The position numbers and the translations under genes are program-made. From Azolla caroliniana (Eukaryota > Plantae > Polypodiophyta): a DNA stretch of 64,000 bases. The stretch spans positions 1,178,001 to 1,242,000 of the forward strand of contig JBHGNT010000013.1 of assembly GCA_043228905.1 (NCBI GenBank), written 5' to 3'. This document shows, piece after piece, positions 1 to 64,000 of this stretch. Every line of letters begins with the position of its first letter. Positions within the stretch are counted from its first letter, which is position 1. The notes beneath the pieces are model-generated. The model was given only the letters and a program-made list of their open reading frames with translations, did no database searches and was not told where the DNA came from.

Positions 1-291
1 GGAAGACAAGATGATTGAAAACTGGAAACAATAGAAATCAGGGTCGTCCTCCCAGTCGACCACCACCACTATGGACTCGACACTAGTTGACTCTACACAA
101 TCAGCTGATAGGAGACAAATAGTCGATACAACCGAATCTGAATTGGTCGACTTAGAGAAACCGATTGATACATATGAGTCAGAGCGACCAACCCACAGAA
201 ATCGATTGATGCATATGAGTATGTCCTATTGATTGATGAGGATGAATCGGAATGCTACGAAGAAGCTATGGTAGATGTGTAAAAGAATACG
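1..291 (+). pseudogene. Ty1/copia pol remnant (integrase-RT linker)
   Basis: Reads ...YEYVLLIDEDESECYEEAMVDV* with stops, resembling the copia 'LLTDEGEPECYEEAM' region. Ends where an unrelated sequence starting TGTGG begins. Confidence 0.45.
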
Positions 292-2509
292 TGTGGAAGC
301 TTAACAGACACAACCGGGTAACAACAAATAAAAGACAAGAGACAATGAAGATAAGGAAGGTTTAATGGAAAGCTTAATCAATAGAACATACGCGGGAGAG
401 ACAGAGAAAGCAGAACACAGAAAACTCTTCTCTTCTGGATCTTCGCTCCGGCTTCTCCTGGCTTCACACCTCTCTTGTGCTCCTCGACCCTTTCGGTCGT
501 CTGCCTTTCTCAGCTCCCTTGCTGTCGCAATGTTGGTGCCTCTTCCGCTGCCCTTTCCTCCGCTTGTCCTTCAGTTGATTCAACGTCTCCAAATCGAACA
601 TTCAAACTGAATCGATTGTCTTCGATTCGTTTCCACTCTTGCCCGAATTGGTTGTCTTCAATCCGTCTTCTATCTTCAGGCCCTTAACCACATCAGACGA
701 TGTTTGGGGCTTGGCCTTCTCACCCTTCTTGGCTTCATTTCCCCCTTGTTCGGTTGACTTCGACTCTTCCTTTTGGTTGTTGCCCTTGTTTCCGCCTTCG
801 GCTTCTTCAGTCGACCCGAAATTTAATTCTTCATCCAACTCGGCTTCGCGGTCATTTCTGCTCCTTTCCTGCTCCCTTTCTTGGTCTTTTCTCCCCCTCA
901 AGTTTGGCACGTCGAGGTGCCGCAAACCAAGAGCACCCGAGAATTACCGCAACTTGTCGAGACCAAGGGGATTGGTGAAGATGTCGGCAGTTTGCCGATC
1001 CGTCGGAACATATACTAGTTCGACTTCACTGGAGAGGACATGCTCGCAGACAAAATGTGCTTGGTCTGGGCGTGGAAGATGGGGTTCTTCACAAGTTGGA
1101 TGCTCTTGAGGTTGTCGCAATAGATCGTCGTAAGATTGGACACCTCCAACTGCAAATCCTTGAGTAGCCATTTGAGCTAGATGACTTCACACGTAGCGTC
1201 ATCCGTTCCTCAATACTCGGCCTCTGTGCTCGACAATGCCACTGTCGGCTGCTTTTTACTGCTCCATGCGATCGCCACACTTCCCAATGAAAACGCATAT
1301 CCAGATGTTGATCTACGATCGCTGACATTTCCGGCCCAATCGACATCCGTGTAACTGACTAACTACTCGGCTACTCCTACCCGATATAGCAATGCCATGT
1401 CCTTAGTGCCGCTGACATACCGCAATATCCTTTGCGCACACTGAAGGTGTTCGGTCGTGCGCTGCGACATAAATTGACTAATCAAGGCGACTGGGTAACT
1501 GAGATCCGACCGAGTGATCGTCAAATAAATTAGGCTTCCAACAATCTGTCGGAACCGTGTCGGGTCACACGTCTTTCCCGAATCTCGATGAAGCTTGACG
1601 TTTTTGTCCAGAGGATTTGAGATGCACTTATAGTCTGTCATCCCAAACTTGAAGAACATACTCAACACATAATGTCGTTGGCTGATTAGTATGCCTTCGG
1701 GGGCATGGATCACTTCGATCCCGAGGAAGTAATGAAGGTCCCCTAGGTCCTTCAAATCGAATGATGCCGCGAGCTGGGACTTTATGCGGTCGATTTCATC
1801 TAGGTCGGCACCGACGATGACTAAATCATCAACATAAAGTAAAATACTAATTAGTCCATGTCGACCTTGCCAGAAGAACAACGAAGAGTTCGATTTGGAC
1901 GCCGCAAACCCCATCCAACGCAGGCGCTGCGTGATCTTCGCGTTCCACGCGCGTGGGGCTTGTTATAGTTCGTAGAGGGACTTCTTCAGTCGGCATACCG
2001 CTGAAGTGTTCTTTCCGGACTGAAATTCAGGGGGATGTACCATGTACACCTGTTCCTCAAGTTCTCCTTGCAGGAACACATTCTTTACATCCATCTGATG
2101 TAAATCCCATCCCTTTACCGCGGCTACCGCAAGTAGGGCACAGACGGTTGGCATCTTCGCGACCGACACAAAGGTCTCATCTAGTCGATGTCGTGTTGCA
2201 GTGTGTATTCCTTCGTCACTAATCGGGCCTTGTAGCGGATGACAAAGCCATCGGTGTTGTACCGGACCTTGTACATCCACCTGCATCCAATTGGCTTTAC
2301 ACCCTTCGGGGCATCAACCAGGTCCCAGGTTTCATTTTCCGCAAATGCGTGCATCTCTTCCTCCATTGTGGCACACCAATTTACGTCCTTTGCCGCATCT
2401 GCGTAGCTCTCCGACTTACACACTTCCGCCACTCGCATCATGTACGCATAATGATGCGCCATGTACTTGTTGTATTCGAACTGCACCACAGGGTTCTTCT
2501 GGCGGGTAG
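292..2509 (-). mobile_element. Ty1/copia LTR retrotransposon, 3' part (degenerate RT-RNase H plus 3' region), interrupted by G1 at 2510
   Basis: Minus-strand ORF pieces: TWDLVDAPKGVKPIGCRW..YKARLV, HQMDVKNVFLQG, LKKSLY, LLYVDDL, IVGSLIYLTITR, QTADIFTNPL. Purine tract GAGGGGGAG at ~891-899. Many frameshifts and stops. Left boundary uncertain. Confidence 0.85.
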
Positions 2510-3031
2510 TGTCAGAACCAAGAGAAAAGATAGAGTGGTAGAAGAAAGATGTAAAGACATCACCAGAAGAGAGGAATAAAGTGATAAGAGAATAATGAAT
2601 GTATTAGTAAGATAGAATGAAGAGGGATACAAGAAAGGTGACGAAAGCTTAAGACTAGTGTTGATTCGAAAGAGAAGAATGAATGTCTTAGTAAGATAGA
2701 ATGAAGATGGATACTAGAAAGGTGACGAAAGCTTCAAACTAGTGTTGATTCAAATTGGTTTGAGAAGAATTGTATGTCCATATTTATAGGTTCCTATAGA
2801 ATAGCCTAGTGATTTCCATAATGTTCTAGAATGTTCTAGACCTAGAATATTCTAAGATGTTCTAGGATATTCTAGAATGTTCCAGAACATTTACAATAAT
2901 CAATCTATTAAAAGAAGTAGCTTTTAATATTTTATATAATCATATGCTATCCTAATGGTTATCTTGATTATGTATTACAAGGTCTTGGGTTCAAGCTCAA
3001 GTGAAGCCATGATGCTTATGTATTCATGACA
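2510..3031 (-). repeat. G1 3' LTR (522 bp, TGTCA...TGACA)
   Basis: 5-bp inverted termini. Adjacent minus-strand PPT GAAGGGGAGATAG at 3032-3044. Minus-strand TATAAATA at ~2781-2788. Confidence 0.8.
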
Positions 3032-4875
3032 CTATCTCCCCTTCGAGAACGACGAGTGGACGTCGTCGTTAACAATGTAGGGCCTAGTTTGTTTGGATAA
3101 TGGCGATGGAAGTCTTTGACAAGAGCTTGAGCATTAGAAACATTATTGATGGGTTCCCTAGTGCGATCACTCGGAGGATAGTTAACCCAATCAACCAAAT
3201 AATATAGCTTATTCTACACAATCTTCGAATCAAGAATAATAGCTACCTCGTATTCAGGGCCGTCAACAAGTGAGCTTATTCTGCACAATCTTCGAATAAA
3301 GAATAGCAACTACCTCGTATTCAGGTCCGTCAACAAGTTGGACAGAGGGCAGAGGTGACACGACACGATTAGGAATAGAAGAGGTGTGACACGATTCCAA
3401 AAGAGAGCTATGAAAGACTGGGTGAAGCCGCATGTGTGCTGGAAGATTAAGACGAAAGGTGGCATCGTTAATACGCGCAATGATGAGAAAAGGACCTAAG
3501 CGTTGATAATCGAGCTTCTCACATGGCCGGGTAGTCTTGATGTGACAACGAAGCAACCATACTTGGTCACCAACCTTAAAAGGAGACTTAAGACAATGGC
3601 GATCGACGTTGGTCTTATGTTGTGCTTGAGTTGTCTAAAGATGTGAAGATAACGCTAACTGGATTCGATGTAGTCGATGAAGATGATGCTCAACACTAGG
3701 GTTTCGGGCGACCTTGGGAAGATCCAAGATACACCATCGAGGATGGTTACCGGTGTAGGCAAAGAAAGGTGTAGCCTTGGTAGAAGAGTGTACCATGTTA
3801 TTGTATGCAAACTCAGCAAGATGTAGAATATTGCTCCAATCATCTTGTTGATAACTAATGAAGCATCGAAGATATTGGTCGAGCGTTTGATTTGTGCGCT
3901 CTGTTTGTCCATCGGTTTGTGGATGATAAGCCGAAGAGAGTTTGCAGGAGATTTTGAGGCCTGCCCATAGGTGCTTCCAAATGTGAGAGATAAATTGAGG
4001 ACCACGATCAGTAATTATATCGTCTGGAAGACCATGCTAGCGAAATACTTCACGCATAACGATATATGTGGTTTCCTGACTATTGATACTCTTTACACAT
4101 GGTAAAAAATGTGCCATCTTGGTAAACTGATCCACTACTGTTAAAATGGTATCAAATCCTTTTGAAGGTGGCAGATCCATAATGAAATCCATAGAAATAG
4201 ACTGCAATGGCTTGGTTGGAGGCGGTAATGGTTGTAACAAGCCATAAGGATGATGCTTGGGTATTTTGGCTCAAAAATAGGTGTCACATGTACGAACATA
4301 AACTTCGACAATTTTTTGCAAATGAGGCCACCAAAACGAGTGCTTCACCAACTCCATGGTCTTGTCAATACCAAAATGTCCAACCATAGGGGCATCATAA
4401 CAATGTTGTAATACTTGAAGGCGGGGTGATCCATCAGGGACGTAACGGAGATTCTTGTAAAAGAGTAAGCCATCTTGCCACTTGAATTCCTAATAATGTT
4501 GAGATGAATCTTGCGATGTGGAGCAAGATGCATGGCTTGGACTAATGTGGGCTGAGACATCCTTAACAAAATCCTCAGAGTCAAGTTGTTGCCGAATAAT
4601 ATCAACAAGGCATGAATTAAGAGGCGTCGCATAAACTGTTGTTGCTTGTAGCTTTGATGGTTCTAGTAGAATTTGCTTTTGGTTGTCGAAAGCCAGATCT
4701 CCAGGTCGAGGTGTGAGATATGAACGTCAAGATAGAGCATTTGGCTTCCCTTGTTGCTTCCTAGGGCGAAAAACAATCTTGAAATCAAAACGAGTTAGAA
4801 ATTGTGCCCACTGAGCTTGTCTCCTATTTAACACTCAAGCCGTTTGAAAATACGTAAGATTTTTGTGATCACTAT
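3016..4875 (-). pseudogene. G1 integrase plus C-terminal chromodomain (disrupted)
   Basis: [58 protein letters not shown]. Frameshifts and a 67-bp tandem duplication at ~3206-3339. Confidence 0.85.
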
Positions 4876-5494
4876 TGATGAGACAAAGATGATAGAAAAG
4901 AGAGATAAATAAGATATATAAATCTAAAACTACAAAGATCTATTGATCATGAAAGAAGCAAGATAGAAGCAAGATACAACTACAAGTATCTATTGATAAG
5001 AACAACACTACATGAATTGTAAAGAAATCACCACATGAAAGAAACTCCACCCTTTACCACCTTACTCTTCTTCCTTTATATAAAAGTCTTCTCAACTAGA
5101 TAACTTTCCCTTGCTTTCTTTTTTATGCTTTTTTTGGAAGTTTTCCATCTCTTATTCTTAGCTATGACACATAGATCTTCTAATCTTCATATCTCACTCA
5201 TCCAATCTCCAAATTTAGAGCTTTAAAAAAGTACGGATAGCTCTCTTCATAAGCTTTCCAACCCATATTTGCATATTATATTTGGCTTCCAAAAGAATGA
5301 GTTATGAGAGTTCGTTGGAGACTGTGTTTTGGTGGCCCGCCTTTTTCTTCTTTTACTTTTCTCCATCTTTCTTGCTTTTAGTTTGACCTATCCTTGAGAG
5401 CTTTGTTCGTGATCTTGCCCGCCGGATGTGAACACACCATACCTTATATTCTTGTAGACTTCAATACCTTGAATTCTTAAAACACTTTCTCACA
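4876..5494 (-). repeat. G2 3' LTR
   Basis: TGATG...TCACA. Aligns with 32380-32995 with roughly 28 differences by eye. Confidence 0.85.
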
Positions 5495-5499
5495 CATCT

Positions 5500-6350
5500 T
5501 GATAAGATCAAACATCAAGCTTTTAATTCTTTGTGACAAGATGTTAGTATAGATCTTATAAATCTTGTTGAGATTAGTAATATCCCTCCAATTTTCAATA
5601 TTTTTCATTTCTCATGTTCCCCTGGGAATCAAGTAGATCATCCCCTCTGCAAATGACTTTGGGATGTGTTTGGTGCTCCACATTTCCTAGAAGCCTTTCA
5701 CAATTGTATTAGAGATTGAATCCCAAAATATGTCAAAGAAATTCCGTGGAATTCCATTGAACCCTAGACATGCATATTCTATCAATCCATCTACAATCTC
5801 AGCTTTATCTAAGGGTTTGCATATTCTACTCTGATAAGCCATTGAAAGCCAAGACAATATGCATGTAAGAATTTCCATGGAGAAGGAGGGATCGGAGCAT
5901 GAAGTCTGCGGGGCTATTAGGTCCTTGTAGAAAGAAGTTGCGGTTTCCATAATCTCGTCAATGTCCTCTATGATTGTACCATTGGGCCGCAATAGGCTTG
6001 TTGCTTGTCCACCGATTCTCGCACCTGCCTTTGAACGGAAGAATTCCTTGCTAGATAGATCCCCTTTCTTTGCCCACCACCCATTAGACTTCCTGTAGAG
6101 CATGTGGTTACGTTGTTTGACATGATCAGTCAACAATTGTTTGGCTACCACAAGCCTAGTTGTCGACGCTGTGCATTTGGGGTCAGGTTGTACAAGACAT
6201 TGTGCAGCTGTAACTACATTGTGCAGTATGTCCACTTCTGCTTTTTTCTTTTCCAACCTATCCTCAACAACACTCTAAAGGAAGGTCGACTTTCTCACAT
6301 TTTTACCTCCAGTTCTTGAATGGCTGACATCCCTAGAGTCATCCTTCATC
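5500..6350 (-). pseudogene. LINE (L1-like) ORF2 fragment (endonuclease-RT linker and RT start) inside G2
   Basis: WWAKKGDLSSKEFF, ATSFYKDL, PLDKAEI, GFNGIPRNFFDIFWD, IYLIP..ENWRDIT..IYKI, matching L1 ORF2 'GD.NTKFF' and 'PGPDG...FF...W...NWRPISL' motifs. Confidence 0.7.
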
Positions 6351-6355
6351 GTATC

Positions 6356-6828
6356 TGTTAAGAGTCTATTACTAATCAATAGACCAAAGTAAAGTAAAAG
6401 AAGGAAAATAGAATGGATAGAAGAACCCGTTCCACTCGACTACCCACGAGCTATGATCTAGACATAGCCAACCTACCACCGATGTCCCATACCGCCGGAT
6501 ATTAGGATGACTAATACCTTGGAAGAGATAAACGCGATCATCGAGACGAAAGCCTAGCCCGCACCACCGGTGTTTAAGACAACAATCTTCCGACGTAATG
6601 TGATTATGAGGGTAGCTAAGCCTCATATTTATACTTTTTCCTAGGCCCCTTGAATAGATGTGCCTTTCTAAAAGGCTCTCCATTCATTGTTTGTCCAAAT
6701 CATGATAGTGCATGCACCTATCATTCCTTCTATCCAATCATTAGTCCCCTTTTTAACATTAGTGAACATACCCTTCACTAATGTAAGTATTGGTGACCTA
6801 CCCTCACCAACGTTATGTGTACATAACA
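6356..6828 (-). repeat. G3 3' LTR
   Basis: Direct repeat of 30139-30611, next to the PPT. Confidence 0.9.
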
Positions 6829-7634
6829 TACTCCCCTACTTCAAAAGATTGCACTCTTGCAATATAAAGTGAGGAAATTGTGCCTTAAGAGCATGCTCGT
6901 GTTCCCATGTGGCATCATCAATAGGTTTATCCATCCATTTGATCTTGAATAGTTGAATCTCTTTAGAACGTAAACGTTTAATACGAGAATCAAGAATTCA
7001 TTCAGGAACATGAGGTTTGTAAGAAAAATCCTCTAATGTTACAAGATCTTGGATTGTGATGGTGTTATCACTAGAGCCTAAAAATGGTTTTAGACGACTG
7101 ACGTGAAAAACAAGATGAATACCAATGTTACGGGGTAAGGCAAGGTGATAAGCAGATGACCCAACCTGCTTAAGGATTTCAAATGGGCCACAATATCGTG
7201 GGGCTAACTTAGCGCACTTCCCATAGACAATGACGTAGAGTCAGTAGGGACACGCAAAACAACTTTTTGACCAATAGTAAATGCACGAGGACGTCTATCC
7301 TGATCAACATAAAATCGAGCACGATCTTGAACTGTCTTGACATTCTCTTTGGCAATATGCAACATTTGGTTCATGTCTTGCAAAAAATTGTGTGTATTGT
7401 CTAATGTATCACGATGAATCGGGACATCAACTGGGGCACGTGGTTGAAAACCATACATCAACATAAAAGAACTATATCCAGTGGATGTATGTTTAGAGCT
7501 ATTATAGGCAAATTCTAAGATAGGAAGGTATTGCTCCCACTTAGAAGGGGTTTTTGCTACATAAGCTTGAAGCATGTCCTCAATAATTTGATTAACTCGT
7601 TCAGTTTGTCCATCAGACTAAGGATGATCTGCGG

Positions 7635-8530
7635 TGTCGTAGTGTAATTCGTACACTACGTGAAAAATTACATTTTTGGTGTCTCCGGATAGGACATGGA
7701 GTACCCGGTGAGAACCGGAAGAAGGAACCGGTAAGGACCGAAACCGGCAAGGAGACCCGGCAAGAGCCGGATGAAGAAGGCCGGTGAGAGTCGGTGAGAA
7801 ACGGACGAAGAGATCGGTAAGGAGGTCCCGGTAAGAACCAGACAAAGAAAATTATCAAGCACCGGATGAAGCAGAACCGGAAAGAGCCGGATGAAGAAGG
7901 CCGGTGAGAGTCTCTCACCGGATGAAGAGACGTATTTGTAAATAGAAGAAAGTATAAAAGTATATATATTACATGCATAGGGCAAGATTCGAACCTTGCA
8001 CCTCCATGTTAATAATGTTAAGCCTTATCATTATAGTAGGGTATCATGAATTTTAAAGTTATACTAAACTTTATTCCATGTAAAATTTCTAGACATGCAT
8101 GGTACAAAAGTTATTCATGCATAGACACTCGAGTTAAAAAGAAAAAGATGAGGTAGAAAGCTAATCATGCACATGCAGTGTGCATGAAAACTAAAGATAG
8201 AAAAAGCATGATGCTTGCATGTGATAAACTGAGACTCTTCCAACACTATATAAGGAAGAGAGAAAGATGTATAGAGGTTGTTGATTATTTTACTAGGGTT
8301 GATTAATATAATATAATCGTGGGATCCACGAATTTGCTAACTATTTTTCTCTCTTAATTTGATTACTCACTAATACACTATACTCGTGGGATTCACGAGT
8401 TTTTCATATCCTTCTTTCTTACAATATATTTCATATTCTTAATTGCCTTAGAATTTTCATTCCTCCTAGTCCAAAACCCCAACGGTTCCCACCCGATTCA
8501 TGCAACGATCCGGAGCCGTAAGGCACGACA
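7635..8530 (+). repeat. G4 5' LTR (896 bp)
   Basis: Matches the rebuilt 3' LTR with ~12 differences by eye. TATATAA at ~8247. CCGG-rich internal repeats. Confidence 0.92.
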
Positions 8531-8534
8531 CAAG

Positions 8535-8551
8535 TGGTGAACCCGACGTGA
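8535..8551 (+). promoter_or_regulatory. G4 primer-binding site complementary to the tRNA-Trp 3' end
   Basis: TGGTGAACCCGACGTGA is the reverse complement of ...TCACGTCGGGTTCACCA, recalled as the 3' end of plant cytosolic tRNA-Trp. Confidence 0.8.
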
Positions 8552-8568
8552 ACACGGGTGGCAAGGAG

Positions 8569-10775
8569 ATGGAAAATCAACCGGAGGCTAACAACATGAT
8601 GATGATGTTTGAGTGGATGCTTCAGGAACAACGTGCGATGTCGGAGATAGCGGCGGCAGTAGAGCGGCTCGTGCAACGGATCGGGCAATTCAACGGAAAG
8701 GACGTATCACGCTATCTTCGGGACTACAAGGCGGAAATGCTATGGTGCGGGATTTTGGAAGGACTGCAAGTGGCATCCTTCAACCGAGTGGCTACCGACG
8801 GGCTTCAAGCAAGTATCCACGTGCTACGACAACAAAATCCGACGTGGGAAGCATTTGAAGAGGCGCTAAAGACCACGTTCGCTATCGAGGACTCCTCCAA
8901 GGCAACGCGGACAGGATTTGAGGATTGGGTAGAAACGCCGGACAAGGGGATGAAGGTCCTCGATGTGTTTTCGGCATTCGAAAGTCGGTTCGGAAGGTTG
9001 TCTGCAAGAGATCAAGCTATCCTCGCACCGGACAAAGTTATCATGTTCTTACGAGCCGTAGATGTTCGGGACCGGAAGGATCTTGGAGTGCTTCTAGAGG
9101 ACACAAATACTGAGAGTGGCCTCACCGAAACATGGGAAAGCGTGTGGGATATCGTTGCGCGATACACAAAGAGGGGGCAATGGCTTGCCAACGAAGAAAA
9201 GAGGGTTTCGGAACCGATTCTGAAACCGAGATTCAGATTGGAAGACCATCAACCGTGGGCTCGGGAAGCTACGACTGAGAAGGGAATCGACGCAACTATG
9301 GTGGAGCAGTTGCTGAAGGAGATGGAGAATCTAAAAATCGCGATGGTGAAGAAGTCGGATGACCGTCCCACAAGTTCCAAGTATATGGACCGTCGATGCA
9401 TATGGTGCGATAGCACCGAACATGATCGGAGGGATTGCGACGAGCACAAGGAAGCGCTACGACAGGATCTTATCTACTACGAGGGAAATCGGATTCATTC
9501 GATGGACTCTCGGAAGCCGCTCCGACCGAACTTCCGAAAAGGCGGCATGAAGAAGATCCTAGAGGAGGAAATAGCGGCGAAGAACAATTACGTGACAACC
9601 GCGAGAATACGTGTCGGGGAGTCATCGGGAGCAAAGGTGTCTTTTTGGCCGGAAGTGCTAGAAAACACCGAGAAAACCAACTCTAACGAGATCCAAAGCA
9701 CTGCGGAAGGCATCCGGGAAGCTACGGGATGGGAGTGCCCCGTCGATAAGAATAGCGTGTTTGCTTTATGCCAATTGCACGAAGTGTATGTAGATGAGAA
9801 GTGTCTTTTTGGCCGGAAGTGCTAGAAAACACCGAGAAAACCAACTCTAACGAGATCCAAAGCACTGCGGAAGGCATCCGGGAAGCTACGGGATGGGAGT
9901 GCCCCGTCGATAAGAATAGCGTGTTTGCTTTATGCCAATTGCACGAAGTGTATGTAGACGAGAAGCAACGGCGCACGGATGAGGCGGCTGGTCCATTGAA
10001 GACACCGGAAAGCTGGAACTCCGGAGGTAAGGGAAAAGAAAAGATGATTCCGGCATTCAAGCTCGGCTCGGAAATCGAACAACAAACGGACTTGAAAAAG
10101 GTGTTCGAGGACAGAATCCTTGACAGCCGGGTAGAATTTTCGCTTCGGGAACTACTCGGAATAGCGAAGAAGGAGTTCCACGATCTTCTTGTGGATCTCG
10201 TGAAGAGAAAAAGGCAAAGTACGGAGGAGAACGCTCCAAGGGTGAATGCAAATACCGTTCTAATGAATGATACCGAATTAGAGGACGAAATACTGAATTC
10301 TCACTACACAAAGCCACATTGGGCACGCGCAACTACGGAGACTCCGGTCCGAATTGGTAACATCAAAGAACCCGTGCTAGCATTGATTGATCACAGATCG
10401 GAGATCAACTTGATGTCCAAGGAATTCTACCGGAAGGGTAAGTGGCCTATTAACACGAATCATGGGTGGAAGATCCGGGCGGCCAGTAAAGCAACGGAAG
10501 ATCTATTTGCGGCTTGTCCGGATGTGACGGTGAAGATCGGGGATGTCGAGATTGACCAAAATTTCTTCATACAAGACGAGGTCTCACATTCCGTGATCCT
10601 CGGGCAACCTTTTATCACGGCATCACGGATGGAGACGAAGGTGCTCGATAGCAGTGCGGCTTTTGCGCGAATTCGGAGCCAAAACGGAGGGAAATCTGTC
10701 CAATTCCTAACGGTGCCGGCAAATCATGAAAGGAACAAGAGAGAGCTCTTGTCCCAAACAAGAATGGATTTTTAG
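8569..10775 (+). pseudogene. G4 gag-protease, frameshifted by a 164-bp tandem duplication (9637-9800/9801-9964)
   Basis: CCHC RCIWCDSTEHDRRDC. Protease LALIDHRSEINLM..VILGQPF. Duplicated block visible in the ORF translations. Confidence 0.85.
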
Positions 10776-13700
10776 AGCGGACTGTTGTGGAGTGGGGAAG
10801 TGATAGTCTGAGAAGCCCTGATACCCCACACAGGAAGAAACCTCTCGGTGCAAAACAAGTACGAATCGGTCCGGATGGGGCATCCACATACATGGTCGTA
10901 ACCAGAGGAATGAAGAAAGGATACCGAAAGGTGGAGGATAAGTTACGGTCGGCATCAATAATAAAAGAAGATGAAGAAATCGTGGGAATAGTTGAAGAAG
11001 TGTTCTATGGGAGCACACTACAACGGCTTGAAGAGCTCGTGGAAGATACAAGCCAGGGAAACCGAGTAATTCCGGTGGAGTCGGCCGAGATGTACAAGAT
11101 CATTGAGAAAATGGGGCCGGATGCGCTCCGCAAAGAAGAAGCAATGGTAAGTACGAAATACAAGACCGTGGAGAAGAAAGTGAAACCGGCCGCGGGACCG
11201 TTACCCGCAGATAGCGAACAAAAGAGGAAAGAAGTCTCGGGGGATCTGACACTTCGGAAGTCCATGGATATCGGACATGCCTTCACGGATGAGACCCGGA
11301 AGAAACTTCGGATTGGTGGAGGTGGTTTCCTCTCACAAAAAGAAGAAGAACGATTCTGTGGGATGCTAGAGCGACATGGGAGAGCATTTGCATTTACATC
11401 GAAAGAAATAGGATGCGCTGACCTGAAGATAGTGGAGCCGATGGTGATCTTCACGATTGACCATGTGCCGTGGAACCTGAAGCCGATTCCGGTGCCACGG
11501 GCGCATATTCCGAAAATCATCGACTTGCTCAAGGAGAAGGTGGCGATGGGGATTCTAGAGCCATCAAATGCTCCTTACTCAAATAGATGGTTTACGGTTC
11601 CGAAGAAGAATGGGTCACTCCGATTTATTCAAGATTTGAAGCCGGTGAACAAGGTCACGATCCGGAACTCCGGAGTCGGTCCGATAGTGGACGAATTTGC
11701 GGAAGCATTTGCCGGTCGCGCGATATACTCCATCGGAGACCTATACTCCGGATATGACCAATTCCAACTAGCCGTGGAGAGCCAAGACATCACTACCATG
11801 CGGACACCGATAGGATTAGTCCGGGTGTGTACGCTACCACAAGGCGCGACGAACTTAGTCGCACATATGATGAATGCGATGAATAAGGTGCTCCGGGATT
11901 GCATACCGGAGATAACGATGTCGTTCCTAGATGACATTCCAATAAAAGGGTGTGCGGTGGAAGAAAAAGATGAAGCTATGGATGAATGAGGGTGCCGAAG
12001 GTTCGTAGTCAACCATATCTGTGATTGTGAGAAAGTGTTACGGAAGTTAGAAGATGTGCATCTAACACTTTCCGGAGAGAAATCGGCATTCAGACAAGAA
12101 GAAATATTGGTAGTCGGCCATCTATGTGGGCCCTACGGCCGAAGACCGTCACCAACCAAGATCGATGCGATTCGAGCTATGAAAGAAGTATGCGAGTCAC
12201 AATCCGAAGTTCGAAGGTTTCTTGGAGCATGTGCATTCTACCACATATGGATTCCGCACTATGCACATATAGCGGACCCACTCTATCACTTGTTGCGGAA
12301 GGGTAAGAAGTTTGAATGGAAATCGGAGCATACCAAAGCCGTGAAGAAGCTCAAGAAATAACTACGGAGGGCAGAAGCACTAAAGAAGCCGAAATATGAC
12401 CAACCGATCATAGTAACGGTTGACACAAGTCCAACCGGAATCGGATGGGTCATCAATCAAGCCGATTCGGAAGGTTCGCGATATCCGATCCGATTCGGAG
12501 CAAAGGTTCTCAACGAAAGGCAATGCGGATATGCACAAGTTAAAAGAGAATTATGGGGAGTCGTGTCAGCAATCAAATCGGATCGAGATTATTTGATTGG
12601 AGCCGAAGTAGTGATCGAAACGGATTGTCTTCCGATACTTGGGATGATGCGGTGTTGCACGATACCGGATGTGGCTATGCTAAGATGGATTGCATATCTT
12701 AAGTCACTTAATCCGAAGGTAAGACACATCTCCGGAAAAGACAACGTTGTAGCGGATATGCTATCAAGGGCGCGGTTCGGAGATGACATAAGCGAATCCG
12801 ATAATGAAGAAGTTTCCGAAGACTACTTTGCTTCGGAGCACATATGCCGGGTGGACGTAATCCAAGAATTCCGGGAAGAAGAATACGAGGGAGAAAGCTT
12901 GTTGATCGGGAAAATGCTACAAGAAATCGAGGAATCATCGGACAATAAAGAGAAGAGAGCCGAGATCCGAAGTAAGAAACGACAAGTCCGAAAGTTCTTC
13001 TTGAAAAATGGAATTTTATGGAGGGAGCTGAAAAGACCGGGTGGCATACCACTTCGAGTAGTCGGGACAAAAGAGCAACAAAACCAGGTAATGTCTGAAT
13101 TTCACGAATCTGATTGGGCTGGACATCGGGGAACATGGGAAACATTTGGGAAGATCAAGCAAAGATATTAGTGGAAAAATATGTACAAAGATGTCGCGGA
13201 GTTCACGGAAAGCTACGAGAAGTGTCAAATCTACTCCGGAGTTCGACACCGAGATGAGTTACATCCGACATTCTCACCGACAATCAACTTCAAATGGATG
13301 GTCGACATTGTAGCCATGCCAACCGGGATCAGACAAAAGAAGTACTTGGTGTTAGCTTGGGAAGATCTCACAAATCAAGTAGGAGGTTGGGCGCTACGGA
13401 GGAAAACGTGTTCTACGGTATGACAATTCCTTTTGGAAGAAGTGTTTTGTAGGTACGGGTGCGTAGGACAAGTGATTGCGGATCGGGGAGAACTTGACTC
13501 TGATAAAGCTAGGGGATTCTTCGCCAAACATGGAGTTCGGTTAACACTAACAACGGCATACAATCCAGAAGCCAACGGGAAGGTCGAGCGAGGACAGAGT
13601 CTGATCATCAAAGCACTTGCCAAAGCATACGACGGAAGGGTGAAGGATTGGCCACAGATGCTTCCGTATGCACTATGGGTGGATCGGACAACGCATAGCT

Positions 13701-14308
13701 TCGTAACCGGTTATATGCCGGCAGAACTCATGACCGGACAAGCACTGGTAATGCCGACGGAAACCGCAATCGCGACATGGACAATGCTACCATGGAAGGA
13801 AGAGATGATCCGGGAAGAACTACTAGCGGTCCAGATACGACAACTAGAGGGAAGACCGGAAGACATAGAGGAAGCAATACGCCGCCAACAAGAAGCGCGA
13901 TTCCGGAATAAAAGCCGGTTCGACACAAAGCACCGACTACGACCGCGGAAGATTGAAGAAGGAGATTGGGTGATTGTCTACGACAGTAGTTTGGATCATC
14001 AACATACAACGATGCAGAAGTTCACAAAAAGGTGGTTCGGACCATACGAGGTTCGGAAAGTTTTCAACAACGGAACTTACCGATTATGCGAGTTAGATGG
14101 AACAATGCTATGAGTGCCTATAGCTGGGAAACGGGTGAAGATTTTCAAGAAGCGGACTGATGAAGAACCCTATGTGATCCTAGACAAGACTGACCAGAAG
14201 GAGCAATTGGAAGAAGATCGCGGTGATGCGGAAAGTGAAGAAAGTGGATTAGAACTCATTGTCGACTTAAGGGGAGAATTGGAGGAAGCTTCGGATGAAG
14301 GTGAATAG
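10766..14308 (+). pseudogene. G4 pol (RT-RH-INT) with several premature stops
   Basis: WFTVPKKNGSLRFIQDL, DLYSGYDQ, LPQG, FLDD; RH IVTVDTS; INT GHRG, WMVDIV, DRGEL, YNPEANGKVER, WFGPY. Confidence 0.88.
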
Positions 14309-14461
14309 CAAGCATCGAGGACTTCGGCACATACCGGAGGATGTGCGGGTTCGGAGGGGGCGAGTGTCGTAGTGTAATTCGTACACTACGTGAAAAATTA
14401 CATTTTTGGTCTCTCCGGATAGGACATGGAGTACCTAGTGAGAACTGGAAGAAGGAACCGG

Positions 14462-15917
14462 TGTCGCGAAAATACGACGGGGATACGCGAACTTGAGGCA
14501 GGACCCCGGGGCCTCCGACCAGAGGATAATCACATTCGTGCGTTTATATTTTTAACAATTAACGGAAAGAAGAAATTTAATAATTTTCATTAACAAAGGA
14601 AAAAGAAATTACAATATGTCCCAAGATTGGGATTTAGAAGTTTTAGATTTACTAAGATTAATAGAAAAGAAAAATTAGGGGTTTTGGTAGATATGGCTTC
14701 CGTAGGGAAATTTAGGATTAGGTTATATGAGTATTATGGCTTTCGTAGGGAAGATTAGGGTTTTTGAGTGTTATGGCTTTCGTAGGGAATTTAGGAATTA
14801 TGAGAGTTATGGCTTCCCTAAGATAAGGGAGCTAAGAAGGAAAAGAAAAATAATATATAAGATGGAGAGCCTCGTTGATCATATGCCTCCACTTTTTGTT
14901 GCATGGCCTCTACTTTTAGTTGCATAGCTTTTCTTTTCGTTAAATCTATTTTTAGTTGCATGGCTTTTTCTTTTGGTTGCATGTGACTGTCCGCATGACC
15001 TTTACTTTTTCCATGCACTCCAACTTTAGTTGCTTGCGTCCACATGGCCTTTACTTTAGTTTTCTTCACTTTACTTTAGTTTGTTGCATGATCCAATCTT
15101 TCGTCCGTCCGCGTCCAACCTCGTCCGGTAGCCGGTTCCATTTTGCTTGCGGGCCGGTTCCGGTTTGCTTGCCGATTCCAGTTCCGGTTTTGCTTGCCAG
15201 CCGGTCCCGGTTTGCTTGCCGGTTCCGGTTCCGGTTTTGCTGGCCAGCCAGTCCCGGTTCCAGTTTTGCTTGCCAGCCGGTCCCGATTTGCTTGCCAGTT
15301 CCGGTTCCGGTTTTGCTTGCCAGCCGGTTCCGGTTTGCTTGCCAGCCGGTTCCGGTTTGCTTGCCGGTTCCGGTTCCGGTCTTGCTTGCCGGCCAGTTCC
15401 GGTTTTGCTTACCGGCCGATTTCCGGTTTGCATACCAGTTCTGGTTCCGGTTTTGCTTGCCGGCTGGTTCCAGTTCCAGTTTGCTTGCCAACCAATTCCG
15501 GTTTTGCATACCGACCAGTTTTCGGATTTGCTTACCAAACCCATTTTCCGGATTTGCTTACCGGACCCGTTTTCCGGATTTGCTTACCGACCGGTTTCCG
15601 GTTTTAGGGAATTTGGCCACCATCATCCATCAAGACAAAGTGGCCAAAGTGCTCTTAGCACAAATGAAAAATGAGGGAGCTCAAGGTGTTTATATAGCCA
15701 GGGCCTTAACTTTCCTATCTATGTGGGATAGTTCTAATTTCCCTATCTTCTGAAACTTTATTTTCTCATAACTTGATATGTATTTCTCCATTTTGTATAT
15801 AGTTAAATACATTTTGAAGCTCTTGAGTATATCCATCTTTCTATAATAAGCTACTAATCTAATCTATAATAATTATTTCATTATTTTTTTACATAGTGTG
15901 TGAAGATTCACACGACA
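14462..15917 (-). mobile_element. S1: solo LTR of a G4-related family inserted in the G4 3' LTR (TSD CCGG)
   Basis: TGTCG...CGACA termini. CCGG at 14458-14461 and 15918-15921. The reverse complement of the right end (TGTCGTGTGAATCTTCACACACTATGTAAAAAA) resembles the G4 LTR start. Confidence 0.8.
15110..15602. repeat. CCGG-rich minisatellite inside S1 (units such as GCCGGTTCCGGTTTGCTT, ~18-25 bp)
   Basis: Directly visible tandem array, which explains the overlapping repetitive ORFs in several frames. Confidence 0.9.
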
Positions 15918-15931
15918 CCGGTAAGGACCGA

Positions 15932-16658
15932 TGTCGTAGTGTATTTTGTACACTACGTGAAAAACGTATATAGTATTAGATTCAATAAAAAATGAAGAAA
16001 TAGAAGAAAATAGCAAAATAAATGGAACATGCATAGGGCAAGATTCGAACCTTGCACCTCCATGTTAATAATGTAATGTCTTACCATTACACTAGCATTT
16101 CATTAGTGTTAAAGCATAGATGTCCCACATAGAAAGGTAAATTCATGCTAGGATAAACATTAGAAAAACGCATAACAAAAGAAAAAGCTACACATACACA
16201 TCTAGCGTGCATGATAAAAAACGCACAAGTTAGAAAAAAGCATGATCACTTTAGATAAAGCATATAGTCTATCTATAGGAAAAGCATGGGGTCTATAGTT
16301 AGAGAAAAAGCATGGATTACTAAGACTTCCTCATCACTACATAAGGATGGGGAGCACAATGTAATTGTGTGTGAAAAATATTTGGAAACTAGATATGTTT
16401 CTAAAAAACACCAATTAATAAACTATACTCGTGGGATTCACGAGAATTCTATATCATTCTCTTTCAACCGAAGTTTATATTCTTATATTCATATTGATTA
16501 ATCTAATACAATACACTCGTGGGATTCACGAGTTTGCTATAACTCTTTCTTACAACATATTTATATTCTTATTAGCCTTAAACTCTCCTCTTCCTAGTCC
16601 AAAACCCCAGCGGTTCCCACCCGACTCACGCAACGATCCGGAGCCGAAAGGCACGACA
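15932..16658 (+). mobile_element. S2: solo LTR of a G4-related subfamily (TSD CCGA)
   Basis: Starts TGTCGTAGTGTA and ends GCACGACA like the G4 LTR. CCGA at 15928-15931 and 16659-16662. Confidence 0.88.
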
Positions 16659-17022
16659 CCGAAACCGGCAAGGAGACCCGGCAAGAGCCGGATGAAGAAG
16701 GCCGGTGAGAGTCGGTGAGAAACGGACGAAGAGATCGGTAAGGAGGTCCCGGTAAGAATCGGACAAAGAAAATTATCAAGCACCGGATGAAGCAGAACCG
16801 GAAAGAGCCGGATGAAGAAGGCCGGTGAGAGTCTCTCACCGGATGAAGAGACGTATTTGTAAATAGAAGAAAGTATAAAAATATATATATTACATGCATA
16901 GGGCAAGATTCAAACCTTGCACCTCCATGTTAATAATGTTAAGCCTTATCATTATAGTAGGGTATCATGAATTTTAAAGTTATACTAAACTTTATTCCAT
17001 GTAAAATTTCTAGACATGCATG

Positions 17023-20000
17023 TGTGAAAGTGTTTTTAGAACCTAAGCCATTGAACATTAGGAGAATATAAAGTATAGATAATTCACCTTTTGAGGATAA
17101 GAACACGAACTAAGACCTTAGGGAAGAAGTCAAAAGTAAAAGTACGAGACCAAGAGAAAAGTAAAAAGAGAAAACGCAGACTATAAAAAACAGTAAAAAT
17201 AGAATGGTCATAACTCCCTCGTTGTTTATCCAAATATCACGTTTAAATATGGATTAGAAAGCTTGTAAAAAGAGCTTTCTATATCTTTTTAAATCGCTTA
17301 ATTTGGATATCGGATGAGGGAGATATGACGATTAGAAGGTCGATGTGTCATAGCTAAAAATAGGGAGATAAAAAGCTTCTAAAAATAGCATGAACGTGGA
17401 TAAGAAGAGGAAGGTTATAAAAGAAGAAGTGATATTAGTGAGGAGGGGGGCTAAGAGTGAAGGCAAAAGAGTGGATGAGGAGTGTTAGGAAGAAGTGTCT
17501 TTGTGGAAGAGGAAGTGTCTTAGAAGAGGAAGGTCTTTGGTTTTAGTTCAATGTGGAGTTTGTCTCCTTTGTATTCTCTTGATGTTGGAATATCAGAACA
17601 TTCTTATTTCTTGCTCGCTTTCTCTATCTTTTTTCTTAGTTTCTTGAGTTATACTCTCTAATCATAATTACCTAGAGCTATATAATATATTATGATTTTC
17701 AACTCCATCTAATCGGTTTGGTCAAGCCCTCATATAGTGTATAACTATCTATTATCTTATACACCCTATCATTTTTGGCGCTCCAGGGAGGGCCGATCCT
17801 TTCCGTATAGGAAGAGAAGTTATCATTTAATTGTGTTACTATATTACATTAACTTAGCTATGCAATTTGCATTTTCGGGTGAAAGAACACAAGATGCTGG
17901 TGCCTTTTTGGCATGCTTTGAGCATCATGCCATATCTATTGGACGCATCACCGACAACGAAAAGTTGCCCTTGTTGGTAGCTACATTCTATGGTCGTGCT
18001 CGAGATTGGTATGACTCTCTTCCGCAAAATGAACAAGGAGAATATCAATTATTGGTGCATCAATTTCGTACAAGATATATTCAATGGAAAAGTGCAACTG
18101 AGGTAAGGGAGGAGCTTTTTCAACTAAAGATGGAATCACCTTTTGGTTTTTTAGAGTATGAACGAAATTTCCAAGAATTGTGGACGACGTGGATTCGTCT
18201 TCGTGGTGGCACCGAAGACGAGTGGTTTAAGATAGAACAATTTAAGGTGGGCCTTGATATGCATTTCCGTTTGGAGGCAAGCTTGAAGGATCCAACGACT
18301 TTTCAAGCTCTTCTCCAAGTTTGTCAAGATTATGATCGACAAGTGAAGATGATGAGTTCCATGGGGGATCCCCAAATGACGGCTTTGGGTGCAAATTTGA
18401 TGCCTCGTGCCAACTTTCAAGCCTCATCTTCAATTGTGCATGGGGGACAAGTGTTTCCAAATGTGTATACCACCACAACAATAAACCCAACAAGTATATC
18501 TCAAGAAGTGGAACAAGTGAAGAGTGAACAAGATACAATGGCGTTGGTGAATCGGCGCTTTGATGAAGTGATGGCCCACTTGCAACAATCCCGAGCAATT
18601 CGCAACACTATTCCCGATGGTGGTGGCTCTAGAGGGCATCACGGTGTAATTTGTTATTCTTGTCAAGAGGAGGGACACATCTCAACAAGATGTCCTCATC
18701 GACAACAAAGAGGCATGGGAAGAGGCATTTATCAAGTGCAAAGGAATGGACAACGACCTAACAACAATGAAGTCGAAGGAAACGTAACACTCCCTATGGC
18801 TCAGGTTCCTACAATTCCTCATAATGTGAATCTTCTTAATTTTATTGATGATAGTGATAATTCTTTTGAAGTAGCTCCTGTGAAAAGGACAAGAGCCTCG
18901 CAAAAGGAGAAAGAAGTTGAAGGAGAATCTAGTGACTCAAGACAAAAGAAGAAGTCTAAGGAGAATGAGAAAGAGGACAAATTGAGAAGGAGACACTCTA
19001 GAAGGAAGATAAAGATGGAGGATATTCCTATGGGAGAAGGTGTAGAATCTTTCAATCGGAAGCATGAATTGATATCGAGTGGACCAAGGATAACATGGCC
19101 GCAACTTCTCCAATTATCTCCCACATTACGAAAGGAGTGGGGGCGACTTGCAAGTATTCGCCAAAGTCGGAAGACTGTGCATTATGTGGGAATCGTGCGA
19201 GTAGAAGATCGAAAGGACATACGACCCACCATCCCCGTCTCCATCAAAGGGTTTCACATCAAAGATGCGTTGGTTGATAGTGGTGCTAGAGTAAGCTTGA
19301 TTTCTGAATTTGTGGTAAACAAAGTGGGAATTCCTATAAGTAGGTCATCTTCGGCAAGAGTGGCTGTAGCCGATGGTGGAGTGGTCCATTGCATTGGCAT
19401 AGTGGAGGATGTTGTCATCAAGTGTTTTGGGGTAAGCATTTCCATGGATTTTCATGTAATACCACTAAAAGGACCGTCATATTCTTTGGTACTAGGACGA
19501 CCATGGATGCAAGAACTCAATGTTGTCCAAGATTGGAGCAAAGGTTTGATGACCATAACGCCATCAAAAGGAGTGAGCATACATTATGATATGCGGCAAC
19601 AAAGACTTATTGAGAAAGAAGAAGATGGAATAACTGAATATGATAGTGGGTCCGCATATGAAAGTGATGAAAGTGAAGATTCCTCGTCAGAATGGGAAAT
19701 GACCACATCATATGCCGTTTTGAAGGAAGAAGATGATGAAGGAGGTTTAATTACTATGGAGCAAAAAGAGAAGATGATTTCTAAAGATCTTAAAGGGCAA
19801 GAGAGGCAACAATTTATTAATTTGATTTCTGAATTTCCTAACCTTTTCATTAGTGATTATGCTCATATTAGGGGTGTAGATGTCATCCAACATCACATAA
19901 ATCTAAAGGAGGGTACAACTCCCGTTGCGCAAAAGTTGCGAAGGCTAGGTCACGTGCAAAAGGAGGCCTTATTAAAGGAAGTCAAAGCTTTGTTGCGTGC

Positions 20001-23000
20001 ACAATTCATTTACCCAGTGGAAGATTCTGAATGGGTTTCGCCCATTGTGGTGGTACCTAAAAAGAATGGAAAATGGAGGGTTTGTGTTGATTACAAACCT
20101 CTAAATGCGGCTACCAAGAGGGATCACTTTCCTCTCCCTTTCCAAGATGAAATATTAGATGAAATTGCGGGTCATGAAATGTACTCTGTTTGTGATGGCT
20201 ATTCAGGTTATTTTCAAATTCGTATTGCGGAAGAGGATCAAAAGAAGACGACATTCATCACTCCATGGGGATGCTTTGCATATCGATGCATGCCCTTTGG
20301 ACTCACAAATGCTGTTTTTACATTTAATCGTCTTGCTATTCATGTATTCCAACCATTCTTTGGAAAGTTTGTTAGAGTCTTTATGGATGACTTTGCAATT
20401 TATAGTAGCAGGAAAGACCATTTGGAAAAGGTTCGCTTGGCATTCAAAAGATTGGAGGAATGCAAAATGCAACTCAACCCAGAGAAGTGTCACATAGGTG
20501 AAAAGGAGGTGGTGATGCTTGGTCATGTGGTGTCTCAAGAAGGAATCAAAGTTGATAGCTCAAAGATTGAAGCAATTCAAAAGATGACAACACCCACGAG
20601 TATCAAAGATTTGGAGGTATTTGTTCAAAAAGTTCGTTACTTTGAACGATTCATTCATATGTTGGCCCAAATTCTCTATCCTTTTCGCATTATTCTTCGC
20701 ACCAACAACTTCTTGTGGACATCTACAACTGAAGAGCAATATGTAAGAATAAAAGAACTATTATGTAATGCTCCTATTCTAAAGCCACCTGATAGAACAT
20801 CTACCTTCTTTCTTTCTCTTAGTGTTGGATCTCATGCTATAGGAGCCATTCTTATGCAACAAGATTCTGAAAATAGGCTTATGCATCCTATATATTTTAT
20901 TAGTAAAGCCATGTCTGATGTAGAGAAAGAATTCTTAGAAGTAGAAAAGTGGATGTTAGCTCTTATATATGCTTGTAAAAAGTTTAGAAGCTTTCTACTA
21001 CCTCATCATTTTGTAATAATCACTAGCATGTCATTACTCCCATATGTACTCCAACATGTGAGCATTTCAGCACGAATTGCTAAATGGGCTCTACTATTGG
21101 CGGAGTTTGATTTTGAAGTCAAATTGGAATCAACTATGCGTGCCGAATTGGCGGATCTTCTCACCTTTAGAGAAACCTTTCATGAAGAAGACTTGGTAAA
21201 GCTACGAAAGGCACTTCCCGAGCCGGATATGGAGGATGCATTCACCTTATTCTTTGATGGGGCATTTCGCAAAGCCACAAACATAGCCGTGGGTGGGATT
21301 ATTCTCAAGGATCCTCAAGGAGACAGAGTAAAAAGTGAAGGTATTACATTAAGTGGTGTGAATTCAAATAATGAAGCGGAGTATGCTACCTTGTGTTATG
21401 GTCTTCGTCTATGTAAAGCTATGAAGATAAAAAGATTAATTCTTAAGGGTGATTCCTTATTGGTAATTAAACAAATTCAAGGCAATTGGAAATGTCAAAG
21501 TGATGGGCTTAGAAATTTTTATAAAGAAGCAATGAGTCTACTAAGGTCTTTTGAAAAGATACAGGTTAAGCATGTGGGGAGATTATACAATAAAGAAGCG
21601 GATGCATTAGCTCAAGCCCAATTAGATAAGATCAAGGAAGGTTTCGTTGGTGTTTTGGAGACGTGCAAAGATGTAGATTCCCTAGAGGAAGTACATAATT
21701 TTCTTAATAAAGGAGAGTTTCCAAATAACCTCAATGCTTTGCAAAGAAAGCGTTTGGTGGCAAAGGCTTCACAATATCATTTGGTGGGTGAAGATTTGTA
21801 CAACAAAGGGAAAGATGGAGTTTTACGAAGAGTTCCTAACAAAAGCGAGATTATAAAGATACTCTTTAAGTTGCATGAAGAAGTTTGTGGTGGGCATTTA
21901 GCCCATGATATAATGATAAGAAAGATTTTACTAATTGGTTTTACATGGCCTACTATCCATAGGGATGTGCATGATTGGTGTAGATCTTGTGATGCATGTC
22001 AAAAAGCGGGAATAAGACATCTACAAAGTGGACCTTTACAACCCATTGTGGTGTTTGCTCCATTCGAGAAATGGGGAATTGATGCAGTAGGACCTCTTCC
22101 GAAAACTCAACATGGTAAAGAGTTTATTTTGGTGGCCATTGACTACATGACAAAGTGGGTGGAAGCTATAGCAACTTCCTCGATTAAAGCCAAAGTGTAG
22201 CCCAATTTGTGTATAAGAATATTTGTACTAGATTTGGAGTTCCCATGGAGATTGTATCCGATCATGGACCCGGTTTTAGGAGTGAAATGTTAGCTTGTCT
22301 ATTAAGCAAGTTGAAGATTAAGCATCGATATTCAACGCCTTATTATCCTCAAGCAAATGGTGCAGTTGAGAAAGTGAATGGGCTTATAGTGAAGAATTTG
22401 ACAAAGTTAGTGCAAGACAAAGTAAGAACATGGGATAGGTATTTGGATGATACTCTTTGGGCTTATAGAGTTTCTTATAAATCCTCCACAGGTTTTACTC
22501 CTTTTTATTTGGTTTATGGAAAAGAAGCGTTACTTCCGATCGAACTTGAGATCAAAAGTAATAGACTAATGGAGGCATCGCATCGCTCAAAAGGAAATGA
22601 TGTGATGAGTCGTTTAGCGAGCAACCATCTACTACAATATTCAAGAGAAGAAGCTGTGGAGCATTACTTAAATCAAGCAATGAAGAGAAAGGAGGCATAT
22701 GACAAAAAACACAAGGGCAACCACATTGAAGAAGGATCATTGGTTCTTAGGTATGATAATAGATATGATTATATTCAAGGACAAAAGCTTGATAATAAGT
22801 GGGAAGGACCCTTTGTGGTTCACAAAAAGTATGACAACGGAAGTTACCAATTGAAAGATGTGGATGGAGCACTTCATTCTTATCGAGTGAACGGATGGCG
22901 CCTTAAAAAGTATGTAACTCGGGGACCTACTTATATTCCCCAAGTTACTAATGATATTGTTGATACGGATGGATGGGAGCAAGAAGTGGGCTTGTTTCCC

Positions 23001-24028
23001 CATACATTATTTTCTTAATAGTCCATATTGTAGACCCATCTTTCTCTCTATTAACAAAGAGGAAGATGGTAATAGTGATTATCTTTTTTATTTGTAGAGA
23101 ATGTGAGGTTTTTCCTACCGATTAGCGGGGGTTTTACTCACATCTTTTTATTTTCTTTTTATTATATCTCTCTCATTGTCTATAGCCAAGAGATTGGCGA
23201 GAGAGCTTTTGTTTGTTAAGTACTGCCAATAAGTGCTTCGCCATAAATGGCTTAGCCTCTAACAAGGGGGAGGGCTAAATGTGAAAGTGTTTTTAGAATC
23301 TAAGCCATTGAACATTAGGAGAATATAAAGTATAGATAATTCACCTTTTGAGGATAAGAACACGAACTAAGACCTTAGGGAAGAAGTCAAAAGTAAAAGT
23401 ACGAGACCAAGAGAAAAGTAAAAAGAGAAAACGCAGACTATAAAAAACAGTAAAAATAGAATGGTCATAACTCCCTCGTTGTTTATCCAAATATCACGTT
23501 TAAATATGGATTAGAAAGCTTGTAAAAAGAGCTTTCTATATCTTTTTAAATCGCTTAATTTGGATATCGGATGAGGGAGATATGACGATTAGAAGGTCGA
23601 TGTGTCATAGCTAAAAATAGGGAGATAAAAAGCTTCTAAAAATAGCATGAACGTGGATAAGAAGAGGAAGGTTATAAAAGAAGAAGTGATATTAGTGAGG
23701 AGGGGGGCTAAGAGTGAAGGCAAAAGAGTGGATGAGGAGTGTTAGGAAGAAGTGTCTTTGTGGAAGAGGAAGTGTCTTAGAAGAGGAAGGTCTTTGGTTT
23801 TAGTTCAATGTGGAGTTTGTCTCCTTTGTATTCTCTTGATGTTGGAATATCAGAACATTCTTATTTCTTGCTCGCTTTCTCTATCTTTTTTCTTAGTTTC
23901 TTGAGTTATACTCTCTAATCATAATTACCTAGAGCTATATAATATATTATGATTTTCAACTCCATCTAATCGGTTTGGTCAAGCCCTCATATAGTGTATA
24001 ACTATCTATTATCTTATACACCCTATCA
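17023..24028 (+). mobile_element. G5: nearly intact, very young Tat-type Ty3/gypsy element with an additional RNase H (TSD GCATG)
   Basis: 749-bp LTRs at 17023-17771 and 23280-24028, one difference seen. GCATG at 17018-17022 and 24029-24033. PBS TGGCGCTCCAGGGAGGG at 17776-17792. PPT AAGGGGGAGGG at 23264-23274. Confidence 0.95.
17860..23018 (+). CDS. G5 gag-pol polyprotein (gag, CCHC, PR, RT, degenerate RH, archaeal-type RH, INT) with one frameshift at ~22198
   Basis: ICYSCQEEGHISTRCP; ALVDSGA; WVSPIVVVPKKNGKWRVCVDY..FMDDF; FFDGA..NNEAEY..GDS..NKEADALA; H..H..C..C, WGIDAVGP, YYPQANGAVE, WEGPF. One inserted G restores KAKVVAQFVYKNIC. Confidence 0.9.
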
Positions 24029-24462
24029 GCATGGTACAAAAGTTATTCATGCATAGACACTCGAGTTAAAAAGAAAAAGATGAGGTAGAAAGCTAATCAT
24101 GCACATGCAGTGTGCATGAAAACTAAAGATAGAAAAAGCATGATGCTTGCATGTGATAAACTGAGACTCTTCCAACACTATATAAGGAAGAGAGAAAGAT
24201 GTATAGAGGTTGTTGATTATTTTACTAGGGTTGATTAATATAATATAATCGTGGGATCCACGAATTTGCTAACTATTTTTCTCTCTTAATTTGATTACTC
24301 ACTAATACACTATACTCGTGGGATTCACGAGTTTTTCATATCCTTCTTTCTTACAATATATTTCATATTCTTAATTGCCTTAGAATTTTCATTCCTCCTA
24401 GTCCAAAACCTCAGCGGTTCCCACCCAATTCACGCAACGATCCGGAGCCGTAAGGCACGACA

Positions 24463-27400
24463 GCGGAACTCATGCTCAATGTAGTTTCTAGTTTCTTAAA
24501 AACTTGAGTCCAAAAGTCACTAGTAAACTTGGAATCTTGATTACTAACAATATCCATCGGTAATCCATAAAAACAAAATAACTCATCAACAAATTGATAA
24601 GCCAATTGTTGAGCGGTTACTGTGATTTTGGTAGGAATAAATCTAGTCAATTTTGTTAGTCTGTCAACGACAACCCAAATGGCATTATGACCCCTCTGTG
24701 TACGAGGTAAACTAATAATAAAATCCATTGAGATACTTTCCCATTTGTTGTTGGGAATATCTAAGGGATGTAAAAAACCAGCAGCTTTAAGTCGTTCCGA
24801 CTTATTAATCTGACATTGGAAGCATTGAGTTACGTATTTATGCATGTCAGAGTGCATCTTAGGCCAGGAAAAAGTACTCGAGATGAGATCGAGTGTGCGT
24901 TGTATTCGAAGATGACCAGCAGATGGTGCATCATGACATTCATGAAGAATTTTGTGTTTTACGTTTGGTAAATGTGGAACACAGACCTTTCCACTATGGT
25001 AGAGCAAATCGTTTGTAATGTGAAAGGACGCCTTCGAGGGTTGGGTGCTAGTATCAACATCTAAACCAGATTCGGCTTTCGTCCAATATTTCGAAAAATA
25101 ACTGTCATCAAGGTATTTCCCTCGAAGGTGATCTAAAAGATCATATTTTATTTCCGTGAAGCTAAGCATGTTAACTTCATTAATGTGACTAAGAGCATCC
25201 GCAACAGTGTTCATAGAACCCTTGCGATACCATATGGAAAAATCAAAATCTTGCATAAGGTCAACCTAATGGCCTTTACGACCAACAAGATTTGGCTGGT
25301 CACAAAAATACTTCAATGATTAATGGTCTATTGTAACCAGAAATTTATTTTCATCGAGATAGTGCCTCCATGTTTTAAGTGCATGTATTACCGCAAACAA
25401 CTCTTTCTCTTGAACTGAATACCGAGATTGAGCAACATCAAGCTTCTTACTTTCAAAAGCAATAGGGTGACCGTCCTAATAAAGAACGACACCAATAGCA
25501 TAATCACTGGCATCAGTTTCGATTGAGAAAGGCTTAGAAGGGTTCGATAATAGAAGAGTGGGAGCTAGATACACATGCTCTTTGAGTGTCTCAAATTATT
25601 TGTCAAGTTGTTCATTCCATGCAATTGGTTTGACAGACTTACGTGGATGACCTTTTAAAAGGTCAGTTAATGGCGTAGTCAATTTGGAATAGTTACGAAT
25701 TGATTTTCGTAAAAATCCAACAAACCCTAAGAATGATCACAGTTCACGAATATTACAAGGAATGGGCCAAAGTTTAACCTTTTCAATACGAGAAGGTTCA
25801 ATTTCAACACCATTTTCCGTAATTAAATGACCTAGGTACACAATAGATTTTGGGAAAAAATCAAAATTTGAATGTTTTGCATAGAAAGAGTTGTCACGCA
25901 ACTTTTGCAAAACAAATCGAACATGTTGAACATGATCTTGCAAGGTACGGATATATATCAAAATATCATCCAAGAATACGACAACAAAATCACCGAGTTG
26001 ATCTCGGAAAACGTCGTTCATCGCTTGTTGGAATGTGGCTGGAGCATTAGTCAACCCGAAAGGCATGACTAAAAACTCATAATGGCCATAGTGAGTACGA
26101 AAAACGATTTTAGGAATATCATCCTCGGCAATGTGAATATGATGATAACCTGTTCGTAAGTCAATTTTCGTAAAATATTGAGCTCCATGCAAACGATCAA
26201 TCAAATCATCAGCACGAGGTAACAGATATGCATTTTTAATTGTCATTTTATTCAAACGGCGATAATTAATACCCATCTGCCATGAACCTTCCTTCTTCTT
26301 TACTAATAGAACTGGCGCACCCAAGGTGATTTACTATACCTAATGTGGCCCATACTCAAGTATTCCTTAAGTTGTTTAGCGATCTCATCCTCTTCTAATC
26401 GACTAAGTCGGTAAGGTGGAATGCTCACAGGAGCAGCACCAGGGATGAGTTCAATTTGATGGTCTACATTACGTTTTGGTGGTAAAGTAAGCGGCAATTC
26501 GTTAGGAAAAACGTCTTGAAAATCATCTAAAATAGAGTCAAGTAATCGTTGTTCATAATGTGGTAATGGTGTGGCGTCAATATTAAAATAATAAAATTAA
26601 AGCGCAGGATCAATTACACACGAATAAATTAATGAACTTGAATACTCACCTAAAGATTTAGAAGACACAAGTGAACAAGAAGGGAGTTTGGAACATTGAA
26701 TAAAATGTTTACAATTATTAAGTTCAAATGTGATTGAGTGATTAACCCAATCAATGGACAAAGAAGGGTTTTTATTAAAAAACCAAGGGTATCCTAAAAT
26801 GATATCTGTGGATTGTAGTTTCATAACATGAAAGTCAAGCTTCTCCAAATAGGTATCTATCTGAATTGGCAGTTGACAAACAATGCCACTGATGTATTGA
26901 ACACTTCCATTTTCCATGTGAACTTGATAGATATGTTCACTTGCGTTTATGTGGAGTTCCATTTGCTGCACAATGTGATCATAAAGAAAATTGTGAGAAC
27001 TACTGGAATCAAACAAGAAATGTGCTTGTGTTCCATTGATATACCCGACTGCTCGGAGTAAATCATTAGGTCCAAGTAAATGTGAAGGAAAAGTGCATTC
27101 ACATGAACTTAAGTGGTTGGTATGAACTTCAAAAACATCAAAAGACTCACCTGTGTGACTCGTAGATTTGTCTTGAGGAGGGGTGTTCATTGACTTCCTC
27201 TCAAGATGACGACAGGTATCCTTTGTGTGGCCCCGCTTCTTGCAATATGCACAGAAGAGGTTAGGTTTCTTGGGGTTGCGGTCAAGAGTATCATTGGATT
27301 GCTTACGTTTCCCAATGAACTTGACATTTGGAGTTTTGACGAACTTAGGTTTATTGTGGTCTTTCTTGGAAGTCCTATGGTACCGAAGTACAATGTTGGC

Positions 27401-28100
27401 GAATTCTTCAAAAGTTGTGGGGTCCTTGTCATGGACAATCCAATGGTAATCCCCATTAGGAATACCATTAAAAAAGCAAGCAACAAACCATTTCTCACCC
27501 GTAAGTCCCGATTTTTGGATTTGGGTCCGAGCATGATGCACATAATCCTCAAGAGAGGTAAATGGCTTACTCGACAACGTGAGCAAGTGTTGCGCTTGTT
27601 CAGTTTGAGAAGGTGGCTACAAAAACTGTTTCTTAAAAACATCAACGAAACCTTCCCAAGTTGTGGGTAAGTTCTTTGCAGTCCTTAGGCTGCGCCACCA
27701 AGCAGTAGCTCGGCCACCTAACTCACGACCGACGTAACCAATTTTTACAGCATCGGGCTTGGGGTGGACCTCAAAGTGAGACTCCCAACGACCAAGCCAA
27801 GTGCTAATGGCCTCCTCGGTTCTTTCTTTCTTATCTCCCTTGAATGGTGTTACTACGAAAGAAGGCTCACCTTATTTCTTGGACTCAATAGTCAATTCTT
27901 GGAATTTCATTTCAATGCCATATTGGCCTGGCTCATTTCGGCCAATCAAGGTAGTAGGGAGCAATTGCTCAATAGTGATCTCAACTTGTGTGCGAGATGC
28001 GGATTGGAGTTGAGAGAACTCGGTCGGAGAGATTGCTCCAACAACGTTCAAAACTTGTTCCATGATGCAAACTGTGGGTATGCAATATAAATAAGGAGGT
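24463..28100 (-). pseudogene. G3 gag-pol (disrupted)
   Basis: CCHC FCAYCKKRGHTKDTC, protease HFLFDSSSSHNF, RT FTKIDLRTGYH..YGHYEFLVMPFGL..VFLDDILI, INT ECHD..GH..CFQCQ..WESISMDF. Confidence 0.88.
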
Positions 28101-29454
28101 TTAGAAAATACAGAAGCAAAATGAATGCTTGAAATTTTGATTGTAAGAACTTTACCAAGAAAGCATCTCACGTCTTTACCCCTCTAGACATATGAGATGT
28201 GATTCGAGACCTGATAACTATGGTAACACTATGGTGTTGTAAAGAATCAAGAGATGGATTCTTGTGAAGCGGAAGAGATGTGAGTTATGTGTGTGTGTAA
28301 GAGAGAGAGAGAGAGAGAGACACACACACACACACACACACACAGAATACGCAAGGTAAAAGTATATTGACAAAGGAGAAAGACTCAACATTATACAAGG
28401 TGGGAGGAGGGTGCTTTATGTAGTCACCCTCTCTCTTCATTAACTACAAGCCTCATGGAGCATGGGGAATGTGAAAGCTCATAAGTTATGTGTCATAGAA
28501 TATGATTCTATGACTCATACTAAATGCTAGAATACAAAGTGGTGACATAATGGTGACATAATGGTGACTCTTGACCGTTGAGGTGTCTCTTCACTCTCAA
28601 GGTGAGTTCACACACTAGACCACGTTGAGCTTGATTCTCAACAGGTTTTTTAAAAACCATGGGGGAAAACATAGCTAAGATGTCTTTCTCGGATCTCTAT
28701 CTTGAATAATCATGGCGGCTCCTTGAGGCTCAACCATGGTTCTAACATCAACATACTTTCCTAGTTAGCCTTATATTAGAATGCCAACCCTACATGTATT
28801 GATATGGTCAAGAAAGTGTATTACGTGAAAAATCAAGTGCACTCGCAAGTAATATTCTAGTCTTGCGAGTAACAAGCAAATGTGATGATAAAAATGATAA
28901 AATAAGGTACTACCCATTAGAGGCAAGTAGTGATGAAAAGAAGGGTAAAAAAACCCATGTGCTACCTACTAAAAAAACAATGTCACAAATAAATGGGAGG
29001 TGCGAGGTATGCACATATACATCCCAATATGATGGTTGTAATTTGCACAATTGTGACATAAGCCACAAATTGATACACAAAGATGTGGTACTCAAATCCA
29101 TGAAGAAACATCAATAGAGGAACTCATGTGGTTTTACTCGAGTTCTAAGGCTCGATAATATGAGTTAAACATAGATGATCCGTTGGAAAAAATCGTTAAA
29201 AAAAAACGACATGATGCCCACTCCATACGAAAAAAATAGTCTACATGGAAGCGTTACATCATAGGTAAACGCACGTAAATACTTTATACACGAGAAGGGG
29301 GAAAAGGAGAGTTAATTGTGGGCGAATAAACTATAATTACGAGTTAATCATATAAGTGAAATGACAATTTGTGGAATTAGAAATTAATTAGAATAATAAG
29401 CAATTAGGTGTATGGAACATTAAGCATGCCTTAAGGTACGAAACCCTAGAGTAG

Positions 29455-29900
29455 TCGACATGCACCTCCTCAAGACCACATCTCCCTAGAATTGGCCAAG
29501 TGATGGCTCAATAAAGAGTAAAGTGACATAGGTAAGCGACATATACCTCGTCAAGGCCACACCATCCCATAGAATCGGCCAAGTGATGGCTCAATAGACA
29601 GTAGAGTGGCATAGGTAGGCGACGTACACCTCGTCATGACCACAACATCCCATAGAATCAGCCAAGTGAGGCCTCAATAAAGGGAAGAGTGGCATACTGA
29701 ACATCATATGCAAAAGGGCCATTAGGTGAGCGTGTGCAATTAGGGAAAACATGCTTGACCCGATGCACAAGAATAATTAATATCGTAAGAGAAGGCTCAA
29801 GAGAGAGGAGAGTGGGAGATACATCGCAATATGCAAAAGGCCATGAGTTGAGCGTGTGCGATTAGTGCAAAGACACTTGGCCCGATGCACAATAATAATT
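29455..29900. repeat. Degenerate tandem repeats in the G3 leader (about 3 x 83 bp, then 2 copies of a ~75-bp motif)
   Basis: Recurrent CCCATAGAATCGGCCAAGTGATGGCTCAATA units, and twice GAGCGTGTGC..CCCGATGCACAA. Confidence 0.7.
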
Positions 29901-30138
29901 AAAATCGTATCATGGTAGAATGAAGAAAGAAAAGAAAAGAAAACGTAATACAAATTTGATTCGACCATAAAGAACACATCATAGAAAGAAGAGAGAGATC
30001 GAGAAAGAAGAATACCGGGTTAAGAATGTTGTTTTGATCCTGTGAAGAGCACGAAGAGCCTTGTTAGATCCCCATCGCTCACACGCAAAAAACATCAAAA
30101 CAACAAAAAAAAAATGTTAGTAAATGCTCTGATACCAC

Positions 30139-30611
30139 TGTTAAGAGTCTATTACTAATCAATAGACCAAACTAAAGTAAAAGAAGGAAAATAGAATGGA
30201 TAGAAGAACCTGTTCCACCCGACCACCCCCGAGCTATGATCTAGACATAGCCAACCTACCACTGATGTCCCATACCGCCGGATATTAGTATGACTAATAC
30301 CTTGGAAGAGATAAACAAGATCGTCGAGACGAAAGCCTAGCCCTCACCACTGGTGTCTAAGACAACAGCCTTCCGACGTAATGTGATCATGAGGGTAGCT
30401 AAGCCTCATATTTATACCTTTTCCTAGGCCCCTTGAATAGACGTGCCTTTCTAAAAGGCTCTCCATTCATTGGTTGTCCAAATCATGATAGTGCATGCAC
30501 CTATCATTCCTTCTATCCAATCATTAGTCCCCTTTTTAACATTAGTGAACATACCCTTCACTAATGTAAATATTGGTGACCTACCCTCACCAACGTTATG
30601 TGTACATAACA
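30139..30611 (-). repeat. G3 5' LTR
   Basis: Direct repeat of 6356-6828, next to the Met PBS. Confidence 0.9.
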
Positions 30612-32379
30612 GTTACCACAATTACTATGTCTTTGTCAACTCTCCAAACACGAGTAGGGTCATGTGATACATAGCTCTTGAGAGAAGTAAGCATGTCAAC
30701 ATATGAATAAACCTTTTGAGCAAGCGAACCTTTTGCACAAACACCTTCAAAGCTTTGAGACTTGTCGGAGTTGTCACCTTTTGAATTACTTCGATCTTTG
30801 ATTCCACGTGAATTCCTTCTTGGCACATGACATTCTCCACACTACCTTGTTTTGTATGTTTGAACATTTCATCTATAATCTCATCTTGAAAAGGAAGCAA
30901 AAATAGATCTCGTTTGGTTGAATCATTCAAGGGTTGGAAGTTTATGCCTTTCTCCTTTGGAACCACAACAATAGGTGAGAGAAACTTCAAATCCTCCAAC
31001 TTGAGGTGGTGCTTGATGCCTTCTACTCTTATCTGTGAATAGTCATTTATGAATAACTTTGGAAACTTAAAATGAAGGGAAATAAACCTTAGATCCTATT
31101 CTCCTTGCACATCGTTTGAAATCATCTTTTCTTTCCCCTTTAGGGTGATAATACTTTTCTCTTCAATGACTTCTTCTTCGTCCTTAAACACCATGTGGAA
31201 TGATTTGTTTTCCCTATCCCACGAAGATTCATCAATTGTTATGATTTCCTCTTCTTGCTTGCCATTGTCGATAGATGATTCCTTCTCCTTTATACATTTG
31301 ATTAGTTGTGGTGGATCCTTTGATGGTGATAAGTTCATGATACTCCAATGATGCATTACAAGTAATTCTTTTGGCTCTTTACCAAGTTGTTGTTTAAGAG
31401 TTGATGCCCACATAACTTTGTTGCTACTCAATGCAAATCCAAAACACAAATCTTGCACAAACACCTTCATACACTACAACTTGGCACTTACCAATGCTTC
31501 CTTACACGCATTGATCTCCAAAAGCCAATCTCCAGCTATCACTTCCAGGTTACCTTCTTCATCTTGCAACTCCCTTGTGGGTACTTCACCATCAACAACT
31601 TTTCTGTCATATCTTCCATTTCATCTTGCACATATTCATCATCAACCACCATATCTCTTGTTGTATCAATAATGTCCTCAACATGATGTACATTGGCATC
31701 ACCATCCATAGCATCGCTTCTCATAACAATCTCCTTGGATTCGTCTTTCACATTATCATTCTTTATATCATGGTTGTCCTCATGAACTATATGGGGGAAC
31801 TCCACATTCATCACCTCTTCTTCTTTGTCTCTAGAATCACCTTCATAGACATCATTATAACTCCAAAAATTAGAATAATGATATGAGGGAACTTGTTGAA
31901 TCGGACATTACAAGTATGTTGGATGTTGGGTCATGACCGATACACAATTATTATAGCTTGGATTTATGGTATAGGACGTTGATACTCCATATGCTTCACC
32001 GAATTACAACTTCTTCAATTGTTGTTCATAACTTTGACATACTCGAAGCAAATCATGGTAAGACCTTGGGTACTTCATATGCACTTCATATTGAAAATAT
32101 GGATCTAGCCCTACTTTGCATCTTGAAGTATACATCTTCAACGCCTCCAACAAGTCGAATACAAGTGGACCATATATCCAAAAACGTCTTCTCATACTCG
32201 AGGTAGCACATTGATGAAACCATACGCAATTGGAAAAGTTCTCTTTGTAGATCTGTCACATCGCGAACTCCATATCTTGCCATCAGTTTGATGATGAATC
32301 GGTAGATCCAACCATCAATGAATGGACAACCATTCCTCCCGTTATATGGAAAGGATCGACCCTCCTTGGAGCGCCAAAA

Positions 32380-32995
32380 TGATGAGAGAGAGATGATAGA
32401 AAAGAGAGATAAATAAGATATATAAATCTAAAACTACAAAGATCTATTGATCATGAAAGAAGCAAGATAGAAGGAAGATACAACTACAAGTATCTATTGA
32501 TAAGAACAACACTACATGAATTGTAAAGAAATCACCACACGAAAGAGACTCCACCCTTTACCACCTTACTCTTCTTCCTTTATATAAAAGTCTTCTCAAC
32601 TAGATAACTTTCCCTTGCTTTCTTTTTTATGCTTTTTTTGGAAGTTTTCCATCTCTTATTCTTAGCTATGACACAGAGATCTTCTAATCGGCATATCTCC
32701 CTCATCCAAGCTCCAAATTTAGAGCTTTAAAAAACTGCGGATAGCTCTCTTCATAAGCTTTCCAACCCATATTTGCACATTATATTTGGCTTCCAAACGA
32801 ATGAGTTATGAGAGTTCGTTTGAGACTGTGTTTTGGTGGCCCGCTTTTTTCTTCTTTTACTTTTCTCCATCTTTCTTGCTTTTAGTTTGACTTATCCTTG
32901 AGACCTTTGTTTGCGATCTTGCCCTCCGGATGTGAATGCACCATACCTTATATTCTTATAGAATTCAATACCTTGAATTCAAAAACACTTTCACA
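32380..32995 (-). repeat. G2 5' LTR
   Basis: TGATG...TCACA, flanked by the PBS on the internal side and TSD ACTAT outside. Confidence 0.88.
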
Positions 32996-35981
32996 ACTAT
33001 AAATAATTATTTGATGAGGCGATCCTTCCAAGAAATGTCGCCATTGCTCGAAAGAGTCAACCACAACTAGTAACTCCTTGTCATGCACCTCATAGTTTAT
33101 CTCCGTAGCAGTAAATTTTCTCGAGTGAAATGTGGATGGGACTACCCGTCCTTGACTAGTTGGGATAGGATACTCCCCAATGCAAAGTCTGACGCATCTG
33201 CTTCAATGGTAAATGGCTTTTCAGGATCAATATGTGCTAACATTGGAGCTGGTGTGAATGCCTCTTTGAGCTGAGTAAAGGTTGTGTCCGCTTCAATAGT
33301 CCAAACAAACGATTGATTCTTCTTGGTGAGTTGGGTGAGAGGCAACACGATCTTTGAATAATTTTGTATGAATTTGCAATAGAAGTTAGCAAATCCGAGG
33401 AAACATTGGACGTCTCGAACAGAACGTGGGGGTTGTCATTCCAATATTGTTGACTTTTGCTAGATCCATGAAGATACCCTTAGATGAAATAGTATAACCC
33501 AAGAATTCGACTTGTTCGCTATCAAAACTGCACTTCTCAAGTTTGGCATACAGACCATACTTTCTTAAGCATTCAAGTACTTTCCGAACATGTATATCAT
33601 GCTCCTCCTGTGTTTTAGAGTAAATCAACAGATAATCTAAATAGATTATGAGAAAGATATCCAGAAAATCCCAGGAAATGTCATTTGCCATATGTTGGAA
33701 AACTGCGAGTGCATTTGTGAGCCCGAAAGGCATGACTGTATACTCGAAATGACCATACCGAGTGCAAAATGTTGTTTTCCACTCATCTCCCAGTTGAATG
33801 CAAACAAGATTATATGCACCCCTTAAACCAATCTTTGTAAAATTTTTTGCCCCACCAATGCGCTCTAAAAGACAGGAGATTAAAGGAAGAGCATACCTAT
33901 TTCTTATGGTGACTTTATTTAATCCCCGATAGTCCATGACCAAATGAAGCGATCCATCCTTTTTCTTCACAAAAAATATAGGAGCACCGAATGAAGATTT
34001 TGAATGTCGAATAAACCCATGTGCAAGATTCTCCTCAATGTATTCTCGAAGAACCTCAAGCTCAGTTGGTGATAGATTGTAGATCTGACCCCATGGTGGC
34101 TCTTTTCCTGGTTGGAGGTCAATGGGACAATCGTATGGCCGATACTTTGGAAGTACACTAGCTTTGACTTTGTCGAAAACATCAACATATTCTTGGATGT
34201 ATGGATTCCCTTGAGTCACACTAGAAGGTGTCACTGATATTCCAAATAAGAAAAGTTCCTCCTTTCCTCCCACTTGGAACAATTGTTGCAATGTGATGGT
34301 TGAGATTTGGTGAAAGGAAGATGGTGCACTGGTAGAACTATATTCTTTAAGGGAATACTCTTGGGTTCGATCCTTAGCAATGATGTTTTCTATAGAAGGG
34401 CACCAAATTTCTTGCCTCCTCCAATCTATTCGTGGGTTATGTAGCTCGAACCATGGCAAACCAAGGACAATTGGATGCTCGAGGTATATTAAAGGAAACT
34501 ACACATCCTAAATCACCTAAGAGTATGTGTATTGGCTCTAACTCTTCGAATATCTTCCCGGAAGCTATGGGACGTCCATCAATCACTACTACGGAAACTA
34601 GGCAAGGATATTTGATGTTTTTGGGCAAAATCTCTATTCATGAAACAAGAATTGGCTCCGGTATCTAAAAGGGCTTGGACGTGAAGTTGGCAACTTTGTG
34701 TCCTCACTTGTAGTTAGGTTGAGAAGACTCTACTAACATGCTTGGATGAAATGGAACCTACACTAGGTTGTATAGAGCTAGGGTTGTCCAACCAAATGGC
34801 TCCTATTTTGGCTAGACTTATTCGTTTGACTCCTCTTCTAATTGGATTAGGACTTCAAACTTATTGGACAAGGGTGGATTATTCATAATATTAGAATCAC
34901 TAAGTGCTTCTAAAATGTTGGACTCATTTTTATTGTCATAGTGAATTTGATTTACCTGACGTCTCAGCCTACGAGAGCAATGAATGGCTATATGTCCTGG
35001 ACCTCTGCAATATAAGCATAGATGGTTTGCTCAGCGTCGTTGCTTCTCTTTGTCCGACAATGGTCTTCGATGTTGGGTCATATCGATCTCTATGGGTATC
35101 GGCCTATCCATTGGGGTCGGGCTACATGTTTGTCTTGGGGTTGGAGCAGGGCTATATGTTTGCCTTGGAGACGATTGCGTTGTTACTGATGCATAAGTTG
35201 GCATGTATCTTGATCTTGTTATTTGTTGTTGTCGCTCACATTGACGCTCAAAAAGACGATTATCACACCGTATTGCTCGACTAATAGCGTATGTAAGTGA
35301 GTTTGGATCCTTAGGGAAGGTAAGAAGTAAGTCCTTCACATCACTACGAAAACCGGAATGAAATTGCTCCATTAGGGATTGTTCATCCCAAGGAATATCG
35401 CTTGCGATGAGACGAAAATTGGTTGCATATGTTGAGGTTGGTTGATCACCTTGACATAGTGTACGAATCTTGTTGATTGTCGTTCTTGCCCCATCTGTAT
35501 CTCCGAAGCAAGCCTTAAATTCTTTGACAAACTCCTCGAAATTATGCAATAGAGGAGAATTTGTCTCTAGTAATGGAGCAAACCATGACAATGCTATGCC
35601 AGTCAATAAGGTGCCCACTAACCCGACTCGTGATGCAACTGTCGGATAACGCGTGGGATGCATTTGGATTACCAACAGCACTTGATTCAAGAAACCTTGG
35701 AAATGCGCCCTTGAACCATCGAATTTAGCTGGGAGACTGATTTTGGGCTTGTTAATACTTCCTTGACCTTCGACACTTTGTTGTTGTAAAATTACAATTG
35801 TCAATTCTAATTGTTGCACCCATCGTGTAAACTCTTCTTCTTGTTGTTGCTTCTCAACAATAACCTTTTGTAGATCCCTAAGAAGACGTTGATTCTCTAA
35901 TTCAAGAGATGCGAACTTGGATTTAATATTCTCTATTTCTGCGACAAGGGTGAGATATTCTTCCGAGTTGATGGCAACCAT
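32996..35981 (-). pseudogene. G1 gag, protease, RT and RNase H (disrupted)
   Basis: Gag [85 protein letters not shown]. Confidence 0.85.
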
Positions 35982-36039
35982 GTTTCATGATGTTTATAGA
36001 GCAGGATAAGGGGGAGAGAGAAGAGAGAGAGAGAGAAAG

Positions 36040-36072
<33 letters not shown>

Positions 36073-36644
36073 TATTAACGTCCTCTAAGGCCAAATTTAG
36101 CCCATGAGACAAATGGTTTATAAAAAATGGGATATTTACCCATTCATCGAAAGTACAAAAATCAAAATAAGATAAAAAATAGTTCTAAAAAAAACATGTT
36201 CTACAATGAAAAGATGTTATACTAGGCCTAATTTCATTTCCATCCAAGTCTCTCGAAGAGAAGCGGAAGGTCAAAGGGTTGCGATGCGGATGTGGCCCGT
36301 GGTCCTAATGTAAAAGGTACCCCAACCATAGCTTCTAGTCGACATAGCTCATGTTCCCTTATCTTCTTAATCTTTTCTACTCCACGTCGACTTGTTTTGA
36401 AGCCCAACATCCGAGGGCGTTTGGTTGTTCTTTGTATTTCTGCTTCCTCATGGGAGAGGCCGAGCGGCGTAAGTGTATCCACATTCATCTTCTCCCCTTG
36501 TTCCTAAAAAATTACACTAGTTACATGTTGATGAATAGTAAAAGGGTTATGATTAACACTTTGTAATTTATTCTCCCTATGTTGGTTTAGCTCTAAGATA
36601 TACCTACCTAGTCTTTTTACACTTGACTACCTCACTTCAAGTGG

Positions 36645-36840
36645 CTACCATCACGAAGGCGAAGTACAACTGACTAGCCTACTTCAGGAATGATTTAGTT
36701 CAGTGAAGTGCCAGTTTTCCAGGTGATTCTCTTCAGGAAGAATGGTCTCCACGGTTGACAATGTTACAGATGGGATGACGAAGAGTCTTTCAGTTGACCG
36801 GTTTCAGTTGATTCGGGCACAAATAGGTGTGGAAGTGATT
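36645..36840 (+). pseudogene. Ty1/copia RNase H C-terminal remnant
   Basis: Translates to VSTVDNVTDGMTKSLSVDRFQLIRAQIGV, matching the copia 'T.DN.AD..TK.L...F' motif. Confidence 0.55.
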
Positions 36841-37239
36841 ACAATAATGCAAAATTTTCAATCCAAATGGAGAAAATGCTTAGGAGTCACTTGATTTCTC
36901 TTTAAGAAACCATAAACAAGTAAGGTGAAGAAATTATAATACTAGTGGAGGAGAATTCAAAACTACAAATTGTTGTAATTGAAAATGAGGGTCTTAAAGC
37001 AAATGGTTGCAAAACTTGAAGATGAGTTTCAAGAATGTTAGAAAGCTTCACTAGAAACAAATGAGCACTTAAACAATATTGAGTTAAAAGAAGCATTAAA
37101 AGAGTAAAAAATATACACAATGAGGTGGGATGTAAGTGAGATGAAAAATATATATGCATCACAAAGTCATGAACCGATAGTGGGGATGTGGTATCTAACT
37201 CATGTATGCATGTGATGAATAAAGACAAGACTTTAGAAA

Positions 37240-37545
37240 GCATAGATGTCCAAGAATTGAAAGAACGTGAACGACAATAAAAGAATATTATCATTTGTGA
37301 GATTAAAGAAGAGAGTATGAAAACACTCTCCCATCAATGAGTTCTTTAGTATGCATTATGGTCTGTTGAATGTGTGTACATGGGGCACACCGAGTTCGGA
37401 AACATGGTGTTGGAGCTTGGTTATTCATGAGAACGGGTTATTGTATGCACAGTGACAAATGATACAAAACGAAGGATCATACTAGAAAATAGATGGGTGT
37501 ACCTCAAAGGTATGCACAACTTTGTAGTGAAGATCATTTATCTCA
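37240..37545 (+). pseudogene. Degenerate LINE ORF1-like fragment
   Basis: Pieces ELKERERQ*KNIIICEIKE, GAHRV, VIVCTVTNDTKRRIILEN..LKG resemble the LINE ORF1 RRM-like region. Heavily decayed. Confidence 0.35.
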
Positions 37546-40006
37546 CAATGAAATGCCTCTTGTAAAGCATATGAATAAAAAAATTATTGTCCAAAAGAGG
37601 AATATTCCCACCTTAGCAATTAATGGAAAAAGAGCTACATATGTTTCATATTCAATCTCATTTAAACACCTCATGCACACACTTGTGTATCTCATTTAGT
37701 TTATAATTGTTGGAAGATAAGGGGAATAATGCTCCATGCCATCTACATGTATGATTTGGGAAGATTATCCATCACAAGTTTACCATAATGATGAGAGGAG
37801 AAAATACCCAAAAGAAGGCATTGGCATTACATGAAATATCTAAGCAAATCTAGACCTCCCAACAAGAGGATTGTGATCTCTTAAAGTATATAACCATAAT
37901 AGTATTTGTTGTAAAGTGCATGCTTTGCAACTAAAGTTAGCATGTATAAATCTTCAATGAGGAGTTTTCAGCTACTATCCTTATTCATAGTCTTAGTTTC
38001 ATATAATGCACAATACTCATTCGCCTGTAAAATGATGGCTTTACAACTTTGACTTTGACAAATTTTCCAAGATATGAAGAATGAAAAGGACTGCATTTCC
38101 TTATACGGACAAATGAATTATTATGTGCTTGTTAACATTAGAACTTGTCTTTTTCACACTCCGTCTTTTTGATAAAAATGATAGGCCAATGTTGTGAATC
38201 CATTTTCTCGCTCCTATCGTTCCACAACAAATGAAAAAGACAGGTCTTGCAAAGCCGAGTTTGGAGTAGTTTGAGAGCGTGCATCATTTCAAACTCAAAC
38301 CATAAATAATTTTTACCTGAATTCCCAACACCAAACATATTTCTTGAGAATTAAGCCTATAGCAGACATGTGCATCCTTTCAAACTTGAAGAATAAATAG
38401 TTTTTTCTAATTTCACAACACCGAACATATTGCTCAAGAATTAAGCCTACAACAAACACGTTTCAAAGAACAAGATTGTCGAGAACATGATCAAATTTAT
38501 ACTTTAAGCCTTATTATCCATTAAACCCATTAAACTATAGTACATGGGGACGTCAAAGTATCTTATATGATGTATACAGACATTGATTTTACATCGTGCG
38601 TTAGCATGTAACGTATTATTTGTTATATTTAAATTATATTATTTTATTCATTGTGTATACTTCAAGGCCATTAATTTAGTAACAAACTTAGAATAATAGT
38701 TTGTGTGTGCACTCATAGTGCCACAACCTAGAGAACACTAATATTAGTTTATTTGAATAAATTTTTGAAGAAGCCAACCTATATTTCCTCAAAAGAGAAG
38801 GAAAACCCCACCTACAACTTTGTGGTGGCGAGTGTTTTATGTTGTGATTGTACGATTGAGAATGAATTTGATGGTCATGACGCGCAATGTGAGAATCGTG
38901 ATGCCTCACTCATCCTCTCAAGGTTAGTTTTACCTACTACCATAGAATAAACAAACATGCTTTTTTCACCCAGTGCAAAATGGAGGGAGGAGAACACACA
39001 ACATATGCTTTCATATCACTTAAGCATACGTAATAGACCCCCTTTTTTTTAATGGAAGAGAACACAATGCATATGCTTTCATATTGCATGAGCATCTATA
39101 ATAGACCACTTCCGAGGATAGGCTCTATTCACATATTTTACTTGGTTTTGAAATGTATGATGAGCACAATCATACACATCTCATTGATTGTATATAATAA
39201 TAATTCAGGATTGACTAGATATTACAACCATTGATATTGTGTGTGGTGCAAAATGCTCCCCCCCATCCTCCCCCCCCCCCCCCCAAAAAAAAAAACCTTT
39301 AGGTAGATAACCTTCATTATGTAGTTGCAAAAAGTTTGAATTGACCACAACATCACGATGTTATCGAGATATTCTTCAAAACGTTGTCATTGTCTCTTAT
39401 CGAAAACTATCAACAGTTGAACATCCAGAAACAAATGTGTGAGAGTATAGAGAATATCAATAGAATATTGGTAAAAGCTACACAAGCCATGTGCCCTTCA
39501 CAAAATAAGAGAGTTAGCAAATCGGAAGGAAGAGAAAAAAACGAGCGATCGAGGGCGAAGGTAGTAAGTAAGAGAAAAAGGTAAATGAGTGATGGAAAGT
39601 TAAAATAAGAAAGAGTAGCATAAAGGAGAGGTCGAGAGTTAAAAAGGAAAAGTGGAATTTGTCTTTGCTTGTTGCAAAGCAAGTTGTTGAAGCATCCAAG
39701 GGGGTCAGTGTCTCTTCTCAAGAGATGACATTGGTACTCTATCATTATTTAAGAAAGAGCGAGGGCGGCAAAAAAGCTTGGCCCATGTGCAAATCACTCC
39801 AAAGTGCATGTAGATAAGAGGACCGAGCGTGTGGATGTACCGAAACTTTGTGCAAAAGGAACGAATGAAGAATATCATCGTGTCAATAATATCGTAAATC
39901 ATATGCCATGGCGAGAGAACCCCATCATGCAATCACTCATTACCAGTAGTAAAAGCATGTAGAGATGGATTGCAAGGGTCTACCTGAACGACGACGGATC
40001 GCCGCA

Positions 40007-40144
40007 TATATACATACATACATACATACATACATACATACATACATACATACATACGTCATACATACGTCATACATACATACATAGATAGATTATCATA
40101 GAAAGAAGATGAAGATGAAGATTTATTTTGGTCTTCATACATGC

Positions 40145-40180
<36 letters not shown>
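40007..40180. repeat. (TACA)n and (AG)n microsatellites upstream of the SAMDC-ODC promoter
   Basis: Directly visible. Confidence 0.9.
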
Positions 40181-40184
<4 letters not shown>

Positions 40185-40261
40185 AAGAACCAAACTATAT
40201 ATGTATAAATTATAATGTATATGAAGAAGATTCGTAAGGGCGAGGTGCCATCCGAGGTGGC

Positions 40262-40363
40262 AGGACACGTGGACTGGACTGCCACGTGGAGAGAAGATAA
40301 TGGAGTGACGATGGATTTGAGGCCCAGGGCGTGACACGTCGGATGGGCTCATGGCTATAAAAA
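40262..40363 (+). promoter_or_regulatory. Core promoter of the SAMDC-ODC gene: two G-boxes, an ACGT element and a TATA box
   Basis: CACGTG at 40266-40271 and 40283-40288; GACACGTC at ~40333-40340; CTATAAAAA at 40355-40363, followed by a pyrimidine-rich leader. Confidence 0.7.
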
Positions 40364-40562
40364 CGAGAGGGGAGGCGCAGGTTCTTTCATCATTCTTTGC
40401 GTTCTCTCTGTTTTTAGCCCTGCTTTCCTTTCCTCTGTCTCTGTCTTTCTTCTTACCCTAACCCTAACCCTAACCCTAACCTAACGCCGTTTCCTTATCT
40501 TCCCTTCGCAAATTCCGGATCTTTTCTGCCTGCTCTCTCTTCTGCCATCGCTTCCACGGTTC

Positions 40563-41035
40563 GTATGTTTCTGTATCTGTTCAGAGAGAGAGAGAGAGAG
40601 AGAGAGGTTTATTTCGCTGTATAGGGTATCACACACACTCTCTCTATATCTTTCTGAGAAAGAGAGACAGAGAGAAATCGAGGGAAGAAGAATCCCCTCG
40701 AGTGAGATGATATACATTTACACACACACACACACGCACGCACGCACGCACGCATATATATATGCACAGAGCTTTTTTCCCATCGTTAGTGGAGCTAGAA
40801 AGGATAGATCTGGTGTTTTCCTCTCGTTTTGGTGTTGTTTCGGAGCTTTTTTTCCATCGTTAAGTGGAGGTAGAAAGGATATTACTTGTTATGGACTGAA
40901 ATGTGCCTTCAATGGTCGAAGATAGATAGATAGATAGATAGATAGATATAGATCTGTGTGGAAGGCTTTGTTTGTTCAACGTTTTCCATTTTAAAAAATC
41001 TTACTCTGCTGTGTATGTATTGTGTATTGTGACAG
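40563..41035 (+). other. Predicted leader intron 1
   Basis: Donor GTATGT at 40563 (alternative GT at 40559); acceptor TGACAG ending at 41035. Microsatellite-rich interior. Leader introns are typical of plant SAMDC genes. Confidence 0.6.
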
Positions 41036-41068
41036 AAAGAAGAAAGGGAGATTGAACAAAACATTCGA

Positions 41069-41077
41069 ATGTTATAA
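41069..41077 (+). promoter_or_regulatory. SAMDC 'tiny' uORF (ATG TTA TAA) overlapping the small uORF start by one nt (TAATG)
   Basis: Same geometry as the known plant SAMDC tiny/small uORF pair. Confidence 0.9.
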
Positions 41078-41865
41078 TGGAGACTAGAGGAGGCGTGAAG
41101 TCAAGTTCACACCAATATGAGAATCCCCTCGGCTATACAATCGAAGATGTCCGGCCAAATGGTGGGATCGAGAAGTTCCGCAGTGCTGCATACTGCCACG
41201 TATGTCTCTTCTTAATCATCATGAAAATTCTCGTCTAATGCCGTTTCTTCTTGAGTGATTTTTATATTTCAAAAGAATTCTTACATCTTACTGCACATTT
41301 TTCTACACGAGGAATGTAAATTTCAATCTATAATTGAATTATCAAAATACTTGGGATCTATAGATATCTATATATCTGTTAGATATGTGTGACCTCTTGA
41401 TGTTTTACATTGTCTCCTACTGTTATATCACAAAGCATCTATCTGTATTCCGAAGTGGACGATGTTATTATATACATGATAATGCATGAACTTTTGATGT
41501 TTTACATGGTCTCCTACTATATATCACAAGGCATAGGTCTCTCACTGTTATATAACAAGGCCATCTGTATTCTGCAGAGGATGGTGTTTATCATATATAT
41601 GATAATGCATGAAATTTTGAGGAAATAGCTAGCATCTTTCTGCTGTTTCACAGAAAATATTGTCGGTTTTAAACACATGGACATTCATTCACACATATCT
41701 GTGTCCCTGTCTGTATTGTCTCGCAAAGAATGTTGGATGTTCTTATTCTATAGTCTTACTAGAAATTTGTTCTTGTCAAGAAAACTCTTTTTATGTTTTC
41801 ATATCAAGCATTCACTAATGTTGTTCGTCTTTTGCTCTTTTCAGTGTGCCAGGAAGCCCTCCTGA
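41077..41865 (+). CDS. SAMDC conserved-peptide 'small' uORF, 47 aa, exons 41077-41199 and 41845-41865
   Basis: METRGGVKSSSHQYENPLGYTIEDVRPNGGIEKFRSAAYCH/CARKPS*, matching the plant SAMDC uORF consensus YEAPLGYSIEDVRPNGGIKKFRSAAYSNCARKPS. GT..AG intron 41200-41844 in phase 0. Confidence 0.95.
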
Positions 41866-41891
41866 TGACTGTGCCAGGGAGAGCAATTTAA
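41865..41891 (+). promoter_or_regulatory. Third uORF (MTVPGRAI*) overlapping the small-uORF stop (TGATG)
   Basis: TCC TGA TGA CTG: ATG at 41865-41867, TAA at 41889-41891. No other ATG before 42000. Confidence 0.55.
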
Positions 41892-41999
41892 CAAGAACTT
41901 CCTAGTTTTTGTTAGGATAGGTAGTTAATACATATTTGGGATTCGGTGTTCGTAGGCTCTTCTGTTACTTCATTTCTTGTCTTTTGTCGAGGCGGCGTG

Positions 42000-44423
42000 A
42001 TGGGCATTCTTTTCTACCCAGAGGAGGGTGAAGTATTGCAGCATGATGATGTCCATTTAGATTCTAGCGAGCATTTTGAGGGTGTGGAGAAAAGGTTACA
42101 AGTTGAATTTCTCCATTCTGATTGTTATGGTGATTCCTCCAAGGGCTTGCGAAGCCTATCCAGGCATGATATTGAACAAGTTCTTTCGGCAGCTAGATGC
42201 AGCATTGTGAAGAAACTAAGCAACGATGAGGTTGATACTTATGTGTTGTCGGAATCTAGCCTTTTTGTGTATAGTCACAAGGTCATCATCAAAACATGCG
42301 GAACTACGAAACTTCTCAATGCAGTTCCAGTGTTGCTTGACCTGGCTTCTAGGCTGTCTTTGAGAGTGAAGGGATGTAAGTACAGCCGAGCTATGTATGA
42401 TCTTCCTGAAAAACAGCCGTTTCCTCACGGAAGCTTCTGTGATGAAGTCGAGTTCTTGAATGGTTTCTTTGGGAATCTCGGAACGGGCAGCAAAGCGTAC
42501 GTGTTGAATGATCCGACTGGACCTCAGAGTTGGCACATCTACTCTTCATATGTGACTTTTGATGATGGTTTAGATGGTGAAGCTGTAATCTATACATTGG
42601 AGATGTGCATGACACAATTGAGCCGAAAGAAAGCGGCCAAGTTCTTCAAAGCCATTTGTAATTCAGCTTCAGAGATGACTAGGGAATCAGGCATTGGCAA
42701 ATTGCTTCCAAATTCGGAAATTTGTGACTTTGCCTTTGACCCGTGTGGATACTCCATGAACTCAGTGGAGAGGGGAGCTGTGTCAACTATCCATGTAACC
42801 CCTGAGAAAAAGCATAGTTATGCAAGCTTTGAAACAATGGGTTATGGCCCAGAGGATGTGGATCTTTCTGCTCTAGTTAGTGATGCCCTGGGTTGCTTTC
42901 AGCCAGGGGTTTTCTCTGTTGCAGTTCATGTTAGCGGTTTATCAGATGCCAATCTGGTGAGTGGTAACTCGTGGCTCTCGCCTGTTTCCATTTATGGTTA
43001 TACTCATACTTCTACTAGTGTGGAAGTGCTGCCTGGAGATGGGGCCATCATGTTCCAGACCTACAGGGAGGATTCATCATCGTTACTCTCCAAAGCTCTG
43101 ACATTCTCCCTAAAAAGTGAAATTCCTGTGAAAGGATCAGATAGCGGCAACTTGTGGAGTGTGGACAAGAGCCTTGATATTGCTCTCTCTGAGGTAGAAC
43201 AGGTTTTGTGTGCTATTAATCCAGTGTTTATTGGTAAGACCCACAAGGATGTCGATGAAACGATGAAGAATTGGATTATCAAGAGCAAAACAGAGGAGGC
43301 CTTTTATGTGATGGATGTAGGTGTAGTTTTGCAGCTATGGAAGACATGGAAAGTATTGATGCCACGTGTTCATCCATTTTATGCTGTAAAGTGCAACTCG
43401 GATAGAGTGCTATTGTCTCTATTATCGGCTCTTGGAGCTGGTTTTGATGTTGCAAGCAAAGCAGAACTTGACCTTGTTCAAGGCCTGGGTGTTGGGTCTG
43501 ATAGGATCATTTTTGCAAATCCTTGCAAGTTACCATCTCATGTTGTTCATGCAGCCAGTCAAGGGGTTCATCTTACAACCTTTGACTCTGAATCAGAATT
43601 ACGCAAGCTTCATAAACTGAATGCTAAGGCAGAGGTAGTTCTTCGCATTCGAGTCTGTGATCCTGGTGCAAGGTGTCCTCTTGGTGTGAAGTATGGTGCT
43701 GAGATGGATGAGTGTGAGGATTTGCTTACAGTGGCCAGAACACTTGGTCTGCAAGTAGTTGGTGTTGCTTTTCATGTGGGCAGTGGTGCCTCGGATGCTG
43801 CATCTTTTGCATCGGGAATCTACCAAGCAAGACAGGTATTTGATATGGCAAAAAGACTTGGCATAACATCCCTAAGGCTATTAGATGTTGGAGGGGGGTT
43901 TGTTTCCGATGGTGGTCATGGTGTTTCTTTCGAGGCTGCAGCTAAGTCCATCAATGAAGCTCTAGATATGTATTTCCCATGTAGTATGGGGGTATCTGTG
44001 ATAGCTGAGCCAGGTCGTTTCTTTGCCGAAGAAACATATACACTCGCAACACAAGTGTTTGGTAGCCGTGTGCGTAGAGGGAATGGAGGAGAGCTAGTTG
44101 AGTATTGGGTCAATGATGGGATTTATGGGTCCATGAATTGTTTGCTGTATGATCATGCAATATTATCGGTAAGGCCATTATGCATTTCATCAAACTCAGA
44201 TATCGGCAGGAATGAGGATGACAATGGAAAATGCCGGTCTACAATATTTGGTCCCACATGCGATGGTCTTGATACTATTATGGAAGGTGTCTCATTACCC
44301 CGCATGAGTTGTGGCGATTGGCTTGTTTTCTCAAGGATGGGGGCCTATACCAAAGCAGCTGCTTCCACTTTCAATGGTTTCGATATCAGTGGGATGAAAA
44401 CAGTTTGTGTTTGTTCCATATAA
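42000..44423 (+). CDS. SAMDC-ODC: Bifunctional S-adenosylmethionine decarboxylase proenzyme / ornithine decarboxylase fusion (807 aa, intronless)
   Basis: SAMDC aa ~1-357: FEGVEKRL, YVLSE|SSLFV self-cleavage site, KTCGTT, TLEMCM, FDPCGYSMN, TIHVTPE, SYASFE. ODC aa ~430-807: FYVMD, PFYAVKCN (PLP Lys464), GFDVAS, IIFANPCK, FHVGSG, LDVGGGF, AEPGRFF, NDGIYGSMNC, LYDHA, GPTCDGLD, MGAYT, FNGF. The ATG at 42000 has a strong context (GTGATGG); the ORF-track GTG at 41946 is unlikely to be the start. Confidence 0.95.
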   Translation: MGILFYPEEGEVLQHDDVHLDSSEHFEGVEKRLQVEFLHSDCYGDSSKGLRSLSRHDIEQVLSAARCSIVKKLSNDEVDTYVLSESSLFVYSHKVIIKTCGTTKLLNAVPVLLDLASRLSLRVKGCKYSRAMYDLPEKQPFPHGSFCDEVEFLNGFFGNLGTGSKAYVLNDPTGPQSWHIYSSYVTFDDGLDGEAVIYTLEMCMTQLSRKKAAKFFKAICNSASEMTRESGIGKLLPNSEICDFAFDPCGYSMNSVERGAVSTIHVTPEKKHSYASFETMGYGPEDVDLSALVSDALGCFQPGVFSVAVHVSGLSDANLVSGNSWLSPVSIYGYTHTSTSVEVLPGDGAIMFQTYREDSSSLLSKALTFSLKSEIPVKGSDSGNLWSVDKSLDIALSEVEQVLCAINPVFIGKTHKDVDETMKNWIIKSKTEEAFYVMDVGVVLQLWKTWKVLMPRVHPFYAVKCNSDRVLLSLLSALGAGFDVASKAELDLVQGLGVGSDRIIFANPCKLPSHVVHAASQGVHLTTFDSESELRKLHKLNAKAEVVLRIRVCDPGARCPLGVKYGAEMDECEDLLTVARTLGLQVVGVAFHVGSGASDAASFASGIYQARQVFDMAKRLGITSLRLLDVGGGFVSDGGHGVSFEAAAKSINEALDMYFPCSMGVSVIAEPGRFFAEETYTLATQVFGSRVRRGNGGELVEYWVNDGIYGSMNCLLYDHAILSVRPLCISSNSDIGRNEDDNGKCRSTIFGPTCDGLDTIMEGVSLPRMSCGDWLVFSRMGAYTKAAASTFNGFDISGMKTVCVCSI

Positions 44424-46877
44424 GTAGAGTTTATATTATTTTCATACTAAGATTTGCCGTCGCTGCCGCCTCTTAATGATCATAGTAGTTGGTATATCTT
44501 TATATAATTCAGCATATTATCATATTTCTAGCCTTTTGCAAACCGTAACCTAGCTTTAATGATAGTACTTTCCTTGCTTTTGAAGATCAAGTCATTATAT
44601 ATTTTTGTGTTCTTGGTATTAAGTTTATACAACTAAATACTGTGTTTGGGTACATCATAATGTTTTGATTATGTGATCATGGTGGAAAATTGAGTCAAAG
44701 ACTGGTAATTAGAAAGGATAAATAAACATGGTGGAAAAAAGGTTTCTTCAATGTTGACTGTAACTGAAAAACTCGATCTGTGGCCGTAACAATACACGGG
44801 GTACTCCAGCCCAATTTATTGCCTAAAAGTAAGTGCTTATCTAAAATTGGAGCCATAGCATTAGCTAAAATTGGCGCCATAGCAGTTGCTGACTTTTTTC
44901 ACATATGAGTAGGTTCACTTAAATGGATTCCTATTTATTGTTGTATGAAAGCTAATGATAGAACGCATTCATGTTGGTGACCTCTTAAGACATGAGGAAA
45001 TTTCATCACCATTGGATGAGATGGAAGAACCAATTTGGGGCATTGCTTTCCTTCCAAGCCTATGGAATGAGCATTCCCCTACAAATTACAATGGCTTTTA
45101 TCATAACAAAATTGTAGATTTAGTTTAGTTGGCCTTGTCAACAACTTAATTGTTCATTCAAGAGTATCATCCAGTTGGAGGAATTATCTTCCACACGTGT
45201 CTTATCTCAAGAGGTGGAGGAAATTTTTTATTCGACATTTTGACCATAACCATGTCTTAGGATGTTTTTACTTTCCGACCAACATTTTCTAATTAATTGA
45301 AGACTTTTCCATTATGGACCAAAGCTTCTTGCACCATTTTGTATCCAGGTAATGGGGAACAACCTTGCCTTCTTCAAACGTTTTTTGTGGCGAAGATTCT
45401 AGTGAAAAAAGAACGTTGTCTTTTGATAAGTCTTACCGAAGTTCTTTAGCCTTAAATGTTAATGGATTTTGATCCCCCAATACAAATAAGTGTTACCAAA
45501 GTTCTTTAGACTTAAAAGTTCATGGATTATTATAATTATCTACTAGAAAAAAATTTGGATACCTACCAAACAAATACTGTTATCATGGAAGAATACTATA
45601 TATATAGTGGGAGTAGAACCTAGTAGGGTGATTATAGTTGGAAACACGTGATTCAAGGTTGAGAAAGTAACGAAGTGTTTGAGATTTGTTGGGTATTTAA
45701 GAAATATAGCCAAGTTTTCCAAACTACATGAATAACCTCATGGTGCACAATTCACAATGACAATAATTATTTTGGTTGTTTTTAAATCTTACGGGTAAAT
45801 ATCCAAAATGTGCGGTATTTTTATATTGATCTCCACAAGATAAAGCAAATGTTTACTGGAATGGCTTCCATATGAGCAACAAATCGAAAAATTTGTGCAT
45901 GGCTAAGATGCAAAGTGTGATTGCTCTTACTCAAGCTAATTATTGAAGTGGTGCTGAATATTTTTGGAGGTGACTTTTTTTGACATGTAGGTATGTTCAA
46001 ATCTTCTTCTTTATGGCCATACCAATGACATACCACAGCAAAGTAAGGAACCTCCTTGTTGCAAAGTTAAAACACGTGTTGAAACTAGCTTTTCAAAGGA
46101 AGGACCGGATTATATGTGTAATAATTGGACTTATCCATCAATGCCTATATTTGAAATTGTTTACGTGCTTGCTTAAGATGGTTTTATTGTATATGTGATG
46201 GTTTTGCGTCAACAAAGAAGCAATGTTCTTATTATTATTAGTTGAGTTATACACCATGATAAGGTTTACATACATGTAATTTTGCAAGTGAGCAAAAATA
46301 TGTAATTCAATGGTCTTTCACAACCGCATAAGAGCATCAAATGAATGAACAAGGTTTGAAAACGAGATACATGGTAAAGATTATTGGAAATGATTGTGCC
46401 TTTTTCTCCTTTAGTAACTTGGTGGTTCCTAACTATTTCAAAAGTGTCAATTGCAAACTTGGAGGTGTCAGATGGTTGGAAACATGCTTTGTTAGAATTT
46501 TGGAGTCATGATATTGATCCGCCATCACACAATCATCAATTCCAATATGTTCAAGCCATTTTCAATAGCATTTTCTACCAAAGGGAGGTAAAAGATCAAC
46601 AAATGTTCACTTTTGTAAAAAAACAATTTCCAAAAAAGGAGCCTAAACCCTAAACCCTAAACCCAAAATTTCTCATTAGTTAGGAGACATTTTTACAGAA
46701 AGACTATACAAGGTGGCTTATATATAATCGGGGAATCACCCCTGACCGAGTTCAAGAATATGAGACTAAGTACATATCCTCTCATACTTTCTACTTAATG
46801 TAACCGGTGATGAATGTCACTATTTTATAGCTCTAGGTTCACTTTTGTAGATTTATTTATTTTACATAATGTGATAC

Positions 46878-48924
46878 CATAGTTGTTAAGAAACACGTAT
46901 TCTATGTTTAGAATACGTCTTAGAATACTCTAAAGTATTCTACACGTATTCTAGGGTTTAGAAATCCCAATTTTCCATTCTTCACGTATTCTAAGAATTT
47001 GACGTATTAGAAGTATTTAACAAGATTTTAACATTTAAAATTTTAAACATTAATTTTTTTGAAAAAAAAACTATAAAATTTACGAAGTATTTAACGTTTT
47101 TTTTTCCCTCCAAATATTTCCTTCATTAGCATTAAAAAAACGTTGGACGACTGCAAAATGTATTATCAAAAAGTGTTATGTACAAAGGAGATGGTCAAAG
47201 CAAGGACCAAGGGTGATGGTAATTCCAGATTGGTCCTTGGGAGGAGATCGTGAACAGAGGCAATTTCCTCCATAACTGCAGTAATTTTTTCCTTTTCTTA
47301 AGAGAAACCTCCGAAGAGCCATGCATAATGTCATATTGCCCACATATTGCCACCAATAAGCTCTCCCATAGGCCGAACAATATATCTGAGAGAAGAGGAG
47401 TTATGGAATCATATCTTCTTTTACAACGATACTTCCATAAGATCCAAAATGTAACCATGGATATTGTTTTCCATACATGGGTTACACGCACTTGCTTGTG
47501 AGGTTGCATTTCATATTGCCCATGTACTACTGCCAATAAGCTTTTCCATAGGTTCCGCAATATATTGGGAGAAGAGGAGTTATGGAATCATAACGTCTTT
47601 TACAACGATACTTCCATAAGATCCATAATGTAACCGTTGATATTGTTTTCCATACATGGGTTGCACACACTTTCTTGTGAGGTTGTTGAAATTAGATGCC
47701 CATTGATGACTGTCATAGCCTCTAGAGCATCATTTGCCTCCTACAACGCGAGACTGGAATGGAGAACCCCCCATACCGCAGATCCCTAGGAGAAGAGGGA
47801 ACATGCATTAATCGTGAGGAATAAAGAAAGAACTTTATTCCATATCTGATGGGCTAGTGAACAAAACCAGAGAGCATGCTTGGTAGTTTCTTGCATGTCA
47901 CATCAATAATAGCATTGTCTAAGAATGGTTGCCACATCTCTTTTCAGTGACTGACCTACTAGTAGTGTTGCATGTAGTAAAAGCCATCTGAAGGAAATAT
48001 ATTTGATTGGTTCCCTGAAAGACCAAATCCATTTCCAATAAGCCTTCAAATACATGCTTGAAACACCCCACTTATGCCAGTGCTTTTGAGTTGAAGGAAT
48101 CAGAGTATTTTTAGACATGAGAAAGGATCTACCAAGTTTCATAATGTACTAAAAGAATGAACTTTCTGCAATGGATCCATCATGGAATTGGTCTAGAACC
48201 ATCCCCCTAGGTCCCACATCAACCTACCAACTGGCTTCCATGCATATAACCAGAGCATATCCCACAAATGAGCTAGTGACAATTGTGGACCTAGTAGCCA
48301 TTTCTTACCAGATTTGGCCATTACCCTAATTGGAACAACGAACTAGTTCTATAGTGAATTATCCGAGGGTATATAAGGCTACAATTTATTGTCATGTTGA
48401 ATATAAAAATAAGAATTACCTCTGTTTGTAGAAATTCCGTTAACAAAAAGCATCATGCCATTCGTAAGGCAACCAAACCAAATATGCTCTTGCATTGGCT
48501 GAAATTGCATAGAGGCATGCAAGAAAGCCGCTGAAATATCCATCGTCATTGTGTTCGCACCATGTATCTAGCGTAACTGCTTAAGCTTATCCATTTCTGA
48601 CATTTGTTGAAAATTGAATCTAGGATCTCACTAATGCTATTGGCCCATTATCAAGTTTTCCCCAAGCAAGGCGAGTTCTAAGGCCCAATAGGGTTTAGGG
48701 TTCATCTTCCCATCCTCATAGCTCTCCCTCTCATAAGCCATAGTTATGCCCGACTCAACTAGTGAGTTAGGCCTTCTACGTATTTAAAGTATTCTACACA
48801 TATTCGAAGTATTTAACGTATTTTATCTGTAAAGTACGTATTTGAAATATTTTTTAAAAAAGAAACTGGAATACTTGTGGAATACTTAGCATACGTATTC
48901 TATGCTAAGTATTCTAAAACAATG
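46878..48924. mobile_element. Non-autonomous hAT-like DNA transposon, copy 1, with nested LINE fragment
   Basis: 8-bp TSD TGTGATAC at 46870-46877 and 48925-48932. Imperfect TIR (left CATAGTTGTTAAGAA, right reverse complement CATTGTTTTAGAA). Subterminal GTATTCTA/ACGTATT repeats at both ends. Confidence 0.75.
47135..48690 (-). pseudogene. LINE 3' fragment (zf-RVT region) with an internal ~177-bp duplication; second copy at 52989-54544
   Basis: WKWIWSFREPIKYISFRWLLLH, C..TTKHALWFC, FWILWKYRCKRRY, WNYHHPW. Confidence 0.65.
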
Positions 48925-49156
48925 TGTGATACTACAGGTAGATCACTATCGCACAATCATAAAATCCAACACATTCATGACATTTTTAGTGTTATTTAGA
49001 GTAAAACATGGGTCTAATTTTGAACTATTAATGATTTGGAGTTAACTCAAGAACTTGATCCATTAGGTCACATAAACCAATCAACTAAATGTGATTAATT
49101 ACACTTGTATCCTCATAATATTCTCATATATTTCATGACTAGTTTATAACAGGTGA

Positions 49157-49563
49157 ATGTTTGTGTGGTTAGTAGTTTGGGTATTGTGGAAGGCAAGATG
49201 TAAATGTATATTTCAGAAAGTCAAACAAAATGCAATTGAGTTAGTCGAGGAGATATGGTTGATGCTCCTGCATACTCTAAGAGGTCAATATGAGGCAATA
49301 ATTGGTGATAAGCAACACCATTTTCGAGAAATTAGGAAAAAGACAGGGTCTTCACCTCTTTGGGGAGAGAATAAAGTGGAGATATACTCCACTAAGATGC
49401 CTTTTCTGCCCCCCGTCTTGGAAAGACCTTGCAAGATATACTTGACATGTTGGTTGATGTGGGTATGATGCTTATATTTTACTGTATGAGTTCTTTGTAG
49501 CCTTTGGGCATCTTTCCATTAATACCAAGGTGAATATTTAATAATAATAATAATAATAATAAT
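49157..49563 (+). pseudogene. LINE 3' end with (AAT)n tail; second copy at 55011-55417
   Basis: VWVLWKARCKCIFQ..IWLMLLHTLRGQY, homologous to the other LINE ends, terminating in (AAT)~8. Confidence 0.6.
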
Positions 49564-50672
49564 GAAAGGGTAAGCAATACATCTTGTGGCAAAAATATGA
49601 GTAAACCTTGAATTTTACACTAATAGCATTTCTTAGTCACTTATCTTTGTCTTAGAAATACACACCCATATGACAAAGCAAAGGCCATATTTTAATTTAT
49701 GATATAGTGAGAGAAGATTATTGTGAAAATTAAGGTGTCCAACATAAGGTTAGGGAATGTGGTTGGAACTTGGTATCATGAGAGGATGCCAAGTTAAGGT
49801 AAGTATTGACATTCATTGATTTTAGTACCAAGCTTTGATACATCATTACTTTTAAGAGAAGCGATGATTTTAGTATCAAACTTTTGTAAAAGAGTGCTAG
49901 ACTTAAAGTTCAAAGTCATGTTTAAAATCTTCATATGAATGAGTCTATACTCTCTTGCTACATCAACATGTTAATAGTGTATTGAATTTTGCATTTATAT
50001 TTGTGCATCAATTCTAGTTGTAAAGCTCACGTTTGAGAACCTCGAGGTTTCGAGCGGAAACTATTTGGGCATTTTCATGGCTCATTGATGCCATTCATGT
50101 AGTAGAACGATTTGAGATAATATTGGAGAGAACGAACATATGAAAATATCCATGTTTCTGATGGTCTTGATTTAGTGCCAATCACTATTGCAACATCTAA
50201 GAAGTTCACATGTTACTATGTAAGCTTCCAAACTCACGTCATTTTTAAGGTCTCTCAAATTTGTATATTTCAAATTGTCGAGGAATCCCCCATATTTCTA
50301 TTGCGGTTTTGGGTTATTAAAGGACATTCAAACTTCAAAGTGATTGTTGAAATTAATAAGCCTGCTTGCATTAATGAGTTGAAAGCCATCTTATGGCCAA
50401 AATTATCCAACATTGACCATACAAAGAATTCAACGTTGATTAGCCAATAAAAGAAGTTCCGTTATTGCACAAGTCATAATAATATATGGACAACAAAATG
50501 CCTTGGAGGCAATAATTCAAGGTACTCCCTTAGATAAAACATTTTCAAAAATCATTTAAGATTGAATTGAATAATCATTGTTCATAAAAAGATAATCATC
50601 GATTCATACTAATCTTAGAATGATAATATTGAATTGACAGATCACTTACATGCCAAGAAAGTAGAGAACATG

Positions 50673-52125
50673 GGAATAATCGTGATCAATTATATGAAGA
50701 CATGGGAAAGGTCAGAAATGGCAGAAAGATGCTTGACGTAGTCAATACAGCTGTCTCCTCGCTTCCTATTGGTAATGAGGAAGAGGGTGAATGGTCTGGA
50801 CAATGTGATGGTACCGGAAATATTATCAATGTCAGGGGTCTAGGAAAGAGTGGGAAGACCGTCCTGATGGGATTATTAGATGAAAGTGCAGGCTGGTACC
50901 CTATTAGAATTGTGGCAAGACACGGAAAGAAATGGAAGGTGAATCCACCAGTCGAAGAGGTCGAGGAGGATTGGATCTTGTACATGGTTGAAGGCAAGCC
51001 TCTCGAGCGCGTAGAATGGGATCCCGCTGAATATAGGTGGAAGGGAGAACAAGCTAAATCACTAGGTTTCTTCGAATACTCGACGCGCTTGGGGAGAAAG
51101 TTAGGTTCGTATCATGAGAAATGTGCCAACAAGTGGACCCATGCAGCTATCGATTCAGTCTTCTTGGATAGAACCAGGAGCAGGATATGGAACTCATCCC
51201 TTCCCGAGCGGATCAAAGTGTTTTTCTGGTTAATCACCCATCGGGCTGTTCCAACGGGAGAGTGGCTTGGGAATAGAGGCGACATGAGTGGTTGCAAGGT
51301 GTGTAGTGCGAGCTTGGAGGACATCGCTCATTGTTTGTGGTGCTGCCCACGAGCGCAAGAAATCTAGCTGAGGAGCTTAAGAATCTTGGCTCGTTTTGGG
51401 GTTGAGGTTCATGTATCGAGCGCAGTAATCACTTGGCTGGCCACTGAATCGGCCTCGTGGTTTCAAGGGTGGGATGGAAACAGTCCTTCTTTAATGGTGA
51501 AGCAAGGATCTGTGCAACCAACAACGCAAGGAGGTTTATTCTTCTTACATGAACGCTACGTGGACATATGGGTATTAGTGGTCGGCCTTACGATCTGGCA
51601 AGTGTGGGTATCTCGGTGCAAGGAGACCCTCGCAGGTAAACGAACCCCACCGGCTGAGAATTTAATGATGATCTGGTTTAATCTTATTTCTACGTTGCGA
51701 GGTGAGTTTGAAAGTCTTCAAGGGCCATCTGATGCAAGTGAAGAAGCTAGAGCTCGATTCCTTCGGAAATGGAGCGGTTCGTTGATGCTGCAGATAATGG
51801 ATGGTAAAGTGAAGTGGAATTATCAACCACCGCGGTGGTTGTTCCCTCCAAGTGTTCCTAACATCTAGATGGGTGCTGCCATGAGGAGCGAATGGAGGAC
51901 ATCTATGCTGAATTCTGTTTTGTATGAGGCTCACGTGGAGAATATGTGTTCGAGTAATGCTATACACATAGAATGATGTGGTGTTTTGGAGTTGTTTTTT
52001 TATGTTGTTTCATCTACACATTGTTTTCCTTTGACATGCAAGATGTCTTGTAAGATATGAGTTGTAAATGATTCCTTTGTACATTCTTAACTAATGGAAG
52101 TAGATGTTTTTGGAAAAGAAGAAGA
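50673..52125 (+). mobile_element. 5'-truncated LINE with 18-bp TSD, copy 1
   Basis: AAGAAAGTAGAGAACATG at 50655-50672 and 52126-52143. ORF with zf-RVT IWNSSLPERIKVFFWLITHRAVPT..CKVC..EDIAHCLWCCP and one internal stop. Purine-rich tail. Confidence 0.88.
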
Positions 52126-52731
52126 AAGAAAGTAGAGAACATGAATACTTAATTAAAGAGATGAGAGAACCAAGATGCGTGGAAGGCAATTTCATTCATT
52201 GGATAGAGTGAATAAATGCAAAACTTGTTGAATCGTTAATCCAATCAATGGATAAAGATGAGTTTTTATTTAAATGAGGGACAACATAAATTACATTGAT
52301 AGATCTCAAATTAATCTATGAAAAAATAACCTTTTTACATATGAATCTATCTAGATTAGTAGGTAATGAACTACACCATCACACAATCATCAATTCCAAT
52401 ATGTTCAAGCCATTTTCAATAGCATTTTCTACCAAAGGGAGGTAAAAGATCAACAAATGTTCACTTTTGTAAAAAAACAATTTCCAAAAAAGGAGCCTAA
52501 ACCCTAAACCCTAAACCCAAAATTTCTCATTAGTTAGGAGACATTTTTACAGAAAGACTATACAAGGTGGCTTATATATAATCGGGGAATCACCCCTGAC
52601 CGAGTTCAAGAATATGAGACTAAGTACATATCCTCTCATACTTTCTACTTAATGTAACCGGTGATGAATGTCACTATTTTATAGCTCTAGGTTCACTTTT
52701 GTAGATTTATTTATTTTACATAATGTGATAC

Positions 52732-54778
52732 CATAGTTGTTAAGAAACACGTATTCTATGTTTAGAATACGTCTTAGAATACTCTAAAGTATTCTACACG
52801 TATTCTAGGGTTTAGAAATCCCAATTTTCCATTCTTCACGTATTCTAAGAATTTGACGTATTAGAAGTATTTAACAAGATTTTAACATTTAAAATTTTAA
52901 ACATTAATTTTTTTGAAAAAAAAACTATAAAATTTACGAAGTATTTAACGTTTTTTTTTCCCTCCAAATATTTCCTTCATTAGCATTAAAAAAACGTTGG
53001 ACGACTGCAAAATGTATTATCAAAAAGTGTTATGTACAAAGGAGATGGTCAAAGCAAGGACCAAGGGTGATGGTAATTCCAGATTGGTCCTTGGGAGGAG
53101 ATCGTGAACAGAGGCAATTTCCTCCATAACTGCAGTAATTTTTTCCTTTTCTTAAGAGAAACCTCCGAAGAGCCATGCATAATGTCATATTGCCCACATA
53201 TTGCCACCAATAAGCTCTCCCATAGGCCGAACAATATATCTGAGAGAAGAGGAGTTATGGAATCATATCTTCTTTTACAACGATACTTCCATAAGATCCA
53301 AAATGTAACCATGGATATTGTTTTCCATACATGGGTTACACGCACTTGCTTGTGAGGTTGCATTTCATATTGCCCATGTACTACTGCCAATAAGCTTTTC
53401 CATAGGTTCCGCAATATATTGGGAGAAGAGGAGTTATGGAATCATAACGTCTTTTACAACGATACTTCCATAAGATCCATAATGTAACCGTTGATATTGT
53501 TTTCCATACATGGGTTGCACACACTTTCTTGTGAGGTTGTTGAAATTAGATGCCCATTGATGACTGTCATAGCCTCTAGAGCATCATTTGCCTCCTACAA
53601 CGCGAGACTGGAATGGAGAACCCCCCATACCGCAGATCCCTAGGAGAAGAGGGAACATGCATTAATCGTGAGGAATAAAGAAAGAACTTTATTCCATATC
53701 TGATGGGCTAGTGAACAAAACCAGAGAGCATGCTTGGTAGTTTCTTGCATGTCACATCAATAATAGCATTGTCTAAGAATGGTTGCCACATCTCTTTTCA
53801 GTGACTGACCTACTAGTAGTGTTGCATGTAGTAAAAGCCATCTGAAGGAAATATATTTGATTGGTTCCCTGAAAGACCAAATCCATTTCCAATAAGCCTT
53901 CAAATACATGCTTGAAACACCCCACTTATGCCAGTGCTTTTGAGTTGAAGGAATCAGAGTATTTTTAGACATGAGAAAGGATCTACCAAGTTTCATAATG
54001 TACTAAAAGAATGAACTTTCTGCAATGGATCCATCATGGAATTGGTCTAGAACCATCCCCCTAGGTCCCACATCAACCTACCAACTGGCTTCCATGCATA
54101 TAACCAGAGCATATCCCACAAATGAGCTAGTGACAATTGTGGACCTAGTAGCCATTTCTTACCAGATTTGGCCATTACCCTAATTGGAACAACGAACTAG
54201 TTCTATAGTGAATTATCCGAGGGTATATAAGGCTACAATTTATTGTCATGTTGAATATAAAAATAAGAATTACCTCTGTTTGTAGAAATTCCGTTAACAA
54301 AAAGCATCATGCCATTCGTAAGGCAACCAAACCAAATATGCTCTTGCATTGGCTGAAATTGCATAGAGGCATGCAAGAAAGCCGCTGAAATATCCATCGT
54401 CATTGTGTTCGCACCATGTATCTAGCGTAACTGCTTAAGCTTATCCATTTCTGACATTTGTTGAAAATTGAATCTAGGATCTCACTAATGCTATTGGCCC
54501 ATTATCAAGTTTTCCCCAAGCAAGGCGAGTTCTAAGGCCCAATAGGGTTTAGGGTTCATCTTCCCATCCTCATAGCTCTCCCTCTCATAAGCCATAGTTA
54601 TGCCCGACTCAACTAGTGAGTTAGGCCTTCTACGTATTTAAAGTATTCTACACATATTCGAAGTATTTAACGTATTTTATCTGTAAAGTACGTATTTGAA
54701 ATATTTTTTAAAAAAGAAACTGGAATACTTGTGGAATACTTAGCATACGTATTCTATGCTAAGTATTCTAAAACAATG
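52732..54778. mobile_element. hAT-like element, copy 2 (from the tandem duplication)
   Basis: Copy 1 shifted by 5854. Confidence 0.75.
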
Positions 54779-56526
54779 TGTGATACTACAGGTAGATCAC
54801 TATCGCACAATCATAAAATCCAACACATTCATGACATTTTTAGTGTTATTTAGAGTAAAACATGGGTCTAATTTTGAACTATTAATGATTTGGAGTTAAC
54901 TCAAGAACTTGATCCATTAGGTCACATAAACCAATCAACTAAATGTGATTAATTACACTTGTATCCTCATAATATTCTCATATATTTCATGACTAGTTTA
55001 TAACAGGTGAATGTTTGTGTGGTTAGTAGTTTGGGTATTGTGGAAGGCAAGATGTAAATGTATATTTCAGAAAGTCAAACAAAATGCAATTGAGTTAGTC
55101 GAGGAGATATGGTTGATGCTCCTGCATACTCTAAGAGGTCAATATGAGGCAATAATTGGTGATAAGCAACACCATTTTCGAGAAATTAGGAAAAAGACAG
55201 GGTCTTCACCTCTTTGGGGAGAGAATAAAGTGGAGATATACTCCACTAAGATGCCTTTTCTGCCCCCCGTCTTGGAAAGACCTTGCAAGATATACTTGAC
55301 ATGTTGGTTGATGTGGGTATGATGCTTATATTTTACTGTATGAGTTCTTTGTAGCCTTTGGGCATCTTTCCATTAATACCAAGGTGAATATTTAATAATA
55401 ATAATAATAATAATAATTAAAGGGTAAGCAATACATCTTGTGGCAAAAATATGAGTAAACCTTGAATTTTACACTAATAGCATTTCTTAGTCACTTATCT
55501 TTGTCTTAGAAATACACACCCATATGACAAAGCAAAGGCCATATTTTAATTTATGATATAGTGAGAGAAGATTATTGTGAAAATTAAGGTGTCCAACATA
55601 AGGTTAGGGAATGTGGTTGGAACTTGGTATCATGAGAGGATGCCAAGTTAAGGTAAGTATTGACATTCATTGATTTTAGTACCAAGCTTTGATACATCAT
55701 TACTTTTAAGAGAAGCGATGATTTTAGTATCAAACTTTTGTAAAAGAGTGCTAGACTTAAAGTTCAAAGTCATGTTTAAAATCTTCATATGAATGAGTCT
55801 ATACTCTCTTGCTACATCAACATGTTAATAGTGTATTGAATTTTGCATTTATATTTGTGCATCAATTCTAGTTGTAAAGCTCACGTTTGAGAACCTCGAG
55901 GTTTCGAGCGGAAACTATTTGGGCATTTTCATGGCTCATTGATGCCATTCATGTAGTAGAACGATTTGAGATAATATTGGAGAGAACGAACATATGAAAA
56001 TATCCATGTTTCTGATGGTCTTGATTTAGTGCCAATCACTATTGCAACATCTAAGAAGTTCACATGTTACTATGTAAGCTTCCAAACTCACGTCATTTTT
56101 AAGGTCTCTCAAATTTGTATATTTCAAATTGTCGAGGAATCCCCCATATTTCTATTGCGGTTTTGGGTTATTAAAGGACATTCAAACTTCAAAGTGATTG
56201 TTGAAATTAATAAGCCTGCTTGCATTAATGAGTTGAAAGCCATCTTATGGCCAAAATTATCCAACATTGACCATACAAAGAATTCAACGTTGATTAGCCA
56301 ATAAAAGAAGTTCCGTTATTGCACAAGTCATAATAATATATGGACAACAAAATGCCTTGGAGGCAATAATTCAAGGTACTCCCTTAGATAAAACATTTTC
56401 AAAAATCATTTAAGATTGAATTGAATAATCATTGTTCATAAAAAGATAATCATCGATTCATACTAATCTTAGAATGATAATATTGAATTGACAGATCACT
56501 TACATGCCAAGAAAGTAGAGAACATG

Positions 56527-57979
56527 GGAATAATCGTGATCAATTATATGAAGACATGGGAAAGGTCAGAAATGGCAGAAAGATGCTTGACGTAGTCAAT
56601 ACAGCTGTCTCCTCGCTTCCTATTGGTAATGAGGAAGAGGGTGAATGGTCTGGACAATGTGATGGTACCGGAAATATTATCAATGTCAGGGGTCTAGGAA
56701 AGAGTGGGAAGACCGTCCTGATGGGATTATTAGATGAAAGTGCAGGCTGGTACCCTATTAGAATTGTGGCAAGACACGGAAAGAAATGGAAGGTGAATCC
56801 ACCAGTCGAAGAGGTCGAGGAGGATTGGATCTTGTACATGGTTGAAGGCAAGCCTCTCGAGCGCGTAGAATGGGATCCCGCTGAATATAGGTGGAAGGGA
56901 GAACAAGCTAAATCACTAGGTTTCTTCGAATACTCGACGCGCTTGGGGAGAAAGTTAGGTTCGTATCATGAGAAATGTGCCAACAAGTGGACCCATGCAG
57001 CTATCGATTCAGTCTTCTTGGATAGAACCAGGAGCAGGATATGGAACTCATCCCTTCCCGAGCGGATCAAAGTGTTTTTCTGGTTAATCACCCATCGGGC
57101 TGTTCCAACGGGAGAGTGGCTTGGGAATAGAGGCGACATGAGTGGTTGCAAGGTGTGTAGTGCGAGCTTGGAGGACATCGCTCATTGTTTGTGGTGCTGC
57201 CCACGAGCGCAAGAAATCTAGCTGAGGAGCTTAAGAATCTTGGCTCGTTTTGGGGTTGAGGTTCATGTATCGAGCGCAGTAATCACTTGGCTGGCCACTG
57301 AATCGGCCTCGTGGTTTCAAGGGTGGGATGGAAACAGTCCTTCTTTAATGGTGAAGCAAGGATCTGTGCAACCAACAACGCAAGGAGGTTTATTCTTCTT
57401 ACATGAACGCTACGTGGACATATGGGTATTAGTGGTCGGCCTTACGATCTGGCAAGTGTGGGTATCTCGGTGCAAGGAGACCCTCGCAGGTAAACGAACC
57501 CCACCGGCTGAGAATTTAATGATGATCTGGTTTAATCTTATTTCTACGTTGCGAGGTGAGTTTGAAAGTCTTCAAGGGCCATCTGATGCAAGTGAAGAAG
57601 CTAGAGCTCGATTCCTTCGGAAATGGAGCGGTTCGTTGATGCTGCAGATAATGGATGGTAAAGTGAAGTGGAATTATCAACCACCGCGGTGGTTGTTCCC
57701 TCCAAGTGTTCCTAACATCTAGATGGGTGCTGCCATGAGGAGCGAATGGAGGACATCTATGCTGAATTCTGTTTTGTATGAGGCTCACGTGGAGAATATG
57801 TGTTCGAGTAATGCTATACACATAGAATGATGTGGTGTTTTGGAGTTGTTTTTTTATGTTGTTTCATCTACACATTGTTTTCCTTTGACATGCAAGATGT
57901 CTTGTAAGATATGAGTTGTAAATGATTCCTTTGTACATTCTTAACTAATGGAAGTAGATGTTTTTGGAAAAGAAGAAGA
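56527..57979 (+). mobile_element. 5'-truncated LINE, copy 2 (from the tandem duplication)
   Basis: Copy 1 shifted by 5854, including the TSD. Confidence 0.88.
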
Positions 57980-57997
57980 AAGAAAGTAGAGAACATG

Positions 57998-58800
57998 AAT
58001 ACTTAATTAAAGAGATGAGAGAACCAAGATGCGTGGAAGGCAATTTCATTCATTGGATAGAGTGAATAAATGCAAAACTTGTTGAATCGTTAATCCAATC
58101 AATGGATAAAGATGAGTTTTTATTTAAATGAGGGACAACATAAATTACATTGATAGATCTCAAATTAATCTATGAAAAAATAACCTTTTTACATATGAAT
58201 CTATCTAGATTAGTAGGTAATGAACTACACCATTACTTGTATTCCTACATCCTTTAAGTGAGCTTTGTGTGAAAACACTTAAGTTTGTTTGATGTCCCCA
58301 CGTATGTAACAAGTGATTGACGATATAATATTGTGAGCTACTAGCATCAACCAAGAAATGCACTAAAGATTCATTGATATGCCCAATTGTTCGCAACAAA
58401 CCATTGGGTCTTAGAAAATGTTAATGAAAATAACATGGACGATTAGTTAAATGTTGAGTCAAAACTTCAATAATATTTGCGGGTCTACCATGGCCAGATA
58501 TTGACAAAACCCAGTGCTTCACATTGGCATCTTGTTGTGAACAAATGGAGCTTTTAATGCAATTGCTACAGAAAAAGGCAGAAAATGGGTGACTATGCTT
58601 AATGTGATCTTGAACACTATGAGATTGTATGAGGGAATAAGGGACAACATGCATTCTGGCAACATGAGGCATGGAGGGCAAGGAGATTCAGAGTCTCAAG
58701 AGTTGGCACAAGCACAATTTATCGTGGACTTCATGTTAGGACATCCGAAATAGTGCTACCAACCGCCTCATTGGCTCTACCCATCGGCCAACAAATCACC
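57998..58800 (-). pseudogene. Old degenerate gypsy gag-protease remnant related to G3
   Basis: LRTIGHINESLVHFLVDASSSQY compared with G3 LRAVGYINGTQAHFLFDSSSSHN. Related decayed sequence also flanks the LINE at ~50450-50654 and 52144-52375. Confidence 0.6.
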
Positions 58801-60379
58801 AATATTGCTTTCGGTGATATCAATGTCTAGCTGTGTTCTGAAGCTTGGTAGTTGTGTTTTGATGCTTGTTCCAAAATAACAAATTTTGTCATGTGGTCAT
58901 TTGTTGTTATGTGGACAACGATCGCCCCCCCTTTTTTTATCTAAGGTGTCACATAACGATAGCCAAATATATATGAAAGCGACCTGTAAATAGTAGTGTC
59001 TATAGATACTTAGAGTGTACATAGCCTGATTTGTATATGCGATTCACCTAACTAATGGGAAGCAATTTTTTCTTGGGAAAATAATAATCAAAGACCACAT
59101 TTTTGGTCTCCAACTTTGCCTTTATACTCTTCAGGTGCAAAAAAAATCTTCTTTTCCGGTATTAACAACCATAATAGATAGCACTTCAGCGTGTGGATGA
59201 CTTGATCATGTCCCCATGACAAGTGTTGTGTGCACTTTTGTCCCCTTTTATGCACAAATGTTTAAATGATTCGAGAAGTGCACAATGTGACATTTTCTCA
59301 TCATTTGAGTAAATTGTTATCTCAATATGTGGGCAATATTTTATATCATGGACATATTTTAATCATTCGGTGTTACACATTAGTATCCTTTCATGTTCCT
59401 TCCATGATTATCATCAAAATTTAGATTTCCACCTTTGTGTGTACATGTTGATATCAATTATTGTCTTTCACCATTCGCATTAGTAACTAGGAAATACATT
59501 CGTAACTATTTGTTTGGAGGTTTCTAGTCATGCAATTGACATCTATAATTCTCTGTACTATAACGAAACATTAAGATCATTCGCATTTGTACGAATCATT
59601 GTGGGGTGGGGGTGGTGCCTAGAATGGCTCCACCCCCCTCCCAAGGGGGTTCAATGTAAGCGAGCGAGAGAGAGAGAGAACTTATTCATTATTCATTCAT
59701 TCCCCATAAGGGTGTTAAATAGTTACAATGAGTTTAGATACATAGGGGTGCAAGCCCCCTTAGCCATTCACGCTAACCACTCACTCACACCTCTTCTTAT
59801 CTGTCCACATGCACACACGTGTGCATGTGTTCACATACGTATCTACACACACACAATTACACTTATAATCGTATACATTACACATATACACAACAACATT
59901 AAGTTTCTTCACCCTCACTCAACTCTCCGTACATCTCGTATGGTAACACATTATGGCACGCCTATGGGACAATGCCTTACACGTCGATCCCACATGCCTT
60001 GATCATCATCTTCAATATTTTGTTCGGCCAGAACTCCATCTGTCTTCTTTGCAATCGACTCCCTAGATCATAATGCTTGACCCGAACATCTCCATCGATC
60101 AACAAATCTTCCTCGACACGAACATTCCCGTTTTGTTAGCTCAACTTTAGTATCCTCCTTCGGGTCTTCAAAAAAACGTTGTGTGTATGTGTGTTCTTCC
60201 TTGCATTTTGTGAGTTATGGTGAGTTGATCTCGTCCATTTCCTCGATGTTCATGATATTTTAAATTTAGGTATTGTACCCTTAAGTTTTTAAGATTTCGC
60301 CACATGCCCATCTTCTCTTTTTCCCCCTCTCTCTTTTTTAGTTTCATTTTCTTATAGTTTTAGGTTTCCTTTTAGGCCG

Positions 60380-60700
60380 TGTTTTCCTCCCTTGTCTTCT
60401 TCTCTGCTTCTCTGCTTCCTTCTTCCTCTTCTTTTGTTTTCTCTCTTGTCGTTGTTTTCATCTTCTTTGTCTTCTTCTCTCTTTCTTCCTTGCTTCTTAT
60501 TGTTTTTCTCTTCTTCTTCTTCTTCTTCTTCTTCTTCTTCTTCTTCTTCATGTTTTTTTCTATTCTTCTTCTATTGCTACTGTTGCTTCTCCTTCCTCTT
60601 CCTCTTTTTCTTCTTCTTGTTTTTCTCTGTTCTTCTTCTACTGCTGCTTTTAGTTCCTCAAATTCCTCTTCATCATCATCTTCTTCTTTTGCCCGTTGTT
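60380..60700. repeat. CTT/TTC-rich low-complexity tract including (TTC)~13
   Basis: Directly visible. Confidence 0.85.
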
Positions 60701-61509
60701 GTCGATGGTCCCTCGTCCGGCCGTCGTTCCATCGTCATTCTTCGTGGCCGCTTGTTCAGGCGTCGTCTATCTGTTGTCAGTTGCCGCTATCGTCCGTCTA
60801 TCAAATCGTTGTTTGGTCGCTTTTTCGGCCACTTTTCTGCGTCAATGACATCGGCTCCATCGCTTTTCGACGACTTTGTCCTCGTCATTGTTCCTCATAG
60901 TCTTAGTCGTTCTTGGTCTTTGTCACTATGTCCATTCTTTCTCTCCCGGCTTTCTTGTTTTCTTCCTTCTTCTTCTTCTATTTCCTCTTCCCCTCTTTTT
61001 AGATCTCTTAGGTGACTTCAATTAATCCTCAAATTGTTTCGTGATTAGGAAGCTAAATCTCTTACTGGATCGAATCACCTTCTGACATTTGTTCGATCGA
61101 ATCGTTTCACAATGCAATAGTATAATGTTTAAGTTATCCAACAAGATTAATGGAAGGAGTCTTCATCATATAGATCCCCATCAATTTTTGTTATGAAGGG
61201 GCTCCAGCTCTTCTTAGTGCACAACGGATCATGATGTGTTGGATCGTTTAGTGTGCTCAAGACAAGAAAGGAAGGGGGAAGGAGACTTACCTCTGTAGCA
61301 ACCCAAAAGCTTCTACTTCATTACACTGAACGAAACCTCTTTCGTCTGTTTTCTTCTTCTCTTACAACTACACTCATTATTACTTTTTTACCTTAGTTAT
61401 AAGTGACTTACATATTCAGCGAATTATCTGTGACTAGCTAAATAGTTGTGAATAGCTAAATAGCTATTTTACGTACATGTCCACTAGTAGCTAATTTCCC
61501 AATAGCTAC

Positions 61510-61650
61510 TATAGAAGGTCTTGTTATAGTCAAATATATGAGGTTGCCCACCATAGACCTATACATGTTTATATCTTCTATTTTGGCTCCCAAATCAGCC
61601 CGTAGTTTGTAGTTGTTATCCTGTAATACATCAATAGGTTTGCATCCAAG
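61510..61650 (-). pseudogene. Ty1/copia RT fragment interrupted by G6
   Basis: GCKPIDVLQDNNYKL..MYRSMVGNLIYLTITRP. Confidence 0.75.
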
Positions 61651-64000
61651 TGTCAAGATTCGAACTCTTGACACGACCATGTTATAATCTAGTATTATGA
61701 GTTAACCAAGATATCTAGTACATAGTTATGTATGTAATTGGTCCTTATTATTTTGCTAGCATCATGTGCATAGTTGCTCCCTTGTAGTATTTACACTTGG
61801 CACATGCATGCATACCTACATGCTCTATTGTAGATTCACATGCGTGCAACAAGTATGCATGCCATGTAGTGTAAATAGAGGAGTTCACCTTGAAGGAATT
61901 CAAGGTGAACAACACCAGTTATGGAGTCTTTCCTTTAATACTATCTTCTTTCTTGTCCATTTGGTTATCTTCTTGCTTGTCTCTTGAGCTTATGATCCGT
62001 GACAGTTTGTTCATCTTCCCATCCTCATAGCTCTCCCTCTCATAAGCCATAGTTATGTCTGACTCAACTAGTGAGTTAGGCCAAATAATGGTAGCCTTAC
62101 GACAACTACAACTTGAAAATGAAGCTCTTTGAAATTCTTTACAAGAACTTCAAGTCGGTACCTCCCTATCCTCACAACCCCCGAACCCTAGTCTCCCACA
62201 ACAACCTAGCCTAGAGCCCGATCTTCTACCAACATCTAGCCTAGCTTTGTCATAGTTTCTTGAGCCTAAGGTTAGCCTCCCAGAAAAATTTGATGGAACG
62301 AGGTCGTGTTTCCGAGGGTTCATCAACCAAGTTCAACTTATCATTCGGCTACAACCTCAACGTTATGGAGATGGTCTTCGACAAGTCGGCCTTGTGGGCA
62401 CCCTTCTCTCCGGTCCGGCCCAAGCTTGGTTTGCACCATTGGTAGAAACCTCGTCACCTCTATTGGAGGACTTTCCCGCCTTCCTCGCCGAGTTAGAGGT
62501 CACATTTGGAGAGACGGACCGACGACGTACATCTCTTAACAAGATTTATGCACTCGAACAAGGTTCGCGTGCAGCTTCGGTCTATGCTTCAGAATTTTGA
62601 CAACTAGCATGCAACGTCAATTGGGATGATCAAGCTTTAGCTGATCACTTTCGGTGCGGCCTTCGAAGCAATGTCAAGAATCTTCTCTTAAACTTTCCGG
62701 AGCCCACCTCGTTATCCCAAGCGATTTCACAAGCAGTCCATTGTGACAATCGTCTTTTCGAATTTCCCCAAGAAGAGCGCCGGACTTGGGTTCCACCTCA
62801 TTCACTTCCACGCCATGCCTCGATCATACAACCCCAGGCATCCTCACACTCGCCTACTTTGGCAAATGCTCCTGTCCCCATGGAAATTGATCAAGCCCGA
62901 TTTCAGCCATTGACTGATGCTGAACGACAATTTCGGCGGGCTAATGGCTTGTGCATGTATTGTGGCGCCTCCGGTCATGTCGTTCGCCATTGTCCTAGGA
63001 GTACTCGCCCACAATTCCATCGAGCTAACAGACCCCAACATCCGGAAAACGACATCGTTCGGTTGCAGTAGGAGCCATGCAACTAAACATCTCCCATCGC
63101 CCACATTCTCTTGGTTCCATTGCCCGACCATTAGGCAATTTCACATTGGAGGTATGGCTTTCGTTTAACTCTAGTTCCATTCAGTCTGTTGCTTTACTTG
63201 ATTCTGGGGCATCTTCTTGCTTCATCGACATCGCATTTGCCCAAGCACATGGCGTACCTGTCGTTGGCCTCTCAAAACCCATTCCAGTTGAAGCCATCAA
63301 CGGGTGCGTCCTCTCATCAGGTGCAATTACTCAAGCTACAATCCCATTAGGGCTTCGGGTGGGCTCACACCAGGAGGAGCTCGCCTTTTACCTCATCGCA
63401 TCTCCTCGACATCCGATCGTCTTAGAACTAACGTGGTTGGAGGTGCACAATCCAATAGTGGATTAGTGCAACCGCTCGATCACATTTAGCAAGCCAAGAT
63501 GCTCGTGCAAAAGTATGAAGGTAAATTCAGTTTCCTATCCTTCGGAGACCGTCGATTCCGAATTGACTACCCCATCATCGGTCCAGGATGGGTTTGTTTG
63601 TGGCGCCATTTCTAACACACTCCATGTTATTCAAATACCAACACTTCTCTGACGTATTTGAAAAATGTAATGTTGATCGTTTGCTTGAACATCGGCTCTA
63701 CGATTGTCTGATTGATCTTCAAGAAGGTGCGTGTCCACCCTTTGGTCCTCTATATGCGTTATCTACACCAGAGTTGAAGGCCCTTCGTGTGTATCTCGAT
63801 GAGAACCTCGAGAAAGGATTTATTCAACCTTCTAAGTCACCAGCCGGGGCCCCCATTTTATTTGTAAAGAAGAAGGACGGCTCTCTACGCTTATGCGTCA
63901 ACTACCGAGGTCTCAACAAACTCACTGTGCGCAACCGCTATCCGCTACCTCTGATCCCCGAACTCCTTGATCGGCTCTGAGTTGCGCGTGTCTTCTCCAA
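61651..64000 (+). mobile_element. G6: Tcn1-like gypsy chromovirus, 5' part (LTR 61651-62004, gag from 62055, protease, RT), running off the window
   Basis: TGTCA...TGACA LTR. Gag EPKVSLPEKFDG..AQAWF..PVPMEID..LCMYCGASGHVVRHCP, protease [34 protein letters not shown]. Several stops. Confidence 0.88.

Follow-up and report, generated by a model that had tools for sequence, protein, structure and literature searches.

Animals and fungi control ODC through antizyme; to our knowledge plants do not have it, and for this reason little is understood of how they match ODC activity to their polyamine content. The locus described here gives this question a concrete form. Within a stretch of 64,000 nucleotides from the fern Azolla caroliniana (GenBank assembly GCA_043228905.1, contig JBHGNT010000013.1, positions 1,178,001 to 1,242,000; hereafter the window), the pair of uORFs known from angiosperm SAMDC mRNAs lies directly upstream of a reading frame that begins as SAMDC and runs on into ODC. 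The original prediction took this to be a fusion by which ODC had been placed under the polyamine sensor of SAMDC. In the present study, we asked whether the leader is genuine, whether it forms one gene with the fusion, how old the arrangement may be, and what it would mean for the control of ODC.

The leader was borne out in both of its predicted members, a tiny uORF ATG-TTA-TAA and, overlapping it, a spliced conserved-peptide uORF of 47 aa (Table 1). The stop codon of the tiny uORF and the start codon of the small uORF share a single A, at 41077 (TAATG), and a phase-0 intron with GT..AG borders splits the small uORF six codons ahead of its stop; the length of 47 aa is the arithmetic sum of 41 and 6 codons, each exon having been analysed separately. 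Exon 1 alone matched the Pfam family PF08132 (AdoMetDC_leader) with 72.9 bits and E = 1.9e-20 (cut-off 25), far beyond chance, and exon 2 brings the penultimate proline that is the hallmark of the family. With C at -3 and T at +4, the AUG of the tiny uORF has a weak context; the contexts are strong for the small uORF (A at -3, G at +4) and for the main ORF at 42000 (G at -3, G at +4). All 8 of 8 independent land-plant leaders examined have a 2-codon ORF that shares exactly one base with the small uORF, and by our own estimate such an arrangement would be expected by chance at about 1 in 500 loci. By every sequence criterion applied, the leader belongs to the SAMDC dual-uORF family, and we have hardly any doubt about the structural identification of leader and gene.

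At its 5' side, an intron acceptor (..gtgacag) near 41035/41036 may mark the start of a leader segment; an acceptor-like ..tttgcag also lies directly 5' of the tiny uORF in Marchantia. At the other end of the leader, the ATG of an 8-codon ORF overlaps the small-uORF stop (UGAUG); this ATG is present in the close relative L001 and absent in other ferns, Marchantia and Selaginella, and the ORF is non-conserved.

Table 1. Positions of the leader, the fusion gene and neighbouring elements in the window, with identity to the close relative L001
Feature	Position	Strand	Identity to L001	Remarks
Leader upstream of tiny uORF	41036..41068	+	rises to 97% from ~41037	
Tiny uORF, 2 codons	41069..41077	+		ATG-TTA-TAA; direct reading
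Small uORF, exon 1, 41 codons	41077..41199	+	95.4%	PF08132 match; donor CAC/gtatgt at its end
Phase-0 intron within small uORF, 645 nt	41200..41844	+	84.9% (430 gapped columns)	gtatgt...cttttcag; pyrimidine-rich acceptor
Small uORF, exon 2	41845..41865	+	100%	CARKPS + TGA
8-codon ORF	41865-41891			
Spacer, small-uORF stop to main ATG, 134 nt	41866..41999	+	89.5%	reinitiation distance
Main ORF, 807 aa, intronless	42000..44423	+	94%	SAMDC, linker, ODC
SAMDC proenzyme domain (aa 24-355)	42069-43064	+		Pfam SAM_decarbox, E = 1.6e-100
ODC domain (aa 435-781)	43302-44342	+		Pfam Orn_Arg_deC_N + Orn_DAP_Arg_deC
3' UTR, probable	44424..44726	+		ends near AATAAA at 44721; delimited by L001 identity profile
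Ty3/gypsy-type ORFs and RT fragments	8500-14113	+		
Ty3/gypsy-type ORFs and RT fragments	17737-23018	+		
Ty3/gypsy-type ORFs and RT fragments	24411-27586	-		
Ty3/gypsy-type ORFs and RT fragments	33386-35981	-		
Microsatellites 5' of leader	40000-40090, 40720-40760, 40925-40950			(TACA/ATAC)n, (CA)n(GCAC)n, (AGAT)n
ORF pair, 221 aa + 160 aa	50702-51868			probably a retroelement fragment; zf-RVT domain
ORF pair, 221 aa + 160 aa	56556-57722			probably a duplicate of the preceding pair

The main ORF carries both enzymes in full. Its N-terminal part aligned with potato SAMDC (1mhm, 4.5e-78) and with the human proenzyme (1msv) and, compared with these two, retains the self-cleavage motif ..LSESS.. 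together with KTCGTT, PCGYSMN and TIHVTPE. The C-terminal part aligned with mouse ODC (7odc, 1e-106) and with human ODC, and keeps, relative to 7odc, the PLP lysine in PFYAVKCN, the motifs HVGSG, GGGF and EPGR, and the catalytic cysteine in GPTCDGLD. Because the catalytic motifs of SAMDC and ODC are conserved, both halves look catalytically competent. In domain order the fusion resembles the AdoMetDC/ODC of Plasmodium falciparum, which consists of an N-terminal SAMDC, a linker and a C-terminal ODC and unites in one polypeptide both decarboxylases that limit the rate of the pathway; we know of no conserved-peptide uORF sensor on the Plasmodium gene.

Support for reading leader and main ORF as one gene came from related sequences. 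A genomic contig of a relative with 93% identity (L001/L002) matches the window in its tiny uORF, in both small-uORF exons and the place of the intron between them, and in the spacer and fusion ORF, and the exon blocks stand out sharply in a sliding identity profile; downstream, identity stays at 80-97% up to about 44690 and then falls abruptly. Contigs from three other fern lineages (L003; L007-L009, with the 5'-truncated L010 of the same fern; L011) combine in one molecule the tiny uORF, a 47-aa small uORF that runs without a break, a spacer of 160-230 nt and the fusion ORF, and we take these Logan contigs to be mRNAs from their size and their missing intron. The weak-then-strong succession of AUG contexts is found in fern transcripts too, and in L007-L009 the starts of the tiny and the small uORF are the sole AUGs of the leader. 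Position 1 of L010 is exactly the first base of uORF exon 2, which suggests a splice junction at this place, because an assembly graph is expected to branch there. In the window, the uORF pair lies upstream of the SAM_decarbox ORF, and the orthologous fern contigs join the uORFs to the ORF; from these relatives and from the conservation of the locus, we infer splicing of the leader and co-transcription of uORFs and ORF in the window gene.

The dN/dS comparison across orthologues, which had been proposed as a check on the uORF, pointed to selection on the peptide itself. Among ferns, dN of exon 1 was 0.08-0.24 and dS either exceeded 1.6 or could not be computed (saturated), with dN/dS of ~0.03-0.12 in comparable pairs; one close fern pair gave 0.35 on few changes, and the window and L001 differ by 4 synonymous and 2 non-synonymous changes. 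This pattern of substitution indicates that the small-uORF peptide is under purifying selection, which implies that the uORF is translated. Such selection would be compatible with a repression of the main ORF that depends on polyamines and on the peptide sequence, without being proof of it.

The arrangement is by no means peculiar to Azolla. A word-based protein search returned >100 full-length proteins with SAM_decarbox, Orn_Arg_deC_N and Orn_DAP_Arg_deC, found in the ferns Adiantum and Ceratopteris (two paralogues), in the liverworts Marchantia, Riccia and Calypogeia, in the lycophyte Selaginella, in the streptophyte algae Mesotaenium, Spirogloea, Closterium, Chlorokybus and Mesostigma, and in many chlorophytes. 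As a side observation, four of the algal fusions (P0038, P0042, P0057 and P0120) are named 'Mitochondrial 2-oxoadipate and 2-oxoglutarate transporter', which looks like a propagated mis-annotation.

The leader accompanies the fusion over much of this range. The 12-nt string of the tiny uORF, ATGTTATAATGG, is identical in the window, L001, the fern transcripts L007-L009 and Marchantia (L004), where exon 1 of the small uORF ends in ..AAYSN/gtaagt and exon 2 encodes CVRKPS-stop. In Selaginella, the tiny uORF reads ATG-TTT-TAA and exon 2 encodes FVRKPS-stop; here, as in Marchantia, the intron position is that of the window. The fusion ORF begins 140-200 nt downstream of the uORFs in the L001, Marchantia and Selaginella loci, and a tiny uORF overlapping by one base is common to all land-plant fusion leaders examined. 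On the level of gene models only, the fusion ORF of Adiantum is immediately preceded by an annotated, spliced gene with PF08132, and the fusion models of Chlorokybus and Closterium start with the uORF peptide. The fusion transcript of Tetraselmis (L016) carries at 304-528 a 74-codon uORF with DVRPWGG and the ending ..LRKPS-stop, 132 nt before the fusion AUG, and no tiny uORF was found in this transcript; this fits the published absence of the tiny uORF from prasinophytes (PMC2811004). Scores against PF08132 were 93-99 bits in the other ferns, 88.8 in Marchantia, 62.4 in Selaginella, 52.3 in Closterium and 37.7 in Chlorokybus, and 17.9 bits in Tetraselmis, the last being under the 25-bit cut-off. 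The ending ..(R/K)KPS-TGA of the small uORF recurred in all relatives examined, and an alignment of fern, liverwort, lycophyte, algal and angiosperm leaders contained 9 invariant columns. An upstream ORF in Micractinium with a faint ..ELRPW..KF.. had no Pfam match and was not counted as evidence.

These distributions place the tie between small uORF and fusion at least as far back as the streptophyte ancestor, and probably in the green-plant ancestor, as judged from the sequences compared. The original prediction found no support in this respect: ODC does not appear to have been newly placed under the sensor in this lineage, since the arrangement is shared with ferns, Selaginella, Marchantia, Chlorokybus and Closterium and, more weakly, with Tetraselmis, and stand-alone SAMDCs nest within the fusion clade.

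This last point came from a maximum-likelihood tree of the SAMDC domain from 22 fusions and 18 stand-alone proteins, the latter from lineages other than algae, rooted on the chlorophyte fusions and built from green sequences only. The tree follows the species tree, with the fusions as its backbone: all land-plant SAMDCs form one clade (100/97), a liverwort stand-alone SAMDC is nested among liverwort fusions (100/98), and a euphyllophyte clade (98/97) unites fern fusions, fern stand-alone proteins and the SAMDCs of seed plants. Monophyly of the stand-alone SAMDCs was rejected (AU p = 1.9e-6), for a group that had been chosen with the tree already at hand. Gene conversion was considered as a source of this topology and ruled out, as paralogues are not grouped by species. 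Stand-alone SAMDCs were found in Adiantum, Selaginella, Diphasiastrum, Calypogeia and mosses, and the sequencing project that yielded the fern fusion mRNA L007-L010 also yielded a stand-alone SAMDC mRNA (L013-L015, 376 aa). The latter resembles the window gene in its leader, with a tiny uORF ATG-TCG-TGA and a 49-aa small uORF ending in ..RKPS-stop (L013 127-284; also in L014 and L015), and differs from it in that its main ORF encodes SAMDC only and its uORF peptide has diverged further from the family profile (PF08132 score 54.8 bits, versus 93-99 for the fern fusion leaders). Stand-alone SAMDCs thus appear, on the simplest reading of the tree, to have arisen by repeated loss of the ODC domain with the leader kept, the direction (ODC loss rather than repeated fusion) resting on the rooting with chlorophyte fusions.

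The ODC domain tells a different part of the story. In a tree built in quick mode, the stand-alone ODCs of Sphagnum, Lycopodiaceae and seed plants formed a clade of their own (SH-aLRT 97), separate from the clade of fusion ODCs of Zygnematophyceae, liverworts, Selaginella and ferns (SH-aLRT 97). Seed-plant ODC would therefore be an old paralogue and not a recent split product, and its origin by fission of the fusion was rejected on the same ground. The two distributions look complementary, with the fusion in liverworts, Selaginella and ferns, and stand-alone ODC in Sphagnum, Lycopodiaceae and seed plants; the best 120 matches included no named stand-alone ODC of a fern, which hints at its absence there but does not prove it. 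The 'stand-alone' ODC models of Closterium hardly differ from its fusion and probably represent incomplete gene models.

Compared with the best-known relative, the angiosperm SAMDC leader (PF08132; Ivanov, Atkins and Michael 2010, PMC2811004), the window leader shares the tiny uORF of 2-3 codons, the one-nucleotide overlap, the weak tiny AUG followed by a strong small AUG, and the penultimate-proline peptide, and its small uORF has 47 codons, as in the fern fusion leaders, versus the 48-55 described for land plants. The intron donor lies right after ..AAYSN in the gene models of Linum and Vitis, and ..AAYCH of the window aligns to the same column. As in angiosperms, the main ORF has no intron and opens with SAMDC; unlike theirs, it runs on into a complete ODC domain, for a bifunctional product.

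What this leader would do to the fusion can be argued from the angiosperm model. In angiosperm SAMDC mRNAs, when polyamines are low, ribosomes recognise the tiny uORF, terminate there and start again at the main ORF; when polyamines are high, they pass over the weak tiny AUG and translate the small uORF, whose peptide represses downstream translation in a sequence-dependent manner (PMC2811004). By analogy, ribosomes scanning the fusion mRNA at low polyamine levels would use the tiny uORF and, after termination, reinitiate at the fusion ORF, whereas at high levels they would skip it and translate the small uORF, and the small-uORF peptide would block initiation downstream. SAMDC and ODC output would drop together, because the main ORF encodes both enzymes; with the uORFs on the fusion mRNA, any effect of theirs on main-ORF translation would also reach the ODC domain. 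The reading that we hold to be quite probable is that the window gene encodes a bifunctional SAMDC-ODC with the canonical plant SAMDC dual-uORF polyamine sensor, an ancestral arrangement in which both outputs would fall together; polyamine-responsive co-regulation of SAMDC and ODC, taken as a claim of its own, seems to us reasonably likely. In non-seed plants, such a device would provide a translational polyamine feedback on ODC in the place that antizyme holds in animals and fungi. The further claim that one switch governs both entry steps of spermidine synthesis was overstated. Land plants also make putrescine via arginine decarboxylase, outside the reach of the uORF switch, and because of this route and of the second, stand-alone SAMDC of ferns, the switch would not be the sole control of either step.

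It is possible, if unlikely, that the uORF pair is a real brake which in ferns acts constitutively or senses a signal other than polyamines, leaving ODC without polyamine feedback. The literature searched contained no experiment on any fusion leader, and the fern peptides depart from the angiosperm consensus at several positions; against this, the features on which the angiosperm model relies are kept, namely the invariant core ..Y..E.R...F..AAY.., the ..KPS-stop and the weak-then-strong AUG contexts, and the fusion leaders score higher than the fern stand-alone SAMDC leader on a Pfam profile derived from angiosperms. We give considerably less credence to the idea that leader and fusion ORF end up on separate mature mRNAs in Azolla, through a downstream start or intron retention, so that the uORFs would be a bypassed relic. 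Alternative downstream transcription starts that evade uORFs are reported for other uORF genes of Arabidopsis (PMC6064979), but three other fern lineages join uORFs and fusion ORF in single contigs, the spacer and the uORF exons (95-100%) are conserved against L001, and the strong purifying selection at the peptide level requires that the small uORF be translated.

The surroundings of the gene raise yet another explanation: amid retrotransposons, the locus might be a copy in decay, a chimera or an artefact of assembly, with the true polyamine genes elsewhere. Ty3/gypsy-type ORFs (gag, protease, RT, RNase H and integrase) and RT fragments do lie on both flanks, and other ferns have a stand-alone SAMDC. 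Such retroelement surroundings are expected for a large fern genome, and the explanation is effectively refuted by the uninterrupted 807-aa ORF with all its catalytic motifs, by the 93% identity to an independent assembly with its contrast between exons and intron, and by an architecture common to more than a hundred full-length homologues. The original prediction had called this the functional SAMDC locus and not debris. Its second half stands, on the intact ORF, the motifs and the exons at 94-100% versus the intron at 85% against L001; its first half needs softening, as the locus is not necessarily the only one for SAMDC, given that ferns express a separate SAMDC with a uORF pair of its own. 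Farther downstream, two ORF pairs of identical lengths lie 5854 nt apart and are probably a duplicated retroelement fragment, and just 5' of the leader there are several microsatellites, which caused the sub-threshold matches to miRNA families that were all an Rfam search around the leader returned.

The sensor that we favour, a dual-uORF leader acting on both decarboxylases, may be compared with other devices for polyamine control. It would share with the antizyme +1 frameshift and with the uCC elements of ODC and antizyme-inhibitor mRNAs a polyamine feedback on ODC through translational sensing in an upstream frame (PMC2811004). It differs from antizyme, which acts post-translationally on the ODC protein, and from the uCCs, which have non-AUG starts and an independent origin (PMC2811004); unlike in both, ODC would here be controlled only through sharing an mRNA with SAMDC.

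The literature searched, PMC12803844, PMC6356823 and PMC11020214 included, yielded no description of a SAMDC-ODC fusion from plants or algae, nor of the uORF leader of such a fusion; gene models of the fusion are already public, some with PF08132 merged in. The leader is mechanistically unsurprising, evolutionarily informative and apparently unreported. We venture, as a tentative proposal which might well prove wrong, that the uORF system arose not for SAMDC alone but in an early ancestor of the green plants, on an mRNA that encoded SAMDC and ODC together, that it still sets the output of both decarboxylases in many green algae, liverworts, Selaginella and ferns as the plant counterpart of antizyme, and that the stand-alone SAMDCs, among them the seed-plant genes that all experiments have used, are derivatives which repeatedly lost ODC and kept the leader. 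The idea is testable in the transformable Marchantia, whose tiny uORF is identical to that of the window, and in Ceratopteris. If true, a uORF sensor on the SAMDC-ODC mRNA would be a simple answer to the question of how ODC is controlled in non-seed plants and green algae, and the evolutionary reading of one of the best-studied conserved-peptide uORFs of plants would change.

Follow-up and report, generated by a model that had tools for sequence, protein, structure and literature searches.

A fern gene that fuses SAMDC to ODC very probably belongs to an ancient green-lineage family encoding a bifunctional polyamine enzyme

The fern Azolla caroliniana carries a gene in which an S-adenosylmethionine decarboxylase (SAMDC, also AdoMetDC) is joined in frame to an ornithine decarboxylase (ODC). 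The best explanation overall, which we hold with considerable confidence, is that this locus is the fern ortholog of a gene that is ancient in the green lineage and encodes a bifunctional SAMDC/ODC. The window that we analyzed is a stretch of 64,000 nucleotides from contig JBHGNT010000013.1, and all of the features described here lie on its forward strand. The main open reading frame (ORF; 42000..44423, single exon) runs uninterrupted from the ATG at 42000 to the stop codon at 44421-44423 and encodes a predicted SAMDC-hinge-ODC proenzyme of 807 residues; an alternative start, the GTG at 41946 upstream of that ATG, would lengthen the product to 825 residues. The earlier note on this DNA had read the locus as one unbroken 807-residue frame containing both enzymes, and the ORF scan, the Pfam and PDB matches, and the transcript contigs all bear this out.

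Transcript contigs from four studies show that the gene is transcribed as one mRNA through the domain junction. The contigs cover 41035-41199, skip a GT..AG intron, and continue to approximately 44584. In X1, X3, and X20, which represent three studies, the joint leads from 41199 to 41845 and delimits leader intron 2 (41200..41844, GT..AG, 645 nt), and the contig pieces at 41035-41199 define leader exon 2 (41036..41199), which bears the starts of two upstream ORFs (uORFs). Exon 1, also part of the 5' leader (40409..40558, with an approximate 5' end and a 3' end at the GT donor at 40559), is based on loose ends of ~150 nt found upstream of 41035 in the X1, X3, and X20 contigs, the consensus of which aligns to 40528-40557 with one mismatch. 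The join between these loose ends and the genomic sequence gives leader intron 1 (40559..41035, GT..AG), the boundary of which was set by hand, G40558 and G41035 being ambiguous. The 3' UTR (44424..44584) likewise has an approximate end, as the contigs of all four runs end at 44559-44584. At least three exons make up the mRNA, and the whole 807-codon coding sequence (CDS) lies in the last one. The runs are labeled only 'RNA?' and are stored as contigs from which expression level and transcript ends are unreadable; the spliced joint speaks for their being RNA. Single contigs extend over the domain junction (42597-44149, 1553 nt, in X1; 42597-43579 in X20; 43007-44029 in X3), and neither a splice joint nor an indel was found in the CDS of the contigs from the four studies. 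It could be supposed that two adjacent genes were mis-joined in the assembly, or that the frame is a read-through that is never made as one protein. Nothing was found in favor of such an artifact, the one caveat being that the public runs are stored as contigs rather than raw reads. It is exceedingly improbable, given that in four independent studies the contigs pass over the junction with no indel, stop, or joint, that independent genomic contigs of a 93%-identical relative bear the equivalent ORF of 803 codons, and that orthologs are present in chromosome-scale assemblies.

The 5' leader contains a pair of uORFs of the plant SAMDC type, as had been claimed from the sequence. The tiny uORF (41069..41077) reads ATG TTA TAA, and its final base doubles as the first base in the start codon of the small uORF (41077..41865), which comprises 47 codons ending in CARKPS before the stop and is split by intron 2 into parts at 41077-41199 and 41845-41865. 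The sequence ATGTTATAATGG, at 41069-41080 in the window, also occurs upstream of the Marchantia ortholog, and ATGACATAATGG is found upstream of the Adiantum ortholog. The small uORF from 41077 matches the AdoMetDC_leader family (PF08132, E 2.5e-20), a match that rests on its exon-2 part, the spliced peptide having been obtained by translation across the joint. Contigs from three studies have exon 2, with both uORF starts, spliced to the CDS exon; the two uORFs, overlapping by one base, are thus both part of the mature mRNA.

The N-terminal half of the protein is a plant-type AdoMetDC, as first proposed, according to both Pfam and the alignment with the potato enzyme. The pyruvoyl domain (residues 24-355; 42069..43064) is supported by SAM_decarbox (PF01536, E 1.6e-100, profile positions 2-342 of 343), by the potato and human AdoMetDC alignments, by the residue check, and by an AF2 model with pLDDT mostly >90, and in the PDB search potato SAMDC (1mhm) matches residues 87-356 with E 3e-77. 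Every core residue that had been named from the sequence is in place: the putative self-cleavage site E85|S86 (42252-42257, from residue positions and alignments), C100, S252, H265, E269, and E278. The further binding residues E27, E30, F26, and F246 were checked and are also present, and the human alignment gives E67|S68, C82, S229, H243, E8, E11, F7, F223, and E247 as counterparts. The processing and catalytic residues are invariant in 47-48 of the 48 fusion orthologs.

This domain is followed by a poorly conserved linker, approximately residues 359-429, whose identity to the orthologs is 14-23% vs 36-75% in the domains and whose length ranges from 58 to 177 residues across orthologs (71 in the window protein). 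In the AF2 model, two domains are folded with high confidence and are separated by a disordered hinge, the flexible core of which (residues 360-394; 43077..43181) has pLDDT <50. The C-terminal half is a PLP-dependent ODC domain of the alanine-racemase fold (residues ~435-800; 43302..44399), which is supported by Pfam, the alignment with mouse ODC (7odc), the residue check, and AF2. Orn_Arg_deC_N (PF02784) matches at 443-676 (E 1.1e-71) within Orn_DAP_Arg_deC (PF00278), which spans 435-781 (E 3.7e-18), a nested order that is typical for the fold. Mouse and human ODC match residues 412-795 with E 5e-106 in the PDB search, and the alignment with mouse ODC (7odc) covers 384 residues with E 1e-106; at these Pfam and PDB scores chance is no candidate explanation for either half. 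The catalytic set that had been listed for the ODC half is likewise confirmed by the residue check and the mouse alignment, to which we add D483, R673, and Y783: the PLP lysine K464 in PFYAVKCN (43389-43391), D483, H592, GGGF at 631-634, E670, R673, D718 in LYDH, C754, D755, and Y783 are present and correspond to mouse K69, D88, H197, GGGF 235-238, E274, R277, D332, C360, D361, and Y389. The ODC active-site residues are conserved in 46-48 of the 48 fusion orthologs.

Completeness of the two domains does not by itself make both of them enzymes, and one half could be catalytic while the other is regulatory or a scaffold, comparable to the trypanosomatid AdoMetDC prozyme or to antizyme inhibitor; alternatively, the PLP half could have shifted to lysine or arginine. 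The SAMDC half is evolving faster than the ODC half in the window lineage, with a long branch of 0.43-0.44 substitutions per site in the SAMDC trees and 58% identity to Adiantum vs 75% for the ODC half, and stand-alone SAMDC genes are also present in ferns. As for substrate, eukaryotic ODC relatives are known that act as arginine decarboxylase (PBCV-1 A207R, PDB 2nv9, which the window protein matches with E 2e-75) or as lysine/ornithine decarboxylase, and stand-alone lycophyte homologs are named lysine/ornithine decarboxylase by their source. We nonetheless consider these alternatives unlikely. The checked catalytic and cofactor residues of both halves are kept here and in the 46-48 of 48 orthologs, whereas dead paralogs such as prozyme and antizyme inhibitor are established to have lost such residues. 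Synonymous changes dominate in both halves, the X1, X20, and X3 contigs differing by 25 synonymous vs 11 non-synonymous changes. D718, aligned with mouse ODC D332, is among the retained residues. Judged by sequence, the substrate of the PLP half may be ornithine, lysine, or arginine.

The gene is not unique to Azolla. We found at least 120 full-length homologs in which the three Pfam domains are all present, and these range from ferns to chlorophytes, including the ferns and lycophyte Adiantum, Ceratopteris, Pteridium, Psilotum, and Selaginella, the liverworts Marchantia, Riccia, and Calypogeia, and the algae Klebsormidium, Chlorokybus, Mesostigma, Zygnematophyceae, and many chlorophytes. No fusion orthologs in seed plants or mosses were among the homologs found. 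The fusion orthologs are collinear over their full length at 40-63% identity, the fern sequences aligning at 100% coverage and 60-63% identity, and identity reaches 93% with P0001 of a close relative. Single-exon CDSs with an upstream uORF, where single exon means that the CDS has three nucleotides for each residue and a stop codon and nothing more, occur in the close relative (L001/L002), Marchantia (L003/L004), and Adiantum (L005). Transcript-derived matches in EukProt and in Logan contigs of ~3 kb argue against the orthologs being annotation chimeras. The window gene is therefore a well-supported member of a neglected green-lineage SAMDC-ODC family, and the orthologous fusions that the earlier note had suggested seeking in related species do exist.

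Domain trees were used to place the fusion; all are quick IQ-TREE reconstructions in which support is given as SH-aLRT only, and the apicomplexan Cardiosporidium cionae protein P0410 stands in for Plasmodium in the trees and comparisons. The window protein nests in the fern fusion clade, with support of 98 in the ODC tree and of 99 in the SAMDC tree, among leptosporangiate-type ferns, and both domain trees follow the species phylogeny. Because three-domain orthologs span ferns to chlorophytes, the green-lineage fusion must predate land plants. This bears on the proposal that SAMDC and ODC genes merged recently and independently in the plant's own lineage, which was the origin favored from the sequence. 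The plant-type SAMDC half and uORFs fit that proposal, as does the apicomplexan ODC domain, which falls outside the clade (96) that unites all green ODCs, so that the green and Plasmodium types of fusion may have arisen independently. A recent merger is nevertheless very improbable and we do not retain it, since collinear orthologs are spread over ferns, Selaginella, and liverworts as well as streptophyte algae and many chlorophytes, both trees mirror the species phylogeny, and the window gene shares its intronless CDS and uORF pair with Marchantia and Adiantum. Given the placement of the apicomplexan ODC domain outside the green clade, the green and apicomplexan fusions may plausibly have had separate origins; the position of P0410 itself is weakly supported (21) and on a long branch. 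The apicomplexan SAMDC domain was rejected as an outgroup, with a branch length of 7.5 and unresolved basal nodes.

An ancient green-lineage fusion can also be set beside the systems already known. The Plasmodium falciparum AdoMetDC/ODC, a protein of ~1400 residues, is self-processing and assembles through an ODC dimer. Like this type of enzyme, represented by P0410, the window protein has an N-terminal pyruvoyl AdoMetDC, a hinge, and a C-terminal PLP-dependent ODC according to Pfam, and the catalytic motifs align. Unlike it, the fern protein has 807 rather than 1070 residues and is missing large parasite-specific inserts, and identity is only 31-37% per domain. We know of no plant-type uORF pair in apicomplexan genes. 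Neither common descent with the apicomplexan fusion nor the parasite inserts was found for the window protein, which would work like a Plasmodium-type enzyme yet appears to lie outside the apicomplexan clade. Among the green fusions, that is, those of Marchantia (P0016), Selaginella (P0019), Adiantum (P0004/P0006), Ceratopteris (P0012/P0014), Klebsormidium (P0032), and Micromonas, there is no categorical difference from the window gene; the single-exon CDS with tiny and small uORFs is shared with Marchantia and Adiantum, and in the window copy the hinge is short and the SAMDC half is evolving faster. Canonical plant SAMDCs (potato 1MHM; Arabidopsis SAMDC1) are ~50-58% identical over the SAMDC half and share the one-base uORF overlap, the small uORF ending in RKPS, and a leader that has introns ahead of a main ORF that has none, but they consist of 355-400 residues, lack ODC, and end where the hinge of the window protein starts. 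Stand-alone plant ODCs (Solanaceae, Ginkgo, lycophyte L/ODC, Sphagnum) are ~48-58% identical over the ODC half and have the same Pfam pair, but are encoded by separate genes.

The relation between the fusion and the stand-alone enzymes differs for the two halves. In the SAMDC tree, the stand-alone enzymes of land plants are placed within the fusion SAMDC domains, and an AU test rejects a division into two separate groups (p = 2e-5), which suggests that canonical plant SAMDC may have descended from a SAMDC-ODC fusion; this tree is effectively rooted on the chlorophyte fusions, the stand-alone SAMDCs in the set all being green. Stand-alone plant ODCs group together in a land-plant clade (95-97) that is separate from the ODC domains of the fern, lycophyte, and liverwort fusions. 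Monophyly of the fusion ODC domains was not rejected by the AU test (p = 0.50), for which reason we make no claim that the stand-alone ODCs of plants originated from the fusion. No named fern stand-alone ODC was found among the best 120 matches to the ODC half. A more far-reaching hypothesis, which we put forward tentatively and would not yet favor, is that the fusion with its dual uORFs was the ancestral green-lineage SAMDC, that stand-alone SAMDCs arose from it through duplication with loss of the ODC half, perhaps on several occasions, and that in ferns the fusion may be the sole ODC, which would place the ornithine route under a SAMDC-type uORF polyamine sensor. To our knowledge, plants are without an antizyme system. 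If this hypothesis is true, non-seed plants would have such feedback on ODC in place of one.

For the window protein as a bifunctional enzyme, we propose the following mechanism. The SAMDC half would most likely undergo self-cleavage at the bond from E85 to S86, and the chain sizes given in the earlier note follow from the position of that site: if processing occurs, it would yield a beta chain of ~85 residues and a 722-residue alpha-ODC chain with an N-terminal pyruvoyl group. The SAMDC half would then produce decarboxylated SAM. The disordered hinge, of ~35-70 residues, would tether it to the PLP-dependent ODC half, which would produce putrescine. From what is known of the family, the ODC half is expected to form a head-to-tail homodimer with shared active sites, to which one subunit would contribute K464 and the other C754, and the holoenzyme would be (alpha-beta)2. 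As one mRNA encodes both activities behind polyamine-sensing uORFs, putrescine and the aminopropyl donor would be supplied in a fixed 1:1 ratio, and at high polyamine levels both activities would be translationally repressed together. Since ferns also have stand-alone SAMDC genes, part of the role of the SAMDC half may be redundant, or this half may have specialized.

The textbook account of plant polyamine biosynthesis is drawn from angiosperms, in which SAMDC and ODC are separate genes, and we know of no polyamine feedback on angiosperm ODC. A SAMDC-ODC fusion in Micromonas was reportedly noted or named by Green and colleagues in 2011. Our literature search found no paper describing such a fusion in land plants. 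The suggestion that the fusion might be undescribed as a kind does not hold, as fusion orthologs are already in GenBank as hypothetical or mis-named proteins and a table in a 2018 review of microalgae gives Micromonas XP_003057072.1 for ODC as well as for SAMDC. One expressed gene for both rate-limiting polyamine decarboxylases is present in ferns, lycophytes, liverworts, and green algae, and at the land-plant loci examined the SAMDC-ODC gene lies behind uORFs of the polyamine-sensing type. The SAMDC tree poses a testable question, namely whether canonical plant SAMDC derives from the fusion. Furthermore, the fern fusion is a compact natural counterpart, of ~800 residues and without the parasite inserts, of a malaria drug-target enzyme, and this compactness would make it a tractable model for inter-domain regulation.

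The SAMDC-ODC fusion gene at 42000-44423 on the forward strand is real, expressed and conserved. The earlier note had read an in-frame fusion from the sequence, and the ORF search, Pfam domains, structure matches and catalytic residues all bear this out. The main ORF opens with an ATG at 42000, encodes 807 aa without interruption and ends in a stop codon at 44421-44423; an in-frame GTG upstream at 41946 would, as an alternative start, give 825 aa. A complete SAM_decarbox domain (residues 24-355, E 1.6e-100, profile positions 2-342 of 343) is followed by a complete ODC-type pair, Orn_Arg_deC_N (residues 443-676, E 1.1e-71) and Orn_DAP_Arg_deC (E 3.7e-18). Among solved structures, potato SAMDC (E about 1e-77) and human AdoMetDC align with the N-terminal half, and mouse and human ODC align with 384 residues of the C-terminal half (E about 1e-106). 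Every residue that the note had named is in place: E85/S86 in YVLSESS, C100, S252, H265, E269 and E278 in the SAMDC half, which residue-level alignment equates with human E67/S68, C82, S229, H243, E247 and E256, and K464 in PFYAVKCN, H592, GGGF at 631-634, E670, D718 in LYDH and C754-D755 in the ODC half, where the equivalents are mouse K69, H197, E274, D332, C360 and D361. Further residues present are F26, E27, E30 and F246 (human F7, E8, E11 and F223) and D483, R673 and Y783 (mouse D88, R277 and Y389).

The 23 catalytic or cofactor positions checked are kept in 46-48 of 48 aligned fusion proteins; the linker between the halves has an identity of only 14-23% and a length of 58-177 residues in the same alignment. 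An AlphaFold2 model from 40 orthologues folds both domains confidently, mostly with pLDDT above 90, and leaves residues 1-24 at the N-terminus and 360-394 in the hinge disordered; its pTM of 0.58 is typical of two modules folding independently. The SAMDC half (42057-43073) has a long branch in this lineage (0.43-0.44) and 58% identity to Adiantum, versus 75% for the ODC half (43287-44399). Constraint on the two halves is thus uneven, yet the catalytic residues are all retained.

Transcription was read from four public runs of four studies (X1, X2, X3 and X20), labelled 'RNA?' and stored as contigs, each of which contains 59-72% of the words sampled from 41000-44600. Aligned to 40600-44900, their contigs cover 41035-41199 and then 41845 to about 44560-44584, an mRNA-like pattern whose limits are those of contigs and do not give transcript ends or expression level; no contig sequence falls in introns or past the 3' end in this region. 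Exactly 41200-41844 is skipped, a 645-nt GT..AG intron, and since the spliced joint 41199>41845 is seen in X1, X3 and X20, we argue that the runs are RNA. Contigs bridge the SAMDC half, hinge and ODC half in X1 (42597-44149, 1553 nt), X20 (42597-43579) and X3 (43007-44029), and overlapping contigs of X2 together span 42595-44168; the contigs bridging the junction are free of stops, splices and mis-joins between the two domains. Nowhere in the CDS do contigs of the four runs contain a joint, insertion or deletion, the only two indels (41926 and 41962) both belonging to a minor leader variant. Their differences in the CDS, 25 synonymous versus 11 non-synonymous over both halves, mark it as a coding sequence under constraint.

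The plant-type uORFs claimed from the sequence prove to be the canonical control module of plant SAMDC: a tiny and a small uORF directly upstream of the main ORF. An extra upstream exon is joined at 41035 and maps to 40528-40557, which places a first leader intron at 40559-41035. The tiny uORF (ATG TTA TAA, 41069-41077, forward strand) overlaps the small uORF by one base, its last base (41077) being also the A of the latter's ATG. The profile match to AdoMetDC_leader (PF08132, E 2.5e-20) covers the portion of the small uORF that lies in exon 2; the spliced form, which is a translation across the joint, continues six codons past the leader intron to ...CARKPS and a stop at 41863-41865, which leaves 134 nt to the main ATG. 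A telomere-like (CCCTAA)n short repeat (40457-40485) lies within or just upstream of the first leader exon, and a (GA)n run (40586-40607) just past the exon 1 donor.

Within the window the gene is isolated among retroelements, with no neighbour functionally tied to polyamines. An apparently intact Ty3/gypsy-type polyprotein ORF (17737-22200, forward strand, 1487 aa; gag, RT, RNase H and integrase zinc-binding domain) is directly followed on the same strand by an integrase-core ORF fragment, the pair spanning 17737-23018. Gag, protease, RT and integrase pieces occur on both strands, among them aspartyl protease, reverse transcriptase and gag/Ty3 capsid pieces on the reverse strand upstream of the fusion gene (26597-27586, 33386-34459 and 35031-35981). 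Two forward-strand 221-aa ORFs lying 5854 bp apart (50702-51367 and 56556-57221) give the same zf-RVT match with identical scores; they probably represent either a tandem duplication or a non-LTR-type element present twice. A forward-strand ORF run at 8500-14113, with weak RT and DUF4100 matches, unusually strong positive GC and AT skew and a GC content of 0.47-0.49, is probably a degraded retroelement.

Orthologous fusions are widespread in related species. In the full-length search, at least 120 proteins (about 780-1030 aa) had all three Pfam domains and covered 95-100% of the query. The closest among the matches listed, at 93% identity, is a protein found in two environmental assemblies, followed by ferns at 55-63% (Adiantum nelumboides, A. 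capillus-veneris, Ceratopteris richardii with two paralogues, Pteridium aquilinum and Psilotum nudum), Selaginella, the liverworts Marchantia, Riccia and Calypogeia, and streptophyte algae (Mesotaenium, Spirogloea, Netrium, Closterium, Klebsormidium, Chlorokybus and Mesostigma); many chlorophytes also carry the fusion (Trebouxia, Micractinium, Coccomyxa, Bryopsis, Tetraselmis, Cymbomonas, Nephroselmis and others). No seed plant or moss is among the fusion matches listed, although the same database is rich in their proteomes, which dominate domain-only searches. In genomic loci of the close relative, Marchantia and Adiantum, the CDS is a single exon preceded by the tiny and small uORF pair (ATGTTATAATGG in Marchantia, ATGACATAATGG in Adiantum). 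Several algal fusion proteins (P0039, P0042 and P0059, from Trebouxia and Cymbomonas) bear the GenBank name 'Mitochondrial 2-oxoadipate and 2-oxoglutarate transporter' and only SAMDC and ODC domains; the name looks like a propagated mis-annotation.

The window protein falls within the fern fusion clade in the SAMDC-domain trees (SH-aLRT 99) and in the ODC-domain tree rooted on animal ODCs (98), where that clade lies within a land-plant fusion clade (96). On the strength of the distribution, and because both domain trees agree with organismal phylogeny, we place the origin of the fusion at or before the chlorophyte-streptophyte common ancestor; the same evidence contradicts the independent (or recent) plant-lineage fusion proposed earlier. 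A SAMDC-only product of Pteridium aquilinum (transcript P0121, 377 aa) nests within the fern fusion clade (99), and in some transcriptomes a single fusion gene has both short and long isoforms (P0425/P0516, P0149); SAMDC-only isoforms, recent fissions and truncated assemblies are the candidate explanations.

The apicomplexan comparison used the Cardiosporidium cionae fusion protein rather than a Plasmodium sequence. Its three domains and their order are those of the fern protein, but it is 1070 aa long, with large inserts and 31-37% identity per domain. Its ODC domain, on a long branch of weak attachment (support 21), lies outside the well-supported clade (96) of all green ODCs, fused and stand-alone; its SAMDC domain is too divergent for placement. 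This is compatible with separate origins of the green and apicomplexan fusions, the thin sampling falling short of proof. The fern gene would work like the Plasmodium enzyme but is not assigned to its clade.

Ordinary stand-alone SAMDCs are also found in ferns, lycophytes and liverworts by SAMDC-domain search, and they do not form a group separate from the fusion domains. Land-plant SAMDCs, fused and stand-alone, are one clade (94-98) interleaved roughly by plant lineage, with only algal fusion proteins outside it. The AU test rejects the best tree keeping 22 stand-alone SAMDCs together (delta lnL 129.6, p = 2e-5), a grouping defined after the tree was seen, in a tree without non-green outgroup. 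This phylogeny suggests either that the fusion gave rise to the canonical plant SAMDC with its uORFs, through one or perhaps several losses of the ODC half, or that paralogues exchange sequence. In the ODC trees, the stand-alone land-plant sequences group in a clade of their own (95-97) near Klebsormidium, and monophyly of fusion ODC domains is not rejected (AU test, p = 0.50). No named fern stand-alone ODC is among the best 120 ODC matches, from a database that includes the Adiantum and Ceratopteris genomes, which hints that the fusion could be the sole ODC of ferns.

The locus thus has one mRNA with a conserved uORF leader and one ORF of two complete domains under purifying selection. Drawing on established knowledge of the SAMDC and ODC families and the Plasmodium enzyme, we propose that the proenzyme would cleave itself at E85/S86 into a beta chain of ~85 residues and a 722-residue chain, whose N-terminal serine would become the pyruvoyl group and which would also bind PLP at K464. 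Two such chains, each with a flexible hinge, would pair through their ODC halves, forming active sites that combine K464 from one subunit with C754 from its partner. Both rate-limiting decarboxylases would then be made at 1:1 stoichiometry, and polyamines would repress both jointly at translation through the uORFs. If true, this would be a polyamine feedback on ODC; to our knowledge plants have no antizyme, and we know of no other feedback control of ODC in them.

The earlier suggestion that this kind of gene might be undescribed is not upheld. An AdoMetDC-ODC fusion in the green alga Micromonas was reportedly mentioned in a 2011 abstract by Green et al. The listing of Micromonas XP_003057072.1 under both ODC and SAMDC in the table of a 2018 review fits this. 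Land-plant members carry the GenBank names hypothetical, 'S-adenosylmethionine decarboxylase' or 'ornithine decarboxylase', and a full-text literature search found no paper on the fusion in ferns, lycophytes or liverworts and none assaying a plant or algal member. The fusion is a known but neglected kind of gene. In land plants its enzymes are uncharacterised and form a compact counterpart to a malaria drug target; the SAMDC phylogeny poses a testable hypothesis on the origin of plant SAMDC.
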